From positions 1-59,302 of IMG/VR virus record IMGVR_UViG_3300046167_000227: a stretch of DNA of 59,302 bases; one strand, written 5' to 3'. This stretch comes from a virus (Duplodnaviria; Caudoviricetes). Within the stretch, counting starts at the first letter, position 1. The number at the start of each line of letters is the position of its first letter. A program made the position numbers and the translations under genes. This document shows, one piece after another, positions 1 to 59,302 of the stretch. The notes below the pieces were generated by a model. It searched no databases, had not been told where the DNA came from, and worked only from the letters and a program-made list of their open reading frames with translations.

Positions 1-681
1 ATACATTAGCACCTCTATTAGCAACCTCATTATAGTACAAGCTAGACATTTTCTCAGCTTTCCTATCTGATTTAACTATGTTCTTAATTATTTCTGCAAC
101 ATCTACACCATCTAATTTAATGTTTGCCCATGATTTGTAACTTTTTAGATTTGTGCATAGAAATCTTGTTTAGCATTTTGTAATTCATCTATGAATGTAT
201 CTATGTTAAAATTAGATGTGTTTTTACGTCTAACCTTATCATATTCACCTCTTATCTGACCATTAGTACAAAAGAAATCTATTGCACCAAAAAACACTTG
301 ATTAGACATACTACCATCAACACCATGTAATGCTATGATACGTTCAGCAATGGTAGTTGTATGCTTATCAGTAGTTATTTTAGTAGTAACATTAGGTAAG
401 GTTATATCAGCTATTATTACTGCATTATCTTTAGCAGTAGATACCTTAACTTTAAGCATTTCTAATTCGTATGGTGTCCTATTTTCTTTTATCACATTCT
501 CTACACCATCAATAAAATTCATATGTGATGTTGTATTAAAACTTTTAACCTACTATACCTATTGGAGTATCAGTTAAAGTATTGATTACATATTTTTTGC
601 TAGGTAATCTTGTTTTTCCTCATATGCAATATCAAATTTTAAATTGTCATTTAATTGTATTAATCTATTTGTATCTAACAT
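1..681 (-). CDS. DUF932-like protein, 3'-truncated redundant copy with indels
   Basis: ORF 145..522 is near-identical to part of 55343..56191; cut by the window end. Confidence 0.75.
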
Positions 682-982
682 TATTTATTCTCCTGTTGTT
701 TATTTAATTTTTCGTATTGTGCTTTTGTTATTTTAAAATCATATTTAGTTTTATCATCTTTAGTTATTTTTTTATAAAATATAGGATTGTTTAGTAATTG
801 TTCTTTTAATGTAATTCCTGTTAATAAAAATTGTCTTTCACTAAGTTTAGGAATTGAAATTCATTTCTTAAATCGTCATCAGTTTTACATTGTCTCATAT
901 CAATTTGAAAGTTAGACAATGGCAATTCCATACTATTTATATTACCTGTTAACTTAGATTTTCTATATATTTTATGTAACAT
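681..982 (-). CDS. Hypothetical early protein, divergent allele of 56191..56448 (frameshifted)
   Basis: Shares RKSxLTGNINSMELPLS and ERQFLLTGITL with the right-hand copy. Confidence 0.65.
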
Positions 983-1009
983 CTTATATTCTCCTTTTGT
1001 TATTGTTAG

Positions 1010-1219
1010 TTATACAAGTAAAACTACATCATTATAATTTACTTGTAAAGAGTTATTTAATTTATTTTTGTCTTTTAATAATTGTCCTGTTATTGCATCT
1101 CTACTTACATAAAAGTAACCTACATTATGTGAGATAGTACCTTTTTGAGCATACCTACTTGTAGTACGTCTAAAGAAAATGTTTTTATTTCCTATTGGAT
1201 TTTTAATTATGTTTTTCAT
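1010..1219 (-). CDS. Hypothetical early protein
   Basis: 69-aa ORF with AAGGA RBS; second copy near 56480-56690. Confidence 0.55.
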   Translation of the reverse strand: MKNIIKNPIGNKNIFFRRTTSRYAQKGTISHNVGYFYVSRDAITGQLLKDKNKLNNSLQVNYNDVVLLV

Positions 1220-1446
1220 TGTATTATTCCTTTCATTTTGTTATACAATTATTTTCTATTCTTATGTTATGTCATACAACTAAAAGTATGTCAATAACTT
1301 TATTTACTTTTTTTTATTATATTCTCTTCTATATTTTTCATTACCTCCTGTTACTGCTTTCATTAATCTATACTTAGTTTCTATTTCAAATTGTCTTAAT
1401 TTACGTCTATCAATTTCTTTTAATAGTTTTAGTTTTATATTGTATT

Positions 1447-1638
1447 TCATTTTAATAAATCCTTTATATTTGTTTCATTTTCTAATTGTACATCATATCC
1501 CATTGATGCAATAGTATTTAAATTTTCTATTGACAATGTTTTAGTTTTGGCAATATCTGAAAATGATTTAGCTATTTTACATTTAGGATATATTAATTGA
1601 TTACCGTATACATTTTTTATAAATACTTGTATTTTCAT
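1447..1638 (-). CDS. Hypothetical early protein
   Basis: 63-aa ORF with AAGGA RBS; second copy near 56914-57106. Confidence 0.6.
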   Translation of the reverse strand: MKIQVFIKNVYGNQLIYPKCKIAKSFSDIAKTKTLSIENLNTIASMGYDVQLENETNIKDLLK

Positions 1639-1972
1639 TCTATTAAAATCCTTTTCTATTTAGTTATATAATTAAACTATATTATTATTTTTTAGTTAGT
1701 CAACTATTTATTTTTATTTATTTGTTTTTATTGTAGATGGATATTTTAAATTAAATTCATAAACATTGCCAATTTTATATAAACATATAGCTATTAACAT
1801 TGTTAACAAATATAATATAAAGTATTGAAATAATAAATTATTATATCTTAATTCATCTATAAAGAATATAAAACTAATTCCTAAAGTTTAAATTACATAT
1901 TACAGTTATAAAACCTAGTATATGATATTTATTCATTTTAATTGCCTTTCTATACTACTATCATGTTTTATT

Positions 1973-1998
1973 ATGGTGTGACATTTTTGCCACACCAT
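1973..1998 (-). terminator. Hairpin, probable terminator after the swappable gene (copy at about 57446-57471)
   Basis: Inverted repeat ATGGTGTG...CACACCAT just downstream of the stop codon in both terminal copies. Confidence 0.5.
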
Positions 1999-2005
1999 TT
2001 TATAT

Positions 2006-2730
2006 TTATTTAATTTATTTTGCTTTTTCAATAATTGTTTTAACATCATTAAATGTATAACAAACTAAGCAATCTTTACATTTTTGAAAACAATTTATAT
2101 TATTATCCTTATCAAAATTATTTTTATATGTTTTCATAATCATTTTTAATTTTAGTTTTCATATCTCTTGTTATTTCATTCTTATTAAAAAACATTGTAT
2201 GTTGATTATAATATTTTTTGTATGATAACTTAAGCACATTATTAAATGTTTTATCAAAATGTTTTGGTATTTTAGTTAATGGCTTATCTAATATTGGATT
2301 AGAATATATTAATATTAAATTACTAGGTTTATCATTGTTATCAAAAAACTTTTTAATAATATCAAATCTTTTAGACCATAAAGTAAAAGTAGTTTTTGGA
2401 TTTTTCTAGCTATGTTTACATAGTTTTGAATGTTATTTAAATTAATCAATTCCCCATGACTATCAAAACCTAAAATATAAATCAAATATTCTTGGCAAGT
2501 TATCCCATTCAATGATTGAGTTACTTAATAATTTACTATTCTTTTCAAGTAATGCTACCATTGATTTGCGAAAATTTAAGGTAGTAAAAGAATAACATTT
2601 ATTACATATGATATCTTTTTTATCTTTTTGTTTAATGCAATATTCATTTGTTAAAGTATTAGTAGAAATATTATTTATACTTTTCCATTTTGAAAGCACC
2701 TTTTGAAATATGTAAAGTTTGAGTATTCAT
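2006..2730 (-). CDS. Cys-motif protein, GP88-like (allele A, frameshifted)
   Basis: Fragments 2463..2699 and 2315..2512 give ICNKCYS and YFRF..SHGEL; manual reading gives LWSKR and C-terminal CFQKCKDCLVCY. Confidence 0.55.
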
Positions 2731-3719
2731 TTTGTTTTAATCCTTTTTAAAATTTAATTGTTAGTAGGTTAATTTATTTATTTGTATAAGTAAAGTTTTA
2801 TTTAATGCTATTCCTATTTTATGCATCTTTTCAATTAGTATAGATGTTTTCATTTTTTGTAATTCATCTATATTATATTTATTAAAACATTTACTTTCAA
2901 TTACTGATTGTATTTTGGATTGCCTATTAAATTATTTGTTTCAATAATATAATTTTTATAAAGTTTATTAAATCTTGTTTATTCATTTTGTTTAATCCTT
3001 TTTAATTGTTATATTGTTTAGTACTAATATTCATAAATATTAATTAATTGATTAATACTATTATTTAATTTTTTAATTTCATTATCATATTTATTATTAG
3101 TAAAACTATAACCATAAATATTTTTTAACTAAACAAATTTCATTACTATTTATTTTTTTAAACTTTTTAACTTTTAAATAATCAATTTGTTTTCAAGTTT
3201 TTCTATTCTTTTTAATAAACTATTTTTTATTATATAGTAAGTTTGTTTATTCATTGTATTAAATCCTTTTGTTGTTATTTATTTGTATAACTAAAAACAT
3301 ATATTAAAAACATTGTCAACAGGTATTATTATTTTATTTATATGTATAGCTTTAATGATAGAGGTATCAGTTTTTGTGATACATGATATCAAAAGATTAT
3401 ATAAAAGAATAACTGTTAATTAATCAGTTTAAACTATGCATATTATACTACCATATATAGCTATAAATTAAATTATTCAGTCTATATATAGCATATAAAT
3501 GTTATTTTATTTCAGATACTTAGCTATTGATGATAGAAAATGGCACTAGGCATGCGACAGGTGGGGGGTATGCGTATACGTACTCAGAGAAATACACAGA
3601 TAGGTATTTTTAAGTGTTAACCACAAGTATAACTGTCAATATACCCATTGCCTAGCACCTAATGTGTGACATAAATATCACACTAATTTAACAATCGTAC
3701 ATGAATAAATTAATTGCTA

Positions 3720-3748
3720 TTGACAAGATGTATAAAACCTGTTATAAT
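3720..3748 (+). promoter_or_regulatory. Sigma70-type promoter for the plus-strand arm
   Basis: Perfect TTGACA (3720)-N17-TATAAT (3743). Confidence 0.8.
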
Positions 3749-3763
3749 TAGCTATAACTTAAC

Positions 3764-3844
3764 CACTTAAGTGTAACACTATAATAAAACACTTAAATAA
3801 AAAGATATATACTTGTTAAATACACTTAAATGAACACTTAAGTG
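3764..3844. repeat. CACTTAA(G/A)T iterated motif
   Basis: Copies at 3764, 3790, 3823, 3835 (two are the palindrome CACTTAAGTG), plus one at 3968. Confidence 0.7.
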
Positions 3845-3891
3845 ATATTATTAGAATAAATATCCGTACATATATAAAAATACCCTTGACA

Positions 3892-4098
3892 ATGCGTAAA
3901 AAATCAGTAAAACTATATACACCAGAGAATATGTTAGAAGCATTTTACAGTGCTATCCTAAATAACACACTTAAGAGCTTACATATACCACATAGTTCCG
4001 TGTTTTATGTACGTGCTGCCATTGAAGCTGACACAGGAGTGCGATACACTCTTAAGCATGTAGAGACTGCAATGAAGGCAGAAGGAATGTTAGACTAA
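3892..4098 (+). CDS. Hypothetical protein
   Basis: First ORF of a translationally coupled (TAATG) operon. Confidence 0.6.
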   Translation: MRKKSVKLYTPENMLEAFYSAILNNTLKSLHIPHSSVFYVRAAIEADTGVRYTLKHVETAMKAEGMLD

Positions 4099-4319
4099 TG
4101 TTTGAAGCATTTGTACTTGTATGCATGATTGGTAACTCCAATATATGTCATACACTAAAAGATTTGGAAGGTCCATACGAAACTAAACAGGAATGTATAG
4201 TACGTACCTATGAAATGGCTGCTGACCTACCAGACTACATGCCTATGTTCCAAGCATTGAAGTATAAGTGCTTTGAAGATAAAGAATCAGATAAAGTGAG
4301 AATAAATTATGGCACATGA
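4098..4319 (+). CDS. Small Cys-containing protein with hydrophobic N-terminus
   Basis: MFEAFVLVC...C...GPY..KQEC...C; coupled to neighbours. Confidence 0.6.
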   Translation: MFEAFVLVCMIGNSNICHTLKDLEGPYETKQECIVRTYEMAADLPDYMPMFQALKYKCFEDKESDKVRINYGT

Positions 4320-4602
4320 AAACAGACGAGCAGCGTTGCTCAAGAAACATGGACTCAAGGGTGTGAACAAGCCTAAGAGAACCCCTGACCATAAAACTAA
4401 ATCACATATGGTGTTAGCTGCCGAAGGGCATAACATGAAACTAATTCGCTTTGGGCAACAAGGTGTCAGTGGAGCAGGTAAGAATCCCACTAGTGCTAAA
4501 GATAAAGCACGTAAGAAGAGTTATTATGCAAGGCACAATGCTCAAGGCAAACCCACCACTAAGTTATCAGCTAAATACTGGTCACATAAGGTGAAGTGGT
4601 AA
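4309..4602 (+). CDS. Basic hypothetical phage protein
   Basis: RFGQQG...ARKKSYYARH...YWS motif typical of marine phage hypotheticals. Confidence 0.7.
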   Translation: MAHENRRAALLKKHGLKGVNKPKRTPDHKTKSHMVLAAEGHNMKLIRFGQQGVSGAGKNPTSAKDKARKKSYYARHNAQGKPTTKLSAKYWSHKVKW

Positions 4603-4617
4603 CAGGAGAATAGATAA

Positions 4618-5106
4618 ATGAGTGCGAAGAAGATAGCAGACTTTATATTTGAGAATACTGGTAAAGGTGTAAATTATGCCATGAGAAAATTAGGCATAGC
4701 TAAAAGTGAGATAGACGGATTAACACCTAACCAACTTAAATTATATCTTGCAGAAAAGGCAAAGGGTTCTTACAAAGGTAGAACAAAAGCTAGAGATTCG
4801 GATACAGGAAAATTAGTAGTAGGTGGTGGTACATTAGCTACCCTAGCTTCTATATGGAATGAAATTGACCCAACTAAAGTAAAAAGGATGGGAGATGGAA
4901 CATTACGTGCTGAAAATTTAAAGAAGAAAAAGAAGATGGTTAAGAAAAAGGTAGTAAAGAAAACTCCACCTAAAGCTCCACCACCTAAACCTGATTCAGT
5001 TAAGAAGAAAAAGAAACAGCTTATGATGAAAGAGAAGTATACAGGTAAGGACTCAAATGTAAAGTTTAACTCTAGGGGTGGTATGCTCAAGAAGGGGAAG
5101 AAGTAA
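4618..5106 (+). CDS. Lysine-rich protein
   Basis: AGGAG RBS; K/P-rich; ends FNSRGGMLKKGKK. Confidence 0.75.
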   Translation: MSAKKIADFIFENTGKGVNYAMRKLGIAKSEIDGLTPNQLKLYLAEKAKGSYKGRTKARDSDTGKLVVGGGTLATLASIWNEIDPTKVKRMGDGTLRAENLKKKKKMVKKKVVKKTPPKAPPPKPDSVKKKKKQLMMKEKYTGKDSNVKFNSRGGMLKKGKK

Positions 5107-5432
5107 TGGCTGAGAATCCACTAGCAAGAATAAAAGCTAAATTAATAGCTAAATATGGTAAAGACAAAGGTATGGATGTATACAGGTCTGCAAGTAAAGA
5201 TATAAGCAATCAGATTGCAGGTGGTGGTGGAGAGATTGAAGGGTCTTCTCTAACACAACTAATGGACCCAGCAGACCAAGTAGAGTTTTATGAATATAAG
5301 TCTGACTTAGCAAAAGGTAAAAACATAGATACGTCAGCTACCAAGAACAGAAAAGGTGCTAACGACTACCGTAAGGGTGGCTACGTGCTCAACACGACTG
5401 ACAATAGAAAGGTCAAGAGAAATGGCAAATAA
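5106..5432 (+). CDS. Hypothetical protein with YRKGG motif
   Basis: TAATG-coupled ORF. Confidence 0.75.
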   Translation: MAENPLARIKAKLIAKYGKDKGMDVYRSASKDISNQIAGGGGEIEGSSLTQLMDPADQVEFYEYKSDLAKGKNIDTSATKNRKGANDYRKGGYVLNTTDNRKVKRNGK

Positions 5433-5643
5433 AAAAGGTAAGGGTGGCATAGCCATAATCATTTCTATGTTAGGTAAGAAACCTAAAGGTAAAATGAAAA
5501 AAGCTGAAATGTCATATGGTGGCAGTGTAGGTGGTAAGAAGCATATGTACTCAGGTGGTGGTTCAGTCACAGATAATGCAGGTTTACTTGCTCTCAAGAA
5601 GGCTAGTCCTGAAGCCTACATGAACATAAAGAAAAATGCCTAG
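5422..5643 (+). CDS. Small basic protein with MSYGG / YSGGG motifs
   Basis: ATG at 5422 (MANKKGK) within ORF 5356..5643. Confidence 0.7.
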   Translation: MANKKGKGGIAIIISMLGKKPKGKMKKAEMSYGGSVGGKKHMYSGGGSVTDNAGLLALKKASPEAYMNIKKNA

Positions 5644-5896
5644 TAGAAATTATAAAAAAGAATATGCTAACTACCACTCTAAACCTGCACAGAAGGTGAA
5701 CAGAGCAGGTAGAAACAAAGCACGTAAGATAGTTATGAAAGCAGGTGGAACTGCGAAGGTAGCAGGTAAAGATGTCCACCATAAGAATGGCAATCCAAAG
5801 GATAACAGAACTAGTAATTTAGCTGTAGCATCTAAAACTGCCAATCGTTCTTTCAAGAGAACACGTACTGCTAAAAAACTTACTAGGAGAATATAA
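5636..5896 (+). CDS. HNH endonuclease-like protein
   Basis: DVHHKNGNPKDNRTSNL motif. Confidence 0.7.
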   Translation: MPSRNYKKEYANYHSKPAQKVNRAGRNKARKIVMKAGGTAKVAGKDVHHKNGNPKDNRTSNLAVASKTANRSFKRTRTAKKLTRRI

Positions 5897-6555
5897 TGGC
5901 AAAAGAGTACACAGTCAAGATTTTTGGGAAAACAAGAGACTACAAAAAAGTAGGTAATAAGTATTTTCAAATTATGAAAGATGGAAAATTAAATAAAAAT
6001 TCTGCAAGTGGAGCTTGGAGATTGCAACTAGAAAATGCTGCAAACTCTAGATTAGTTACTACCCCTAAAAAGGTGGCTACTTCAATGTTAGCTAGTGTAA
6101 GGTCTGCTGTGTCTAGTTCAAAGAAAAACAAAAGAGGTCAGGCACAAGCATCTACACCTAAAGATGATGGTGGTAGGGCTGCCTATTTGCGAAGTGAAAT
6201 TATAGACAAACTAAAAAAAGATAAGGCACTAGCTACTATAAAAAAAGATACTAGTAACACAAAAACAGATAGAAAAATATCTATGGGTAATAAAAAAACG
6301 GACAAGAAAATAGAGAAAAAGGTAGAAAAGAAAAAAGATATTAAACCTTTACAAAAAACACAGAGTAAGGCAATAAAATCTACTACAACAAAAGCTCTAC
6401 AGAATAAACCTAAACAAAATGTTAAAAAGAAAGTAGAGAAGAAGATTACAAAGAAGCCTGAATCTAAATTGGATTCAAAAGGTAACTATAAAGGCACAAA
6501 CATAAAGCCTACAAAGTTACAATTAGACAGACTAAAGAAAAGAGGACTAGCATAA
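5896..6555 (+). CDS. Lysine-rich protein
   Basis: 219-aa coupled ORF, very K-rich C-terminal half. Confidence 0.75.
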   Translation: MAKEYTVKIFGKTRDYKKVGNKYFQIMKDGKLNKNSASGAWRLQLENAANSRLVTTPKKVATSMLASVRSAVSSSKKNKRGQAQASTPKDDGGRAAYLRSEIIDKLKKDKALATIKKDTSNTKTDRKISMGNKKTDKKIEKKVEKKKDIKPLQKTQSKAIKSTTTKALQNKPKQNVKKKVEKKITKKPESKLDSKGNYKGTNIKPTKLQLDRLKKRGLA

Positions 6556-6686
6556 TGGTTATGAAGAAGAAAACAAAGTACATGGCTAAAGGTGGAATGA
6601 AGAAGACTAAATACATGGCTAAAGGTGGTGCAGGTATGAAGAAGACTAAGATGTACTCTCGTGGTGGAGCAGCTAAAAAGAAGTAA
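6555..6686 (+). CDS. 43-aa tandem-repeat basic peptide (not in ORF track)
   Basis: MVMKKKTKYMAKGGMKKTKYMAKGGAGMKKTKMYSRGGAAKKK; TAATG-coupled at both ends, AGGA RBS. Confidence 0.8.
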   Translation: MVMKKKTKYMAKGGMKKTKYMAKGGAGMKKTKMYSRGGAAKKK

Positions 6687-7390
6687 TGTCATATCTTATA
6701 AGTAACGTACCACATTTTAAATGTTGGGTACGTAAGGAGTTCACTTGTAATCATATGAATTATCACGGTGAATACCTACACGCACTAGCTTTCGCAGTTA
6801 ATACCATACCTGATAGGTCACTAAGTTTTCAGGTAGTCTTCACAGGTTGTACAGAAGATGACAATGTACACGGTGGTGCAATGTGGGCAAGGATGCCCAT
6901 ACAGGCACTCGTAGCTGACATACCTGTAGACGAATGGGCAGAGCCAATGGAAGACCACTTATGTCAACCTTGGGATTGTGAATCAAGAAACCATAGTGTT
7001 ATAGTTATGGACAGAGTCAGTTCTAGTCCGTGGTTATGTAAGATAGGCAATGAGTTCTACACAGCTAAGTATATGTTTACTGTTGACTACACAGACAGTG
7101 ACATAGCAGATGACCCTGCACAGCATAAGCAGTCACACGTGATGTACTTGTTGGATGCAGGAAAATGGACAGGCAATATAGTTGCACTGCCAAATAACAG
7201 AGTAAGAGCTACAAGTCCTGCTCTGTGGGTTACAGGAGAAGGTGCTCCAGACTTTGCACCATCACAGTGGACACACTCAGCAGAGTCACACGAATCTTAC
7301 CTAGACCCATTTACTACATTTAACAATTTATATGAGGATAGAGATGGCACTAGCAAAGGCAAAAAGAACAATAAAAAAAGTAGCAAGTAA
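6686..7390 (+). CDS. Conserved hypothetical phage protein
   Basis: 234-aa globular ORF with QPWDC, HKQSH and LPNNR motifs. Confidence 0.75.
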   Translation: MSYLISNVPHFKCWVRKEFTCNHMNYHGEYLHALAFAVNTIPDRSLSFQVVFTGCTEDDNVHGGAMWARMPIQALVADIPVDEWAEPMEDHLCQPWDCESRNHSVIVMDRVSSSPWLCKIGNEFYTAKYMFTVDYTDSDIADDPAQHKQSHVMYLLDAGKWTGNIVALPNNRVRATSPALWVTGEGAPDFAPSQWTHSAESHESYLDPFTTFNNLYEDRDGTSKGKKNNKKSSK

Positions 7391-7631
7391 GTTAAAGAAA
7401 GCTAGTAAAGCACATGCAGGTCAAGCTAAAACATTATCAGCACTTAAATTAAAAAGTGGAGGAAGCACAGTCAATGCTGCAGGGAATTACACCAAACCTA
7501 CACTACGTAAGAACATATTCAACCGTATCAAAGCAGGTGGTAAGGGAGGTGCTCCCGGTCAATGGTCAGCCAGAAAAGCACAGATGGTTGCCAAGGCATA
7601 CAAAGCCAAGGGTGGTGGATATAGAGGATAA
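7344..7631 (+). CDS. Basic protein with DUF5872-like N-terminal half
   Basis: YTKPTLR...GGKGGAPGQWSARKAQ...GGGY; GAGGA RBS before ATG 7344. Confidence 0.65.
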   Translation: MALAKAKRTIKKVASKLKKASKAHAGQAKTLSALKLKSGGSTVNAAGNYTKPTLRKNIFNRIKAGGKGGAPGQWSARKAQMVAKAYKAKGGGYRG

Positions 7632-7948
7632 TGACAGCAAAGAAGAAAAAGAAAAAGGCAGACCCTAAAGTTGGCACAGGTAAAAAACCGAAAGGTAGTG
7701 ACAGACGATTATACACGGATGAAAACCCTAAAGACACAGTTAGCATCAAGTTTGCCACGGTCACGGATGCCAAAGACACCATTGCAAAAGTTAAAAGAAT
7801 CAATAAACCATATGCGAGAAAGATACAAATACTTACTGTCCTTGAACAACGAGCCAAAGTATCTGGGAAGAGGGAGCAAGCAGCTCTCGCAAAAAGAGCA
7901 AAAGAACAATTAAAAAGGAAACACGAGAATGACAAAAGAAAAGTGTGA
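7631..7948 (+). CDS. Basic hypothetical protein
   Basis: Coupled ORF; RRLYTDENPKDT motif. Confidence 0.7.
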   Translation: MTAKKKKKKADPKVGTGKKPKGSDRRLYTDENPKDTVSIKFATVTDAKDTIAKVKRINKPYARKIQILTVLEQRAKVSGKREQAALAKRAKEQLKRKHENDKRKV

Positions 7949-8033
7949 TACTTGTGAGTGTTACGAATGTGACTATGAAGAATGTAATTGCGAATGTCAC
8001 GAAGATAAGGTAGCAGAAAAAGGTAATGATTGA
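7929..8033 (+). CDS. 34-aa Cys-rich metallothionein-like peptide (not in ORF track)
   Basis: MTKEKCDTCECYECDYEECNCECHEDKVAEKGND; fills the gap between flanking genes, AAGGA upstream. Confidence 0.55.
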   Translation: MTKEKCDTCECYECDYEECNCECHEDKVAEKGND

Positions 8034-8208
8034 GTTTGTGTTAGTGTTTATGATGGGATTAAGAGTAGTAGACCAAACACAAACCTTTGAAGATATAGAT
8101 AGATGCTTGTACTTTGCAGAGAGATTACACAAGCAACCTTCAGTACCACAGATGGAAGGAGCAAATCTACAGATAACAGCATACTGTAAACCTAGAAGGA
8201 AAAGATAA
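8026..8208 (+). CDS. Small hypothetical protein with hydrophobic N-terminus
   Basis: 60-aa coupled ORF with two Cys. Confidence 0.6.
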   Translation: MIEFVLVFMMGLRVVDQTQTFEDIDRCLYFAERLHKQPSVPQMEGANLQITAYCKPRRKR

Positions 8209-8651
8209 TGTTAGCAGAACTCGCAGCAGCCAATGCAGCCTTCGGTGTAATCAAGAGTTTTATATCTAATGGTAAGGAACTTTCAGGTTGTGCTAAACAA
8301 ATATCAGATTTTGTATTTTCTAAAGAAGCCATAGAGAAAAATCTTAAAAAGAAAAAAGCTAAAGGTATAGGTGGTGGAGACTTAGAAGAGTTCATGGCTC
8401 TTGAGCAGATAAGAGAAAAAGAAGAAGAACTCAAGAAGATGATGATATATCTAGGCAGACCCGGATTGTGGCAGGATTGGCAACAGTTCCAAGCAGAAGC
8501 AAGAAAGTCTAGACGTTATCAAGAAAAGATGGCAGAGAAGCGTAGAGAAGAGATAATGGAATACGTAGGCTATAGTATAGGGTTTATTGTCATTGTATTC
8601 TTTGCAGGACTAGCAGCTTGGTTTGTAGCTAAGTGGACAGGTAGATTATAA
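8208..8651 (+). CDS. Coiled-coil protein with C-terminal TM helix
   Basis: Hydrophobic C-terminal segment; lies near lysis genes. Confidence 0.7.
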   Translation: MLAELAAANAAFGVIKSFISNGKELSGCAKQISDFVFSKEAIEKNLKKKKAKGIGGGDLEEFMALEQIREKEEELKKMMIYLGRPGLWQDWQQFQAEARKSRRYQEKMAEKRREEIMEYVGYSIGFIVIVFFAGLAAWFVAKWTGRL

Positions 8652-8732
8652 CCCCATGTATAGGCATCTGCACGTTGCAAGAGAATGTCTGCATAGGATG
8701 CAATAGAACAATAGAAGAGATTAAGGAAGCGT

Positions 8733-8978
8733 ATGAGAGCACCACAAAAGTCACTAGCAAATTGGACAAAGCAAAAGTGGAGAACCAAGAGTGGTAAACC
8801 TAGTACACAGGGGTCAAAAGCTACAGGCGAACGTTATCTACCTGAAGCGGCGATTAAGGCTCTTAGTTCCAGTGAATACGCCGCCACTTCGGCTGCTAAA
8901 CGCAAAGCAACTAGAGGAAATAGACAAGTATCTAAACAACCCAAAAAGATTGCTAGAAAAACGGCGAGATTTAGATGA
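8733..8978 (+). CDS. Basic protein with DUF5872-like C-terminal half
   Basis: QKSLANWTKQKWRT...ERYLP...LSSSEYAAT. Confidence 0.65.
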   Translation: MRAPQKSLANWTKQKWRTKSGKPSTQGSKATGERYLPEAAIKALSSSEYAATSAAKRKATRGNRQVSKQPKKIARKTARFR

Positions 8979-9100
8979 GAAAAGACGAATTGTACTTAAA
9001 CTTGGCGAAGCCGCTGCTGAAGCTAGGAAACTATCTCTTCAACAAGCACGTGAAAGCTCTAAGAAGAAGACAAGAAAAAGAAGGCACTAGGAGACTATAA
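8975..9100 (+). CDS. 41-aa hypothetical protein
   Basis: MRKDELYLNLAKPLL...; ATGA and TAATG coupling to neighbours. Confidence 0.5.
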   Translation: MRKDELYLNLAKPLLKLGNYLFNKHVKALRRRQEKEGTRRL

Positions 9101-9243
9101 TGGACAACATGATATTAGATGCATGGAATGAACTTAGTTACGTTGAAGGTGTGTTATTCACAGTATGGTTATTTATCTTGTACTATGGTAAGTGTTGGAT
9201 AGATTCAAAGTTTAATAAAGAAACTTGTAATTGTATAAGATGA
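9100..9243 (+). CDS. 47-aa membrane peptide
   Basis: AGGAG RBS; one hydrophobic helix. Confidence 0.55.
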   Translation: MDNMILDAWNELSYVEGVLFTVWLFILYYGKCWIDSKFNKETCNCIR

Positions 9244-9485
9244 GTGTAGAGACGTTTTTAAAATGGAAGATACTTCCTAGATTTATGATGTTGGCTAGTA
9301 CAGTAATGTCATGGAGATGTGCTGAATGGTTTATGGATTTAGATACACCGACTGCAGCACAGTCAGCTTTTGTATCAGTAGTTATGGGTGTGATGACAGG
9401 TGTCTTTGGCATTTGGATGGGTCACGAACATAAAGGAGACAACGATGTTAACAGCATTAATAGGACCAATCGCAAACCTCGCTAG
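9240..9485 (+). CDS. Two-TM membrane protein (holin/antiholin candidate)
   Basis: Two hydrophobic helices, upstream of holin and lysozyme. Confidence 0.55.
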   Translation: MSVETFLKWKILPRFMMLASTVMSWRCAEWFMDLDTPTAAQSAFVSVVMGVMTGVFGIWMGHEHKGDNDVNSINRTNRKPR

Positions 9486-9837
9486 TTCTTGGATGAGCAG
9501 TAAGGTTGAGAAGGTTAAAGCAGATGGTCAGGCTAAAGTAGCACAGGCTAAAGCTAAAGCAGTTGTAGCTGAGAAAGTTGCAGCAGGTGAAGTCGCATGG
9601 GAAAAGTCTATGGCAGACTCAACAGATAATTCGTGGAAAGACGAATTTGCCTTGACAGTTTTACTTTTACCTGCTATACTAGTATTTATACCTAGCATGA
9701 CAGAATATGTACGAACAGGCTTTGAGGTATTGAATACACTTCCTGAGTGGTATCAATATCTTTTGTTTATAGCTATTAGTGCATCCTTTGGTATTAAAGG
9801 TGCAGGTCAAGCTATGAAGATTATGGGGAAGAAATGA
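9445..9837 (+). CDS. Holin (3TM/GTA-holin-like)
   Basis: AGGAG RBS; SWKDE motif, LPEWY, FG..G; directly before lysozyme. Confidence 0.65.
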   Translation: MLTALIGPIANLASSWMSSKVEKVKADGQAKVAQAKAKAVVAEKVAAGEVAWEKSMADSTDNSWKDEFALTVLLLPAILVFIPSMTEYVRTGFEVLNTLPEWYQYLLFIAISASFGIKGAGQAMKIMGKK

Positions 9838-10298
9838 ACTTAATAAAACTACAAGATGAATTAGCAGAAGATGAAGGCATAAAGTTTGAGATATATAGAT
9901 GTTCACTTGGGCATTTAACAGGGGGTATAGGACACCTTATTACGGAATGGGATGAGGAGTTTTATGATAAACCTGTAGGAACTAAAATACCACATGACCA
10001 AGTAAACGATTGGTTTGAGAGAGACATTAAAACAACTATAAACGATTGTAACTTACTGTTCTCTCAATTTGATAATCTACCTGAAGATATACAACATGTA
10101 TTAGCTAATATGTGTTTTCAATTAGGTAGACCTAGACTATCTAAGTTTAAGAACATGATTGCTGCCGTAGAAGACTTAGACTGGGAAAGAATGGCAGATG
10201 AGATGGAAGATAGTAATTGGTATAAACAAACACCTAACAGAGCCGATAGATTAATTACTCGTGTTGATAGGCAGTTTGCTAGAGAAAGTATTGCATAA
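9834..10298 (+). CDS. Lysozyme / endolysin (T4-type GH24)
   Basis: DEG..YRCSLGHLTGGIGH; NMCFQLG; SNWYKQTPNRA. Confidence 0.9.
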   Translation: MNLIKLQDELAEDEGIKFEIYRCSLGHLTGGIGHLITEWDEEFYDKPVGTKIPHDQVNDWFERDIKTTINDCNLLFSQFDNLPEDIQHVLANMCFQLGRPRLSKFKNMIAAVEDLDWERMADEMEDSNWYKQTPNRADRLITRVDRQFARESIA

Positions 10299-10660
10299 TG
10301 AGTAGAGAACTAACTGAAAGACAACAAAAGTTTCTATCTGTTTTATTTGATGAAGCAGGTGGAGATGTAGTAGCAGCTAAAAAGTTGGCAGGTTATGCTG
10401 AAACATCCAGCACAACAGAGATAGTGAAATCCATGAAGGATGAGATACTAGAAGCTACGCAGTTGTTTATGAGTAGGAACGCACCTAAAGCTGCAATGGC
10501 TATGGTGGGTGGTTTATATGACCCTACTGAGTTAGGTCTCAAAGATAAGATGATGGCAGCTAAAGAATTACTAGACAGGACAGGCTTAGTGAAGACTGAG
10601 AAAATGCAAGTAGAAAGCACTGGTGGTGTTATGCTATTACCTGCAAAGAACGATGGATAG
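10298..10660 (+). CDS. terS: Terminase small subunit (probable)
   Basis: LTERQQKF...AAKKLAGY HTH pattern and LLDRTG; upstream of terL. Confidence 0.65.
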   Translation: MSRELTERQQKFLSVLFDEAGGDVVAAKKLAGYAETSSTTEIVKSMKDEILEATQLFMSRNAPKAAMAMVGGLYDPTELGLKDKMMAAKELLDRTGLVKTEKMQVESTGGVMLLPAKNDG

Positions 10661-11054
10661 AAGTGTAGGTAAGTGGAAGTTACCACAACCAACAGACTTA
10701 AAAGATGAAGAACAAAAAGAATGGGTACAGATACCTCGCATAGCTAGGACTATTCCATTTGGATACAAGATAAATGAACAAGACCCTGACTTACTTGACC
10801 CAATACCATACGAGTTAGAAGCCATAGAGATGGCAAGAAAGTATGTAAAGCAGTATTCCTATCGTGAAGTAGCTAATTGGATGACTACTAAAACGAATAG
10901 AGTTATATCTCACGTGGGTTTAAGAAAAAGGTTAATGCATGAAAGACAACGTAAGAACACGGCTAGAACTCTCAGAAAGTGGTCTGAGTACGCCGAAAAG
11001 GCGATACAAAAAGCGAAAGCCATTGAAGAAGCAAGAACAGGTGCAAGAGCCTAA
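10653..11054 (+). CDS. Putative DNA-binding protein
   Basis: IPFGY...SYREVANW...ISHVGL resembles a recombinase-type DNA-binding domain. Confidence 0.55.
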   Translation: MDRSVGKWKLPQPTDLKDEEQKEWVQIPRIARTIPFGYKINEQDPDLLDPIPYELEAIEMARKYVKQYSYREVANWMTTKTNRVISHVGLRKRLMHERQRKNTARTLRKWSEYAEKAIQKAKAIEEARTGARA

Positions 11055-12493
11055 GATACGAGAAGTATCAGACGTAGAAGCAGTACCTGTAGAAGAACAG
11101 AATGTTATCTTCAAACCTAATGTAGGACCTCAGACAGAGTTCCTTGCAGCAGGTGAAAGAGAAGTATTATATGGTGGTTCAGCAGGAGGTGGTAAATCAT
11201 ACGCCATGCTTGCCGACCCTTTACGTTACATGGGTCATCCATCATTTAGTGGGTTGCTACTGCGACACACAACAGAAGAACTTAGAGAACTAATATTTAA
11301 ATCTAAGGAAATGTATCCTCAAATATGGAAGGGTATTAAGTGGTCAGAAAGAAAGATGCAATGGGAAGCACCATCAGGTGCAAGGTTATGGATGTCATAC
11401 CTAGACAGAGACGATGATGTACTTCGTTATCAAGGTTTGGCATTTAGTTGGATAGGGTTTGATGAATTAACTCAGTGGTCTACTCCGTATGCTTGGAACT
11501 ATATGCGTTCACGTTTGCGTTCTACTGCACATGATTTACCTGTGTATATGAGAGCAACAACTAACCCCGGAGGTCCGGGACATCATTGGGTCAAGAAAAT
11601 GTTCATTGACCCTGCACCATACGGAAAACAATTTGATGCCACAGATATTGAATCAGGGAATGTTCTTTCCTATCCAAAAGGACACAGTAAAGCAGGACAA
11701 GCATTATTCAAACGTAGATTTATCCCTGCAAGATTATCGGACAACCCATACTTGTCTGCCCAAGGTGACTATGAAGCAATGCTTCTATCCTTACCTGAAC
11801 ACCAACGTAAGCAGTTGCTTGAAGGTGATTGGGATATTAAAGAAGGTGCTGCTTTTACTGAGTTTGATAGGAATATTCACGTTGTTGAGCCTTTTTCAAT
11901 TCCAAGAAATTGGGTTAAATTTCGTGCATGTGATTATGGTTATGGCTCTTATAGTGGTGTGTTGTGGTTTGCTGTTTCTCCAGACGAGCAGATTATTATA
12001 TATAGAGAGTTGTATTGTAGCAAAGTACTTGCCACAGATTTGGCAGATATGATATTGGATGCTGAAGCCGATGATGGAAATATTAAGTATGGGGTTCTGG
12101 ACAGTTCTCTTTGGCATAAACGTGGGGATACTGGTCCTTCTTTGGCTGAACAGATGATTATGAAGGGATGCCGATTTAGACCTTCAGATAGAAGTAAAGG
12201 CAGTCGTGTATCAGGGAAAGAATGAAATACATAGACGTTTACAAGTAGACGAGTTTACAGAAGAACCAAGATTAGTTTTCTTTAACACTTGTACTAATAT
12301 GGTATCACAATTACCTGCATTACCGTTAGATAAGAAGAATCCAGAAGATGTAGACACAAGAGCAGAAGACCACTTGTATGATGCATTAAGATATGGTATA
12401 ATGTCAAGACCTAGGTTTAGTATATTTGACTACGACCCAATGGGTAGACCTAGTAACAGTATGCCAATGGCAGACTCTACATTTGGATATTAA
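11041..12493 (+). CDS. terL: Terminase large subunit (one indel near 12220)
   Basis: Walker A GGSAGGGKS, Walker B FDEL, TNPGG, nuclease DYGY and DHLYDALRY across ORFs 10939..12225 and 12206..12493; start uncertain. Confidence 0.92.
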
Positions 12494-12502
12494 GGATATA
12501 AC

Positions 12503-14661
12503 ATGGCAGAAAAAGATGAAGTAACACTAGACGATGATTCCATAGCATTAGAGGATGTAGAGGAAACAGCAGTCGGTGATATAAATGTGAGTGGGATTAT
12601 ACCATTTATTATGGATAGATACCAACGAGCCGAAGACTATCGTAGCAATGATGAAGAACGGTGGTTAAGGTCTTATAGAAATTATAGGGGGTTATACGGA
12701 AGTGATGTTCAATTTACTGAAGCAGAAAAGTCAAGAGTATTTATTAAAGTTACCAAAACAAAAACTCTCGCAGCTTATGGACAGATTGTCGATGTGCTAT
12801 TTGCAGGGAACAAGTTTCCTATTAGCGTTGAGCCGACAGTGTTACCTGAAGGTGTCGCAAGCTGACGTTAGCTTTGACCCAAAGAAGCCTGAACAGCTTA
12901 AGGAGAAACTGAGATGTCTTCGCCTTATGGGTTTAAGGGTGATGGCATGGATTTACCGAAGGGTGCTACTGAAAAAACATTGGCAGAAAGGCTGGGTCCT
13001 TTACAAGACAAGCTGGGAGAAATTGAAGGCTTGGAAGAAGGGGTAGGTAAAACACCTACTGCTGTTACATTTAGTCCTGCTATGGTAGCTGCTAAGTCTA
13101 TGGAAAAACAAATCATGGACCAACTACAAGAGTCAGGTGCAAGTAAGCAATTAAGAAGTACAGCATTTGAGATGGCATTATTCGGAACAGGAGTAATGAA
13201 AGGTCCTTTTGCTGTAGATAAAGAATATCCTAATTGGGATGAGGAAGGTAACTATAGTCCTGTCTTTAAGACTGTACCATCTACATCACACGTATCAGTA
13301 TGGAACTTCTTTCCTGACCCTGATGCTGCCAACATGGATGAAGCACAGTTTGTGATTGAAAGACACAAGATGTCAAGAACACAGCTACGTGGATTAAAGA
13401 AGAGACCTTACTTTCGTGCAAACGTAATTGACGAAGTAGTTGCATCAGGTGAGTCTTATGATAAAAAGTATTGGGAAGATGATTTATCTGACTATGCAGC
13501 AGACCACGGAATAGATAGATTTGAAGTACTAGAATATTGGGGAATGTGTGACGTTGATATGCTTGAGGAAAATGGTGTAGACATACCTAAAGACCTCAAG
13601 GAGTTTGATGAATTACAAGCGAACATATGGATTAGTAATGGTAAGTTAATAAGAATGGTTCTTAATCCTTTCAAACCTGCCACTATACCTTACATGGCAG
13701 CTCCATACGAGTTGAATCCATATTCTTTCTTTGGTGTAGGGTCTAGCTGAAAACATGGATGACACACAGACACTTATGAATGGCTTTATGAGAATGTCTG
13801 TAGACAACGCTGTGTTATCAGGTAACTTACTTATAGAGGTAGATGAAACTAACCTAGTTCCGGGTCAGGACTTATCTGTGTATCCGGGCAAAGTTTTTAG
13901 AAGACAAGGTGGTGCTCCGGGTCAAGCTATCTTCGGTACTAAGTTTCCTAACGTATCAAATGAGAACTTACAACTGTTTGACTAAGGCTAGACAACTTGC
14001 AGACGAGAGCACAGGCTTTCCGTCATTCGCACACGGACAGACAGGTGTACAAGGTGTAGGTAGAACTGCATCAGGTATATCAATGCTTATGAACGCAGCG
14101 GCAGGTAGTATTAAGACTGTTATAAAGAACGTAGACGATTATTTACTCAAGCCATTAGGCGAAGGTATGTTCCGTTTTAATATGCAGTTTAACTTTGACA
14201 AAGAAATCAAAGGTGACTTAGAAGTTGTTGCACGTGGAACAGAAAGTCTTATGGCTAACGAAGTACGTAGTCAGAGATTAATGTCCTTCTTACAAGTGGC
14301 ATCTAATCCTGCACTAGCTCCGTTTGCTAAGTTTCCATATATTATTAGAGAGATAGCTAAGTCTATGGAACTAGACCCTGAAAAGGTAACTAATAATATG
14401 GATGAAGCAGCAGTACAAGCCGAGATACTAAAAGGTATGCAAGGTGCTATGCCACAAGAACAACAACAACCACCACAGGCAGGTCAACCACCTGTAGGTG
14501 CTAACCCACTAGACCCCACAGGAGCAGGTGGTGGTAATGTAGGTACAGGACAAGCACCTGTGCCGGGCGAACAAGGATTTTCAGGAAATGATGGACAAGC
14601 AGGTGCTGCAGCAAATCAAGCCGCTAGTGAACAACCTCAAACTAATGAACAGCTTCAATGA
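12503..14661 (+). CDS. Portal protein (several indels)
   Basis: Fragments 12503, 12914, 13755 and 13909 join into a P22/N4-like portal (FGTGVMK, WNFFPDP, RTASGISML); follows terL. Confidence 0.88.
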
Positions 14662-14803
14662 TTACATTGATGAATTAATAAAGCAACAACATAAGATACT
14701 AGAACAGTCTAACGACATGATAACTCTACATAGGTCTCAAGGAGCTATAGCAACTTTAAGTAAACTCAAACTATTAAGGGATGAAGTAAATGGCATTAAA
14801 TAA
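14591..14803 (+). CDS. Small protein following portal
   Basis: LHRSQG motif of small post-portal genes. Confidence 0.65.
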   Translation: MDKQVLQQIKPLVNNLKLMNSFNDYIDELIKQQHKILEQSNDMITLHRSQGAIATLSKLKLLRDEVNGIK

Positions 14804-16472
14804 ACAAATGGAAATGTTTGAAGATGGTGGTCTCAAAGATGAAGGTGGCATGATTGACGAAGTATCAGGCAATGATGTTCCTCCGGGTTCTACAAGAGAA
14901 GAAGTTAGAGATGACATACCTGCACAGTTAAGTGAAGGAGAGTTTGTATTTCCTGCTGACGTAGTGAGATTCATAGGTCTTGAGAAGTTAATGCAGTTAC
15001 GACAAGAAGCTAAACAAGGACTGAAGCAAATGGAAGCTATGGGTCAGATGGGTAATTCAGATGAAGCTACTATGCCTGATGATTTACCTTTTGATGAAAC
15101 AGACCTTGACATGGAAGACGAATTAGAGTATAATAGAGGTGGAGTAGTTGAAGCAGCTAACGGTACTTATGTAGCACCTACTATTCCAACAGGTAGCCAA
15201 CCACTAGGAACAAATCCAATGGGCAATCCTATGGGAGTACCACAACAAGTAGCAGATGGAGTATCAGGCAGTACGCAGGGAACACCTTATGTACCTAATG
15301 TAGGTAAAATGTATGGAGTAGGAGCAACACCATACGCACCTGTAAGTTATAATCAGTTATTAGGACCTAGTGCAACAGGAGCACCTACGACAGAAACCGT
15401 TAGATACTTTAATGCAGCAACAGGTCAGACACGTATGATACCACATCTAGTAAACGCAGATGGCACAAGAGGTGCAACATTATATCCTGTGCCTGAAGGT
15501 TTTGTTATACAAGAAGAAGCACCTAAAGAGGAAGCTAAGAAGACAACTCAAGTACAATCAACTAAAGTAGCACCTGTAGAATCAGGAGATGGTGGCGATG
15601 GTGGTGCAGGTGGTGGTGCAGTAGACCTTGCAGGAGACCCTTTAAGTTATAGCAGTGTGTTTAGCATGGATGCTTTAGATAAACAAATGGCTAAAATAGG
15701 TGCAATGCAACTTAGTACCCTTGGTAAAGCAGGAGTATTTCAAGGAATTAGTAGTGCCGCAACAGGAAATCCTGAACGAAATCAAATGAAATTAGGTGCT
15801 CTTACACCTCTTTTCACATCTCTTAAAACTCAACTAGGAATTAAAGGTCAGGATTTAGGAAAATTAAAAGGTAAAACACCTGAAGAAATTGCAAAAATTA
15901 GAGGAGTAGTTGCTGCTGATATTGAAAGAGTAACTGCTGCTGTAGACAGATTAACTACTAATATAACATTTTCTAAAGATAAAAACGGAAATACAATTAG
16001 CACAGAATCTAATAAAAGCACAAAAGATACTATAGCTGACGTTAACGCTATGGCAAAACAGTATGGGTTAAAAGAAATTGATACAAAAACTAATGTTAAT
16101 CTCGGTTCTAAAATAGGTCAAAAGATAGCTGAAATAAATCAAGCTATTAAAGAGCAACCTACCTATAGTGAAGACCCAAGCGACACCATAGAAAGCAGAG
16201 ACCCAACAGCAGGTGATGTTTATAGTGATGAAACTCAAACAACGACTGCTGCAGAACAAGCAGCAAATAGAGCTGCTGCAGAGGCTTTTGCGAAGAGTGG
16301 AAGTGATTCTGATAACAACGAATCAAGTAGTGGTTCTGGCTCATCCGTAGATGGTGGTGACTATGGAGTCGGTTCTGAAGCAGGTATGGACTTTAAACAA
16401 GGTGGACTAGCAGGTAAAAAGAAAACACCTAAACCTAAGAAGATGAAGCGAGGTGGATTAGCTTCACGTTAA
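14790..16472 (+). CDS. Head-morphogenesis/internal protein with gpH-C-like GEFV domain and multiple xxxGG motifs
   Basis: FEDGG...DDIPAQLSEGEFVFPADVVRFIGLEKL...YNRGG; ends MKRGGLASR. Confidence 0.6.
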   Translation: MALNKQMEMFEDGGLKDEGGMIDEVSGNDVPPGSTREEVRDDIPAQLSEGEFVFPADVVRFIGLEKLMQLRQEAKQGLKQMEAMGQMGNSDEATMPDDLPFDETDLDMEDELEYNRGGVVEAANGTYVAPTIPTGSQPLGTNPMGNPMGVPQQVADGVSGSTQGTPYVPNVGKMYGVGATPYAPVSYNQLLGPSATGAPTTETVRYFNAATGQTRMIPHLVNADGTRGATLYPVPEGFVIQEEAPKEEAKKTTQVQSTKVAPVESGDGGDGGAGGGAVDLAGDPLSYSSVFSMDALDKQMAKIGAMQLSTLGKAGVFQGISSAATGNPERNQMKLGALTPLFTSLKTQLGIKGQDLGKLKGKTPEEIAKIRGVVAADIERVTAAVDRLTTNITFSKDKNGNTISTESNKSTKDTIADVNAMAKQYGLKEIDTKTNVNLGSKIGQKIAEINQAIKEQPTYSEDPSDTIESRDPTAGDVYSDETQTTTAAEQAANRAAAEAFAKSGSDSDNNESSSGSGSSVDGGDYGVGSEAGMDFKQGGLAGKKKTPKPKKMKRGGLASR

Positions 16473-16478
16473 TAATCC

Positions 16479-16530
16479 ACAATAATAGGCTACTTATCCC
16501 CCAACAATAACTGGCTACGATAACCCCCAA
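16479..16530 (+). promoter_or_regulatory. Imperfect 26-27 bp tandem repeat abutting the scaffold RBS
   Basis: ACAATAATAGGCTACTTATCCCCCAA / ACAATAACTGGCTACGATAACCCCCAA then GGAG. Confidence 0.6.
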
Positions 16531-16541
16531 GGAGAAGACAA

Positions 16542-17426
16542 ATGGCTGAAGAAGCTACTAAAGTAATGGTGGAAGATGCTACACCTAAAAAAGCAATGTT
16601 TATGAATAGACCTTATTCTCAGGAAGAAAGAGTAAAGCGAGATGAAGAAGAACTTGCAAGGCTCGTTGAGGAGCAAAAAGGTACAGAAGAGACTAGCGAG
16701 GAGGAAACTCCTAGTGAAGAAGAACCGACTAACGCAGAAGAGAAAACTTTTAAAAAGAGATATGGAGATTTAAGAAGGCATACTCAGGAGAAAGAGAAGC
16801 AGTTTCAAAAACAGCTAGATGATATGAAAGAGCAACTAGCTAAAGCAACTAAGAAAGAAATGAAGTTGCCTAAGTCTGATGAAGACATAGAAGCATGGGC
16901 AACAGAGTACCCAGACGTAGCTAAGATTGTTGAAACTATTGCTATGAAGAAAGCAAGAGAGCAATCACTTGAGCTAGAAAGTAGAATACAGAAGATAGAT
17001 GAAATGTCTGTTGAAGCTAAGAAAGAGAAAGCTGAAGCAGAACTAATGAAACTTCATCCTGACTTTAATGATATTAGAGATAGTGATGAGTTTCACGATT
17101 GGGCAGATGAACAGCCAAAATGGGTACAGGATGCACTTTATGAAAACGACAATGATGCTAGGTCAGCAGCAAGAGCTATTGACTTATACAAAGCCGATAA
17201 GGGAATCGGTAAGGAAACTAAGACAAAGAGTAATAAGAGTGCTGCTATGGAAGTTGGCACGAAATCTACAAAGACTAAAGTTGATACTACAGAAGCAGGT
17301 AAAAAGATACTTGAGTCTGCTGTTCAAAAGATGTCCTCTGCACAGTATGAAAAACAGGCTGACACAATAATGGAAGCTATTAGGTCAGGCAACTTTGTAT
17401 ATGACATATCAGGTTCAGCTAGATAA
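16542..17426 (+). CDS. Capsid scaffolding protein
   Basis: Acidic coiled-coil protein (FKKRYGDL, HPDF, F..W) immediately before the MCP. Confidence 0.75.
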   Translation: MAEEATKVMVEDATPKKAMFMNRPYSQEERVKRDEEELARLVEEQKGTEETSEEETPSEEEPTNAEEKTFKKRYGDLRRHTQEKEKQFQKQLDDMKEQLAKATKKEMKLPKSDEDIEAWATEYPDVAKIVETIAMKKAREQSLELESRIQKIDEMSVEAKKEKAEAELMKLHPDFNDIRDSDEFHDWADEQPKWVQDALYENDNDARSAARAIDLYKADKGIGKETKTKSNKSAAMEVGTKSTKTKVDTTEAGKKILESAVQKMSSAQYEKQADTIMEAIRSGNFVYDISGSAR

Positions 17427-17439
17427 ATAAAAAATAATG

Positions 17440-17467
17440 TTGACAAACAAGAATTTATGTATATAAC
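17440..17467 (+). promoter_or_regulatory. Promoter upstream of MCP leader
   Basis: TTGACA-N16-TATAAC. Confidence 0.55.
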
Positions 17468-17687
17468 TATACATAACTAGAAGTGTAACACAACCTCACG
17501 TTCCCAAACTGAATACTTGTGTTGCACTTTAAACGACACTTTAGAGATTACCCAATTATGTGAGCCTACACAGGAATAGCTATCCTACGTACAACCTCAA
17601 CGCATGAATGGTCCTTATAAAGTAAAATGACTAAAACTATAGTACACATTCCGTGTACATATGATAAATGTTTAAGGAGATTTAAAA

Positions 17688-18746
17688 ATGGCATTTACAG
17701 CAGCAGCTGGTTATGGTAATCTTCCTAACGGTAATTTTAGTCCTATTATTTACAGCAAACAGGTGCAACTTGCGTTCCGTAAGTCATCTATCGTTGATGC
17801 AATCACTAATAATGATTACTTCGGTGAGATTGCTAATATGGGCGATTCCGTTAAGGTTATCAAAGAACCAGAAATAACAGTCAAGGCATATTCTAGAGGA
17901 ACTACAATAACTCCTCAAGACCTTGATGACGAAGAATTTTCACTTAATATTGACAAAGCTAATTACTTTGCATTTAAAGTGGATGATATTGAGGAAGCTC
18001 ATTCACACGTTAACTTTCAACAGTTAGCATCTGATAGAGCAGCCTATAGACTAGCCGACCAATTTGACCAAGATGTACTTGGTTATATGTCAGGTTACAA
18101 GCAATCATCTATACATGGTGCTCCAGACACAGCTAATACAACTACTAATGGTAGTGTAGCTGTTTCAACAGCTGGTTCTGACGAACTCTTATCTTCAATG
18201 AAAATTGATGCTGAAGACTTCGGTGGTTCTGCTGGAGATGCTGTGGCTATCTTACCAAGAACAGGTGGAGCTACTACTGCTGCTCCTGCTAATGGAGATA
18301 GAAACCCATTGACAGTGATTGCTAGAATGTCAAGACTACTAGACCAACAGAATGTTGATACTAACGGAAGATGGTTAGTGTTAGACCCTGTATTTATTGA
18401 AGTACTAAAGGATGAGGACACAAGATTGTTTGATGCAGACTTTGGTGGTTCAGGACTACAGAATGGTTTAGTTCTTAATAATCTACACGGATTTAAGGTG
18501 TATCAGTCAAATAACCTTCCAAGTTTAGGAACAGGACCATCTAATACAGGTGCGAACAGTTCTACAAACTTTGGTATTATTGTTGCTGGTCACTCTTCAT
18601 CAATAGCTACTGCTGAGCAAATCAACAAGACAGAGACTTATAGAGACCCTGATTCTTTTGCTGATATTGTTCGTGGTATGCATTTATATGGTAGAAAGAT
18701 TCTTCGCCCTGAAGCAATCTGTACTGCCGCTTACCACTTAGCATAG
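17688..18746 (+). CDS. Major capsid protein
   Basis: FSPIIYS, GEIANMGDSVK, RWLVLDP, DIVRGMHLYGRKILRPE; strong RBS; position after scaffold. Confidence 0.92.
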   Translation: MAFTAAAGYGNLPNGNFSPIIYSKQVQLAFRKSSIVDAITNNDYFGEIANMGDSVKVIKEPEITVKAYSRGTTITPQDLDDEEFSLNIDKANYFAFKVDDIEEAHSHVNFQQLASDRAAYRLADQFDQDVLGYMSGYKQSSIHGAPDTANTTTNGSVAVSTAGSDELLSSMKIDAEDFGGSAGDAVAILPRTGGATTAAPANGDRNPLTVIARMSRLLDQQNVDTNGRWLVLDPVFIEVLKDEDTRLFDADFGGSGLQNGLVLNNLHGFKVYQSNNLPSLGTGPSNTGANSSTNFGIIVAGHSSSIATAEQINKTETYRDPDSFADIVRGMHLYGRKILRPEAICTAAYHLA

Positions 18747-18758
18747 GGAGATTGAATT

Positions 18759-19241
18759 ATGGCGAATATTACTGCTGTTCTTAAAGCCGCTTCTGGCAAC
18801 TCCCAGAGAGGTAGGAACGTATACTACATGGATAATGTTATTGACTTAACTGCTAATAGCATTAATCCAAACGGTGATACTATTCAAGCTATCACAGTTC
18901 CAGCTAATACTCTTATCGTAGCTGCAGGTCTTCAGGTTGTAGAAAGTGCAACTCAGAATACTGGCACAGATGCAACTGCATCACTTGGTTTCACAGGTGG
19001 TGACGTTGATGAGTTTGTTGCAACTTTTGATATTGATGGTGCTGCCGATGGTGCTTATGCTCCTCAGATTGCAATCACAGGTTTGACTGCTTCTACTTCT
19101 GCTGACACTATTGACGTGTTATTAGCAGGTGGTGGTGCATCATTTACTGCTGGTAAAATACGTGTGTATGCAATGATGATGGATATAAGTGACCAAGGTG
19201 ACATGTCTGCTGACGAAGTTGACAGAGACACTTTAGCTTAA
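18759..19241 (+). CDS. Minor capsid / decoration protein
   Basis: Beta-rich 160-aa gene between MCP and terminator. Confidence 0.6.
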   Translation: MANITAVLKAASGNSQRGRNVYYMDNVIDLTANSINPNGDTIQAITVPANTLIVAAGLQVVESATQNTGTDATASLGFTGGDVDEFVATFDIDGAADGAYAPQIAITGLTASTSADTIDVLLAGGGASFTAGKIRVYAMMMDISDQGDMSADEVDRDTLA

Positions 19242-19248
19242 ATCATAT

Positions 19249-19278
19249 ATAAGGGAGCAGGGCAACTTGCTCTCTTAT
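19249..19278 (+). terminator. Rho-independent terminator
   Basis: TAAGGGAGCAGG-GCAA-CTTGCTCTCTTA followed by T-rich tract. Confidence 0.75.
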
Positions 19279-19294
19279 CTTTATAGGAATTACT

Positions 19295-20218
19295 ATGGCA
19301 GAGACTTACCTAACAATAACAAATAAAGTAATAGCAAGGTTGAATGAGGTTGCATTAACTTCAGCGACCTTTTCTAGTGCTAGGGGTATACAAGTTCAAT
19401 GCCAAAACGCAGTTAATGAATCTATACGTTTTATTAATCAGCGAGAGTTTAACTATCCCTTTAATCATGCTACTGCTACTCAGACACTGACAGCAGGTGT
19501 GGTTAGGTATAGTTTACCTGCTTCTACTAAGACAGTAGATTACAATACATTTAGAATAGTCAAGGATAGTGACTTAGGTAATAGTGGGTATAAATTAAAT
19601 CTACTTGATTATAATGACTACATAAATAGAGTTATAAATCAAGAAGATGAAATAAATACTACAACAACTAGTACAATACACACAGATAGTGTAACAACTA
19701 TAACTGTAGCAAGCACTACAGGATTTGATAGTGCAGGTACAATAGTCATAGGTAATGAGACAATTACTTACACAGGAGTAACTAGTACTACATTTACAGG
19801 TTGTACAAGAGGTGCAAGTAGCACAACAGCTGCTTCAATAGCTAGTGGTATCACAGTAGCACAGTTTGACAGAGGTGGTGTTCCTGAATATGTAGTGAGA
19901 ACACCTGATAATAATTATCTTCTATACCCATTTCCAAATAAAGCATATGCAATAAAGTTTGATTACTACACATTCCCAAGTGACTTATCAGCACATGGAG
20001 ATACTACAACTATACCTGATAGATTTGCACCTGTAATTGTAGATGGTGCTACAGCATTTGTGTATCAGTATAGAGGTGAGACACAACAGTATCAACTTAA
20101 TATGCAGAGATTTGAACAAGGCATTAAGAATATGCAAACACTATTAGTAAATAAATTCTCATACCTACGTTCAACCTTTATAGCTAGAACAGGTAGTGCA
20201 GACATTAGGGCATTATAA
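19295..20218 (+). CDS. Head-tail adaptor (tail tubular protein A-like)
   Basis: N.VIARLNE, YPF, G.P...LYPFP motifs; position after capsid genes. Confidence 0.7.
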   Translation: MAETYLTITNKVIARLNEVALTSATFSSARGIQVQCQNAVNESIRFINQREFNYPFNHATATQTLTAGVVRYSLPASTKTVDYNTFRIVKDSDLGNSGYKLNLLDYNDYINRVINQEDEINTTTTSTIHTDSVTTITVASTTGFDSAGTIVIGNETITYTGVTSTTFTGCTRGASSTTAASIASGITVAQFDRGGVPEYVVRTPDNNYLLYPFPNKAYAIKFDYYTFPSDLSAHGDTTTIPDRFAPVIVDGATAFVYQYRGETQQYQLNMQRFEQGIKNMQTLLVNKFSYLRSTFIARTGSADIRAL

Positions 20219-21732
20219 TGGCAGACCAATCTCAAACAGTACCTTCAGCATTTACTTGTGAAGGTGGGTTAGTACTAAACAAATCTACCTTTATGATGCA
20301 ACCGGGTGAAGCATTAGAGTTAGAGAACTTTGAGCCTGACATAACAGGTGGCTACAGAAGAATAAATGGATATTCTAAGTATGTAACAGCAGTTGTACCA
20401 CAGACAGCATCTGCTACAGAAAAAGTACTTATGGTTGCAACCTTTGGTAGTGTCGTGTTAGCTGCTAGAGGTACTAGTATATATAGTGCAACTCCGGGTG
20501 GTTCATCGTGGACTAGCAGAGATAGTGGCAGAACAGGTGCTTTAAAGTATAGGTTTGAGAGATATAACTATGATAACACAGATAAGATTATAGTTGTTGA
20601 TGGTGCTAATGCACCGACTATATTTAACTCTTCCCTAGCAGCTTCAGATGTTTCAGAGTCTGCTGTTGCAGGAGCTAAACACGTAGCATCATTTAGAGAC
20701 CACATGTTTTATTCAGGCATGTCAGGTACTCCACAGGAATTAGTGTTTAGTAAACCGTTTGATGAAGATAACTTCTCTAGTGGTTCAGGTTCAGGCAGTA
20801 TCAAGGTTGATGATACCATAACAGGCATTAAAGTTTTCCGTGATAACTTGTTTGTGTTTTGTGAGAATAGAATCTTTAAATTAGCAGGTTCGTCTGTAAC
20901 TGACTTTGCGATGACCGACATAACAAGAGACATAGGATGTATCAACGGTGATACAATCCAAGAATTTGCAGGTGACCTTATATTCTTAGGTCCTGATGGT
21001 TTAAGAACCATTGCAGGTACAGCAAGAATTGGTGACGTGGAATTGGGAACTATAAGTTCTAATGTGCAGTCTATATTTAATGAGAATATAGCTAGTGCAT
21101 CAGAGTTTGACAGTATAGTTATACCTGATAAGACACAATATAGAATATTCTTTACTAAAAGTGGTACTGTAGATAATCAAACTAAAGGTATCATATGTTC
21201 ACTTAGAGGACAGAAGTTTGAGTTTGCAGAGATTAGAGGAATAAAACCTGCTAGTACTGACCACTTCGTAGATGACGGTGATGTTATTGTTTTACATGGT
21301 GGATACGCAGATGGTTTTATATATAGGCAAGAAGTAGGCAATACATTTAATGGTGTTAATATAGCAGGTAAATATAGAAGTCCTGACTTAACATTTAATG
21401 ACCCCGGAATAAGAAAGCATATGCAAAGGGTTATTATAAACTATAAGCCTGAAGCAGCAATAGATGCAGACTTATTTTTAAGATATGACTACGAGGATAA
21501 AGATGCACCGAGACCTGCAGCATATCCACTAGATTCAGAAGATGTTGTTGCTATATATGGTACATCAGTTTATGGAGTACCTACATATGGTGGAGCATCA
21601 CAACCTTTAGTTAGGCAAGCAGTAGAAGGTTCAGGATTTGCTGTTGCTTTAAGAGTTACGGATGGCACAGGAAGTGCACCTTATTCACTTAAAGGTTTTC
21701 AATTAGAATATCAACTAGGAGCTAGACGTTAA
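20218..21732 (+). CDS. Tail nozzle / stabilization protein (tubular B or P22 gp10-like)
   Basis: GGL..., beta-propeller-like repeats, IGC and LIFLGPDGLR motifs. Confidence 0.7.
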   Translation: MADQSQTVPSAFTCEGGLVLNKSTFMMQPGEALELENFEPDITGGYRRINGYSKYVTAVVPQTASATEKVLMVATFGSVVLAARGTSIYSATPGGSSWTSRDSGRTGALKYRFERYNYDNTDKIIVVDGANAPTIFNSSLAASDVSESAVAGAKHVASFRDHMFYSGMSGTPQELVFSKPFDEDNFSSGSGSGSIKVDDTITGIKVFRDNLFVFCENRIFKLAGSSVTDFAMTDITRDIGCINGDTIQEFAGDLIFLGPDGLRTIAGTARIGDVELGTISSNVQSIFNENIASASEFDSIVIPDKTQYRIFFTKSGTVDNQTKGIICSLRGQKFEFAEIRGIKPASTDHFVDDGDVIVLHGGYADGFIYRQEVGNTFNGVNIAGKYRSPDLTFNDPGIRKHMQRVIINYKPEAAIDADLFLRYDYEDKDAPRPAAYPLDSEDVVAIYGTSVYGVPTYGGASQPLVRQAVEGSGFAVALRVTDGTGSAPYSLKGFQLEYQLGARR

Positions 21733-24005
21733 TGGGAGCTACATATACAAGACAGTCCTCGTACACAGATGGAGACGTAATAACTGCTGCTCATACCAAT
21801 GATGAGTTTAATCAGATATTAGCTGCCTTTGCTGCAGGAACAGGACACACACATGATGGCACAGCAGGTGAAGGTGGTCCTATTACTAGCCTACTAGGTA
21901 ATACACTTAGCTTTGGTGATGGTTCAACAGATGCTGATATAGTCATTACATTTAATGCAAATGGCAATGACGGTGTAATGAAATGGATGGAAGACGAGGA
22001 TTATTTTGAATTTAGTGATGACATACTTATTGCTTCTACAGAGAAGTTACAATTCAGAGACACAGCTATATACATCAATTCAAGTACGGATGGACAACTT
22101 GACATTGTCGCAGACACAGAAGTACAAATAGCCACAACCACTGTTGACATAAATGGTGCAGTAGATATATCAGGCAACTTAACTGTAGGTGGCAGTGTTG
22201 TCATAGGTGGTAATACTTTATCTTCTACAGAACTACTATATTTAGATGGTGTAACAGCAGGTACAGTAACAGCAAGTAAAGCACTTGTAGTTGATAGCAA
22301 CAAAGATATATCAAGTCTACGTAACATTACATTGACAGGTGAGCTTGATGCAGGTTCATTGGATGTATCAGGTGATGCAGACATTGACGGTACATTAGAG
22401 ACAGATGCCTTATCTATAGATGGTACAGCCGTTAGTGCTACAGCAGCAGAACTCAACTACAATGACACAGGTGCATCTGTAGGTACAGTTGTTGCAAGTA
22501 AAACAGTTACAGTAGATGCAAATAAAGATGTATCCTCATTTAGAAATATAACTCTATCAGGTGAATTAGATGCAGGGTCACTAGACGTTAGTGGTGATGC
22601 AGATATAGATGGTACATTAGAAGCTGATGCTATTACAGTTAATGGTACAGCATTAGCTACAGTGATAGCAGGAACAACAGTTACAACAGCAACAAATGCA
22701 AATCATGTTAGTGTTGCTGATAATGAGAATACAAATGAAGAAAACTTAATACCATTCATAGAAGATGCTTCTGCAACAGGTAATGTTGGTTTAGAATCTG
22801 ATGGTGACTTTGCCTATAACCCAAGTACAGGTACAGTAAGTGCTACTATATTTAAAGGTAACATAGATGCTGTAGATGGTGACTTTGATGGAACACTAGA
22901 AGCAGATGCTATAACAGTCGGTGGAGTAGCTTTAGCTGAAGTTATATCAGATACAGCAGGAGCTATGTTCTCAGGTAATACTGAATCAGGTGTTACTGTT
23001 ACATATCAAGATGCTGACAATACAATAGATGTTGAAATAGATGCAGCACAGACAGGTATTACATCTTTACTTGCAACAGATATAAAGATTGGTGAAGATG
23101 ACGAAACAAAGATAGACTTTGAAACAGTCAACGAGATACACTTCTATGCTGCTAATGCTGAACAAGTATATGTAGCTGATGGTATCTTTGGTCCTCAAAC
23201 AGATAGTGATGTAGACTTAGGTAGTGATTCTGTACGTTGGAAAGATGCTTATATAGATACCGTTACTACGACAGGTGCAGTGACTGTGGGTGGCGATTTA
23301 ACAGTCAATGGTACTACCACTACCGTGAACAGTACAACAATTACTGTAGATGACCCTGTGTTCACTCTAGGGGGTGATACTGCTCCGGGGTCTGATGACA
23401 ACAAAGATAGAGGTATTGAGTTTAGATACCACACAGGTTCTGCAGCTAAAGTAGGTTTCTTTGGATTTGATGACAGTGCAGGTAAGTTTACATTCATACC
23501 TGATGCAACTAATTCCTCAGAAGTATTCTCAGGTACAGCAGGTACAATCGTAGCTAATGTTGAAGGTGCAGTCACAGGTGATGTGACAGGTAACGTGAGT
23601 GGTACAGCTGCTACAGTTACAGGTGCAGCTCAATCTAACATAACATCATTAGGCACACTAACTACATTAACAGTAGACAATGTCATAGTTAATGGCACGA
23701 CAATAGGTCACACAGATGATACAGACCTAATTACACTAGCTGATGGTGTTGTCACAGTAGCAGGTGAAGTCTCTATGACTACACTTGATATAGGTGGTAC
23801 TAATGTAGGTTCTACTGCAGCAGAATTAAACTTACTAGATGGTTCAGCTAAATCTACATCGTCTATTACAGTGGATGATGCAGATGCTTTCATAGTAATA
23901 GATGGAACAACTACAAAGCAGATACCTGCTTCTGACTTAAAAACATATGCCGCAGGAAGCTCGGCAAGTAAAGGCTTTGCTACAGCTATGGCAATAGCAT
24001 TATAA
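21732..24005 (+). CDS. Tail fibre protein
   Basis: N-terminal anchor (NDEFNQI..HTHDG), internal LDAGSLDVSGDADIDGTLE repeats, DRGIEF, SNITSLGTL. Confidence 0.85.
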   Translation: MGATYTRQSSYTDGDVITAAHTNDEFNQILAAFAAGTGHTHDGTAGEGGPITSLLGNTLSFGDGSTDADIVITFNANGNDGVMKWMEDEDYFEFSDDILIASTEKLQFRDTAIYINSSTDGQLDIVADTEVQIATTTVDINGAVDISGNLTVGGSVVIGGNTLSSTELLYLDGVTAGTVTASKALVVDSNKDISSLRNITLTGELDAGSLDVSGDADIDGTLETDALSIDGTAVSATAAELNYNDTGASVGTVVASKTVTVDANKDVSSFRNITLSGELDAGSLDVSGDADIDGTLEADAITVNGTALATVIAGTTVTTATNANHVSVADNENTNEENLIPFIEDASATGNVGLESDGDFAYNPSTGTVSATIFKGNIDAVDGDFDGTLEADAITVGGVALAEVISDTAGAMFSGNTESGVTVTYQDADNTIDVEIDAAQTGITSLLATDIKIGEDDETKIDFETVNEIHFYAANAEQVYVADGIFGPQTDSDVDLGSDSVRWKDAYIDTVTTTGAVTVGGDLTVNGTTTTVNSTTITVDDPVFTLGGDTAPGSDDNKDRGIEFRYHTGSAAKVGFFGFDDSAGKFTFIPDATNSSEVFSGTAGTIVANVEGAVTGDVTGNVSGTAATVTGAAQSNITSLGTLTTLTVDNVIVNGTTIGHTDDTDLITLADGVVTVAGEVSMTTLDIGGTNVGSTAAELNLLDGSAKSTSSITVDDADAFIVIDGTTTKQIPASDLKTYAAGSSASKGFATAMAIAL

Positions 24006-24016
24006 TCAGATTTTAC

Positions 24017-24045
24017 TTGACAAATAAGGCAATACCGAGTATAAT
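24017..24045 (+). promoter_or_regulatory. Sigma70-type promoter for the tail-module array
   Basis: Perfect TTGACA (24017)-N17-TATAAT (24040). Confidence 0.8.
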
Positions 24046-24064
24046 TATATAAAAGGAAAAAGAA

Positions 24065-24400
24065 ATGGCACAAGACTTTGAAAGAACCCTTACAGCTAAC
24101 ATAGATACTGCTCTTGCAGATATAAGAGCTACATCAAACAGTGATGATGCAATAGTTGGTATAAGGATGGCTAACATACATACATCACAGATAACTGTAG
24201 ACGTAGCTATTACTGACAATAGTAATAACGTAACAGCTTACCTAATTAAATCTGCACCTATACCTGTTGGTGGTGCTTTAGAATTAATAGATGGTGGTTC
24301 AAAGATAATATTACAATCAGGTGATAAACTAAGAGCAAAGTCAAGTGTAACAAATTCACTTGATGTTGTTGTCTCAGCAGTTGATACTATTAGTGAATAG
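24065..24400 (+). CDS. Small tail-associated beta protein
   Basis: IPVGGALE...KIILQSGDKL pattern; follows tail fibre. Confidence 0.6.
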   Translation: MAQDFERTLTANIDTALADIRATSNSDDAIVGIRMANIHTSQITVDVAITDNSNNVTAYLIKSAPIPVGGALELIDGGSKIILQSGDKLRAKSSVTNSLDVVVSAVDTISE

Positions 24401-24408
24401 GAGATAGA

Positions 24409-24858
24409 ATGGCATACTTAGGAAATGTAGTACCTGCTAACTTCCAAGCACCACCTGCTGTCGTAAGATTTAATGGTGATGGTTCTGATACAACCTTTGC
24501 ACTTGGAAGAACAGTAGGTTCAGTACAAGAGATACTTGTAAGTGTTGATGGTGTTGTGCAAGATAGTGCAGCTTACACTGTACCTGATGGCTCAACATTA
24601 ACATTTAGTGCAGCACCCTCAAGTGGTACAGGCAATATCTTTGTATACTTTCTTGAGTTATCAGCAGGTAGTGTAACACCTTCAGCAGAGTTCAAGGGTA
24701 ACTTCAAAGGTGGTGGTTTGTTTAGAACTAATGCACAGACTTTAACTGCTGACACAACAATACTAGCCACAGAAAACGCACAAGTTACTGGAACATTTAC
24801 AGTAGATAGTGGTGTGACATTGACAGTGAATAGTGGTGGAAGGTTGGTGATATCGTGA
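24409..24858 (+). CDS. Tail module, MAYxG family copy 1
   Basis: GDGSDTTF..VSVDGVVQ..Y..TLTF..AP; paralogue of 27901. Confidence 0.65.
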   Translation: MAYLGNVVPANFQAPPAVVRFNGDGSDTTFALGRTVGSVQEILVSVDGVVQDSAAYTVPDGSTLTFSAAPSSGTGNIFVYFLELSAGSVTPSAEFKGNFKGGGLFRTNAQTLTADTTILATENAQVTGTFTVDSGVTLTVNSGGRLVIS

Positions 24859-25406
24859 GTACAATCAAAGTAGATACAATTACGGATACAAGTGGCAACA
24901 GTATTCCTTACATGAAGGGTGCTGTGTTACAAGTTCAATATACACAATACACTGGAACATTTTCACAAAGTTTAAGTGCTAATACAAGTACGATTTTAGG
25001 TAGTTCAGTTTTGACACTTAATATTACACCTAAAAGCACATCATCTATAATTAAATTAGATTGTCATGTATTCCATGAGTGGTCAAATCAAGCATATGCA
25101 ACTGAAGCTGTTTGGTTTTTTTATAGAGATTCAACTTTATTAAGAGCACCTACTGAAGGTAACAGAGCCTGTGGTATATCTATGTCAAGATTATCACATC
25201 ATACTGATGATGCTACTAGCACACCTGAAATGGTTTACTATACTTATTTTGATGCTCCTTCAACCACTAGTCAAATAACTTATAAAGTAGGAGTTCGTGT
25301 TTATGCTGGTAGCACTCTTCATGTTAATAAGACAGTTAATGATACTAACAACACTCAAGCAGAGAGAGGTATTAGTTTTATCTCAGCAACTGAGATAGGA
25401 GGATAG
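24855..25406 (+). CDS. Tail module, VLQV family copy 1
   Basis: GAVLQV, ITPKSTSS, DAPSTT..TY; paralogue of 27131. Confidence 0.65.
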   Translation: MSTIKVDTITDTSGNSIPYMKGAVLQVQYTQYTGTFSQSLSANTSTILGSSVLTLNITPKSTSSIIKLDCHVFHEWSNQAYATEAVWFFYRDSTLLRAPTEGNRACGISMSRLSHHTDDATSTPEMVYYTYFDAPSTTSQITYKVGVRVYAGSTLHVNKTVNDTNNTQAERGISFISATEIGG

Positions 25407-25407
25407 C

Positions 25408-25845
25408 ATGAGTACAGTAATATTAGACACAATCACAGGCAAGTCCACTGCAACAACCATAACTATTGGCTCAACACCTGTAATTAGTACAAGTGCAAAC
25501 TCTATGACTATTAGAGGTGAAGGTACTGCACATACAAGTATTCAACAAGGGTTGGCAAAAACTCTGGTTAGATTTAATCAAACTGGAACACCCTCTATAA
25601 ATGCTAGTTTTAATATTGCTAGTATTGTTGATGGCGGCACTGGTGATACAACTCTTACAATAACGAATGATTATGCTAATGTAAATTATACTATTAATGC
25701 TCAAAATGATGATAACGCTGTTACTACTCAGATAGTACAAGCAGATGTTTTTGTTGGCTCTTATAGACAAAGAACAGTAGATGGAAATAATTCCTTAGTA
25801 GATGCTCCAATAAATTATACTATAACACATGGAGACCTCGCATAA
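25408..25845 (+). CDS. Tail module, GDLA family copy 1
   Basis: SFNIASIVDGGTG; ends GDLA. Confidence 0.7.
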   Translation: MSTVILDTITGKSTATTITIGSTPVISTSANSMTIRGEGTAHTSIQQGLAKTLVRFNQTGTPSINASFNIASIVDGGTGDTTLTITNDYANVNYTINAQNDDNAVTTQIVQADVFVGSYRQRTVDGNNSLVDAPINYTITHGDLA

Positions 25846-26249
25846 TGGCAAACGGAACAATAGCATTTGATACATTATCAACAAGTGGACAGATAACAGG
25901 CACAGCTAAGTCTTTGGATACAGATTATGTTGTGAATGGTAGTGCGAAGGCATGGGCTTTTATCACTCAGTCAGATGCAACTATAGAGTCTAGTTTTAAT
26001 GTTACTTCTGCTACTGATGGTGGCACAGGATTAACTTCTATTACACTTACAAATGCTTTTTCTTCTGCAAACATAAGTGGTACTTTTGGTCATGGAAATA
26101 AATCAACTAGCAATCCCGGTCAGAATTTACAAGTTATGTGTGGAACTGATGCTAGTAATACTTATGGAATAGAAGTGGAAAGAAGTGATACTAGTGCTAA
26201 TGCTGATGCAGCTGCAATATCATTACATTTGATGGGAGACTTAGCATGA
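25845..26249 (+). CDS. Tail module, GDLA family copy 2
   Basis: AKAW..SFNVTSATDGGTG; ends GDLA. Confidence 0.7.
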   Translation: MANGTIAFDTLSTSGQITGTAKSLDTDYVVNGSAKAWAFITQSDATIESSFNVTSATDGGTGLTSITLTNAFSSANISGTFGHGNKSTSNPGQNLQVMCGTDASNTYGIEVERSDTSANADAAAISLHLMGDLA

Positions 26250-26737
26250 CAATAACCACACCAGAATTTCAAGGCACACATCTTTGGGATAGACTGTGTT
26301 GGGCAAAAGAAAAGCTAGAGCCACACAGAACAGAATACTGTGTCGTATGGGAAGACCCAGAGACACCAGATGAACCTGCAAAGATTACACATCCTGACCC
26401 AAATTGGATGGCTTGTGCATTGCAAGGTGGCATACTTCCCCCTGTAGAAGCCTATTGGGAACTCAAGAAGGATGAAGAAAAGCCTGACTTTGTAAAGCAT
26501 ACAAGAGGTTACTTGTTACACAACACTAAACCTATTGAAGCTATGACAGAAGAAAGGGCAATAGAATATCTTATTATGAAGGACCTACCGAGACATGTAT
26601 GGCAAGACTATGACAAAGCCAACAAACCTCGTATGCTCATTTGTACTAAGTCACAGTTACCAAGCACTAGAGTGTGGCGAAATGCTTGGAAGATTAATGA
26701 AGACATAAACACCACGCATAATGAAGAAGCTGCTTAA
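26246..26737 (+). CDS. Putative tail-fibre assembly protein
   Basis: KDLP...LPS.R.WRNAW motif; within fibre array. Confidence 0.5.
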   Translation: MTITTPEFQGTHLWDRLCWAKEKLEPHRTEYCVVWEDPETPDEPAKITHPDPNWMACALQGGILPPVEAYWELKKDEEKPDFVKHTRGYLLHNTKPIEAMTEERAIEYLIMKDLPRHVWQDYDKANKPRMLICTKSQLPSTRVWRNAWKINEDINTTHNEEAA

Positions 26738-26748
26738 AGGAGAAACCA

Positions 26749-27120
26749 ATGGCAACAACTAACATCGTAGACAAAGATGGTAACAGTATATCTGCTTCAG
26801 ATGCTACTGTTCCTTCAGACAGGCACTTCAGAGGTGCATGGTCATTATCAGGTACAACCATAACAGAAGATTTGGCTGTAGCTAAAACTATATTCAAGGA
26901 TAAAGTAAGGGAAGCAAGAGGTCCTCTACTTGATGCTGAAGATGTAATCTATATGAAAGCATTAGAAGCTGATGATGCAGATGCAAAGACTGCAAGTGTA
27001 GCAAAGAAGAAAGCATTAAGAGATGCTCCTGCTGCAAGTGCAATATCAAGTGCAGACACTATAGCTAAACTTAAAGCTGCTTGGGATACAAGCACATTAG
27101 GTGACAGTCCATACGCATAA
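26749..27120 (+). CDS. Putative tail-fibre chaperone
   Basis: R.AR.PLL...D...KKALRDAP motif typical of Tfa-like chaperones. Confidence 0.6.
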   Translation: MATTNIVDKDGNSISASDATVPSDRHFRGAWSLSGTTITEDLAVAKTIFKDKVREARGPLLDAEDVIYMKALEADDADAKTASVAKKKALRDAPAASAISSADTIAKLKAAWDTSTLGDSPYA

Positions 27121-27130
27121 GGAGTAGTTA

Positions 27131-27628
27131 ATGGCTTTAACAAAAGTAACAGGCAGTGGGATTGGAACTGTAACCAATCAGTTTGCTGATGCTAATATGT
27201 CGGCAGGAAGTGTGTTGCAAGTATTACAAGCCACATCTTCAACACAAGTAAACATGAACAGTACTAGCTATGCCACAACTGGTTTAACACTTGCTATAAC
27301 ACCAAGTTCAACTTCATCTAAAATATTGATTAACTTTAATACTTGTACTTACAATAATGCTACAACCACATTTGGTGTTTTTGATATATTTAGAGGAACA
27401 GTAAGTGGAACTAGTTTAAGTGGTGGAGCAAATTATGGGTTGGCACAAAATTTTTCTGCTGATGGTGCTATATTAACAACTGTAAATGGTATGGTTTTAG
27501 ATTCTCCTAATACAACAAATGCAACTACATATACAGTAGGTATGAAAAGAGCAGGTACTTCTGCTGTTGTATCTGCTCAAGAAAACAATTCTTTAGGAAC
27601 AATTACACTTATAGAGGTTGGAGCATGA
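27131..27628 (+). CDS. Tail module, VLQV family copy 2
   Basis: GSVLQV, ITPSSTSSKI, DSPNTT..TY. Confidence 0.65.
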   Translation: MALTKVTGSGIGTVTNQFADANMSAGSVLQVLQATSSTQVNMNSTSYATTGLTLAITPSSTSSKILINFNTCTYNNATTTFGVFDIFRGTVSGTSLSGGANYGLAQNFSADGAILTTVNGMVLDSPNTTNATTYTVGMKRAGTSAVVSAQENNSLGTITLIEVGA

Positions 27629-27897
27629 TAGGCGAAGCAATATTAAAAATTAATCCAAATGCCATATATGTTATCAGAGGTAACGATATTGATACTTGTG
27701 AAATAGAATGGTTAGAAGGCACAGCAGAAATATCTAGAGCCGATATAAAAGCTAAAATGACATCAATGGAATATATACCAAAAAGAAAATTAGAATATCC
27801 ATCAATGGCAGACCAACTAGATGACATATATCACAATGGTATAGATGCTTGGAAAGCTACCATTAAAGCTGTTAAAGATAAGTACCCAAAGGAGTAA
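27625..27897 (+). CDS. Putative tail-fibre chaperone
   Basis: R..EYPS..DQLD..YH...VKDKYPK. Confidence 0.55.
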   Translation: MIGEAILKINPNAIYVIRGNDIDTCEIEWLEGTAEISRADIKAKMTSMEYIPKRKLEYPSMADQLDDIYHNGIDAWKATIKAVKDKYPKE

Positions 27898-27900
27898 CGA

Positions 27901-28359
27901 ATGGCATACATAGGCAAATCTCCTTCACAGGGAGTACGTAACAGATTCCAATACCAAGCTACGGCAGGGCAAACATCTTTCAGTGGTTCTGATGCAAACT
28001 CATTAACACTTACCTACACAGATAGTTTGTACCTAGACGTATATCAGAATGGTATATTGCTTGTTCCGGGAGATGACTACACAGCAACTACAGGTACAAC
28101 TGTGGTGCTTGTACAAGGTGCATCACTTAATGACATCATTGAGATGGTAGCCTATGATGTGTTCTCAGTTAACGAGACATACACTAAGACTGAATCAGAT
28201 AACAGATACCCATTCAAAGGTAACAACTCAATCATCAGATTAAATGGACAGACAATAAGTGCAGATATTACAATAGATAGTGATGAGAATGGTGTATCAG
28301 GTGGTCCTATAACGCAAAGTGCAACAGTCACTGTTAATGGATATTGGAGTATAGTATGA
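27901..28359 (+). CDS. Tail module, MAYxG family copy 2
   Basis: ATAGQTSF, DVYQNGILL..DYTAT.GT.V.L. Confidence 0.65.
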   Translation: MAYIGKSPSQGVRNRFQYQATAGQTSFSGSDANSLTLTYTDSLYLDVYQNGILLVPGDDYTATTGTTVVLVQGASLNDIIEMVAYDVFSVNETYTKTESDNRYPFKGNNSIIRLNGQTISADITIDSDENGVSGGPITQSATVTVNGYWSIV

Positions 28360-28793
28360 CAAGTCAATTAAATGTAGACACCATTGTAGATAAAGCAGGG
28401 TCAGGTGGCACGAATGTAAAGATAGGTAATACCTCAACGTATGTATCTGATGGTGGTGCAGTTACGCAGAATACTGTGCAAAGTTTAGCAAAGTCTTGGG
28501 TTAACTGGAATGGTCAAGGCACTGTTGCTGTACAAGACAGTATAAATCATAGTAGTCTTACGGACAATGGAACAGGTGATTATACAATCACAATAGCATC
28601 TGCTATGAGTAATGCAAATTATTGTAGACTAGGAATGTGTGGAATGGCTGCTAACAGTCAAGAATGTTTAAGTCAAGCTCAAGCTAGTTACGTTGCAACA
28701 ACCACTCAAGGTAGATACGTTGCAGCTTACGCCAACACTTCAAACGAAGATGTTCCGTACGCAGGTGTTTCTTTACTTGGAGACTTAGCATAA
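28356..28793 (+). CDS. Tail module, GDLA family copy 3
   Basis: AKSW..DSINHSSLTDNGTG; ends GDLA. Confidence 0.7.
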   Translation: MTSQLNVDTIVDKAGSGGTNVKIGNTSTYVSDGGAVTQNTVQSLAKSWVNWNGQGTVAVQDSINHSSLTDNGTGDYTITIASAMSNANYCRLGMCGMAANSQECLSQAQASYVATTTQGRYVAAYANTSNEDVPYAGVSLLGDLA

Positions 28794-29242
28794 TGGCATC
28801 ACAATTAAAAGTAGATACACTCACAGGTGTAACCACAGCAGGTAGCATAGTCGTTACAGGTGAAGGCAATAGTACAACAACTAATCTGCAACAAGGGTTA
28901 GGTAAGTGTTGGATAAATGCTAAGATTATAAGCACTTATGCCACAAGAGATAGTTTTAACTGTTCTGTTACAACCGACCACGGAGCAGGAGAGGTAACTT
29001 ATACTTACACAAATAATTTTTCTAACAATGATTATGTCATATCACATATGAGTAAACAAACGGGTGCTAATGTAGGGGGAATTGGTTTTCCTGCAGTAAG
29101 TTCTGGTGGGTCTGATGCAGATGATGCAGAAAATGCAATGACAACATCAACTTGTAGATGGCAATATAGAAATCAAGATTCAAGCCCTGCTTTTAGAGAC
29201 CAAGAGATTGCAGGTCATATTTGGATGGGAGACCTCGCATAA
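28793..29242 (+). CDS. Tail module, GDLA family copy 4
   Basis: GKCW..DSFNCSVTTDHGAG; ends GDLA. Confidence 0.7.
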   Translation: MASQLKVDTLTGVTTAGSIVVTGEGNSTTTNLQQGLGKCWINAKIISTYATRDSFNCSVTTDHGAGEVTYTYTNNFSNNDYVISHMSKQTGANVGGIGFPAVSSGGSDADDAENAMTTSTCRWQYRNQDSSPAFRDQEIAGHIWMGDLA

Positions 29243-29661
29243 TGGCTAGTATATTAAGAGTAAACACATTAACAGATGCAAGTAGTAATAATTCTACTGC
29301 AATGAGTACAATCAATCAGGGTACAGCAAAGTCTTGGCTTAACTTTAATGGCAGAGGAACTATTGCTGCTCGTGATAGCTTTAATCACAGTAGTTTAACA
29401 GATGTTTCGGCAGGTAATTATACAGTTACTATGGCTAGTGCTATGGGTAATGTAAATTATTCTTTTAGTGGTAATGCAGCAGAAAATAACGCATCATCGG
29501 CAAGTAGAGTAATTAATTTTGGTAGTAATTTTGATTCGGATACTCTTGACCCTAATTTCACTACTACTGCTTTTTCTGTAAATGGATTTTTCTGTAATTC
29601 TGATGGTCAAGAATTTGATATTACTTTTATAACTACACAAATATTTGGAGACTTAGCATGA
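29242..29661 (+). CDS. Tail module, GDLA family copy 5
   Basis: AKSW..DSFNHSSLTDVSAG; ends GDLA. Confidence 0.7.
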   Translation: MASILRVNTLTDASSNNSTAMSTINQGTAKSWLNFNGRGTIAARDSFNHSSLTDVSAGNYTVTMASAMGNVNYSFSGNAAENNASSASRVINFGSNFDSDTLDPNFTTTAFSVNGFFCNSDGQEFDITFITTQIFGDLA

Positions 29662-30671
29662 CCAAAGCAGCAGAATTAGCAAAGATGGGTGAAGTCCTAA
29701 CCAATAGTCAGATTGGTGGGCGAAGGAATATTGCCATAAATGGTGCAATGCAAGTGGCACAGAGGAGTACGTCAGTTACAGGAATAGGTGCATCAAGTGG
29801 TTATTTTACTTTAGATAGATGGTATCTAGAAGCAGGAGATACAGCAGGTAGATTAACTATGACACAAACTGCTGATGGACCTGTTGGATTTGCTAACTGT
29901 ATGAAATTAGATTGCACAACTGCTGATACATCTATTGCAGCAGGTGAAATATTAATTTTACGACAGCATTTTGAAGGTCAAGATGTACAAGCAATAGGCA
30001 AAGGTGTTAGTGGAGCAAAACAAATCACACTTAGCTTTTATGTAAAAGCAAACGCTGTGTTTAATTTTGTTGCAGAACTACAAGACCAAGATAATGATAG
30101 AACAAATGGAAAATTATTTGCTACTACAACAGATTGGGTAAGACATGAGATAACATTTGAAGCAGATGCAGATGATGGCTCAAGTCCATTTGATGATGAT
30201 AACGCTAAGAGTCTTACAATAAATTTTTGGTTGCATGGTGGCTCTTCATTTACTAGTGGCACACTAGCTTCTGGTTGGGAAAATAAAACAAATGCTAACA
30301 GAGCAGATGGTATAAGTAGTTTTTACAGCAGTACAGATAATAACTTTTTTATAACTGGAGTACAACTAGAAGTAGGCTCACAAGCCACACCATTTGAGCA
30401 TAGGTCAGTTGGGGAAGAGTTTTTGTTGTGTTCAAGGTACTATTTCAAAAACTTAGCTCCTGTTTATACAACGCAATATGGGTCAAATGCTATTGCTACT
30501 GTAGAGTTTCCAGTTCCAATGAGAAACACACCTGCTTTGAGTGTTGTATCAGGTACTGCACCAACTTCTTTTGCTGGAAATAATGCTGTTCCTTATGCAT
30601 CTATGTATGTTTATCATCAAAGCAATACTGGTGATGCAATCGCTAATTATCAAGCAGATTCGGAGTTATAG
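29658..30671 (+). CDS. Receptor-binding / carbohydrate-binding tail protein
   Basis: RNIAINGAMQVAQR, DRW, TLSFYVK, GVQLEVGS.ATPFE, C.RYY, MR..P. Confidence 0.7.
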   Translation: MTKAAELAKMGEVLTNSQIGGRRNIAINGAMQVAQRSTSVTGIGASSGYFTLDRWYLEAGDTAGRLTMTQTADGPVGFANCMKLDCTTADTSIAAGEILILRQHFEGQDVQAIGKGVSGAKQITLSFYVKANAVFNFVAELQDQDNDRTNGKLFATTTDWVRHEITFEADADDGSSPFDDDNAKSLTINFWLHGGSSFTSGTLASGWENKTNANRADGISSFYSSTDNNFFITGVQLEVGSQATPFEHRSVGEEFLLCSRYYFKNLAPVYTTQYGSNAIATVEFPVPMRNTPALSVVSGTAPTSFAGNNAVPYASMYVYHQSNTGDAIANYQADSEL

Positions 30672-30673
30672 AT

Positions 30674-30838
30674 ATGGATATTGCATCAGCTAAATACAAC
30701 GAAGTTCTTGGTATTAGAAATATCAAGGCTATAATAGATGGCACGGAATGGTCTGTACCAATAGACCCTGCTAACAGACACTACCAAGCAATCCAAGAAT
30801 GGGTAGCTGAAGGCAACACAATAGCTGATGCAGACTAG
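30674..30838 (+). CDS. 54-aa putative fibre chaperone (not in ORF track)
   Basis: VPIDPANRHYQAIQEWVAEGNT motif. Confidence 0.6.
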   Translation: MDIASAKYNEVLGIRNIKAIIDGTEWSVPIDPANRHYQAIQEWVAEGNTIADAD

Positions 30839-30840
30839 GT

Positions 30841-31035
30841 ATGAAAATGAGTATGCAACCTGAACTAAAAGTACAACTAGAGCTTGATGCACACGAGAAA
30901 GAATGTGCTATCAGGTATCAGATGGTCAATGATAAACTAGAAGGTTTAGACAAAAGAATGTGGCGAATAGAAGCTATGTCTATGGTGGGAACTTTAGGTG
31001 TGGTAGCTTTGGTTGTCGCAATAGTAATGAAATAG
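30841..31035 (+). CDS. Small coiled-coil plus TM protein
   Basis: HEKECAIRY then C-terminal hydrophobic helix. Confidence 0.6.
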   Translation: MKMSMQPELKVQLELDAHEKECAIRYQMVNDKLEGLDKRMWRIEAMSMVGTLGVVALVVAIVMK

Positions 31036-31046
31036 GATAAGAATAC

Positions 31047-33023
31047 ATGGCAATGTTTAAAGGCTTTAAGCCACAGGGATTACAGAAGATAGCCACACGT
31101 ATGGGTTATGCAGGTAGTATGGAAAAGTTTGATGACTACTTGAAGCAGAACCCTGACAAAGAACGTGAGATGATTGTGTACAGAAGTAAGGCACAAGAGA
31201 TGGCTAAAGGTGGTGTAGTTAAATTGCAAACAGGTGGTGCTCCAACACAGTCTACCCCTTCTACTACACCTATACAACAAGCATACGTACCCACATTAGG
31301 TGAAGCAGAAGGACAAGTACCTGCCTATGGCACAGCTACTGACCCAAAGACTATAACAGATGCAAGTGCTACACTCGCACAGACAGGTGCAATACCTGTA
31401 GGTGCTGTAACACAGCCTGAACTAACACCTGTAATGCAAGAGCAAATCATTACTCCTACTACAGGACAACTAACAAGCACACCTGTAGCACCTACATATG
31501 GTGCAGAGACAGCACAGGCAAGTGCTCCAACAACTGTTACCTCAACTGCTATGACTGCTGACCAAGCTAGTGATGACGTACAAAATGCATTACAGGCTAA
31601 TACAGCAGCTCAGACCGATGCATCAGATACTAAGGCACAAGTTGTAGCAGCTCAACAGACAGCTACAAGTGTAGCCAATGTAACTGCCGCACAAGGTAGT
31701 GCAATCACATTAAACAATCCTACTACTAGACAAATACAAACAGGCGAGTTAATAGATGGTGTAGCTGATGCAGAGAAAGCTAAGGCATTTACTGAGCAGG
31801 TTGAAGCTGCCACATCTACTCCTAGTGAACAGGCAACTGTAGCAGGACAACTAGCTAGTTTAACTGCTAACTTTGATGCAACCAATCCACCTGCATGGGC
31901 AGCAGGAGCACTTAGAGGTGTTCAGGCTATGATGCAACAAAGAGGTATAGGTGCATCTAGTATGGCAGGACAGGCAATGGTTCAGGCAGCATTAGAGTCT
32001 GCACTTCCTATTGCTAATGCAGATGCTCAGACAGTAAGAACATTTGAATTACAAAACTTATCTAATAGACAACAGAGAGCCATGTTAGCGGCACAACAAC
32101 GTGCAACATTCTTAGGCTTAGAGTTTGACCAAGACTTTCAGGCAAGGGTACAGAACTCTGCTAAGATAGCTGACATAGCTAATAGAAACTTTACTGCTGA
32201 ACAGGCTATAGCATTAGAGAATAGTAGAACAGCTAATACAGTTAATCTAAACAACCTATCTAACAGACAAGGTGTAGTGATGGCTGAAGCATCGGCACTT
32301 GCACAGATGGATAGTGCTAACTTAAATGCTAGACAACAGGCAGCAGTACAAAATGCTAACAACTTCTTGCAGTTAGATATGGCTAACTTGACTAATGAAC
32401 AGCAGACTTCTCTATTTAATGCACAGGCAATCAATCAGTCGTTGTTAACAGACCAAGCTGCCGTAAATGCGGCAAGACAATTTAATGCTACATCAGATAA
32501 TCAGACAAATCAGTTTATGGCTAGTTTAGCAAATCAAGTATCTCAGTTTAACTCTACACAGACTAATGCACAGAATCAGTTTAATGCAGGTGAGTTAAAC
32601 ACACTATCAAGATTTAATGCAGAGGTAGCTAATCAACGTGACCAATTCAATGCACAGAATCAATTAGCTATTGCACAGAACAATGCAGTGTGGAGAAGAG
32701 AGATTGCTACAGCAGATACTGCAAGTATTAATCGTGCTAACGAATTAAATGCTAAAGCAGTACTAGACATATCTACACAACAATATGATAACTTATGGAC
32801 CTTTTATGCTGACACTATGGAGTGGGCATGGAAAAGTGCAGAGAATGAACAGGACAGAATTAAAGAACTTGCAGTAGCTAACATCAGTGCTGATGCTAGA
32901 ACAGAAGCACAGAGACTATCTGCTAGTGCTTCTGGGTCAACTGCCATAGGTAATTTAGTAGGACAACTAGGAGCTGCTTATATAGGCACATTAAATCCTG
33001 CTAAATCAATTTTAGGAGGTTAA
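31047..33023 (+). CDS. Internal virion (ejection) protein
   Basis: A/Q/N-rich with QFNA repeats; MAKGG and LQTGG near N-terminus. Confidence 0.65.
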   Translation: MAMFKGFKPQGLQKIATRMGYAGSMEKFDDYLKQNPDKEREMIVYRSKAQEMAKGGVVKLQTGGAPTQSTPSTTPIQQAYVPTLGEAEGQVPAYGTATDPKTITDASATLAQTGAIPVGAVTQPELTPVMQEQIITPTTGQLTSTPVAPTYGAETAQASAPTTVTSTAMTADQASDDVQNALQANTAAQTDASDTKAQVVAAQQTATSVANVTAAQGSAITLNNPTTRQIQTGELIDGVADAEKAKAFTEQVEAATSTPSEQATVAGQLASLTANFDATNPPAWAAGALRGVQAMMQQRGIGASSMAGQAMVQAALESALPIANADAQTVRTFELQNLSNRQQRAMLAAQQRATFLGLEFDQDFQARVQNSAKIADIANRNFTAEQAIALENSRTANTVNLNNLSNRQGVVMAEASALAQMDSANLNARQQAAVQNANNFLQLDMANLTNEQQTSLFNAQAINQSLLTDQAAVNAARQFNATSDNQTNQFMASLANQVSQFNSTQTNAQNQFNAGELNTLSRFNAEVANQRDQFNAQNQLAIAQNNAVWRREIATADTASINRANELNAKAVLDISTQQYDNLWTFYADTMEWAWKSAENEQDRIKELAVANISADARTEAQRLSASASGSTAIGNLVGQLGAAYIGTLNPAKSILGG

Positions 33024-33024
33024 T

Positions 33025-33249
33025 ATGTTTAATCCAGCATTTAGTATTTCACAGGAAGTTGATGCTTTTATAAAGCAAAGAAAGAATATAAAAAAACCTG
33101 TTGCTAAAAATAGTGGGTTGTTAAAAAGAAACTCTATGGGTATTGATACGCAAGACAGTGGTGCAAAACAACCTATAGAAACTATAGCAGACATAGTAGA
33201 ATCACTCAGAGCAGAGCAACAAAACATTAAGGAATTAAAAGATGCCTAA
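33025..33249 (+). CDS. Hypothetical protein
   Basis: AGGAGG RBS; 74 aa. Confidence 0.65.
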   Translation: MFNPAFSISQEVDAFIKQRKNIKKPVAKNSGLLKRNSMGIDTQDSGAKQPIETIADIVESLRAEQQNIKELKDA

Positions 33250-33751
33250 TAGAAATGAACCATTGATAGATGCTCCTATTCCGGGAATGTCAATGACACA
33301 CGAGTTAGGTGCTAGACCGTGGCAACAACCTGCAAAGTACACAACGGTTGAGGATGCTTCTAAGTATTATATTACTAGGATGCAAGATAAACAGTTTACA
33401 GAGACATTAGTAAATGTTTTAGAAATGGGTGTTCCTATAACAACATTAGCTAATACAATACAGCTATCTAGTGTTATGCAAGGTTTGCATAGCATAGATG
33501 TAGGAATGTTGGTATTACCTGTTATTATGGAGACCATAAAATTAGTTGCAGATAGTGCTGATATAGAGTATAATACAGGATTAGATGCCGATGATTCTGT
33601 CAAAATAGGTAGTAATACAAGTGATATTGACGTTACGATAGGTAAACTAAGTGATTTAGTTGACGATGATGAAGATGAATTACCTATGGATACGCAAGAA
33701 ACTGCTACAGAAGAGGAAGAACCTCAAATGGGATTAATGGCTAGGAGATAA
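33242..33751 (+). CDS. Hypothetical virion-module protein
   Basis: PIPGMSMT..G.RPW..P; ends GLMARR. Confidence 0.7.
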   Translation: MPNRNEPLIDAPIPGMSMTHELGARPWQQPAKYTTVEDASKYYITRMQDKQFTETLVNVLEMGVPITTLANTIQLSSVMQGLHSIDVGMLVLPVIMETIKLVADSADIEYNTGLDADDSVKIGSNTSDIDVTIGKLSDLVDDDEDELPMDTQETATEEEEPQMGLMARR

Positions 33752-33753
33752 GA

Positions 33754-34923
33754 TTGGGTTTATTTGGTAGTAATACTATGAGTTTTTTAGGTGGTGTAGC
33801 TGAAGGTGCATCTAAGGAAATAGCTCGTCAGCAATCTAGTATAGATGCTCTTATTAAAGATGCATCACAAGTTATAATGGCAGATAGATTGGCTACAAGA
33901 AAAAGAAGACAGACTAGAATGTCAGACTTAGGTGATAAATACAATGTATTGCGAAACAAAGGACTAAACAATTCGTCTATAAAAGTTGTATTAGAACAAG
34001 ATTTATATGATGATGTAATTAAAATATCAAAGAAACCCGGGATTACAAAAGACAAACTAAATAGTTTTGTTAGTGTTACAGGTGATACAGACGTTAATGT
34101 AGATAAATCTTCCTTACTTAATTATTTAACTAGAGATATTGTAGACACAGATTTATCAGGCATGAAATTTACAGGTGGTGGTGTAGATACTTTGGCTGCG
34201 TTAGGTTTGCGTAGACCTGTAGGAGAAACTATAAAGGCTAAAACTGATTTAGTTACACCTAAAAGAACTATAGAAGTAGATGATGACATTTCTAAAATAG
34301 GTGGTGGTTTTACTGCTAGTGCTCAAAGAGCTTTAGATACTAGAACTAAAATGTCAAGTGCTGCTTTCAATAGAAGTGCTGCGTCTGTTTTAGCTGACCA
34401 AGCTGGAATTAAGTTAGATTTTAAATATAATTCAAGTACAGGTGGTTTTGATATAGAAACAGACGAGGAAAAAGGAGAGAAAACAAATGAGATATTGCAA
34501 AGGGCATCTGAATTAACCAAGCAATATGATAAAATTGTATTTCAAGATTTTTCAATGGATGATACAGTGGCTTATGATTATTTACTTTTTCCTCAAGGTA
34601 AGTTAACTACAGTTGATACGTCAGATAGTAACCCTAAAAAAGGTGGGGATAAAACTAGTGACAGCAATAAAGTTGGAGACCTTTCTGAAAAACCAAAAAT
34701 AAAGGTAAAAGAAGAAAATGAAGAAGTTAAAGTTCCTACTTTGTTACAAGCTATTACAAGCGAACTAGAAAAAGGTTCTACAAAGTTTCCTCCTGATTTA
34801 AAACAAAATTATATTAAACGTAGAACTCAAGAACTAATTGATGAGGGTAAAGATGTGTTAGATGCTCGTAGTATAGCACAAGCTGAAGTAAGAAAAGTTA
34901 TAAAAGAAAGTGGTCTTCAATAA
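33754..34923 (+). CDS. Internal virion protein (probable)
   Basis: FLGGVAEG N-terminus; position among ejection proteins. Confidence 0.55.
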   Translation: MGLFGSNTMSFLGGVAEGASKEIARQQSSIDALIKDASQVIMADRLATRKRRQTRMSDLGDKYNVLRNKGLNNSSIKVVLEQDLYDDVIKISKKPGITKDKLNSFVSVTGDTDVNVDKSSLLNYLTRDIVDTDLSGMKFTGGGVDTLAALGLRRPVGETIKAKTDLVTPKRTIEVDDDISKIGGGFTASAQRALDTRTKMSSAAFNRSAASVLADQAGIKLDFKYNSSTGGFDIETDEEKGEKTNEILQRASELTKQYDKIVFQDFSMDDTVAYDYLLFPQGKLTTVDTSDSNPKKGGDKTSDSNKVGDLSEKPKIKVKEENEEVKVPTLLQAITSELEKGSTKFPPDLKQNYIKRRTQELIDEGKDVLDARSIAQAEVRKVIKESGLQ

Positions 34924-37900
34924 TGTATAAAGATTATAATTTTTATGATAGCAATGATATGAATAAAGAGGTCTTGACAAAAGACCTTTCTTTTCTTGAG
35001 GATGCTGCTACTCTTTTAGAGGAACGAGCAGGTTTTAATGATGATGAATTAGATACCCCTGAAAAGATATATGAAACTTACATGGAACACTTTCGTATTT
35101 CAGATGTTAATGAGGTTACAGCAGTAAAAGACTTACGTCATGTAATGACAGGCACAACTGAACAAAAAGCTAGATATGGTAGATTATTAGATTTATATGA
35201 AAGGTCTGAAGGAGAGAGTTTCTTTGAGGATGTGGATACAGGTGTAAGGAAACTAGGCGATTATGCACAAGGTCTTGCAACTGCACCTTCTACTATTGCT
35301 AGTGTTTTTACAGGTGGATTTAGTAAGATTGCTGCACAAGGAGGTGTACAAGCTAGTAAATTAGGCATTAAAAAAATACTAAAAGAAGTTATGAAAGCAG
35401 GTGCTAAAGGTGCTGCTATTGAAGGTGGAATTGGTTTAGGTCAAGGTGTTGTAAAAGAAAGCACTAGAGTTGCTTCAGGCATAAAAGGAGAGAAGGGTTT
35501 TGAGATTGAAAGACCTTTAACTGAAACAGCACTTGCAGCTACAGGTGGATTTTTACTTACAGGTATTGCTAGAGCTGCTACATTACCTTCAGAGTTAAAA
35601 ACATTAAAGTTAGAAGAAAGAGCATCATCTGCTATAAAACTTCGTGAAGCAAAAGCTAAAGCTAAAACAGATGAGGTTTTAAAGAGTGCAGATAAAGATA
35701 CTATAAGTAAGATAGATGAAAATTTAGTAGAAGTAACTAAGCCAAAAAAGGGAGACATTGATGTTGATAAAGCACCTCTTGACCCTAAAAAAGTAGCAGA
35801 AGGAATACAATTAAAAAAGGATAAATCTACTTCTGAAACTATGACATCTACCTTGTCAGAAGAAGTTAGAAATAATATTACTGCGGCAGTATTGCGTGTT
35901 GGTAAAGATGTAGTTAATCAAAAGCCGGGAGAAAGAATAACAGCAGCTATATACAGAGCTATTGTTAGAGGAGATGTTCCTATAGATAATATAACTAAAG
36001 TATTAGATGAGCACAATATAACTTTAGACCAATTCTCTCTAATATATAAAGCTGACGTATCAGAAGCAGGTAGGTTACTTGGGCAAAAGGGTTTAATTAG
36101 CAGAACATTTGGTGGTAAAGCTAGTAAAAAAGACAAGCAAGCTGTTAAAGATTTACTAGACCAAGTTGATGGTTTAGATAAAGCAGGTGTATCTAAAGTA
36201 TCTGCTAAAGAAACAGCAGAAACGTTAAAAGAAAATCCATTGTTATTAGGATGGAGATTGTTTCAAGATATAGACCAAGCTAGAATATCATTTATGACGG
36301 TTCAACCTAAAACAGCAGGTAGAAATACAGCTAACGGTGGTTTTAGAGTAATGACAGATGCTATGACTCGTGCTATGGACAATGTAATATATAATACAGG
36401 TCAGCTTAGATACGGTCTAAAAGGCAATTACAGAATTAATCCTTTTGATGGAACTTATGATGTAGCCAAATTTATGTTTAATCCATATGAAGGTGACTTA
36501 ATAAAAAAAGTATTCTCAGAATCTTTTCCAAATGAATCTCGTAGATTGTTTTTTAAAAATGCTGACATTGAAGCTAGGGCAGGTGGAGATGGTATACTAA
36601 CTACTATAGGTAGAAAGTTAAACTTTTTAAATACAGCATCTGATAATATATTTAAACGTGCAGTATTAGGTGCATCTTTAAAACGAAGCATAAAAGATGC
36701 AAACATTCCTATATCTGCTGATGCTAAGAAAACAATTATACAACAGAGAGTTGCACAAATACTAGGACCTGATTATAGAACATCTCCAGATTACACAAAG
36801 ACAGTTACTGCTGTTACAAAACAAGTTAATAAACAAAAGAATCATACTATATTTACAGCCTACGAATCAGGTGAATTTTCTAAGATAGCAACAGATGATA
36901 TGTTTACAAAGGCAACTAAAGATGCTTATGATTTTGCTTATCAAACTCAATTTAAGGAGTATGGTAAACTTGGTTCTGATGCAGCTAGAGGATTAATAAC
37001 AGCAGTTAGAAAAATACCTTTTCTTTTATCTAGTGCTATACCTTTTCCTAAATTTGTGGCATCACAATTAAAGTTTATATATCAACACGCACCTGTCATA
37101 GGCATGATACCATTAGAAAAAATACCTAATCCACTAAGTCCAATTAAAGCTAAAAAAGTTAGATATGATTTTAAAGACAGGCTTTCAAAAACTCTTACTG
37201 GTGGTGTCTTAACATCCGTAGCATATGCATGGAGAGCTAGACAAGGTGATACAAACCATTGGTATGAGTATAAAAATAATGAAGGCAAATTAGTAGATGG
37301 AAGACCTTTATATGGTCCTTTCTCTATGTTTATGTTATATGCTGATTTAATTTACAGATACAAAAGAGACCAATTACCTACTAAGAGTTGGGGAAGGTAT
37401 GCTAAAGATGTATTACAAGCAGTAGCAGGTTCTACATTTAGAACAGGTTTAGGCTTATACACATTAGATAAACTACTAACTGATTTAAGTAACACAGAGG
37501 GTGAAGGTAGTGAAGTCAAAGACAGAATTGTTGGAGAGGTTGTTGGTAATCTAGTTAAGACAGTTACTATACCTATTGCTCCATTTAGAGATTTGTATGC
37601 TCAATTTGATATTAAGTCTTCATACGTACCTGAAAGTAGGACAGGAGAGACTAATCTATTTGATATTATTGATGCTAGAGGAACATCTAACTTAATTGAT
37701 TTCGGTGAAGATACTCCGTTTATAGGCAAGGAAGGTTTTGCTAGTATACCATCTTTAGCTAGTAAGTTAAATTTAGAGTATGATAAACCTGCACGTTCTG
37801 CATTTCAAACAGGACCTATAATAGCACAAGACCCTCTTGTTAGTCAGATAACTACAGAAACTACTAGACCTGCTAAAAATGCATATCAGCAAGAATTAGG

Positions 37901-38402
37901 TCGTTTAAATATGCAAAACTTTCAAATATATAAAAGACATCCTAACGAAAAAGTAGATAGATTAACACGTTTTTATCTAAGTGAAGAAGGAAGTGATACT
38001 AATTTAAATGAGGTTATGGCTAGGGTAATAAGAAAAGACCAATATAAACAAATGTCTTATAAAGAAAAAAGAGAAGCTATTTATGTTGATTCAATGAAAA
38101 TTATAGGTAGAGCTAGAAAAAAAGCACTAGGAGAAATAAAAACTGTGGAGGGTTCAAAGGCAGGTGCTAAGTACACTACTATTGACTCTCAAAAGTGGCA
38201 ATCTCTAAATCAAAGAACCAAAGAAGCCGTCAATGAATTATTAAAAAGAGAATTACCTAAATATTCTTTTAATGATTTTACTAGTGTTAACGCAGATAAA
38301 GATAGAATGGTTAGAATAAGAGACAAAGAAATAAGTATATTAAATTTAGCAATAAAAGCAATACCTAAAGTAAGGAAAGGAATTATAAGTGGAACTAGAT
38401 AA
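34923..38402 (+). CDS. Large internal virion protein
   Basis: 1159 aa, helical, IPFPKF motif; podovirus gp16-like position. Confidence 0.65.
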   Translation: MYKDYNFYDSNDMNKEVLTKDLSFLEDAATLLEERAGFNDDELDTPEKIYETYMEHFRISDVNEVTAVKDLRHVMTGTTEQKARYGRLLDLYERSEGESFFEDVDTGVRKLGDYAQGLATAPSTIASVFTGGFSKIAAQGGVQASKLGIKKILKEVMKAGAKGAAIEGGIGLGQGVVKESTRVASGIKGEKGFEIERPLTETALAATGGFLLTGIARAATLPSELKTLKLEERASSAIKLREAKAKAKTDEVLKSADKDTISKIDENLVEVTKPKKGDIDVDKAPLDPKKVAEGIQLKKDKSTSETMTSTLSEEVRNNITAAVLRVGKDVVNQKPGERITAAIYRAIVRGDVPIDNITKVLDEHNITLDQFSLIYKADVSEAGRLLGQKGLISRTFGGKASKKDKQAVKDLLDQVDGLDKAGVSKVSAKETAETLKENPLLLGWRLFQDIDQARISFMTVQPKTAGRNTANGGFRVMTDAMTRAMDNVIYNTGQLRYGLKGNYRINPFDGTYDVAKFMFNPYEGDLIKKVFSESFPNESRRLFFKNADIEARAGGDGILTTIGRKLNFLNTASDNIFKRAVLGASLKRSIKDANIPISADAKKTIIQQRVAQILGPDYRTSPDYTKTVTAVTKQVNKQKNHTIFTAYESGEFSKIATDDMFTKATKDAYDFAYQTQFKEYGKLGSDAARGLITAVRKIPFLLSSAIPFPKFVASQLKFIYQHAPVIGMIPLEKIPNPLSPIKAKKVRYDFKDRLSKTLTGGVLTSVAYAWRARQGDTNHWYEYKNNEGKLVDGRPLYGPFSMFMLYADLIYRYKRDQLPTKSWGRYAKDVLQAVAGSTFRTGLGLYTLDKLLTDLSNTEGEGSEVKDRIVGEVVGNLVKTVTIPIAPFRDLYAQFDIKSSYVPESRTGETNLFDIIDARGTSNLIDFGEDTPFIGKEGFASIPSLASKLNLEYDKPARSAFQTGPIIAQDPLVSQITTETTRPAKNAYQQELGRLNMQNFQIYKRHPNEKVDRLTRFYLSEEGSDTNLNEVMARVIRKDQYKQMSYKEKREAIYVDSMKIIGRARKKALGEIKTVEGSKAGAKYTTIDSQKWQSLNQRTKEAVNELLKRELPKYSFNDFTSVNADKDRMVRIRDKEISILNLAIKAIPKVRKGIISGTR

Positions 38403-39591
38403 CGAAACTTTAAAACAAATTTCTGAAATAGATGACAGAATAGACAATCAGACATCTCCTAAATATAAAAGTGTAGGTGAGGCGTTAGAAGGTATAGGAA
38501 CAACGGTAGCAGGTATGGCTTCAGGTGCTGTTAGTGCTACATTAGGACTACCAACAGATGTTGTTGCTGCAGGAGTAGGTATAAAAGATGCTATATTTGC
38601 AGATGACGGTGAAAGAATGGATGCTTTTAGTAAGGGATTTACTGAAGTGTCTAAAGAAAACATGGGTTCAGAATACTATAAAGAAAACTTTAGTACCTTA
38701 CTAGATTCTTTAATTGATAATCCTGTGTTAAAGGAAGATGCTAAATCAGGTTTTAGTGCAGGTGAGTTTGCTGGTGTTGGTGGAGTTGTTGCTAAAGCAC
38801 CTAAGATAGCTAAAAATGTTATTGCACAAAAAGAAACAGCAAGAGAAATATTATCATCTATAGGACTATCCTCTAAAGCTATGAAAAATATAAATGTTGA
38901 TAATATGAGTATTGATGGTGCAGTAAATTTAGCTAAAAAGTTAAAGGTAGCTAGAGCTAAACTGTATGGTACAGATGAACAAGGTAATGTAGGTAATGCT
39001 GTAATGGCTATGACTGCTAAACGTGAACCATCTCCTGTGAAACAAATGACTGAAGCAGACCAAATGATTTCTGTGTTCCCAAAACCTGAAAGAATGTTTC
39101 CTAAAGGTGAAGCACCTAAAGGTGGTGACTATTTAAATCCTAAGACAGGAGATATATTAACCGATAGAAACGTATCTTCTGCAAACATAAAGATTAACCC
39201 AAATGGTAAACCTTCATTTAATGTTTCAAATGATAACGTGGATAATGTTGGAACTTTAGGTAAAGGGAACTCTCAAATAAAGACTAATTTATTTAAAAAG
39301 AAAGCAGGTTGGAAGTGGACAGATACTCCATCAGGAATGGATAATGTGGAAACATTAGTATCTGTCACACATAAAGGTAAACATTTTTACACAATAGAAA
39401 CTGATTTTACCAAAGGTGTTAATCTGAAGAAATATCCTAATCAGAAAACAGAACCAAAACTAAGACCAACTGTTGTGGGTCAGATAGAATTGGGAGAACC
39501 TATTGGTGAAATATCAGTAAGAGGTAATCCACATAAAGTGTATAATAAAATTAAAACATTCAATAGAGGTGGATTAATGGCACGTACTTAA
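38389..39591 (+). CDS. Putative injected protein with unknown C-terminal domain
   Basis: Last plus-strand gene; ends FNRGGLMART. Confidence 0.55.
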   Translation: MELDNETLKQISEIDDRIDNQTSPKYKSVGEALEGIGTTVAGMASGAVSATLGLPTDVVAAGVGIKDAIFADDGERMDAFSKGFTEVSKENMGSEYYKENFSTLLDSLIDNPVLKEDAKSGFSAGEFAGVGGVVAKAPKIAKNVIAQKETAREILSSIGLSSKAMKNINVDNMSIDGAVNLAKKLKVARAKLYGTDEQGNVGNAVMAMTAKREPSPVKQMTEADQMISVFPKPERMFPKGEAPKGGDYLNPKTGDILTDRNVSSANIKINPNGKPSFNVSNDNVDNVGTLGKGNSQIKTNLFKKKAGWKWTDTPSGMDNVETLVSVTHKGKHFYTIETDFTKGVNLKKYPNQKTEPKLRPTVVGQIELGEPIGEISVRGNPHKVYNKIKTFNRGGLMART

Positions 39592-39977
39592 CGGTCATCA
39601 CCTGAGCCATGCAGTTTTCCACGTTCTTTCCTATCATGTAACTTTCTCAAGTTCTCTTGCATAATTGTATTCAAGGGAACTCCAACTTCCTTTGCCATCA
39701 TAGCACAATACCAAAGTACGTCACCTATCTCTGATGCTATGGCAAGTTTCTTTACTTCAAAGTCTTCCTTATCAGCACCATCACGTATAAGTTTCTTTAC
39801 CTTACCTGCTACCTCACCTGCTTCACTTGTCATACCTAATGCTAAGTACTCTAGTGCTTTGTCTTCAGGAAAGATAGCAGTCCATCCTGCTAGTTTTTCA
39901 TATAAGTCAGGTGTAATAACCTCTTGAATAAACAATTTATCTTGCATGTACTTCCTCGCTTCTTCTTCTATTTTCAT
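39588..39977 (-). CDS. mazG: MazG-like nucleotide pyrophosphohydrolase
   Basis: SEAGEVAGKVKK...EIGDVLWY. Confidence 0.88.
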   Translation of the reverse strand: MKIEEEARKYMQDKLFIQEVITPDLYEKLAGWTAIFPEDKALEYLALGMTSEAGEVAGKVKKLIRDGADKEDFEVKKLAIASEIGDVLWYCAMMAKEVGVPLNTIMQENLRKLHDRKERGKLHGSGDDR

Positions 39978-40179
39978 CTTTTTTTACTCTCTCTAACTTT
40001 TGGTAGAATGAGGTGTTAAAACCTCTAAGCCACTCACGTGACTGCATACTATTCGCATGATATGGATTAGTAACTTTACCTCTCTTGAAGTCTGTCATAC
40101 CCTTAGTAAACTGTATCTTTAAGGGTGCATCATACTTACTTAGATTTGGATTCCTTTTTCTGCTCTTCAATGGCTTCAT
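39937..40179 (-). CDS. Hypothetical protein
   Basis: NPY...REWLRGF motif. Confidence 0.6.
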   Translation of the reverse strand: MKPLKSRKRNPNLSKYDAPLKIQFTKGMTDFKRGKVTNPYHANSMQSREWLRGFNTSFYQKLERVKKDENRRRSEEVHAR

Positions 40180-40387
40180 TTTGATTCCTTTCTAAATACT
40201 TTACTAAAACATTTAATTTACCATTCTCACTATCTAAGGCTGCTAACTCTTTTTCTATAGTATCTATTATAGTAGGATGGTCTCCAACACCAACAGGATT
40301 AGTCATCATAACTTCTATGTTAGCTATATGACTATTCATCTGTCCTAGCATTTTAGTTTTAAGTGCTCCAATTATCATATCTCTCAT
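40136..40387 (-). CDS. Hypothetical protein
   Basis: NPVGVGDHP motif of marine phage hypotheticals. Confidence 0.7.
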   Translation of the reverse strand: MRDMIIGALKTKMLGQMNSHIANIEVMMTNPVGVGDHPTIIDTIEKELAALDSENGKLNVLVKYLERNQNEAIEEQKKESKSK

Positions 40388-40541
40388 TTTATACTCCGTT
40401 TAGGTTTAGGTTTCAAATGTAAAAACTCTCGTATGTGTAGCTTCCTACCACGAAAGAAAACTATTAAGTTTATTGTAGTGTTGATGGAAATGGCGATTAA
40501 TAACCACCACTGCCACCATAATAGTTCATTCCCCTCTATCA

Positions 40542-42455
40542 TTAACTAGCTTCTATATCAACGAACTCACATGAATCAGCAGTACAAGCAAGTTCTCTAC
40601 CACCTGTAGTAGTATCTTCCTTCTCATAGTCTGCTAACTTAGACCAATCAATAGACTTAGGCATTACTTGTTTTAGCTCTAAGTACTCTTCTCTTTCTAT
40701 ATCTTGATAGGGTGCTTGAGCATATGTATGGTCACTAAAAGGTAAGAATGATATACCTGATACTTCATCAAAGTTATCATATACCCATGCTCCCACTTTC
40801 ATCCACTCATCTTCCTTAACAGATACAGTAACAGAAGGCTTGTGCTCACACCAATGTCTTTGGAACATGAGCCAATACTCTAACTGTTCTATAGCAGACA
40901 TCTCTGTCCTAGTCGTAGCACCATCAGGTGACTTCATAGGAAAGCTAAACACAGTTGTACTGTCAGGCTTCATGGCACATGGCTCACTTGGTATGCCATT
41001 ATCTTTCATAAACTGTGTGAGTGGGTCTTTGTTATCACCACGTACAGTTCTGATGTAATAGTCATTGTGTCTAGCATGAATACCTGAAGCACTGTCAACT
41101 AATTGACTAACTGTACCACTAGGTTTAACACAAGTGATTGCAGTTGACTGTGGAATACCTAAATCTTTAGCCATCTTCTTGTTAGTTTCTACTGCTACAT
41201 CTCTTAATATCTCTAAGATTTCAGGTGTCCATATAGGACAGTCAAGAATACCTGTTAGGGAAACTCCTAATAGTCTTTCTTCTTCTGTGTTATCCTTCCA
41301 TATCTTACGTAAGTATTTAAAATTAGTAAGAGTTGATTGGAATGTACCTAAGATTGTAGCCATACGTACCTTTTCTTTTAAAGATACTAAGTCATCTGTG
41401 GCTCTACACACTACCTCTGTAAGATTACAGAACTGATATGGTCTAAGTATAATCTCACTACATGGATTACAACCAAAGTAATGGTCAGTTTCTCGTCTAC
41501 CATTCTCAGATGCTTTAACTTGGGCAGCTTGTCTATTAAAGATACCACGTTCACCTGACTTAGATTCATATAATGATGTCCATTCTCGCATGAATGTACC
41601 CATCTCAGGCTTACCTTTAAATGCTACAGAGTTATTAGCTAATGCCCTCTGCCCTTCATTCTCCCACCATTGACCTGACTTAGCATGTCTCATTTGGTCA
41701 TCACCTAAGTTAGACAATGATATAAGAGCAGAACGTCTGACACCACCAACAACTACAACTTCACCAATCTTGCACATCAAGTCGTGGCACTCAATAGGAA
41801 ACAATCGTCTGCCTTTAGCACCCTTGAACTTTTGTATGCAGAACTGAAATAATTCAACTAATGGTGCAGGTCCTGATGCTCTACCACCAAATGTTTTAAG
41901 TCTTGCACCTGCCTGTCTCACTTGTGACACATCCCATGTAGGTACTTGTCCTACATATAACATAGCAATAAGTTCTCTCAATGCTTTTGCCCAACCCGGT
42001 CTGCTGTCACCAACAGTTATGATAGTAGTGCTGTCCTCAAAGTGCTCATTGACTATGGGTAGCTTATCTACATTCTCACGTTCAACAGAGAATCCAACAC
42101 CTGTACCACACATGAGTATATACATACATTCATCAAAGGAACGTGGACTATCTACAGGTATATAACTACAGTTGTAACCACCCACATGACACCTATCTAA
42201 TGCAGGTCCTGATGTCATCAAGGCTCTCATACTAGGCATGACACCTAAGTTCATTATCTGAGTGTTTAGCTTTTCTTTTAATGCTTTTGTCAAATCATAT
42301 TTATGATTATCTTTAAGATGCTTAGTCATGTAACTAAAGTATCTGTCTACTGTCTCACCCCAATTCTCTCTGCGTTGTTCATCGTCTTTCCATCTTGCAT
42401 AGCGAGAGAGTGCTATAAAGTTTTGGTAATCTGTTGGTAGGTAGTTGCTTATCAT
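40542..42455 (-). CDS. nrdJ: Class II (B12-dependent) ribonucleotide reductase
   Basis: PSMRAL, GGVRRSA, NPCSEI, TCVKPSGT, C-terminal ACTADSC; no beta-subunit gene nearby. Confidence 0.92.
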   Translation of the reverse strand: MISNYLPTDYQNFIALSRYARWKDDEQRRENWGETVDRYFSYMTKHLKDNHKYDLTKALKEKLNTQIMNLGVMPSMRALMTSGPALDRCHVGGYNCSYIPVDSPRSFDECMYILMCGTGVGFSVERENVDKLPIVNEHFEDSTTIITVGDSRPGWAKALRELIAMLYVGQVPTWDVSQVRQAGARLKTFGGRASGPAPLVELFQFCIQKFKGAKGRRLFPIECHDLMCKIGEVVVVGGVRRSALISLSNLGDDQMRHAKSGQWWENEGQRALANNSVAFKGKPEMGTFMREWTSLYESKSGERGIFNRQAAQVKASENGRRETDHYFGCNPCSEIILRPYQFCNLTEVVCRATDDLVSLKEKVRMATILGTFQSTLTNFKYLRKIWKDNTEEERLLGVSLTGILDCPIWTPEILEILRDVAVETNKKMAKDLGIPQSTAITCVKPSGTVSQLVDSASGIHARHNDYYIRTVRGDNKDPLTQFMKDNGIPSEPCAMKPDSTTVFSFPMKSPDGATTRTEMSAIEQLEYWLMFQRHWCEHKPSVTVSVKEDEWMKVGAWVYDNFDEVSGISFLPFSDHTYAQAPYQDIEREEYLELKQVMPKSIDWSKLADYEKEDTTTGGRELACTADSCEFVDIEAS

Positions 42456-42458
42456 CTT

Positions 42459-42617
42459 TTACTCCGTTAGTACTTTAATATGGGATATTTTTACACCCTC
42501 TAAATCGTGAAATAACTCACGCATATAATCTTCAAAATCTTCTGTTACATCGCCATCTGAAGGAACAGGGTACTCATCAGGGTCAACTGAGAGAGTTACC
42601 ATAATCTTAACTTTCAT
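42459..42617 (-). CDS. 52-aa hypothetical protein
   Basis: MKVKIMVTLSVDPDEYPVPSDGDV...; fills the gap. Confidence 0.55.
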   Translation of the reverse strand: MKVKIMVTLSVDPDEYPVPSDGDVTEDFEDYMRELFHDLEGVKISHIKVLTE

Positions 42618-42864
42618 CAATAACTCCTATTAACTTATTTAAGTACCACTGTGCTTTCTTTAAGTCTTCTGAACCATTCTTATACTTATATCTCCATAGA
42701 TACTTAACAATGTTTCCTTGCAAGTAAGACTCAAAACCATCGCCTAACATAGCTTCTAATGCATCTATACATTCAATGCCTGATTCATTATAATGTTTAG
42801 GGTGATTAACCATGTCTTGTTCTTTGTCTGCCATCATCTTCATGTACTCCATATGTCTTAGCAT
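42607..42864 (-). CDS. DUF3310 / T7 gp1.7-like protein
   Basis: VNHPKHY..IECID..GNIVKYLWR..DLKKAQWYL. Confidence 0.85.
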   Translation of the reverse strand: MLRHMEYMKMMADKEQDMVNHPKHYNESGIECIDALEAMLGDGFESYLQGNIVKYLWRYKYKNGSEDLKKAQWYLNKLIGVIDES

Positions 42865-43196
42865 TTTTTGTTATCATTGTCTGATTCAAAAGACAGTACC
42901 ACAACATTGTCCTTTTTGTCAACAACTTTCAGCTTAGGTTGAGGTTTTTCTTCATTGTATTCTGCTTCTTTTATTAGTCTTTGTCTTAGGTCTTCATCTC
43001 GTTCCATAAGAGGTACACTTGCACACATAGTTCTACAAAAATCTAGTACACCATAATAATCAGCATCATCTAATGGATTCTCAGGAGATGTCATTATAGA
43101 TATGTTTACTCCACCTGTCCACTTATCATGCTTATCAATCTCAGGTCTTACATCTATTATAAAATCTTCATTGAATACTTTACTTAGTATACTCAC
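42858..43196 (-). CDS. Hypothetical protein
   Basis: 112-aa coupled ORF. Confidence 0.65.
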   Translation of the reverse strand: MSILSKVFNEDFIIDVRPEIDKHDKWTGGVNISIMTSPENPLDDADYYGVLDFCRTMCASVPLMERDEDLRQRLIKEAEYNEEKPQPKLKVVDKKDNVVVLSFESDNDNKKC

Positions 43197-43651
43197 TTGG
43201 GTCTCCTTAATTTAATACCCTTAAACTTTATGAACTTAGGGTGTTTATCTTTACCCTTTTCCTTTAACCAATCTTCAGGTATTATTCTATCGTAGTATCT
43301 AAATCCGTATTTATCACACCATTGACCATAAGAGGACTTAGCACCTTTCTGTAACTTACTTCTACTATTAGTAAATACAAATCTTATATCTAAATCAGGA
43401 TGTTGTTTCTTAATAGCTATGTGTTTCTTTCTATCTGCTGATAAGAACCTACCCTTAGTTTCTATTATTATACCATTCTTTAATATAAAGTCAGGGGTAT
43501 AGGTGCGATAAGTTAAATCTTCCCACTCAATCTTCATAGCTTCGTACTTGTATCTGTACTTCAACTCTGTTAGATAAATTGATATGGTGTGTTCTAACCC
43601 ACTCCTATACCCATGCTTTATGGCATCTCGTCTTATCTTATGAGGAGACAT
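43193..43651 (-). CDS. T7 endonuclease I-like Holliday junction resolvase
   Basis: YRSGLE, YTPDF, IETKGRF, DIRFVF. Confidence 0.92.
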   Translation of the reverse strand: MSPHKIRRDAIKHGYRSGLEHTISIYLTELKYRYKYEAMKIEWEDLTYRTYTPDFILKNGIIIETKGRFLSADRKKHIAIKKQHPDLDIRFVFTNSRSKLQKGAKSSYGQWCDKYGFRYYDRIIPEDWLKEKGKDKHPKFIKFKGIKLRRPK

Positions 43652-44500
43652 CTATGCTCCCTTAAGACTTACATACTGAACCATCTTAGGTTCTTTTGCT
43701 TTAGACATTTGTGCAGGAAGCTCTATTAGATTCTCCCAACAGGCATTTCTATATGAGCAAAATGTACAGTTTTTATTAAGAACAATGTTACCTGTCTCTT
43801 TACCTCTAAATGTTTCAGGTTCAGGTTCAAAACATCTGACTAGTTCCTTTGATTCAGTTGCCTTGATGTTCTTCTTTATTTTATCAAGCTCCTTGTCCAT
43901 GTCAATGTGAGCACGAACATACTTGAACAGACCATTGGCTTTATTAAGTACCCACCAACCACCTGCTTTCTTACCTAGTGCCTTAGCATAACCTGCTAGT
44001 TGTCCAACATAACCAAAGCTATCACCTGAATGTAAAGATTCATATGAATCAAACTTATACTTGTATGACCAATCAGATGCAGACTTAATATCATCAACTG
44101 AATCATTCATAACTAAGTCATAAGAGCCTGATATTTTAGTATTCTCATCAAGTTCAAGTGTTACATTGTCTGTGTCTTCAAACTTAACATTAGCTTCTCT
44201 TAGTACTGCCTTAAATACTGCTTCAACTATGTCACCAATCATCATGTTCATTACGAAGGTAGTAGGTTTAGGTAACGCAGTCTCAGGTTTATTCTTCTCA
44301 AACCAAAGTTGGCATGAGGGTCTACCTATATTAGACATACGTAACCTAAACTTATCTTCTCGCTTCGTGTTGAACTGACGATTCAATGCATCTTTAATGT
44401 CTGTAGCTACTTGCTCAATATTATCTTGGCTCATAGCAGACTTACCACTTGTGGCATTTTCAAGATACTGATGAATCATCATTTCAGCAGGATGGTTCAC
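43652..44500 (-). CDS. PD-(D/E)xK (Cas4-like) exonuclease
   Basis: RMSNIGRPSC, GSYD, DDIKS, QLAGY, CTFCSYRNAC. Confidence 0.8.
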   Translation of the reverse strand: MNHPAEMMIHQYLENATSGKSAMSQDNIEQVATDIKDALNRQFNTKREDKFRLRMSNIGRPSCQLWFEKNKPETALPKPTTFVMNMMIGDIVEAVFKAVLREANVKFEDTDNVTLELDENTKISGSYDLVMNDSVDDIKSASDWSYKYKFDSYESLHSGDSFGYVGQLAGYAKALGKKAGGWWVLNKANGLFKYVRAHIDMDKELDKIKKNIKATESKELVRCFEPEPETFRGKETGNIVLNKNCTFCSYRNACWENLIELPAQMSKAKEPKMVQYVSLKGA

Positions 44501-45420
44501 TATGCTACCTCTTCTTCAACATCAACATCAATGAAATCATTCACAATGTCTTTGTCCTCTTGACTAACAGGTGCTTTAGCTTTCATCTCCCACTCATTAA
44601 ATATATAACTGTTGTAGTTATCTATCCATGCCATGAAATTAATGAAAGTATTTTGGTCTTCATCTGTTACTTGAACAGTCTTCTGTAAGTCTAGAGAATA
44701 GTTAGGTAAGTAAAAAGATGAACCACTAGGTAACTGTCTCTCTTCACTAGTCAACTGAATATAATGCTGAACAGGAAGCCTTTTAGTTTGATTAAACTTA
44801 TTAAAAGGTTCTCCTATTGTTTTAAATGCATCACGATTATCAATCTCCCATATGAATGGAGTGTTGTCATCTAACGATACTTTATTACCTTTCTCGTCAG
44901 TAGCATTAGGCATATCAATTAGACCAAAGATTACTCTTACTCTTTTAATCTGCTTGATAACTTCCTGTGTCGCAACAGGTAGTGCTTTAAAATCTTTGAT
45001 ATACCCTGAAGGTTTACCACAGTTAAAGCTACCTTGATTGTCCTTAAGGTCTGAGTTAAGGTTATCTGCCATAAGTGTCTTATGGTAAGTACCCATAGGC
45101 TCACCCTTTTTAGCAGACATATTTTTAACGAACCTCTTATACATGAACCTTTGTATAAAAGGTCTTATCTCAACAGTTGGAGCATAAACAACAGGCATAT
45201 CAGGTCGTTCTAGCTTAAACGAACCACCCTTAACGACTACTGCTTCTACACTTTCGTCTCCAACTTTCTTCATGCCCATAATATTATTATGATGCAATCT
45301 CATTCTAGGTAAAGGGTTTGCTTTACTTGTATCAGCAGAACCTGTTTCACCTGCGATACCCATAGCTTTTGCCATATCTGCGTAGTTATTGGTATCTATT
45401 GTCGTAACTTCATTAACCAT
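44500..45420 (-). CDS. Putative ssDNA-binding protein
   Basis: Between polymerase and exonuclease; acidic C-terminal tail. Confidence 0.5.
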   Translation of the reverse strand: MVNEVTTIDTNNYADMAKAMGIAGETGSADTSKANPLPRMRLHHNNIMGMKKVGDESVEAVVVKGGSFKLERPDMPVVYAPTVEIRPFIQRFMYKRFVKNMSAKKGEPMGTYHKTLMADNLNSDLKDNQGSFNCGKPSGYIKDFKALPVATQEVIKQIKRVRVIFGLIDMPNATDEKGNKVSLDDNTPFIWEIDNRDAFKTIGEPFNKFNQTKRLPVQHYIQLTSEERQLPSGSSFYLPNYSLDLQKTVQVTDEDQNTFINFMAWIDNYNSYIFNEWEMKAKAPVSQEDKDIVNDFIDVDVEEEVA

Positions 45421-45448
45421 ACTTTTTCCTTTCTATCAAAGTTTCTCA

Positions 45449-45477
45449 GTTATATCACATAACGTCTTTTGTGTCAA
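45449..45477 (-). promoter_or_regulatory. Promoter for the SSB-exonuclease operon
   Basis: TTGACA-N17-TATAAC on minus strand. Confidence 0.55.
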
Positions 45478-47481
45478 GCCAATTATTACCTATTTTTGCT
45501 TCTAATAATAATGGAACATTGAACTCTAATGCAAACTCACTATTAATTAAATTAATCATTTTACTATTGACTATTTTAATAACATGAATCACTTTTTGTA
45601 TCTCTTCAGGATGTATGTCTATGACTATAGAATCATGCACACTGTTTACAATACAAGACTTTAAGTTTACTAATTCATTCTCTATGTTTATTAGTATAAG
45701 AGGAACTATATCAGCAGTAGCAAACGACTGAACAGGATAGTTCTTTATCTGTGTAAAGTGAGACACCTTACCATAAGAGTTTCTTCTAACGTCAGGGAAT
45801 GAGAACTGTCTACCTGATGGTGTAGTTATCTTTCTAGTACTTATAACTTCTTTAGCCAATTTGGAGTGCCATAATGCGATTCCTTCGTACTTTTCCGTGA
45901 AGTGTTTATAATATGTAGCCTGAGCAGGTGTCCTTCCAAACCCTGTTGCTCCATATAGTGGTGCAAAGGTATGAGCCTTTGCTTCTTGGCGAGATGTCTT
46001 CTCACCTGCATCACTAATAACACTAGCAGTATAACTATGAACGTCAAAACCATCGCAACCTCCTCAATAGCGACTTTATCTTGTGATAAATATGCCGCAG
46101 CTCTAAACTCAAGTTGTGCAAAATCTGCCTCCAATATCTTTCCATTATCCCAACGTGATACAAACACTTTCTTCACAGGAAACGTACCACCTCTAGGCAT
46201 GTTCTGCATGTTAGGGTCTGCACCACTAAACCTACCAGTAGATGTTCTATGTTGTAACAATCTTACATGTAACTTACCATCAGGTTTTACGTATGTCTTT
46301 ATGCCTTGTACAAAGGATGACAAGTAAGTATCTAATGCAGACAGTCTTTGTAAGTCTGATAAGAAACTCATTGCCTCTGACATATTTAATTTCTTAGCAC
46401 CATCATGTAATATATCAAGAAACTTTTTATTAACACTAAAACCATTTGCACTTACCCATTTAGCTGATGGTGCAGAGAACTTTAATCCTGCTATCTTGTT
46501 GCTATTAGTAAAAGTGTAGCCAGTACCAGTGCAAGTATTACATTTGGGTTGCTTAACATAAGGGTTTCCATCTTTTCTAACCTTTCTCATTGAACCTGAT
46601 CCATAACAATCCTTACATTTTACAGCTATAGTTTTGTACACTATATCTGATGTCTCGCTAACTACTTCTTTGTAATTAGATGTCTTCATGTATGAATCAA
46701 AGTTGTGTGTCCAAGTAGTTTTATCTTTAGGCTTTCTACTATATATAACCCAAGACATCTGCTCTGGACTATTTAAGTTGATAGGTGTGTCACCCATTAA
46801 GTTTTTAACTTGAATCTTTAGACGTTTCTCTATGTCTTGTTTCTCTGTCTCAAACTCAACTCTAACTTCCTCAAGCTTATTTAAATCTACTGCAAATCCT
46901 TTTTGATATATGTTTGCTAGTGTTAAAGCAACCTTGTTAGTTAGTATAACTGTATCCATCAACTCGCTATATTCAACCGTATTTAGTTTTCTATATATTT
47001 CATCAGATAACTGCTGTGTTGCATGTAAGTCAGCAGACAAGTACTCAGATAATTCTTCAGGTGGTATGTCAGCAACTGAAAAACCTTTCTTGAAGTATTC
47101 TTTTAAGGTATCTTGTTTCTGTGTAGCTAACTCATATCTCTCAGCACATGCCTCAAGAGACAATGCTTTTTTGACACCACGTTGTAGGACATACTCACCT
47201 AACATAGTATCAAACACAGGACCTGTATAGGTTAGACCACATTCCCATATCCACATCAAGTCGTGTACTATGTTATGTCCAATAAGTATTGTACAAGCAT
47301 CTAGTAACTCTTGTATCTTCTGATGTGCATCTGTGTCTGTTGACATTCTAAACAGATATTCTTCTTTTGTGTCTGTTAAACACCCAACCATAATCAACTC
47401 ATTATCTGTTTCAAATGGATCAAGGTGTAACTTACCATCTCTAGTTGTGACTGTATTCTCTACGTCAAGTGTCAGTTTCAT
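45455..47481 (-). CDS. polA: Family A DNA polymerase with DnaJ-like zinc-finger insert (one indel near 46055)
   Basis: Exo DVE and GHN..HD; CKDCYGSG..CNTCTGTG; TGRFS..PNMQN; ADFAQLEFR; RQEAKAHTF (shifted frame); VHDS. Confidence 0.93.
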
Positions 47482-47908
47482 TTAAACTCTCCTTATGTTT
47501 CTTTAAATACTTAACTGCTCTTTTTACTTTTGTCAAGTCATCTTTAAATCCACCTAGTCCTGAATTACAATGATGGCATATCCAACCTCTGAATGTTAGA
47601 GTGTCGTGGCAATGGTCTAGTACCCACTTATTTAATTTTACTTGTCCATACTTACCTACTTCTTGTATGTCTCTTTGACATATTGGACAACAGTAATCTT
47701 CGTCAGGATACTTATTTTCCTTACGTAACTTCTTTAATGTGTGGTAGTGACCTTTTATACACGATGAACACGTTCTCTTTACCTCTCCTGTAGGTATAAG
47801 TTGAAAGTTTGAAGCAGGTTGTTCTATGTGGCACTTGATACACGTATAGGCATCACCAACGACTGTTGTAGGTTTAGTATAACCAAATAAATCAGGGAAA
47901 TCATTCAT
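47465..47908 (-). CDS. Endonuclease VII-domain protein
   Basis: CPIC..LDHCH..RGWICHHCN.GLG..KDD. Confidence 0.85.
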   Translation of the reverse strand: MNDFPDLFGYTKPTTVVGDAYTCIKCHIEQPASNFQLIPTGEVKRTCSSCIKGHYHTLKKLRKENKYPDEDYCCPICQRDIQEVGKYGQVKLNKWVLDHCHDTLTFRGWICHHCNSGLGGFKDDLTKVKRAVKYLKKHKESLNETDT

Positions 47909-49131
47909 GCTTCATATCTACCAACTTGATAATCAAGCTGACAAGTTATAACTCCATGCCACCCAGACAACTTATTCTTAACAATATTAAGATGTCTCTG
48001 CAAATCCTCTTCGTCACCATCTTCTTGCTTTGGTGGATTCTTTGCAATCAGTATCATTAAGTCAGCCTCTGCTGCTTTACCAGTTCTACTGCCTTCCATC
48101 ATAGATTGGTTCAGTAATATCTTACCCTCTGCATCAGCAGATAATTGAGACATGTAGAATACTGCACACTCATGTTGCTTGGCAATCATACGAGCATGTA
48201 TAGCATTAGCTTTGAGTGCCTCATCAGGTCTAGCAAAGCCACCACTTCTAGCAAACTTGTCTCCCATATCAAGTAGTACAACATCAGGCTTGTATGATTT
48301 ACACACACTCTCAACCCAAGACATATCACGACCCGTAGCATCCTTTATCTTTATCTTATCTTTGACAGGTGCATACAAGTCTCTTGCTCTGCTTGGATTA
48401 GACTTGATCTGTTTCATAGTCATGCCAGTAGATGCAGTTAGATATCTAGCACCAACTCTGTGACTACCCTCTTCATTACACAAGACAATGCAGTTAGCAC
48501 CTTGATGTGCAAATCCTCCCGGAGATGCAATCATACTTGCATGAAAAGATGTCTTACCAGTATTAGGTCTAGCACCTACCTCAATCAAGTGACCAGCATT
48601 TATACCCTCAAGTTGTCGTGTCAAAGCAGGTATGTTAAAGTTCCAACGTGCCTCAAGGTCATTCTTAGCTAATAGTGTATCTATGTCTAAGTCATCCCAC
48701 TCAACATTTAGGTCTGGTGTGAAGTCATCATTGTATTGCTCTAGTAACATACGTAAAGGTTCTAGACTAGTCTGTTGTCCGTTGACATAATCAAAGCCAA
48801 GATTAGCAATGTCTTCTCCAACAACTTGCTGAAACAATTTAGACAGAACCTCTTGTGCAACATCTGAACCTAGTGGTTGCTCATTCTTAATAGACTTAAA
48901 CAAGGCTAGGTAAGCTTGTTTCTGTGCAGTAGACATTGATGGGTTACTTGATATGAACAAAGCCTCAATCTCATCAGGTGTGACTGTACGTTCATATCTG
49001 TCCATAGCTTGATCTATTGCTTGTTTAATCTTCCTAGCATCTTTGCTGAACAGTCTGTCTGGACATCTAGCACCACGATGCTCTTTGTAGAACTCTCTGT
49101 CCATTAAACTTCTTAGTAGTGAATTTTCCAT
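47905..49131 (-). CDS. DnaB-like (SF4) replicative helicase
   Basis: GARPNTGKT, MSQLS, KAAEAD, KNK. Confidence 0.88.
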   Translation of the reverse strand: MENSLLRSLMDREFYKEHRGARCPDRLFSKDARKIKQAIDQAMDRYERTVTPDEIEALFISSNPSMSTAQKQAYLALFKSIKNEQPLGSDVAQEVLSKLFQQVVGEDIANLGFDYVNGQQTSLEPLRMLLEQYNDDFTPDLNVEWDDLDIDTLLAKNDLEARWNFNIPALTRQLEGINAGHLIEVGARPNTGKTSFHASMIASPGGFAHQGANCIVLCNEEGSHRVGARYLTASTGMTMKQIKSNPSRARDLYAPVKDKIKIKDATGRDMSWVESVCKSYKPDVVLLDMGDKFARSGGFARPDEALKANAIHARMIAKQHECAVFYMSQLSADAEGKILLNQSMMEGSRTGKAAEADLMILIAKNPPKQEDGDEEDLQRHLNIVKNKLSGWHGVITCQLDYQVGRYEA

Positions 49132-49134
49132 GTA

Positions 49135-49908
49135 TTACTCCTTTGGGGTTAATTTATACAAGTTGTAAATATCTTCTTCGTTTCTATACTTCAAGTCATC
49201 TTTAAGCCTAAGAACACGTACATCCGGGGTATAAGCACGTAACTCTCTAGCAAATTGTAGTATCTTAGGTAGTGCATCAGGGTCTAATGCAACAATAGCA
49301 GTTGAGAATTGTGATAAGTATTTCTTGTGGTCTTCTGATAAAGAAGTTCCAAGTATAGCCACCCCCGTGTGTATATTACTATTTGAAACACAAGCACTCA
49401 CACAATCCTCAACGACTAAAGCGACCTTACCACAACCATATGTGTATGGCAAGGGGTTATTCCCATATCTTTTCCATTTAGGTAGAAGTTTACCCAATGA
49501 CCTACCAGTTGCATCAACTAACTTACCATTATGTTCTATGGGAAACACTACTCGGTCATCCTTCACGTCATATTGTAAGTTTAATTCGTCTGCATCTAGT
49601 TTCCACCTCTCACAGAAAGATACGAGGTTATTCCTATTGTTATGTGGTACAATGTATTCAGGCATCTCAAATGTATCATCTGTAGTGACTTCTTTCCTTG
49701 CACTCACAGACTTGATATCATCTACAGATAACCTAACACGAGCAGTACCACTTAAACTACAGGAAATCTTGTAACAGTTCCACACTAATGAACCCATATT
49801 ATTTGTGGCAGTAAATGTTTTATAAGAATTACAAACCGGACAATTTAATCTACGTGTTTCATCCATAGGTATGTTTAAATCTTTAACAAATTCTAATATA
49901 TTATACAT
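49135..49908 (-). CDS. DNA primase (Zn finger plus TOPRIM)
   Basis: CPVC..CYKISC; VEDCVSA; LGT; LDPDA. Confidence 0.85.
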   Translation of the reverse strand: MYNILEFVKDLNIPMDETRRLNCPVCNSYKTFTATNNMGSLVWNCYKISCSLSGTARVRLSVDDIKSVSARKEVTTDDTFEMPEYIVPHNNRNNLVSFCERWKLDADELNLQYDVKDDRVVFPIEHNGKLVDATGRSLGKLLPKWKRYGNNPLPYTYGCGKVALVVEDCVSACVSNSNIHTGVAILGTSLSEDHKKYLSQFSTAIVALDPDALPKILQFARELRAYTPDVRVLRLKDDLKYRNEEDIYNLYKLTPKE

Positions 49909-49970
49909 TATATATGTTCCTTATATATATATGGGTTCGGACAATATAAATGTCTTGTAACATGGATATT

Positions 49971-50857
49971 TCATACTGTCAAATTTTTTCTTGTACTTAA
50001 TGCTAAATTAGCAGAAGCAAAGGTATTCTTCATGTAAGGCTTAACACTTTGTGGGTTTGCATGTCCTGTGACAGACATTATTTGCCCATTGACACACCAG
50101 CTTCTACCATCTCAGTCGTACCTGTTCTTCTTAAGTCTGCAATCGTAAGCTCTTTAGACAGTCCTGCAGAGTCCATAATCTTTCTGCCTACTATGGATAG
50201 CCTAGTGATGGTGTAAGGCTTGTACGCCTCTCTCTAGAGCGAGGGCGAGGGTGCTACATATTCTTGGAAACCAAAGTCTTCTTTCTGTTGTGTAAGCATT
50301 TAGTTAATCCATCACTTATAGGCAGATGAACTGTTGCACCTCGTCTTGGATTGCTCTAAGTTGAGTATCCTTTTGTCATAATCTATGCTATCAAACTGTA
50401 GCAATCTCATATCTCCTATCCTTTGACACCATTCATATGCCATTTGTACAATTAAACCTAGACTACGATATTGAAAATCTGCATAACAGAAATCTAATAA
50501 CTGCATAATCTGTTCTTTTGTCCATGTAACTTTTCTAGGCTTAGTAACTTTACACTTGAATGTAGAGAATGGATTAGTCTCAGCATAACCCATCTCCATT
50601 CCAAATGAATAAACTTTCCTAGAGGTAGCACATATATGGTTTGCCATATAAATGCCACGTTTTAGCCACACTTCATATGATTGTCTAGCAACTGCACCTG
50701 TCAATTTATTGACCTTAGTTGTATAAACAAACTTATCATCTATCTTAGTGTTCAACATTACAGATAAACAATTTGAATAATCTACTTTAGTTTTATCTGC
50801 TAACATATTGAAATCACTAGACAAATAGTACTTGTCTACTAAGCTATTTATATTCAT
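49971..50857 (-). CDS. Tyrosine integrase/recombinase (frameshifted)
   Basis: QRIGD and QSK in ORF 50312..50893; downstream frames give DLRRTG, TGH and KPY. Confidence 0.8.
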
Positions 50858-51101
50858 AAGACCCACTCCATCTTGTATAGTGTCCATGTTCACACTCTAC
50901 CTTAGCACCTACTATGTCAGCAAGTTGATGTTCCATGCCATCTAACTTACAGATTTGTTCATAGTCTAATGGACACTTATCGTCTGTTACTGCATTAATA
51001 TTTCTTAATGTTTCTAACATCTCTAAGATTTGTCTTGACTGTTGTTGTGTCAAATTTAAAATTTTATTTATGTCTTTAAATACTATTTTCTTTTTAGTCA
51101 T
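50844..51101 (-). CDS. Hypothetical protein
   Basis: GGAGG RBS; 85 aa. Confidence 0.6.
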   Translation of the reverse strand: MTKKKIVFKDINKILNLTQQQSRQILEMLETLRNINAVTDDKCPLDYEQICKLDGMEHQLADIVGAKVECEHGHYTRWSGSYEYK

Positions 51102-51226
51102 ATAACTATACCTCCAATGCTATATAAATACATAATGCTATTATTAATAGTTTACCATAGTCTAAGTCATACTTAGTACTCTCTCCATACTTATCTTCAA
51201 AGTGTGTTATTATTCTATGCCACATT

Positions 51227-51421
51227 TTATTCTCCTTTCTTTCTAAGTTTTTCTAACATATTAATTGTGTTTCTAATAAGGTTGATATTACTTTTTAACT
51301 GTTCAAAATACCAACCATCTTTCTTTCTTACTGCTTCTCTTCTTAACTCATCGTGCTTATGATAATATAGTTTAACTAATACTCTTAAAGCAGAACCTAT
51401 TTCTTTATTATTTAATATCAA
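51227..51421 (-). CDS. Hypothetical protein
   Basis: 64-aa coupled ORF. Confidence 0.5.
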   Translation of the reverse strand: MILNNKEIGSALRVLVKLYYHKHDELRREAVRKKDGWYFEQLKSNINLIRNTINMLEKLRKKGE

Positions 51422-51917
51422 TGTAAATTCTCATGTGTGTTGATTCAGCCTTGCTCTGACCCCAATAGGTAGCACCTGTACCTCTTAACTCAGGCTTTAT
51501 GTGTTGTCCACGTACTCGCATCTTATATGTCTTCTTGTTGAAGTACTTCTTCATAGTGTCAACAAACTCTTGACCATATGTGTCATTAGGTATCTCGCTG
51601 AACATGTAACCACATCCTTTAGGTTGATTGTTATAATAAGAATCTTTCCAAAACTCAGCTTTACTTACCTCTTTCTCATACCTTTCTTTCCATATGTCAG
51701 AAGTTTCACTATCGTTAACAGATGATATGAAGTTATCTTCTGCAAGTTTCTTGTAATACTTATACTGTTTATCCAAATCTTCATATGTACTTTTCTCAAT
51801 CATGTTCATGGCTTTCTCTTGCCACTCATCACGTTGTTTAGCTAACCTAACTATCTTATGACTTAACTCTTCTATAGTTATATCACTAAACAATTTATCA
51901 TATCCTCGTTCTTTCAT
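51408..51917 (-). CDS. Hypothetical protein
   Basis: Start MKERGY with AGGAG RBS. Confidence 0.6.
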   Translation of the reverse strand: MKERGYDKLFSDITIEELSHKIVRLAKQRDEWQEKAMNMIEKSTYEDLDKQYKYYKKLAEDNFISSVNDSETSDIWKERYEKEVSKAEFWKDSYYNNQPKGCGYMFSEIPNDTYGQEFVDTMKKYFNKKTYKMRVRGQHIKPELRGTGATYWGQSKAESTHMRIYIDIK

Positions 51918-52425
51918 GCCACTTCTCCTGTCATCCATTGTGGTTTAGTTGTATAGTTATACCTTGCGAATCTTGACTTGTCAACTATATAAAACTTTCT
52001 ATATGCTTCAATAGGAAAGAACTCTTTTGTCTTCAAGTCATCATGTCCACTAAAAACATTGTGGATGTTTAGTTATACCACCTGCTCTTGACCAAGGCAT
52101 AAGCCACCTAGCTTGTAATAGAACATCTTTATGTTTACTAGCACCATGAATTTTTACCATACCTATTAGTATATTCATTTAGCATTTCGTTGTACAACTG
52201 CCATGCAAATGTATAGTTTGACCTATTACGTTGTGCCCATAATGTACAAGGATGTTTTTGATGTACAGGTTTATATAAATTATGTTCTTCTGCATATCTA
52301 GGTCTATGATGCCATACGGCAGTACATAACATCTGTGCTTCTTCTAATGGCATCTTAACTATGTGTTGGTCACATAAAGACTTAGCAATATCACGTGGTC
52401 TTTCTTCTATAATAAATCTATTCAT
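51914..52425 (-). CDS. Pyrimidine-dimer DNA glycosylase-like protein (frameshifted)
   Basis: MNRF..CDQHIVKMPLEEAQMLCTA..HPCTLW..EYTNRYGK; continues in other frames to PQW. Confidence 0.7.
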
Positions 52426-52572
52426 CTGTGTCTCCTATTCAAATGTTTGTTCTATGTGTACTATAACTCCATCAATCATATCTATGATTTGTTGAGAATC
52501 ATAAGCCTTTATATAGATATAAAAAGTTCCATAGTCTTCTTTACCTCTTGGACTTTCCATTCTACATAATAT

Positions 52573-53004
52573 CTATTCATCTTTAATCTCCCATCTATAA
52601 AATATGTGGTCATCTATTCGTGTTACATACGTCTTAGTATCTGCCCAACTAGGATTGACATAGTGTGCATGGTAGTGTGTAGCACCCTCAACAAAGTCAT
52701 CTAGGTGTCCATTGTATACACCATTAGCAATGTGCATAGCCGTTCTCCATGCCTTATGTTCTCTAGGCTTGTCACTCTTGCCATCACAGTACCAACTGAA
52801 CTGACACCTATTCTTGATAGGAAAGTCAGGCTTCCATTTGTATGTTGCACCTTGTTTAACTACGTCACATACTGTGTTAGGGTATCGTGTATCCTTTACC
52901 CTATTCATCACAACTTGTGCGACTGCTACTTGCCCTATGAAACTTTGATTCTTAGCTTCATGGTACACGTTGAGTGCTAGGCATATCATTGATTCCATTA
53001 GCAT
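52573..53004 (-). CDS. Cell wall hydrolase, SleB family
   Basis: CLALNVYHEA, VAQVVMNRV, QFSW, GATHYH, HIFY. Confidence 0.9.
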   Translation of the reverse strand: MLMESMICLALNVYHEAKNQSFIGQVAVAQVVMNRVKDTRYPNTVCDVVKQGATYKWKPDFPIKNRCQFSWYCDGKSDKPREHKAWRTAMHIANGVYNGHLDDFVEGATHYHAHYVNPSWADTKTYVTRIDDHIFYRWEIKDE

Positions 53005-53005
53005 T

Positions 53006-53221
53006 CTATACAGTCTCCTCTCCATTCTCACTCATTATAAATAAGAACCCACCACTATTGCCCTCAGGGTCAGAACTTACTGCTATCTTAACATCTTCAT
53101 ACTTAGGTTTAGTTAGTATAAACTCAGGGAATCCTTCTGCATCTATGCCTAAGAATTTCTTTATCTTGAATCCTTCTAACTGCTTGTAGTATCTGTCTTT
53201 AAATTCTCCCATTATACACAC
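53006..53221 (-). CDS. Hypothetical protein
   Basis: DPEGNSGGFL motif. Confidence 0.6.
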   Translation of the reverse strand: MCIMGEFKDRYYKQLEGFKIKKFLGIDAEGFPEFILTKPKYEDVKIAVSSDPEGNSGGFLFIMSENGEETV

Positions 53222-53454
53222 TCCCTTTTAAATACTGTGTTCCAAGTCTCTTCAATCTCATCATCAAGATTTTCATCCTCAATAAATTCTAGTTGGTTTT
53301 GTACATATAGAATACGACATTGTTCAAGTGTCCACTTATCTGTAAGTTCTTCATCAAAGAATAATACAGGTTGGAGTTCTTCCTTGCTCATATTTAATGC
53401 TTGGTAATATAATATATTAACCAATGCTTTTTTATATCGTGTCTCGTTTGTCAT
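53212..53454 (-). CDS. Hypothetical protein
   Basis: 80-aa coupled ORF. Confidence 0.55.
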   Translation of the reverse strand: MTNETRYKKALVNILYYQALNMSKEELQPVLFFDEELTDKWTLEQCRILYVQNQLEFIEDENLDDEIEETWNTVFKRECV

Positions 53455-54473
53455 ACTAACTCCTTGTTGTTGTTATACATTTCATGCCATGTGTCATCTA
53501 ACTGTATACCCTTGAGTATATGTGCAATCACATCAACTGTCCACCCATTACCAATCATCTTGTATCGCTGACTATTTGATACATGATTGGTGTAGTTGTC
53601 AGGTAGCGTTTGTAAGCGTTCGCATTCTAAGCAACTTAATTTTCTCCACATATCTTTTGATACTGCAACCTTTGGTTCTCTGTGTCCACCTTGCATGGTA
53701 GTAAGAGTAGGTGCTTTGCCTTCTTGTGCATACACTCGCTTGATAGAGTCATGCCCTTTAAGGTCAGCAGTACCAACCCTAATCAATCCATCTTTAGACA
53801 TGGTAGGGTTATCTTTCAGTACCATAGTACGTTGTTTTCTTTCAATGCTATTCCACCATACTGCACCATTATATCTAGCAGTAAGACAATGAGATTTACC
53901 ATCAGCATTAGTCATCTCTTCAGTAGCATAACCATCTTCTAATATGTCTTGCATAACTATTCCTTTATCAATCATATCAGCAATACGTATTTGCTCATAC
54001 TTACCATTGACTAGTACACCAAACCAATACAACCTATATCTATTTTGTGCAGATAGTTTACTAGAATTTAATGCTTGACATTCAAATCCCATGTATTCTG
54101 ATATAACATCTTGAGATTGTTTAGACATTCTAACATTCTCTAACAGTATATACTTAGGTTTTAGTTCATCTCTTAATCTAATAAACTCAAAGAATAATTT
54201 ACTACGTTCATCATTAAAGTTTAATTGTTTTCCTGCAAATGAAAATCCTTGACATGGACTACCTCCCATTAGGATATCAACATCATGATTGAAACTACTA
54301 GCATCAACTTTAGTTACATCTCCTATTGGTATTGCATCAGGAAAGTTAGCATCCATTACTATGTTAGCATACTTATCTATCTCAGAATAATAATACTTAG
54401 TTATAGGTATATTTGCTTTTATACTAGCTAACATACCACCACCATATCCATTAAAAATACTAGCTATTACCAT
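53451..54473 (-). CDS. C5-cytosine DNA methyltransferase
   Basis: F.G.GG, GSPCQGFS, ENV, QNR.R, ERLQT, GNGW. Confidence 0.92.
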   Translation of the reverse strand: MVIASIFNGYGGGMLASIKANIPITKYYYSEIDKYANIVMDANFPDAIPIGDVTKVDASSFNHDVDILMGGSPCQGFSFAGKQLNFNDERSKLFFEFIRLRDELKPKYILLENVRMSKQSQDVISEYMGFECQALNSSKLSAQNRYRLYWFGVLVNGKYEQIRIADMIDKGIVMQDILEDGYATEEMTNADGKSHCLTARYNGAVWWNSIERKQRTMVLKDNPTMSKDGLIRVGTADLKGHDSIKRVYAQEGKAPTLTTMQGGHREPKVAVSKDMWRKLSCLECERLQTLPDNYTNHVSNSQRYKMIGNGWTVDVIAHILKGIQLDDTWHEMYNNNKELV

Positions 54474-54578
54474 TGTCTTTATCTCCTATTGGTATTTCTT
54501 CGTTAGGTAAAAATTGTTTCTCTATCTCATTCATCGTATCTTCAAATAAGTTATATAACTCTTCTTCATCCATGTCAA

Positions 54579-55083
54579 CTACTCCTTGTAATATTTTTCT
54601 AATCTGTCATACAAGTAGTCTAAGCTATCTTGATTAGCTTGGTATAGTATACCTATCCCACCTTTATCAATCCATTTCTGAATGTTCTTAGGCTTGTCAT
54701 CAATTAAGATGTTACCTTTAGTGTATGCTCTATTAACTGCATACTTTTCTTTCCTACCCTGTAAAGATAGCATCACTTGGATTATAGTTATGTTTATCTA
54801 ACCAATGTCTTTTCCAAAATGCTGAGTTCTTATTGTCATATCTTAATGGAGATGAAAGTATAATCCATTCTCCTTTAGTTAGTTTATCTATATGACTAAT
54901 CAGCTTATCACTTGTTTCAAACTTAGGTATTGTTCCAAAGAAATCAGTACCTTTTAATTCTGATATTGATTGTGCTATGTTTATGTCTTTCCAATGTTGT
55001 ACACCATACTTTATTTCTAATGCTTTAAAGAAATCAGCTATAACACCATCCATGTCTACATAAACTTTTCTTTTAACTGTCAT
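54579..55083 (-). CDS. 5'(3')-deoxyribonucleotidase, HAD family (frameshifted)
   Basis: DMDGVIADF, ILSSP, K..W and LIDD across two ORFs. Confidence 0.85.
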
Positions 55084-55276
55084 TGTTCTTTTCCTTTTCT
55101 TTTAATAATCTTTGGTCTAACTTATCCATTAATTGTTTTGTTTCTTCATACAACTTTCTATCGTATTCATCTTCATCTTTATCTCCAACAAAACTTTCTT
55201 GTATATGTAATTCTGAATCCAAGCTATCTACAAGAATATCTAATTCATTTAATGTTAATTCTAATTTAATTGTCAT
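55073..55276 (-). CDS. Hypothetical protein
   Basis: AAGGA RBS; acidic 67 aa. Confidence 0.6.
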   Translation of the reverse strand: MTIKLELTLNELDILVDSLDSELHIQESFVGDKDEDEYDRKLYEETKQLMDKLDQRLLKEKEKNNDS

Positions 55277-55300
55277 TTTATTTTCCTTTCATTTAGTTAT

Positions 55301-55335
55301 ACAAGTAGACTATCCCATTATAATCTACTTGTCAA
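55301..55335 (-). promoter_or_regulatory. Promoter overlapped by an inverted repeat
   Basis: TTGACA-N17-TAGTCT; ACAAGTAGA-N14-TCTACTTGT. Confidence 0.55.
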
Positions 55336-55342
55336 GTGTTAG

Positions 55343-56191
55343 TTATGCAACTAATTCAAGTTTCTTAAACTCATTAGATGATATCCATTTGCTTACCTCT
55401 TGTTCTCTATTCCACATAGATAAACTTTCAGTATCATTGCCCATATTCTTTAGGCTAAATCCATTTCTTTCATCAGCATAGCTAGAGTAGTTAGTAAATG
55501 CTGAGTATAAAGAGAATACATTAGCACCTCTATTAGCAACCTCATTATAGTACAAGCTAGACATTTTCTCAGCTTTCCTATCTGATTTAACTATGTTCTT
55601 AATGATTTCTGCGACATCTACACCATCTAATTTAATGTTTGCCCATGATTGTAACTTTTTAGATTGTGCATAGAAATCTTGTTTAGCATTTTGTAATTCA
55701 TCTATGAATGTATCTATGTTAAAATTAGATGTATTCTTACGTCTAACTTTATCATATTCACCTCTTATCTGACCATTAGTACAAAAGAAATCTATTGCAC
55801 CAAAAAATACTTGATTAGACATACTACCATCAACTCCATGTAATGCTATGATACGTTCAGCAATGGTAGTTGTATGCTTATCAGTAGTTATTTTAGTAGT
55901 AACATTAGGTAAGGTTATATCAGCTATTATTACTGCATTATCTTTAGCAGTAGATACCTTAACTTTAGCATTTTCTAATTCGTGAGATGTTCTATTTTCT
56001 TTTATAACATTCTCTACACCATCAATGAAATTCATATGAGATGTTGTATTAAAACTTTTACCTACTATACCTATTGGAGTATCAGTTAAAGTATTGATTA
56101 CATATTTCTTGCTAGGTAATCTTGTCTTTTCATATGCAATATCAAATTTTAAATTGTCATTTAATTGTATTAATCTATTTGTATCTAACAT
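55343..56191 (-). CDS. DUF932-family protein
   Basis: HGVDGS, FFCTNG, SLYSAFTNY. Confidence 0.7.
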   Translation of the reverse strand: MLDTNRLIQLNDNLKFDIAYEKTRLPSKKYVINTLTDTPIGIVGKSFNTTSHMNFIDGVENVIKENRTSHELENAKVKVSTAKDNAVIIADITLPNVTTKITTDKHTTTIAERIIALHGVDGSMSNQVFFGAIDFFCTNGQIRGEYDKVRRKNTSNFNIDTFIDELQNAKQDFYAQSKKLQSWANIKLDGVDVAEIIKNIVKSDRKAEKMSSLYYNEVANRGANVFSLYSAFTNYSSYADERNGFSLKNMGNDTESLSMWNREQEVSKWISSNEFKKLELVA

Positions 56192-56448
56192 TATTTATTC
56201 TCCTGTTGTTTATTTAATTTTCTATTGTGTATATCTTCGTCTAATGTAATTCCTGTTAATAAAAATTGCCTTTCACTAAAGTTTAGGAATTGAAATTCAC
56301 TTCTTAAATCTATATTTGGATTATCATTAATTCTATTTATATCTACAAATGACAATGGTAATTCCATACTATTTATATTACCTGTTAAATCAGATTTTCT
56401 AGATATCATATTAAATTTATGTAACTTATGTTTTTTTAATGTAAGCAT
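56191..56448 (-). CDS. Hypothetical early protein (allele B)
   Basis: S.LTG....ME...ERQFLLTGIT motif. Confidence 0.7.
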   Translation of the reverse strand: MLTLKKHKLHKFNMISRKSDLTGNINSMELPLSFVDINRINDNPNIDLRSEFQFLNFSERQFLLTGITLDEDIHNRKLNKQQENK

Positions 56449-57478
56449 TTTGTATTCTCCTTTTGTTATTGGTTAGTTATATAAGTAAACTACACCATTA
56501 TAATTTACTTGTAAAGAGTTATTTAATTTATTTTTGTCTTTTAATAAATTGTCCTGTTACTGCACATCTACTAACATAAAAGTAACCTACGTTATGGGAA
56601 ATTGTACCTTTTTGAGCATACCTACTTGTAGTACGTCTAAAGAAAATGTTTTTATTTCCTATTGGATTTTTAATTATGTTTTTCATTGTATTATCCTTTC
56701 ATTTTGTTATACAATTATTTTCTATTCTTATGTTATGTCATACAACTAAAAGTATGTCAATAACTTTATTTACTTTTTTTTATTATATTCACGTCTATAT
56801 TTTTCATTACCTCCTGTTACTGCTTTCATTAATCTATATTTAGTTTCTATTTCAAATTGTCTTAATTTACGTCTATCAATTTCTTTTAATAGTTTTAGTT
56901 TTATATTGTATTTCATTTTAATAATTCCTTTATATCTACTTCATTTTCTAATTGTACATCATATCCCATTGATGTAATAGTATTTAAAGTTTCTATTGAC
57001 AATGTTTTAGTTTTGGCAATATCTGAAAATGATTTAGCTATTTTACATTTAGGATATATTAACTTGATTACCGTATACATTTTTTATAAATACTTGTATT
57101 TTCATTCTATTATTTCCTTTTCTATTTAGTTATATAATTAAAGTATATTATTATTTTTAGTTAGTCAATTAATTATTTTTATTTATTTGTTTTTATTGTA
57201 GATGGATATTTTACTATTAAACTCTTTAACTTTCAGCCTATTTTATGTAAACATATAGCTATTAAACATTGTTAACAAATATAATAAGAAATAGTGTAAC
57301 ATTAAATTATTATATCTTTAATATCGTCTAATATAGAATATTAAACTAATTCCTAAAGTTAAATTACATATTACAGTTATATAACACTAGTATATGATAT
57401 ACTATTCATTTTAATTGCCTTTCTATACTACTATCATGTTTTATTATGGTGTGACATTTTTGCCACACCATTTTATAT

Positions 57479-58500
57479 TTATTTGTTTAAACTTGCTATC
57501 TTTACAAATCCACTTAATATTGCTTTATTTAATTCAATTAATCTTTTATCCTTTTTATCCTTAGCTTTATATTTAAATCTTAATCCAATTATACATTGTT
57601 CTTTATGTTGTGGTAAGTAATCGTGTAAATCTCCGTCAATAACTTTAAATATTTTGTTATTAACTTTATATGTTTTAGGTAAATCTTTATTTCTTTTTGT
57701 ATCAAATACCATAGCTAAACTTAAACCATTATTAATAGCTATTTTAGTTTTATTAGTATCATTATCACTTACTGAATAAACAAACTTATAATCTTTATTA
57801 GCTATTCTATTAAAGTTTTTAGTATAATCATAATTTTTTAATATAATATCTTTATCATTATCTATTTTAGTTTGTTGTATTATTTCATTAGCTATATTAG
57901 AAAATGTATTTACTTTATTATTATAAACAATATTAATATTTTCATATTCAATATCACTTGAAATATTAAAACGTATAGATAATAAAAGACTATTTCTTAA
58001 ACAGTAATTAGCTTTTAATTGTATATATCTAATATACATAGCTAAAAATAACATAGGATTATTTAATAATAACTTTTTACGTTTTAACATAGCTTTTTGT
58101 TTAGCATCTATATAAGCAGGATTGCCACTATAAAAGATAACGCAATTACTTTTACAAGATGTTGTTGCATTGTTACAAACTGTTGTAATAACTTTATCTA
58201 ATCCATTATAATTTAAATAATCTAATATATCTTTATGATAATCATTATTATTAAAATCTTTTATTAATTCGTATGGTGCAATAGCAATACCTATTGAATA
58301 CATATTTAATTCTTTTAAGTTTTTAGCTAGTTTAGTTTGTGATTTGCTTTCACTTAAAAACGTAGTAAATCCATAATCCTTACATACGTTTTTTTAATTG
58401 GTTTAAATTCATATCTAAAACTTTAATGTTAATTATAAGTAACATTATCTAAGTTAAAAGTTTTACTAGTTAAATATTTATTTATATCTAATTTAATCAT
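57479..58500 (-). CDS. GP88-like protein (allele B; N-terminus frameshifted)
   Basis: TKLAKN, CNNATTSCKSNC, RFNISSDI, YDYTK, DGDLHD, IGLRFK. Confidence 0.65.
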
Positions 58501-58566
58501 TTTGTTTAATCCTTTTTAAAATTTAATTGTTAATAGGTTAATTTATTTATTTGTATAAGTAAAGTT

Positions 58567-58758
58567 TTATTTTAATGCTATTCCTATTTTATGCATCTTT
58601 TCAATTAGTATAGATGTTTTCATTTTTTGTAATTCATCTATATTATATTTATTAAAACATTTACTTTCAATTACTGATTGTATTTTTGGATTGCCTATTA
58701 AATTATTTGTTTCAATAATATAATTTTTTATAAAGTTTATTAAATCTTGTTTATTCAT
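58567..58758 (-). CDS. Hypothetical early protein (copy at about 2797-2986)
   Basis: 63 aa with AAGGA RBS. Confidence 0.55.
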   Translation of the reverse strand: MNKQDLINFIKNYIIETNNLIGNPKIQSVIESKCFNKYNIDELQKMKTSILIEKMHKIGIALK

Positions 58759-59302
58759 TTTGTTTAATCCTTTTTAATTGTTATATTGTTTAGTACTAAT
58801 ATCATAAATATTAATTAATTGATTAATACTATTATTTAATTTTTTAATTTCATTATCATATTTATTATTAGTAAAAACTATAACCATAAATATTTTTAAC
58901 TAAACAAATTTCATTACTATTTATTTTTTTAAACTTTTTAACTTTTAAATAATCAATTTGTTTTTCAAGTTTTTCTATTCTTTTTAATAAACTATTTTTT
59001 ATTATATAGTAAGTTTGTTTATTCATTGTATTAAATCCTTTTGTTGTTATTTATTTGTATAACTAAAACATATATTAAAAACATTGTCAACAGGTATTAT
59101 TATTTTATTTATATGTATAACTTTATGATATAGGTATCAGTTTTTGTGATACATGATATCAAAAGATTATATTAAAGATAACTGTTAATAAATCAGTTTT
59201 AAACTATTCATATTAACTACCATATATAGCTATAAATTAAATTATTCAGTCTATATATAGCATATAAATGTTATTTTATTTCAGATACTTAGCTATTGAT
59301 GA

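Follow-up and report, generated by a model that had tools for sequence, protein, structure and literature searches.

Two GP88-family alleles of one early-gene slot at the ends of an HMO-2011-type marine phage contig, probably joined by assembly of co-occurring strains

Terminal-redundancy heterozygotes are known from classical genetics in T4 and other circularly permuted, terminally redundant phages, and terminal repeats that hold early genes are found in T5 and SPO1. In T4-type phages, module shuffling in hyperplastic regions is mediated by promoter/stem-loop regulatory cassettes. The locus analyzed here resembles the T4 heterozygotes in that two alleles of one locus lie at both ends of a linear map longer than one unit. 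It differs from them because the T4 alleles were shown in one particle, whereas here the positions of the contig ends relative to the variants point to an assembly join. The locus also resembles T4-type cassette shuffling, as a gene-sized replacement lies between short conserved regulatory sequences that recur among neighbouring small early genes. In place of a promoter/stem-loop cassette, however, its flanks share only a ribosome-binding-site/start 22-mer and a hairpin, and recombination there is our reading of the pattern. A third comparison is with wrap-around contigs of mixed strains, which likewise exceed one unit, overlap imperfectly at their ends, differ by strain variants in the overlap, and end about one word length outside the outermost variant. 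Unlike those contigs, ours has a long overlap (3.5-3.8 kb) that includes a whole-gene replacement, and it carries homopolymer indels, which are rare in pure short-read assemblies.

The stretch of DNA analyzed (the window) is the whole of IMG/VR record IMGVR_UViG_3300046167_000227, 59,302 bp in length, which is classed as linear and rated 100% complete. The contig is an HMO-2011-type marine podophage. It encodes a major head protein, a terminase, a ribonucleotide reductase, a DnaB-like helicase, a primase and a DNA polymerase of family A. This last enzyme shares 62.8% identity with its counterpart in Puniceispirillum phage HMO-2011, with CRP-series roseophages as the next matches. The non-redundant unit is 55,515 bp (~55.5 kb) and the HMO-2011 genome is 55,282 bp; the 59,302-bp contig therefore covers about 1.07 units. 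Genome size, DNA polymerase, helicase, primase, ribonucleotide reductase and an early region with GP88 and DUF932 genes are all shared with the HMO-2011 group. The HMO-2011 record is circular as deposited, and its early region contains a GP88 gene (gp01, E 2.5e-43), an L5 gp82-like gene and a DUF932 gene (gp08). By contrast, the early region of the window is far lower in GC, and its GP88 genes belong to subtypes other than the canonical one represented by gp01.

The co-occurrence of GP88, the L5 gp82-like gene and DUF932 in HMO-2011 (L091, HMO-2011 1-5400) involves gene names that come from mycobacteriophage L5 (GP88 and gp82), and this early gene set is common to very distant phages. Elsewhere in the window, residues 286-322 of the DNA polymerase (gene 45841-47481, minus strand) match the small zinc-finger-like family phrog_6060, and the HMO-2011 polymerase gene is annotated with a DnaJ CXXCXGXG (PF00684) segment. 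In the large terminase region (10623-12225, plus strand), a pair of ORFs, 10623-11054 and 10939-12225, overlap in different frames. The terminase pieces of a related IMG/VR genome, G001, have the same frame offset; instead of an error, the arrangement may therefore reflect either a conserved frameshift or two separate genes. Near-identity searches with both contig ends in a phage collection gave no match.

To describe the repeated ends, we compared them by BLASTN. Window positions 1-3533 recur at 55516-59302, and the repeat reaches both base 1 and base 59302. The match is divided into three blocks: 1-721 with 55516-56229 (96.5% identity), 801-2011 with 56236-57484 (90.5%), and 2724-3533 with 58494-59302 (97.5%). 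Between the last two blocks, 712 bp on the left (2012-2723) and 1009 bp on the right (57485-58493) remained unmatched. A preliminary description of this DNA had placed a slot of about 715 and 1010 bp, free of similarity, between the start and stop codons of one gene at each end, and both the sizes and the break points were borne out. The two genes lie on the minus strand and start with ATG at 2730 and 58500, respectively. The right gene ends with a stop codon at 57479-57481. The stop codon of the left gene, at 2015-2017, is followed in frame by another TAA (2006-2008), which is the homologue of the right stop codon.

Outside the slot, the two copies differ at 207 columns, and global alignment revealed 91 substitutions and 47 indel events. 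Most of these separate 1-2011 from 55516-57484 (84 substitutions and 34 indel events, 26 of which are 1 nt long and 17 of which are homopolymer changes), while 2724-3533 and 58494-59302 differ by seven substitutions and 13 one-nucleotide indels, 12 of them in homopolymers. The first part of the left copy (1-2011) contains the truncated, frameshifted 5' part of a DUF932 gene together with small minus-strand early genes, and the second (2724-3533) contains the ribosome-binding site and start of the slot gene and the small genes upstream of it. Their counterparts at the right end are 55516-57484, which begins within a DUF932 gene (55343-56191, minus strand; DUF932 E 1.8e-07), and 58494-59302, which ends in 87 bases identical to 3447-3533. 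With its small minus-strand genes and a GC content of 21-23%, the repeated block forms a low-GC compartment; elsewhere in the contig, GC is 33-41%. The block's right boundary coincides with the switch between leftward and rightward genes, and its left boundary falls inside the DUF932 gene.

The sequences that flank the slot on either side are conserved. In both slot genes the ATG is preceded by the same AGGA site. The ribosome-binding-site/start 22-mer TTAAAAAGGATTAAACAAAATG has three exact occurrences in the window, against 0.01 expected by chance: before the right slot gene (58498-58519), before the next gene upstream (58756-58777), and at 2984-3005, the left copy of the latter, all on the minus strand. 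Downstream, both slot genes are followed by a shared hairpin with an 11-bp stem (-16.4 kcal/mol), located on the minus strand at 1973-1998 (z -4.96) for the left gene and at 57446-57471 (z -5.36) for the right gene. The earlier observation that both genes keep the same ribosome-binding site and downstream hairpin is thus correct, with the qualification that the left slot gene's version of the 22-mer has one extra A. The hairpin has no following U run and is not a canonical terminator; an exact scan for it in viral contigs gave no match. That an identical 22-nt start sequence precedes two neighbouring early genes is an observation in its own right, and this sequence might be a possible linker for cassette exchange.

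Intact relatives were available for each allele. The left allele (2012-2723, minus strand), a short-subtype GP88-family gene broken by 1-nt homopolymer indels in the window, is 89.3% identical at the DNA level to an intact 237-aa ORF in contig L016 (L016:3749-4459). The right allele (57485-58493, minus strand), a long-subtype GP88-family gene that carries two 1-nt frameshifts close to the 5' end, shares 97.1% identity with an intact 336-aa ORF in contigs L006 (L006:4896-5903) and L008, 89.9% with its counterpart in L007, and 76.8% with that in L053. Scored against Pfam GP88 (PF17338; curated cut-off, 24.4 bits), the intact short ORF of L016 reached 33.4 bits and the intact long ORF of L006 reached 38.6 bits, in agreement with the preliminary description, which had called both slot genes distant GP88-like Cys proteins; the Cys motifs named there are present in both alleles. 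The open part of the right allele in the window itself scored 41.5 bits (E 1.8e-10) and also matched phrog_1617. The pieces of the left allele in the window stayed below the Pfam GP88 cut-off (best, 13.7 bits, E 0.058) because of the frameshifts.

Further comparisons gave the same assignment. Among the homologues listed, 116 of 120 for the short allele and 26 of 27 for the long allele carry PF17338 as a precomputed annotation, and both alleles fall into GP88 clusters in a language-model atlas. In a tblastn search with the long allele, 214 of 217 matches were mycobacteriophage records, with 24-26% identity among the 25 records listed. Direct comparison of the short and long alleles gave no significant match (BLASTP E 1.1; hhalign probability 0.3%), so it is solely the Pfam model that places them in a common family. 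Judged by these profile scores, the slot appears to hold two very distant members of one family. Both slot genes, read from their intact relatives, pass the cut-off of the mycobacteriophage L5 gp88 family, but within PF17338 they differ from each other in Cys spacing and in a second, C-terminal Cys cluster that the short allele has. We found no mention of PF17338 in the literature searched.

We obtained AlphaFold models of both alleles, with a pLDDT of 90.7 for the long allele and 77.6 for the short allele. Foldseek searches with both models gave no match at E <= 0.001. In a wide structural search, the top match of both was spore photoproduct lyase (4fhc_A), a radical SAM enzyme, at Z 6.2 for the long-allele model (rmsd 6.2, 197 aligned) and Z 4.6 for the short-allele model, both under the caution level of Z 8. 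The first 20 rows of structural matches to the long allele were all radical SAM enzymes, every one with Z < 8. A separate profile search with the long allele, run against solved structures, returned a chance match only (E 0.63). Three conserved N-terminal Cys residues occur at the matching place, with the spacing Cx6Cx3C in the long allele, Cx10Cx2C in the short allele and Cx7Cx3C in HMO-2011 gp01. The radical SAM motif CxxxCxxC after the first strand is absent from all three; some radical SAM enzymes have variant Cys spacings. Towards the C terminus, the short subtype and DUF7227 also share a Cys cluster, CxxCxxC, with one more Cys ahead of it at a distance that varies. GP88 could tentatively be taken as an Fe-S enzyme built on a partial barrel, a lead that we regard as slightly less than an even bet.

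Both slot genes are frameshifted in the window, a feature that the preliminary description had not mentioned, with at least four shifts in the left gene and two in the right. All in-gene indels relative to the intact relatives are 1 nt long, and six of the eight alter the length of a single-base run. For the left 6 kb of the window, we compared the record with contigs from four of the 24 public runs listed, all of which are in contig form. Contigs from all four cover the left allele almost letter for letter, with 4-5 gaps; for example, a 766-nt run contig over 1982-2750 shows four other letters and five gaps relative to the window. Over 4389-5438, the run contigs show no differences and no gaps. 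The frameshifts in both slot genes are thus most likely consensus errors of the record, as judged from these comparisons, and not pseudogenes. We rejected true pseudogenes because the near-identical contigs of the four runs differ mainly by 4-5 gaps and the ORFs of relatives are intact, and a reassigned genetic code because the breaks are changes of frame, not in-frame stops. The homopolymer indels suggest an error-prone, possibly long-read, platform.

A similar break was seen outside the repeat. The gene for an NT5C-like 5' nucleotidase (54579-55083, minus strand) is split into ORFs of 109 aa and 65 aa where a G run at about 54759, in unique sequence, is one G too long, likely a consensus error; the gene is intact (172 aa) in L006 at 8589-9107. 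Errors are therefore enriched in the low-GC ends rather than confined to the repeat.

The preliminary description had also proposed that the slot is exchangeable, a view upheld by our finding that each allele exists intact, at the same position, in independent contigs from other samples. It further called for a survey of what relatives carry there, and upstream of DUF932 we found short GP88, long GP88 or other families. In close relatives, the slot lies 1.2-1.6 kb upstream of DUF932 and holds either short GP88 (L016) or long GP88 (L006, L008, L007 and L053). In the next clade, whose DUF932 is 82% identical, the interval is occupied instead by a 156-aa ORF and a DUF7178 gene. A scan of 29 large ORFs upstream of DUF932 in relatives, in which positional equivalence is loose for the more distant ones, yielded further GP88 subtypes (5 of 29), DUF7227 (6, plus one below the cut-off), DUF7178 (2), C5 cytosine methylase (5) and ORFs of no family (10). 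One of these ORFs has a match to GP88 and a weak one to DUF7227, which makes a relationship between the two families probable.

Contig L006 is a natural recombinant. It carries the right allele, yet its positions 6511-7370, equivalent to window 1662 to ~800 on the left and 57128-56236 on the right, are closer to the left copy (93.7%, from a match spanning 1662-1) than to the right copy (89.7%). The haplotype polymorphism is real. It comprises scattered changes, patchy divergence in two stretches, and the exchange of one GP88-family gene, cleanly from start to stop, for a very distant member of that family. The replacement would have arisen by inter-strain recombination in the conserved flanks, that is, in the upstream ribosome-binding-site/start cassette and the downstream hairpin. 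Swapping of GP88 subtypes between conserved flanks, as in this low-GC, hypervariable early region, is ordinary, familiar phage mosaicism.

How the two alleles came to lie in one record is a separate matter. We consider it highly probable that the two ends are haplotypes of two co-occurring strains that were joined by assembly, and rather likely that the join is the wrap-around of a closed map. The contig would have overrun the ~55.5-kb unit (about 1.07 times), leaving the low-GC early-gene region present twice; each pass of that region would come from a different co-occurring strain haplotype, the two being merged into one sequence by the assembly. The positions of the contig ends are consistent with this course of events. 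At the contig start, 88 bases are identical before the first inter-copy difference (base 89), and at the contig end, 87 bases are identical after the last one, while differences are otherwise spaced 20-40 bases apart. Stretches of at least 88 identical bases lie ahead of just 98 of the 3533 positions (2.8%). Given how the variants are spaced here, the probability of at least 87 identical bases at both ends was estimated post hoc at about 0.001, a figure that must be discounted because the pattern was spotted after looking. As a test of whether the ends are physical termini placed independently of the variants, the 88 and 87 clean bases came out against that possibility. Such clean ends are expected of a word- or overlap-based assembler, not of physical DNA ends. 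The path of the assembler would leave the shared backbone on the branch of one strain and re-enter it from that of the other.

A comparable case was found in G001 (55,909 bp; an HMO-2011-type IMG/VR record, classed linear, CheckV 100%), whose ends overlap by 285 nt at 94% identity (L093 1-285 and L094 5716-6000). This overlap has 72 and 77 identical bases at its extremes, and its 17 substitutions are mostly 3 nt apart or separated by multiples of three. It maps to the equivalent of window ~10.3-10.5 kb, a map position other than that of the window's repeat, and it looks like a strain bubble that was traversed twice.

Relatives carry one copy of the region per unit: the contig of L006 has the early region once, with the right allele, joining the equivalents of window 3309-7340 and 53029-56229, and G001 has one DUF932 match in its 55,909 bp. 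Short-read assembly would collapse a real repeat too, so the L006 contig shows only that the map closes; for the same reason, the relatives cannot settle the boundaries of the repeat. A closed map is also in keeping with the length of the unit (55,515 bp, against 55,282 bp in HMO-2011). The two haplotypes exist separately: L016 and contigs from all four runs have the left allele together with its flanks, and four other contigs (L006, L007, L008 and L053) have the right allele. Related strains also co-occur, as three samples each contain two or three different contigs.

Some observations stand against an assembly join. The homopolymer indels fit an error-prone or long-read platform that could yield whole-virion reads, and a homopolymer frameshift is also present at ~54759, in unique sequence. 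The clean ends differ by one base (88 versus 87), the word size that they imply (88-89) is not a common default, and the probabilities attached to them were calculated post hoc. A word size near 89, as well as homopolymer errors in fragmented regions, might come from an older multi-k short-read pipeline with overlap merging. Fixed direct terminal repeats are, moreover, reported in relatives: according to a nanopore study of marine viromes, such repeats occur in the genomes with terminases nearest to that of Puniceispirillum phage (88% AAI), and repeats in the set of that study range from 32 to 4829 bp. A real repeat of the size seen here would therefore not be absurd. In the available text of the literature on HMO-2011-type phages (including PMC9038755, by text search), no mention of termini, permutation, circularity or GP88 was found.

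These reports lend some weight to a variant of the join in which an early-gene terminal repeat of ~3.5-3.8 kb is real and the consensus of its two ends was built from the reads of two strains. We regard this as unlikely, though the best of the alternatives. The repeated block coincides with the low-GC early region, its right boundary falls at the switch between leftward and rightward genes, and the error profile of the record fits, as do the fixed repeats reported for relatives. The left boundary within DUF932, the clean ends of 88 and 87 bases, and the deposition of HMO-2011 as a circular record without a repeat argue against it. A consensus from two strains' reads over a real repeat would give the same picture without any heterozygous particle.

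The preliminary description had favoured a single DNA molecule that carries both alleles, and this part of it was not supported; the chimeric assembly of two strains, which it had named as the alternative, is the reading preferred here. As a true terminal-repeat heterozygote, one virion genome would bear short GP88 on the left and long GP88 on the right, having been packaged from a recombinant or mixed concatemer after co-infection. The repeat does cover both ends exactly, and it amounts to 6.8% of the unit, inside the known range for headful or long fixed repeats. The indel-error profile is compatible with a polished long read, and both alleles, together with recombinants, are in circulation; the fixed repeats reported for relatives of Puniceispirillum phage, in a study whose repeats reach 4829 bp, would also accommodate it. 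Against these points, the ends extend 88 and 87 identical bases beyond the outermost variants in a region where differences elsewhere occur every 20-40 bases, and the tips of a long read, which should be its worst-polished parts, are here the cleanest. The left end truncates the DUF932 gene, and under headful packaging, the 285-nt overlap of G001 at the same unit length misfits a repeat of 3.8 kb. Co-infection is expected to be rare and chimeric joins of strains are common, which we also counted against a heterozygote. Given the clean ends, the cut DUF932 gene, the overlap of G001 and the co-occurrence of strains, a heterozygous virion genome is very improbable. We accordingly give little credence to the record being a faithful copy of virion DNA with a ~3.8-kb early-gene terminal repeat and two GP88 alleles acquired after natural co-infection.

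A true diverged duplication, with two paralogous early regions in a single 59-kb genome, would explain why one record holds two diverged copies, but it is the least credible reading, as the copies lie exactly at both contig ends, relatives have one copy (the contig of L006 spans the region once, and G001 has one DUF932 match) and the 55.5-kb unit matches the 55.3 kb of HMO-2011.

Under the assembly join of two co-occurring strains, the finding is mainly an assembly artefact that displays ordinary, real polymorphism. Contigs that overrun a circular map by way of a second strain's haplotype can pass as complete linear genomes; the present record, classed as linear with a completeness of 100%, is 3.8 kb too long. 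A true heterozygote would show directly that marine phages co-infect and recombine in the wild, capturing both co-infection and cassette exchange on a single molecule in a phage group that ranks among the most abundant in the ocean. As an assembly join, the record places next to one another two alleles that occupy a hypervariable early-gene slot of HMO-2011-type phages. The GP88 family that occupies the slot may, as a lead, be an Fe-S enzyme with a radical-SAM-like fold.

Follow-up and report, generated by a model that had tools for sequence, protein, structure and literature searches.

The open reading frame at positions 6555–6686 of the window, the 59,302-nt stretch of phage DNA analyzed here, is a real and strongly conserved gene, and it belongs to a family of repeat arrays that is unnamed and abundant in HMO-2011-type marine podoviruses. 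Its product is built of short, lysine-rich units that end in Gly-Gly, and the same kind of array occurs in relatives as the C-terminal tail of proteins that are otherwise unrelated. Taken together, the observations indicate that the array is probably a modular DNA-binding module and not a precursor that is cut into pieces.

The repeat-array gene and its conservation

The window is a complete genome of an HMO-2011-type marine podovirus: the completeness estimate of its IMG/VR record is 100%, its coat protein is 78% identical to the coats of Roseobacter phage CRP-345 and Puniceispirillum phage HMO-2011, and its gene order matches that of HMO-2011. Phages of this type have been described as a marine viral group that is dominant and widely distributed (PMC9038755). 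The array gene lies on the structural-gene strand, within a run of genes for small basic proteins, 4253 nt upstream of TerL, and in 16 other loci the array is found on the structural-gene strand 3385–5734 nt upstream of TerL. A perfect match to a sigma-70-type promoter (Table 1) precedes the run of genes that includes the array, in a sequence where the total number of such matches is not above that of shuffles.

The translation of the array gene is MVMKKKTKYMAKGGMKKTKYMAKGGAGMKKTKMYSRGGAAKKK, with a net charge of +16: among the 43 residues, 16 are Lys or Arg and none is Asp or Glu. The three units are spaced 11 and 13 residues apart, and the third, together with the AAKKK end (6669–6683), has the form seen in the C-terminal tags of other proteins. 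On the 5' side, the stop codon TAA of the upstream 219-aa reading frame (6553–6555) overlaps the ATG of the array (6555–6557) as TAATG, and on the 3' side, the TAA of the array (6684–6686) overlaps the ATG of the 234-aa reading frame (6686–6688) in the same way. An earlier note on this DNA had described three tandem copies of a GG motif in a 43-residue gene that is TAATG-coupled on both sides, and the sequence confirms this description. The Shine–Dalgarno-like GAGGA that stands 8 nt before the ATG argues for the array gene having its own initiation site. RNA-labeled contigs from four runs in three studies span the bin 6508–6691, and one 490-nt contig links 6639–7128; we do not take these contigs as proof of transcription, since DNA carry-over is possible.

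Table 1. Features of the window that bear on the repeat array.
Feature	Positions	Strand	Remarks
Sigma-70-like promoter	3720..3748	+	Perfect match: TTGACA, 17 nt, TATAAT, with TG; consensus match only
162-aa protein	4618..5106	+	One terminal unit, KFNSRGGMLKKGKK; end also given as ...FNSRGGMLKKGKK
219-aa Lys-rich gene	5896..6555	+	Net charge +44; directly upstream of the array
GAGGA, Shine–Dalgarno-like site	6542..6546	+	8 nt 5' of the array ATG; pattern match, presumed function
Repeat-array gene, 43 aa	6555..6686	+	Layout: MVMK, three units, AAKKK end
Unit 1, KKTKYMAKGG	6567..6596	+	Residues 5–14
Unit 2, KKTKYMAKGG	6600..6629	+	Residues 16–25; peptide identical to unit 1
Unit 3, KKTKMYSRGG	6639..6668	+	Residues 29–38
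phrog_3704 gene, 234 aa	6686..7390	+	Database labels 'PurM' or 'ferredoxin'; no Pfam family
560-aa protein	14790..16472	+	Encoded after the portal gene; two-unit end, DFKQGGLAGKKKTPKPKKMKRGGLASR
169-aa protein	33242..33751	+	End QMGLMARR
400-aa protein	38389..39591	+	Last gene of the plus-strand block; end KTFNRGGLMART (...FNRGGLMART)

Three or more matches of the pattern [MY].{0,2}[KR]GG arose in 19 of 200,000 shuffles of the array peptide's own residues, and the array reading frame alone has three such matches among the 562 six-frame reading frames of at least 25 aa in the window. At the DNA level, Tandem Repeats Finder reported a period of 33 nt, 1.9 copies and 90% matches. The two units with identical peptides differ in their DNA by four synonymous changes (AAA/AAG, ACA/ACT, AAG/AAA, GGA/GGT) and by no replacement change.

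In members of the array family, each unit combines a basic cluster with Met/Tyr, Lys/Arg and Gly-Gly; the units stand 8–15 residues apart and are followed by a basic tail, and the gene of the window has this build. The unit is 11–13 residues long, with the pattern K-K-T/S-K-Y/M-M-x-K/R-G-G. When the 43-aa array was searched by tblastn against a phage collection, no match was obtained, probably owing to the low-complexity filter, and the array likewise gave no match to Pfam or PHROG; a PDB sequence search returned a chance row only (E 1.2). By motif scan, we located three-unit counterparts built on KKKxMRGG units in both cultured phages, namely the hypothetical protein gp77 of CRP-345 and a reading frame between gp66 and gp65 of HMO-2011 that has no CDS in the RefSeq entry. 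Furthermore, an array is present in 17 of the 21 TerL-anchored IMG/VR loci that extend 6 kb or more upstream (15 by filter, with L004 and the fused L016 added by eye), the four loci of this set with no array being L017, L030, L070 and L078. The reading frame is thus kept in relatives, which was one of the conditions that the earlier note had set for its claim.

The protein collection holds 69 relatives of near-equal length and 270 longer ones, none of them named, and in the Atlas the array falls into viral clusters without a name that have 229, 67 and 56 members. A scan for a single junction between units yielded 77 loci, comprising 52 free arrays (up to 90 aa), 23 fused arrays and 2 that are cut at contig ends. 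All the loci compared are relatives within one phage group, and these counts are not independent events. The variation in copy number that the earlier note had asked for is also found: the arrays range from 2 units (P0019) to about 9 (L112, L144), and among the distinct free arrays, 3 and 4 units are the commonest.

Across 134 window-type units, each position of the pattern is conserved at 81–100%: Lys at 92, 88 and 87%, Thr/Ser at 84%, Tyr/Met at 81%, Met at 90%, Lys/Arg at 92% and Gly-Gly at 100%. In 163 units of the SET-associated type found in a sister lineage, Met stands at 97%, Arg at 72% before the Gly-Gly (with Met at 19% there) and Gly-Gly at 100%. Asp or Glu was seen in a single array in each of two sets of distinct arrays (1 of 35, 1 of 44), and in a few natural variants, RCG or RAG replaces the last RGG. 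The pN/pS ratio is 0.00–0.19, with pS up to 0.75 (window, L013, L043, L049). Replacement changes are strongly avoided even though synonymous sites are almost saturated. The peptide is under selection, and this pattern of substitutions indicates that it is the peptide, rather than the DNA, that is conserved in the array gene, as the earlier note had proposed from the synonymous differences between the repeats.

The array as a C-terminal tail

Among the 120 longer relatives listed of the 270 matched, exactly five residues follow the last unit in 108, and the array is therefore the extreme C-terminus of these proteins. The N-terminal parts that precede it fall, in the same 120, into 13 unrelated clusters. 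LysM is the commonest fusion partner, with about 30 cases (Pfam E 1e-12), and none of the remaining partners scored above the curated Pfam cut-off. In one relative (P0137, 295 aa), the upstream 219-aa protein of the window and the array form a single chain.

Units also end several other proteins of the window (Table 1), and the C-terminus of HMO-2011 gp68 is FNRGGMVKKRKK. The motif [RKQ]GG occurs within the last 16 residues of 5 of the 76 window proteins, compared with 0.95 expected. A GLMARR-type end is common to a protein of 164–180 aa in the window, CRP-345 and HMO-2011, the counterparts of the 33242–33751 protein ending in GGLMARRA in CRP-345 and in TGLMARRK in HMO-2011. The C-terminus of the scaffold is unlike the tag, and the internal proteins gp13–gp16 of T7 carry no tag at their C-termini.

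Because the array stands either alone or as a C-terminal tail in relatives, the gene of the window is a free-standing copy of a modular tail, a tag without cargo. The earlier note had also taken this gene as evidence that the GG motif is a functional unit, and the conservation of the motif, its varying copy number and its reuse as the end of other proteins sustain that claim.

Genes next to the array

In the lineage of the window, the array adjoins the phrog_3704 gene in 73 of 77 loci, and the other four loci end at most 260 nt from the array. The phrog_3704 gene is downstream of the array in 64 loci and upstream in 9; in these nine, the coat is only ~41% identical and the pair lies between the coat and adaptor genes. 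The link is not obligatory, since each gene occurs without the other: arrays stand without phrog_3704 in HMO-2011, CRP-345 and L031, and phrog_3704 stands without an array in L030 and L078. In HTVC027P, HTVC008M and P-SSM2, phrog_3704 is found among replication and nucleotide genes. The model of the window's phrog_3704 protein has two five-stranded beta barrels (pLDDT 84.7), and three aromatic residues, F48, W96 and Y129, are invariant. Matches of this model to SETDB1, ADCP1 and FMRP are weak (Foldseek E 5e-3 to 0.1, TM ~0.2), with VIA Z scores of at most 4.8 (3.4–4.2 over 50–66 residues), below the tool's trust level. The likeness of the predicted fold to Tudor/Agenet readers of methyl-lysine may thus be taken as a lead only.

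A different cassette is found in a sister lineage with KKKMRGGG units, in which a 175-aa acidic protein (phrog_28122) is followed by the array and then by a SET-domain protein of ~121 aa. The SET domain is recognized by Pfam with E values of 1e-11 to 1e-14, and the NHSxxPN and HDYG motifs are retained. Of the 80 SET loci fetched, 72 had enough upstream DNA, and in all 72, an array reading frame ends 0–1 nt before the SET start, as a stop/start overlap; the phrog_28122 gene was likewise found in 72 SET loci. The model of the 175-aa protein (pLDDT 76) gave weak matches only, by Foldseek to Rossmann-type methyltransferases (E of at least 0.17) and by VIA at best to AglA (Z 6.3). No SET gene is present in the window, HMO-2011, CRP-345 or three near-complete relatives. 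Consequently, methylation cannot be essential.

Possible roles and known systems

What would a polybasic tail of this kind do, and why would it also be made without cargo? The explanation that we prefer, and to which we give somewhat less than an even chance, sees in the array a disordered, multivalent polycation, which would bind DNA like an H1 or protamine tail, either alone or as a tether. The tail would bind a polyanion, most probably DNA, in a manner that can be likened to the tails of histone H1, Hc1 and protamines; each unit would bring a Lys cluster, a Lys/Arg-Gly-Gly turn near the backbone and a Met or Tyr side chain, and the affinity would depend on how many units there are. A free array would coat or condense DNA, whereas an array that serves as a tail would tether another protein to DNA, either in the cell or, in the manner of T7 gp7.3, inside the capsid and tail channel. 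The SET methyltransferase of the sister lineage, whose translation is coupled to that of the array, would probably act on the lysines of the array. DNA is favored as the target because of the charge of the array, the parallel with H1-like proteins and their SET enzymes, and the precedent of T7 gp7.3. On the other hand, a purely electrostatic role is disfavored by the near-invariant Met and Gly-Gly and by the LysM fusions. A specific protein reader would explain the Met and Gly-Gly positions at least as well as generic neutralization of charge, and the LysM fusions suggest a place at the cell envelope or among ejected virion proteins. We see a slim chance that the parts form a kind of mini-chromatin, in which the array coats the phage DNA, SET writes on it in one lineage, the possibly Tudor-like 6686–7390 protein reads it in the window, and the tail recruits small proteins.

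Could the unit be read by a protein instead? It might be a virion-targeting or ejection tag that is recognized by a structural protein, such as the portal, the coat interior, the scaffold or the nozzle, and that loads proteins into the capsid for ejection, the free array then being a plug, a filler or a competitor. This is unlikely in our judgment, though the likeliest of the rivals, and it would overlap with DNA binding if the 'reader' were the packaged DNA. The other idea of the earlier note, a multivalent decoy for a tag reader, would likewise depend on such a protein, of which the analysis brought none to light. Units are found at the end of the post-portal protein, of the 162-aa protein and of the protein encoded last in the structural block; the GLMARR end is conserved; in a second lineage (L130 and others), the array has coat genes on one side and adaptor and nozzle genes on the other; and the next gene in HMO-2011 belongs to a PHROG called 'virion structural protein'. 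Two small ejected proteins of T7, gp6.7 and gp7.3, end in or contain GGKK, and a LysM domain is sensible on a protein that is ejected into the periplasm. However, the literature searched gave no virion proteome of an HMO-2011-type phage, no reader was identified, the scaffold ends differently from the tag, and the promoter match before the block could mean that it is expressed apart from the head genes. The LysM fusions, as the commonest fused form, would also suit a polycation directed to the envelope, with a tail that attaches to anionic lipid, lipopolysaccharide or the cell wall at entry or lysis and a free form that is active on the membrane or wall; the position of the array, 3.4–5.7 kb upstream of TerL in a region that also has a lysozyme gene, is in line with such a role. 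We nevertheless regard it as quite improbable, as no signal peptide or membrane segment is seen by eye in the array sequence, a Gly-Gly every 11 residues and low hydrophobicity would disfavor an amphipathic helix, most fusion partners are not wall-binding domains, and the pairing with SET has no obvious place in it.

The neighboring genes raise the further possibility that the array serves the protein encoded next to it, SET in the sister lineage and phrog_3704 in the window, as a substrate, pseudosubstrate or partner, with no role at the DNA. The array is directly upstream of SET in every eligible locus (72/72) and adjoins phrog_3704 in every testable window-type locus (73/73), and the flanking proteins are acidic, with net charges of −13, −21 and −22. 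We think this rather doubtful, given that arrays occur with neither partner (HMO-2011, CRP-345, L031), that phrog_3704 occurs with no array, and that the Tudor/Agenet fold matches of the two-barrel protein are weak. Charge complementarity between the array and its acidic neighbors was dropped as an argument, because acidity is the rule among the phage proteins here (coat, −16). The earlier note had also suggested a polyprotein that is cut after each Gly-Gly into cationic peptides of ~11 residues, as adenovirus pX is processed to mu. The Gly-Gly is invariant at every unit end, and the M-R-G-G of the SET-type units fits the adenovirus protease consensus, which we take to be (M/L/I)-X-G-G. Pfam and PHROG scans of the 76 window proteins, which unfamiliar folds could escape, found no peptidase family, however, and the 175-aa protein upstream of the SET-type arrays has no protease-like fold match among its weak matches. 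Moreover, the lineages differ in the fourth residue ahead of the presumed cut: the window units carry Ala there, not Met, Leu or Ile (Ala in 65% of window-type units, otherwise Ser or Met), compared with Met in 97% of SET-type units. The natural RCG and RAG variants also count against it, and in most cases the array simply forms the C-terminus of a larger protein. The missing peptidase, the unit that departs from the consensus and the plain-tail position make the polyprotein very unlikely, and this proposal of the earlier note was not supported. A double-glycine leader of the C39 type likewise finds no support, as neither a C39 peptidase nor an ABC exporter family was found in Pfam and PHROG scans of the window proteins. 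Finally, the reading frame might have no peptide function and act as a pad that delivers ribosomes to the next gene by translational coupling, which the TAATG on both sides and the purine-rich AAG/AAA codons would allow; the strong avoidance of replacement changes at near-saturated synonymous sites and the fusion of the array peptide to many proteins leave this barely credible.

The copy-variable, polybasic unit, reused as a tail, offers a direct handle on DNA handling and protein sorting in these phages, and the sister-lineage array with its SET enzyme is a simple candidate for a natural enzyme/substrate pair in a phage. The cultured members HMO-2011 and CRP-345 make tests feasible. Although abundant in HMO-2011-type phages, the family is nameless and matches nothing in Pfam or PHROG, and the HMO-2011 reference has no CDS for it. 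A tandem-repeat polybasic tail is already known as a kind, and neither this array family nor a phage SET–array pair is described in the literature searched.

Short terminal peptides that are shared by unrelated proteins of one particle are known from the cargo-loading peptides of encapsulins and the capsid-targeting sequence of T4. These tags of HK97-fold shells are single and not polybasic arrays, and their binding site on the shell is known. Adenovirus pX (mu) and pVII are short, very basic, DNA-condensing peptides with Gly-Gly at their cleavage sites. They differ from the array in that no protease was found in the window, the units depart from the consensus assumed above and the array looks mostly like an uncut tail. 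Baculovirus P6.9 and ascovirus P64, cationic proteins that are small or rich in repeats, are reported to condense viral DNA (PMC6163548, PMC5899202). They are Arg/Ser-rich proteins of eukaryotic viruses, and their sequence relation to the array was checked by family scans only.

The combination of a Lys-rich DNA-binding protein with a SET enzyme, as in the arrays of the sister lineage, is known from Hc1/Hc2 with cpnSET in Chlamydia and from MC1-alpha with Go1-SET in archaea (PMC3980110). Unlike Hc1 and Hc2, the array is phage-encoded, its unit contains Met/Tyr and Gly-Gly rather than Lys/Ala, and the SET partner occurs in the sister lineage only (72/72 loci) and not in the window genome. Searches of Pfam, PHROG and PDB sequences gave no sequence or profile relation between them, and for the array, it is from charge that we infer DNA binding.

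T7 provides the precedent for a basic podovirus protein at the DNA end: in gp7.3 (...AGGKK...), the lysines K84 and K85 are in contact with the end of the DNA within the tail channel, and the basic N-terminus surrounds the DNA (PMC11784390). T7 gp6.7 ends in FGGKK and gp7.3 holds AGGKK, and a GGKK-like end is all that they have in common with the array in sequence; they have no tandem repeats, and Pfam and PHROG scans of the array (gp6.7 being DUF5476) detected no sequence relation. Both are ejected virion proteins. In character and position, on the other hand, gp7.3 and gp6.7 are like the array, being small, basic, largely disordered proteins whose genes directly precede the head genes in a podovirus.

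Arrays and C-terminal tags in related phages

The three-unit array of Puniceispirillum phage HMO-2011 is 50 aa long and lies between gp66 and gp65 (4503-4655 of L002, our locus for this phage; the 50628-50780 region of the HMO-2011 record), and the HMO-2011 reference genome carries no CDS for it. In the sister lineage, the phages with KKKMRGGG-unit arrays, the array is the middle member of a conserved three-gene cassette, in which an acidic 175-aa phrog_28122 protein is followed by the Met/Lys/Gly array and then by a minimal SET-domain lysine methyltransferase, with stops overlapping starts throughout. The cassette loci are L162-L241, which were fetched with the SET protein, together with L032, L038, L040, L042, L066, L067, and L076.

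A different C-terminal tag, ...[YF]A[KM]GGGVRKP plus basic residues, is found on several proteins of a more distant phage type (locus L144, 304-4395), which also has a 129-aa array whose ~9 units are accompanied by an additional C-terminal segment. Another motif that recurs at C-termini, the second of its kind, is DYR[KS]GG[YM]VL...DNRKK, which occurs at 5106-5432 of the window and in two other phage loci, L082 (3852-4052) and L070 (9479-9724); the L082 copy is fused to preceding GG units. The window also contains an acidic, Cys-rich ORF of 34 aa at 7929-8033, CDTCECYECDYEECNCECHE, and a Cys-rich ORF resembling it is present at 110-304 of L144.

Promoter matches

Two sigma-70-type promoter matches, both with the TG element, are listed below.

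Sigma-70-type promoter matches in the window
Position	Strand	Match	Located ahead of
3720-3748	+	perfect (12/12, with TG)	small basic-protein block
9652-9680	+	near-perfect (11/12, with TG)	lysozyme and terminase genes

Portal and post-portal genes

Compared with the 711-aa HMO-2011 portal, the portal gene of the window (12503-14661) is broken up by an in-frame stop at 12863-12865, and its reading frame shifts twice, near positions 13740 and 13980. Either a sequencing error or a gene copy that is defective could account for this. The post-portal protein has a conserved N-terminus (14790-14960), MALNKQMEMFEDGGLKDEGG...SEGEFVFPADVVR, which recurs in HMO-2011 gp49 and in gp62 of Roseobacter phage CRP-345. 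Despite this common N-terminus, the lengths of the three proteins differ (560, 762, and 1246 aa).

Record ends and genome size

Direct repeats with 90-97% identity are found at both ends of the record (1-3533 versus 55516-59302), and the final 3.8 kb aligns with segments 1-721, 801-2011, and 2724-3533. The G+C content of these repeats is very low, at 21-23% versus ~38%. They look like the product of a circularly permuted genome, with an assembly that ran past its start and captured two strain variants, or like long terminal repeats. When one repeat copy is removed, the genome comes to ~55.5 kb, a size like that of HMO-2011.

What the first reader, a model, noticed from the sequence alone, without database searches (positions are those of the whole stretch)
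14790..15150. Lambda gpH-C-like GEFV domain in the prohead-protease slot: candidate reader or protease for the GG tag
Seen: between portal and scaffold, where head maturation proteases usually lie, this gene begins FEDGG...DDIPAQLSEGEFVFPADVVRFIGLEKLMQL...YNRGGVV. From memory, the proteolytically processed C-terminal region of lambda tape measure gpH reads FATGG...HRGEFVFTKEATSRIGVGNLYRL..YATGGYV, the same layout. A podovirus needs no tape measure, and I see no recognisable S21/S49/S78 head protease here. Inference: the GEFV domain binds or cleaves xxxGG strands, in cis in tape measures and in trans on tagged proteins here. That would be a new maturation-protease or adaptor family.
Basis: partly seen in the sequence, partly recalled or inferred. 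Interest (0 to 1): 0.82.

Follow-up and report, generated by a model that had tools for sequence, protein, structure and literature searches.

The report
Tape-measure module in podovirus cargo protein
The gene after the portal of this marine short-tailed phage keeps one short conserved piece that also sits near the end of tape measure proteins of long-tailed phages. It looks like the fixed handle of a variable injected cargo protein, and nothing tested here shows it to be a protease.

Summary
ORF 14790-16472 (560 aa) starts as quoted, and the recalled lambda gpH motifs are real. Direct likeness to lambda is weak (BLASTP E 0.012; hhalign 11%). The link to tape measure proteins (TMPs) is nonetheless solid. 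Of 60 listed tblastn hits of the 68-aa core, 37 lie in TMP genes. hhalign of the core family against seven such TMP modules gives 97.6%, E 3.6e-12. Those modules match lambda-type TMP ends at 96.4%. A pelagiphage protein in the same gene position bridges both groups.

The protease or tag-reader reading is not supported. There is no peptidase family and no compact fold (pLDDT 64). The protein is mostly predicted disordered.

The gene is the HMO-2011-type polyvalent/ejection protein. It has a constant TMP-type module, a hypervariable body and a conserved basic MKRGGLAS end. Relatives carry swappable N-terminal modules (methyltransferase-like, LPD23, SprT-like).

Hydrophobic-x-x-GG motifs mark module ends. 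The window's separate gene 38389-39591 ends in one, and it is fused directly upstream of the core in at least 31 of 80 related loci.

Best reading: a gpHC-like handle or junction of an ejected cargo protein. Self-processing remains an open rival.

The parts
14790..16472 (+). Target ORF, 560 aa: constant TMP-type module, then a hypervariable and mostly disordered body, then a basic GG-type C-end. It is the HMO-2011 gp49 / CRP-1 gp49 orthologue.
   Evidence: 5813 relatives at E<=1e-3; 3414 clusters at 50% identity; AF2 of the full length gives pLDDT 52
14817..14831 (+). Hydrophobic-x-x-GG motif 1 (F10-G14), 38 residues before SEGEFV
   Evidence: present at this offset in 80 of 80 IMG/VR loci; F10, G13 and G14 invariant in A6
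14856..15056 (+). Conserved core, residues 23-89. The TMP-type module proper is residues 40-89 (14907-15056).
   Evidence: invariant columns in A2; hhalign against TMP modules 97.6%, E 3.6e-12; a TMP-only profile hits only 14907-15056 in the whole genome, E 3.7e-13; 78-80% identity to HMO-2011 and CRP-1, as high as the head protein and portal
15057..15128 (+). Acidic linker after the module
15129..15143 (+). Hydrophobic-x-x-GG motif 2 (Y114-G118)
   Evidence: offsets +66 to +72 recur; G117 and G118 invariant in A6
15387..15509 (+). Small predicted beta mini-domain (residues 200-240), conserved within the close subfamily
   Evidence: AF2 strands 200-240, pLDDT 73-80; consensus in A6
15672..16154 (+). 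Helical, variable region (residues 295-455)
16392..16469 (+). Basic tail with two GG motifs (F535-G539, M552-G556), ending MKRGGLASR
   Evidence: 51 of 72 complete relatives have the motif in the last 12 residues; G555 G556 L557 A558 invariant in A6
12503..14661 (+). Portal gene (SU10-type), broken into four frames in this record
   Evidence: 1-base indels relative to the intact 717-aa portal of L007
16542..17426 (+). Scaffold-like gene (phrog_13678), followed by the major head protein at 17688-18746
38389..39591 (+). Free-standing 400-aa gene ending in FNRGG plus 5 residues. Its C-terminal domain (about residues 225-395) is a movable module of the polyvalent gene in relatives.
   Evidence: of 80 related loci, 31 by pattern (plus 2 seen by eye) run straight from this domain through a GG junction into the GEFV core

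Best explanation
The ORF encodes the podoviral counterpart of the C-terminal fragment of siphophage tape measure proteins (lambda gpHC). It also serves as the constant chassis of this phage group's polyvalent, injected cargo protein.

Shown:
1. The only strongly conserved part is a linear module of about 50 residues (D-x-I-P-A-x-L-S-x-G/D-E-F/Y-V, then a helix). It is homologous to a module found near the C-end of TMPs or between TMP segments.
2. The module is flanked by hydrophobic-x-x-GG motifs, and the protein ends in one. Lambda gpH has the same order.
3. The rest is hypervariable and mostly predicted disordered.
4. Relatives attach different modules N-terminal to the core, always through GG junctions. 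One such module is a separate GG-ended gene in this phage.

Inferred: the module is a non-enzymatic handle or junction. It would place or oligomerise an extended, ejectable protein in or next to the DNA exit channel (portal side here, tail tip in siphophages). The GG strands would be docking or hinge strands and possible cutting points for another activity. At infection the protein would leave with or ahead of the DNA and carry the variable modules into the host.
For: Homology:
- tblastn of the 68-aa core at E<=10 found 84 records. Of the 60 listed, 14 are HMO-type, 37 lie in TMP genes of Burkholderia, Gordonia, Vibrio, Corynebacterium, Mycobacterium, Nitrincola and DSL-LC04 phages, and 9 lie in other phage proteins.
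- hhalign A2 vs A5 gives 97.6%, E 3.6e-12. A5 vs lambda-type A3 gives 96.4%, E 1.2e-9.
- The A5 profile finds the Douge TMP (two copies), the JBD30 TMP and lambda gpH 715-795 in the PDB.
- A5 finds only the target in this genome.
- HTVC103P gp79 sits in the order portal, gp79, gp78, capsid. It matches a TMP at E 3e-17 and the target at E 3e-9.

Cargo reading:
- 47 of 120 close relatives carry 17-457 extra residues before the module.
- These extensions include methyltransferase-like, L5_gp82, LPD23 ('large polyvalent protein') and SprT-like domains.
- The polyvalent-protein concept is in PMC5512222 (passages read).

Handle rather than enzyme:
- No compact fold is predicted, and no peptidase family matches.
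- The core is as conserved (78-80%) as the head protein (78%) and the portal (75-76%) across phages of SAR116 and Roseobacter hosts. The rest of the protein is 27-31% identical.

Docking precedent: lambda gpH 818-849, which holds M842-x-x-G845-G846-L847 uncut, is seen bound to the gpI trimer (PMC12617516, passages read).
Against: - No direct evidence shows that the protein is in virions or is ejected.
- The window's own copy has no recognised effector domain.
- The module is not resolved in the virion maps of lambda, JBD30 or Douge (passages read). It is therefore not a rigid, symmetric anchor there.
- A short polar motif kept almost unchanged from actinophage TMPs to marine podophages is odd for a docking peptide, because its partners diverge fast. 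Such conservation fits a partner-independent chemistry better.
- The A5 sequences were picked because they resembled the query, so the E-value is inflated.
- The direct lambda comparison stays weak.
Confidence: 0.45

Rival explanations
1. Self-processing junction. Once the protein is assembled or oligomerised, the module cuts the chain at the hydrophobic-x-x-GG site just upstream. In siphophages this would separate gpH* from gpHC. Here it would release upstream cargo modules.
For: - In lambda the module (745-790) lies directly C-terminal to the region where gpH is cut. The cut gives a gpH* of about 78 kDa, and both the site and the catalyst are unknown (PMC12617516, passages read).
- Residues 1-728 compute to 79.1 kDa, and FATGG is at 733-737.
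- In fused relatives the order is always cargo, GG junction, module.
- The Douge TMP has two modules flanking an internal segment.
- The Glu is invariant in A2, A5 and A3.
- No other protease family was found in 46 ORFs scanned, and there is no HExxH in structural ORFs.
- The strong cross-lineage conservation fits a chemistry more than a docking site.
Against: - There is no nucleophile at a GG-X bond.
- Only one polar residue is universal. The Asp of D-x-IPA is absent from lambda-type ends, and the Gly of GEFV varies.
- The monomer model has no fold.
- T5 pb2 is cut after Arg1127 and has no detectable module.
- Lambda's last GG motif is uncut in the virion.
- Lambda gpK is annotated as a C40 peptidase and could do the job. 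Its JAB domain is my recollection, not a call.
Confidence: 0.25
2. Trans-acting reader or protease for GG-tagged proteins. The module would bind or cut the GG ends of other virion proteins of this phage.
For: Several other ORFs carry such motifs near an end. These are 38389-39591, 31047-33023, 5106-5432, 5636-5896 and the 6492-6683 frame. The tagged domain of 38389-39591 is in relatives fused next to the core, so tag and module are functionally linked.
Against: - No fold and no peptidase signature.
- The full-length model shows no confident ordered contact of the tail with the module. Both are below pLDDT 60.
- Relatives of the CRP-738 type keep the core but end differently, in ..KKQKIAFMV.
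- The fusion pattern is equally explained by module shuffling with GG linkers.
Confidence: 0.1
3. Post-ejection role in the host envelope. The module would nucleate the oligomer or channel, or contact a universal envelope component, after the protein leaves the virion.
For: - In HTVC027P gp82 and a Rhizobium phage protein the module follows a glycine-zipper-like hydrophobic stretch, as in lambda gpH 691-730.
- gpH* forms the periplasmic channel (PMC12617516, passages read).
- JBD30 authors predict a 'hook' at 1022-1066, which is the module, and speculate that it holds the TMP in the baseplate after expulsion (PMC11445458, passages read).
Against: - In the window protein no such hydrophobic stretch precedes the module.
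- Hosts range from Actinobacteria to SAR11, so a common host ligand is hard to name.
- There is no test of this here.
Confidence: 0.12

Closest known systems
C-terminal region of siphophage tape measure proteins (lambda gpH / gpHC; NCBIfam TIGR01541; TMPs of JBD30, Douge, Burkholderia and Gordonia phages)
   Same: - The same roughly 50-residue module, supported by profile-profile and pairwise statistics.
- The same flanking hydrophobic-x-x-GG motifs and a GG-type extreme C-end.
- A predicted extended or disordered character.
   Different: - It is not in a tail gene and has no ruler region.
- It does not match TIGR01541 or PF09718.
- The gene lies between portal and scaffold of a podovirus with an SU10-type portal and adaptor.
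- The module sits at the N-end, 440 residues from the C-end tag instead of about 60-90.
- HMO-type cores add their own invariant S-G-N-x-V-P-x-G-S and V-R-D-D stretch.
Phage polyvalent proteins (Iyer, Burroughs, Anand, de Souza, Aravind 2017, PMC5512222) and MuF/SPP1 gp7-type head proteins with variable effector domains
   Same: - The gene lies next to the portal.
- There is one constant part plus swappable domains. LPD23, methyltransferase-like, SprT-like and L5_gp82 domains occur in relatives.
- The module sits anywhere from residue 2 to 1014 in 150 listed representatives.
   Different: - No MuF domain is present.
- The variable modules sit N-terminal to the constant part.
- The constant part is a TMP-type linear module.
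- The window's own copy is a minimal form without recognised effector domains.
Prohead maturation proteases encoded between portal and head protein (HK97 S78, T4 gp21 S77, lambda gpC S49 types)
   Same: Gene position only.
   Different: No family match, no compact fold and no catalytic Ser/His signature.
GG-directed processing of virus core proteins (adenovirus protease, ASFV pS273R) and ubiquitin-type precursors. This comparison is recalled, not from a call.
   Same: Modules end in GG whether they are fused to a downstream part or followed by a short variable tail. That is the pattern of precursors cut after GG.
   Different: No clan CE, JAB or C39 peptidase was found in the 46 ORFs scanned. 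Cleavage itself is not shown. Lambda's terminal GG motif is uncut in the virion.

Membership tests
Lambda-type tape measure C-terminal region (TIGR01541 / PF09718) | Match to the family model | tested here: not met
   The target has 0 Pfam families at E<=1 and 0 NCBIfam families at E<=0.1. In the same call gpH scores 1.1e-134 and the Burkholderia TMP 8e-38.
Lambda-type tape measure C-terminal region (TIGR01541 / PF09718) | Presence of the GE-F/V-V module with flanking GG motifs | tested here: met
   The direct comparison to lambda-type ends reaches only 11.4%.
Lambda-type tape measure C-terminal region (TIGR01541 / PF09718) | Gene in the tail module of a long-tailed phage, with a long ruler region | tested here: not met
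   The gene lies between portal and scaffold/head genes. The phage has an SU10-type portal and adaptor and no TMP_2/TMP_3 match.
Phage polyvalent proteins (PMC5512222) | Several unrelated effector or LPD domains in one polypeptide, in varying combinations | tested here: inconclusive
   Met in relatives: PF13489/PF08241, PF25735, PF18838 (LPD23), PF10263/PF20573. The window's own 560-aa copy has no recognised domain.
Phage polyvalent proteins (PMC5512222) | Encoded beside the portal/terminase head genes | tested here: met
   The script picked an upstream ORF in 62 of the IMG/VR loci, and in most of the rows printed it is a portal of about 700-721 aa ending about 110-160 bases before the gene.
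Phage polyvalent proteins (PMC5512222) | Packaged in the capsid and delivered into the host | not testable with these tools
   No proteome of an HMO-2011-type virion was found in the papers read. Supplements are closed.
MuF / SPP1 gp7 head protein | Phage_Mu_F domain | tested here: not met
   No Pfam family at E<=1.
Prohead maturation protease | Peptidase family match and a compact catalytic fold | tested here: not met
   The AF2 model of residues 1-125 has pLDDT 64 and pTM 0.29, with an extended stretch plus one helix. Foldseek against the PDB has a best E of 4.3.
Prohead maturation protease | Gene between portal and scaffold/head protein | tested here: met

The most novel reading that the evidence does not exclude
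The roughly 50-residue GE-F-V module would be an assembly-triggered self-cutting element that cleaves at the adjacent hydrophobic-x-x-GG site. It would be the unknown catalyst of the lambda gpH to gpH* + gpHC cleavage. In abundant marine podophages it would be the release switch that frees GG-ended cargo modules inside the capsid, and possibly in trans for the free-standing GG-tagged proteins. That would make it a new minimal protease family shared by long-tailed and short-tailed phages.
Probability: 0.15. Interest if true: 0.9.

Novelty: new variant of a known kind. Interest (0 to 1): 0.63.

Why it matters
HMO-2011-type phages are among the most abundant marine phages. This gene family alone gave 5813 clusters at 90% identity and 3414 at 50% identity, and it is annotated 'hypothetical' everywhere I looked.

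- The work links its only conserved part to an undescribed but widespread module of tape measure proteins. That module has no Pfam model of its own.
- It shows that the gene is a chassis for swappable, probably injected, modules joined by GG junctions.
- It points to a concrete, testable candidate region for a 40-year-old open point, namely where and how lambda gpH is cut.
- It gives annotators a handle for ejection or cargo proteins in podophages that have no recognisable internal virion proteins.

Tried and rejected
- Portal binding: complex prediction with the portal (A4, 22 rows, from relatives because the window's portal is frameshifted) plus core (A2) returned 'no answer' (score 0.00, mark 0.32). 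It counts neither for nor against binding.
- Foldseek of the 1-125 model against the PDB gave nothing (best E 4.3).
- ESM Atlas: the nearest named cluster was 'crassvirus cargo protein 1' at 0.83, which is chance level. I used it only as a lead, and it is not confirmed by Pfam.
- Family HMMs A1 and A2 against the PDB and the lambda genome gave no gpH hit at E<=10.
- Two attempts to get diverse gpH C-ends returned only near-identical lambda-like sequences. I used 6 picks from a spread tblastn list instead.
- The search of protein representatives listed only HMO-type proteins among its best 150, so it could not show TMP links.
- Relatives of the small basic ORF 4618-5106 in IMG/VR: none found.
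- First passes at the C-ends of relatives of 38389-39591 chose the wrong ORF or counted open frames. These were redone.
- T5 pb2 as a model for the module was rejected, because the profile finds no match and the cut is after Arg1127.
- Literature string search for SDSIPA, GEFVF and DSIPAM gave 3 unrelated papers.
Full report
**What the window is.** The 59,302-base window is a complete IMG/VR virus record of an HMO-2011-type marine podovirus. The target protein finds only Puniceispirillum phage HMO-2011, Roseobacter CRP phages and one uncultured podovirus in the phage collection. That is 14 records, none covering 80% of the query. The head genes run TerL, portal (SU10-type), a 71-aa ORF, the target ORF 14790-16472, a scaffold-like gene (phrog_13678), then the major head protein. 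Next come an SU10-type adaptor and nozzle-like genes. HMO-2011 and CRP-1 have the same order, and the orthologues there are 'hypothetical protein'.

**The observation.** Lambda gpH, fetched from NC_001416, holds the recalled strings. FATGG is at 733-737, the GEFVF stretch is at 752-774 and is followed by YATGGYV, and the protein ends MRDGGLFSGGGR. Pfam's Tape_meas_lam_C covers gpH 627-701, not this stretch. NCBIfam TIGR01541 covers 472-813.

**Direct comparison with lambda is weak.**
- BLASTP gives E 0.012 over 24 residues.
- hhalign of a 39-sequence family alignment (A2) against gpH gives probability 2%.
- hhalign against seven lambda-type TMP ends (A3: lambda plus six picks from a spread list of 1047 matching phage records) gives 11.4%, E 0.0027.
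- Family HMMs find nothing in the lambda genome or in the PDB, which holds gpH as 8iyk_H.

**The link to tape measure proteins is nevertheless real.** A tblastn of the 68-residue core (window 14856-15059) at E<=10 hit 84 phage records. Of the 60 listed:
- 14 are HMO-type.
- 37 fall inside tape measure genes of Burkholderia, Gordonia, Vibrio, Corynebacterium, Mycobacterium and Nitrincola phages and phage DSL-LC04. Of these, 35 are annotated as TMP, and 2 are the same gene under another label.
- 4 are Pelagibacter podophages, 4 are Rhizobium phages and 1 is another phage. A further 24 records were not listed.

The TMP stretches share hydrophobic-x-x-GG, then G-P-G-T-x-T-S-D-S-I-P-A-x-L-S-x-G-E-F-V, a short helix-like part and a second x-F-A-x-G-G-x-V. 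Seven of them, chosen for diversity, form alignment A5.
- hhalign of A2 against A5 gives 97.6%, E 3.6e-12 over 37 columns.
- A5 against lambda-type A3 gives 96.4%, E 1.2e-9 over 69 columns.
- The A5 profile finds three TMPs in the PDB: Douge gp16 with two copies at 954-1028 and 1412-1473 (E 5e-26), JBD30 gp46 at 1010-1092 (E 7.6e-14) and lambda gpH 715-795 (E 0.0045). Apart from these there was one weak non-TMP row (glutamine synthetase 7v4i, E 0.33) and nothing else up to E 1.
- In the window's genome A5 finds one place only, 14907-15056, at E 3.7e-13.

A5 was selected by likeness to the query, which inflates. Three results do not depend on that choice. The first is the concentration of sub-threshold hits in one gene class. 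The second is the A5-lambda link. The third is a bridge protein, pelagiphage HTVC103P gp79, which lies in the order portal, gp79, gp78, capsid. Its C-end matches the DSL-LC04 TMP at E 3e-17 and the window protein at E 3e-9.

**What is and is not conserved.** In A2 (the window, 22 representatives of 80 IMG/VR loci, and 16 loci of a CRP-738-like subgroup), 20 columns are invariant: D23 G27 N28 P31 G33 V39 R40 D41 D42 S48 E51 P55 A56 V58 V59 G63 A74 G77 M81 G85. The Gly of 'GEFV' is replaced by Asp in many relatives. Lambda-type ends lack the D-x-I-P-A part. The single polar residue kept in all three alignments is the Glu. Between the window and HMO-2011 or CRP-1 the core is 78-80% identical, level with the head protein (78%) and the portal (75-76%). 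The rest of the protein is 27-31% identical over aligned columns.

**Fold.** AlphaFold2 on residues 1-125 with A2 gives pLDDT 64 and pTM 0.29. The model is an extended stretch from 20 to 55 and a helix from 56 to 83, with no compact domain. The full length with 83 sequences gives pLDDT 52. It shows a small beta unit at 200-240, helices at 295-455 and disordered ends. Foldseek finds nothing. No Pfam, PHROG or NCBIfam family matches.

**What the gene is.** The family is very large. There are 5813 proteins at E<=1e-3 among 90% clusters of 308-980 aa and 3414 clusters at 50% identity. Of the 120 closest relatives, 73 start with the module and 47 carry 17-457 residues before it. In the 150 listed representatives the module starts anywhere from residue 2 to 1014. 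The extensions hold several kinds of domain:
- methyltransferase-like domains (P0052, P0090)
- Phage_L5_gp82 (P0011, L056)
- LPD23, a 'large polyvalent protein associated domain' (L056, L061, L046)
- a SprT-like/DUF6782 metallopeptidase-like stretch (L045)

This is the architecture of phage polyvalent proteins. Iyer et al. proposed that these are packaged in the head and delivered with the DNA, usually on a MuF or portal chassis (PMC5512222, passages read). No MuF domain is present here. The constant part is the TMP-type module. The window's own copy is the minimal form.

**The GG motifs.** In 72 complete relatives from IMG/VR, hydrophobic-x-x-GG occurs 324 times against 86 expected from residue shuffles. 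It sits at fixed offsets around the module: -38 in 80 of 80 loci, -52/-53 in 33, and +66 to +72. It lies in the last 12 residues in 51 of 72. Of 58 proteins with an N-terminal extension, 43 have an extra motif at the junction. The usual C-end is a lysine-rich run followed by MKRGGLAS-R/K. CRP-738-like relatives end differently.

The most telling result concerns the window's separate gene 38389-39591, which ends in FNRGG plus five residues. Eighty related loci were examined.
- In 31 loci by pattern, plus 2 more seen by eye, the same domain runs through F-N-E/K-G-G and about ten residues straight into the core. L267 is part of the same contig as the 1531-aa polyvalent protein of L061.
- 20 loci are free-standing, 4 of them with the motif in the last 16 residues. 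At least 2 more (L304, L305, read) hold M-K-A/T-G-G about 17-21 residues from the end. Eight further loci share their C-terminal 16 residues, so they probably do too, though I did not read that far in them.
- 27 loci continue into other sequence.

GG motifs therefore mark the ends of movable modules, whether those modules are fused or free.

**How this bears on mechanism.**

*Docking or handle reading.* Lambda gpH 818-849 is visible bound to the gpI trimer in the tail tip. It includes M842-x-x-G845-G846-L847 and is not cut there (PMC12617516, passages read). The window protein has the same order of parts as gpHC, with the module first and a GG-type end last. Also for this reading, the core is conserved at the level of virion proteins across phages of unrelated hosts.

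*Self-processing reading.* The same paper states that gpH is cut in the glycine-rich region into gpH* (about 78 kDa) and gpHC (about 690-853), and that both the site and the catalyst are unknown. The module begins just after that region. Residues 1-728 weigh 79.1 kDa. In fused relatives the order is always cargo, GG, module. Douge has two modules around an internal segment. The motif is kept almost unchanged from actinophage TMPs to marine podophages, which suits a chemistry better than a co-evolving contact.

*Against an enzyme.* There is no fold, only one universal polar residue and no nucleophile at GG-X. T5 pb2 is cut after Arg1127 without a detectable module.

*Against a rigid anchor.* The module is unresolved in the lambda, JBD30 and Douge virion maps (passages read). 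JBD30's authors predict a 'hook' of two helices and a beta-hairpin at 1022-1066, which is the module. They only speculate on anchoring and on a cut at 1066.

**Protease census.** Forty-six ORFs of the window were scanned against Pfam. No peptidase family reached its cut-off. Peptidase_S28 scored E 0.61 and Reprolysin_4 scored E 0.02, both below cut-off. No HExxH occurs in any structural ORF. About eight minus-strand ORFs of 100 aa or more were not scanned.

**Verdict.**
- Homology to a TMP module is well supported.
- The claim of a new protease or tag reader is not supported, and its cis form is not excluded.
- I rate a non-enzymatic handle or junction of a gpHC-like, polyvalent ejected protein at 0.45.
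- I rate self-processing at 0.25, a post-ejection envelope role at 0.12 and a trans reader or protease at 0.10.

I found no description of the module in print. The HMO-2011-type papers I searched do not discuss the gene, and a string search for the motif found nothing relevant.

Noticed in passing
window 10939-12493 and 12503-14661: TerL and the portal are each broken by single-base indels relative to the 94-95% identical relative L007, where they are intact (517 and 717 aa). The extra bases are at 12217, 12861, 13739 and 13982, and one base is missing near 12901. These are likely assembly or sequencing errors in this record, so other small ORFs may be mis-framed too.
   Followed up: partly
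window 4309-8978 (+): A run of small, very lysine-rich ORFs, several with K/R-G-G motifs near an end. 4618-5106 ends FNSRGGMLKKGKK. 5106-5432 holds YRKGGYV. 5636-5896 holds VMKAGGT. 5896-6555 ends KKRGLA. They look like DNA-associated or internal proteins. No relatives of 4618-5106 were found in IMG/VR.
   Followed up: partly
window 6492-6683 (+ frame overlapping the end of 5896-6555): A frame without its own start codon holds three tandem Y/M-x-x-K/R-GG repeats at its end. It overlaps the 3' end of the 219-aa basic ORF. It may be that protein's true C-end after a frameshift, real or an error.
   Followed up: no
window 31047-33023 (+): A 658-aa ORF with no family match carries two adjacent GG motifs near its N-end (EMAKGGVV, KLQTGGA). 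It sits in a block of unmatched large ORFs (31047-39591) that are probably internal or ejection proteins.
   Followed up: no
L106, L122, L130 and CRP-3 (L004), regions around and after the core: The CRP-738-like subgroup has a Cys-rich stretch (C-G-C..C..C) just before the core. Some members have a C-x-x-C..C-x-x-C insert after it, which suggests metal binding. Their C-end is ..KKQKIAFMV instead of the GG tail.
   Followed up: no
PDB 8zdo_S (mycobacteriophage Douge gp16), residues 954-1028 and 1412-1473: This tape measure protein carries two copies of the module about 380 residues apart. Corynebacterium phage P1201's TMP has the module just before a stretch with a C-S-G motif that looks like an NlpC/P60-type site.
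   Followed up: no
L262 3664-4683 (HTVC027P gp82) and L261 1607-2695 (Rhizobium phage RHph_TM3_14A): Small podophage or temperate-phage proteins consist of a glycine-zipper-like hydrophobic stretch, GG motifs and the module at the very C-end. This is a miniature of the lambda gpH 691-790 layout outside any tape measure gene.
   Followed up: partly
window 50312-50893 (-): A 193-aa ORF matches only the first 64 positions of the Phage_integrase model. It may be a truncated or frameshifted integrase. Nearby on the minus strand are a C-5 cytosine DNA methylase (53451-54473), endonuclease I (43193-43651), MazG (39588-39977) and a cell wall hydrolase (52573-53031).
   Followed up: no
window 15387-15509 (target residues 200-240): A second, weakly conserved beta mini-domain (..R-M-I-P-H..D-G..Y-P-V-P-E-G-F-V) resembles the 95-residue N-terminal extension of some relatives (..I-P-T-V-I-D-G..). 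It may be a repeated small unit.
   Followed up: no
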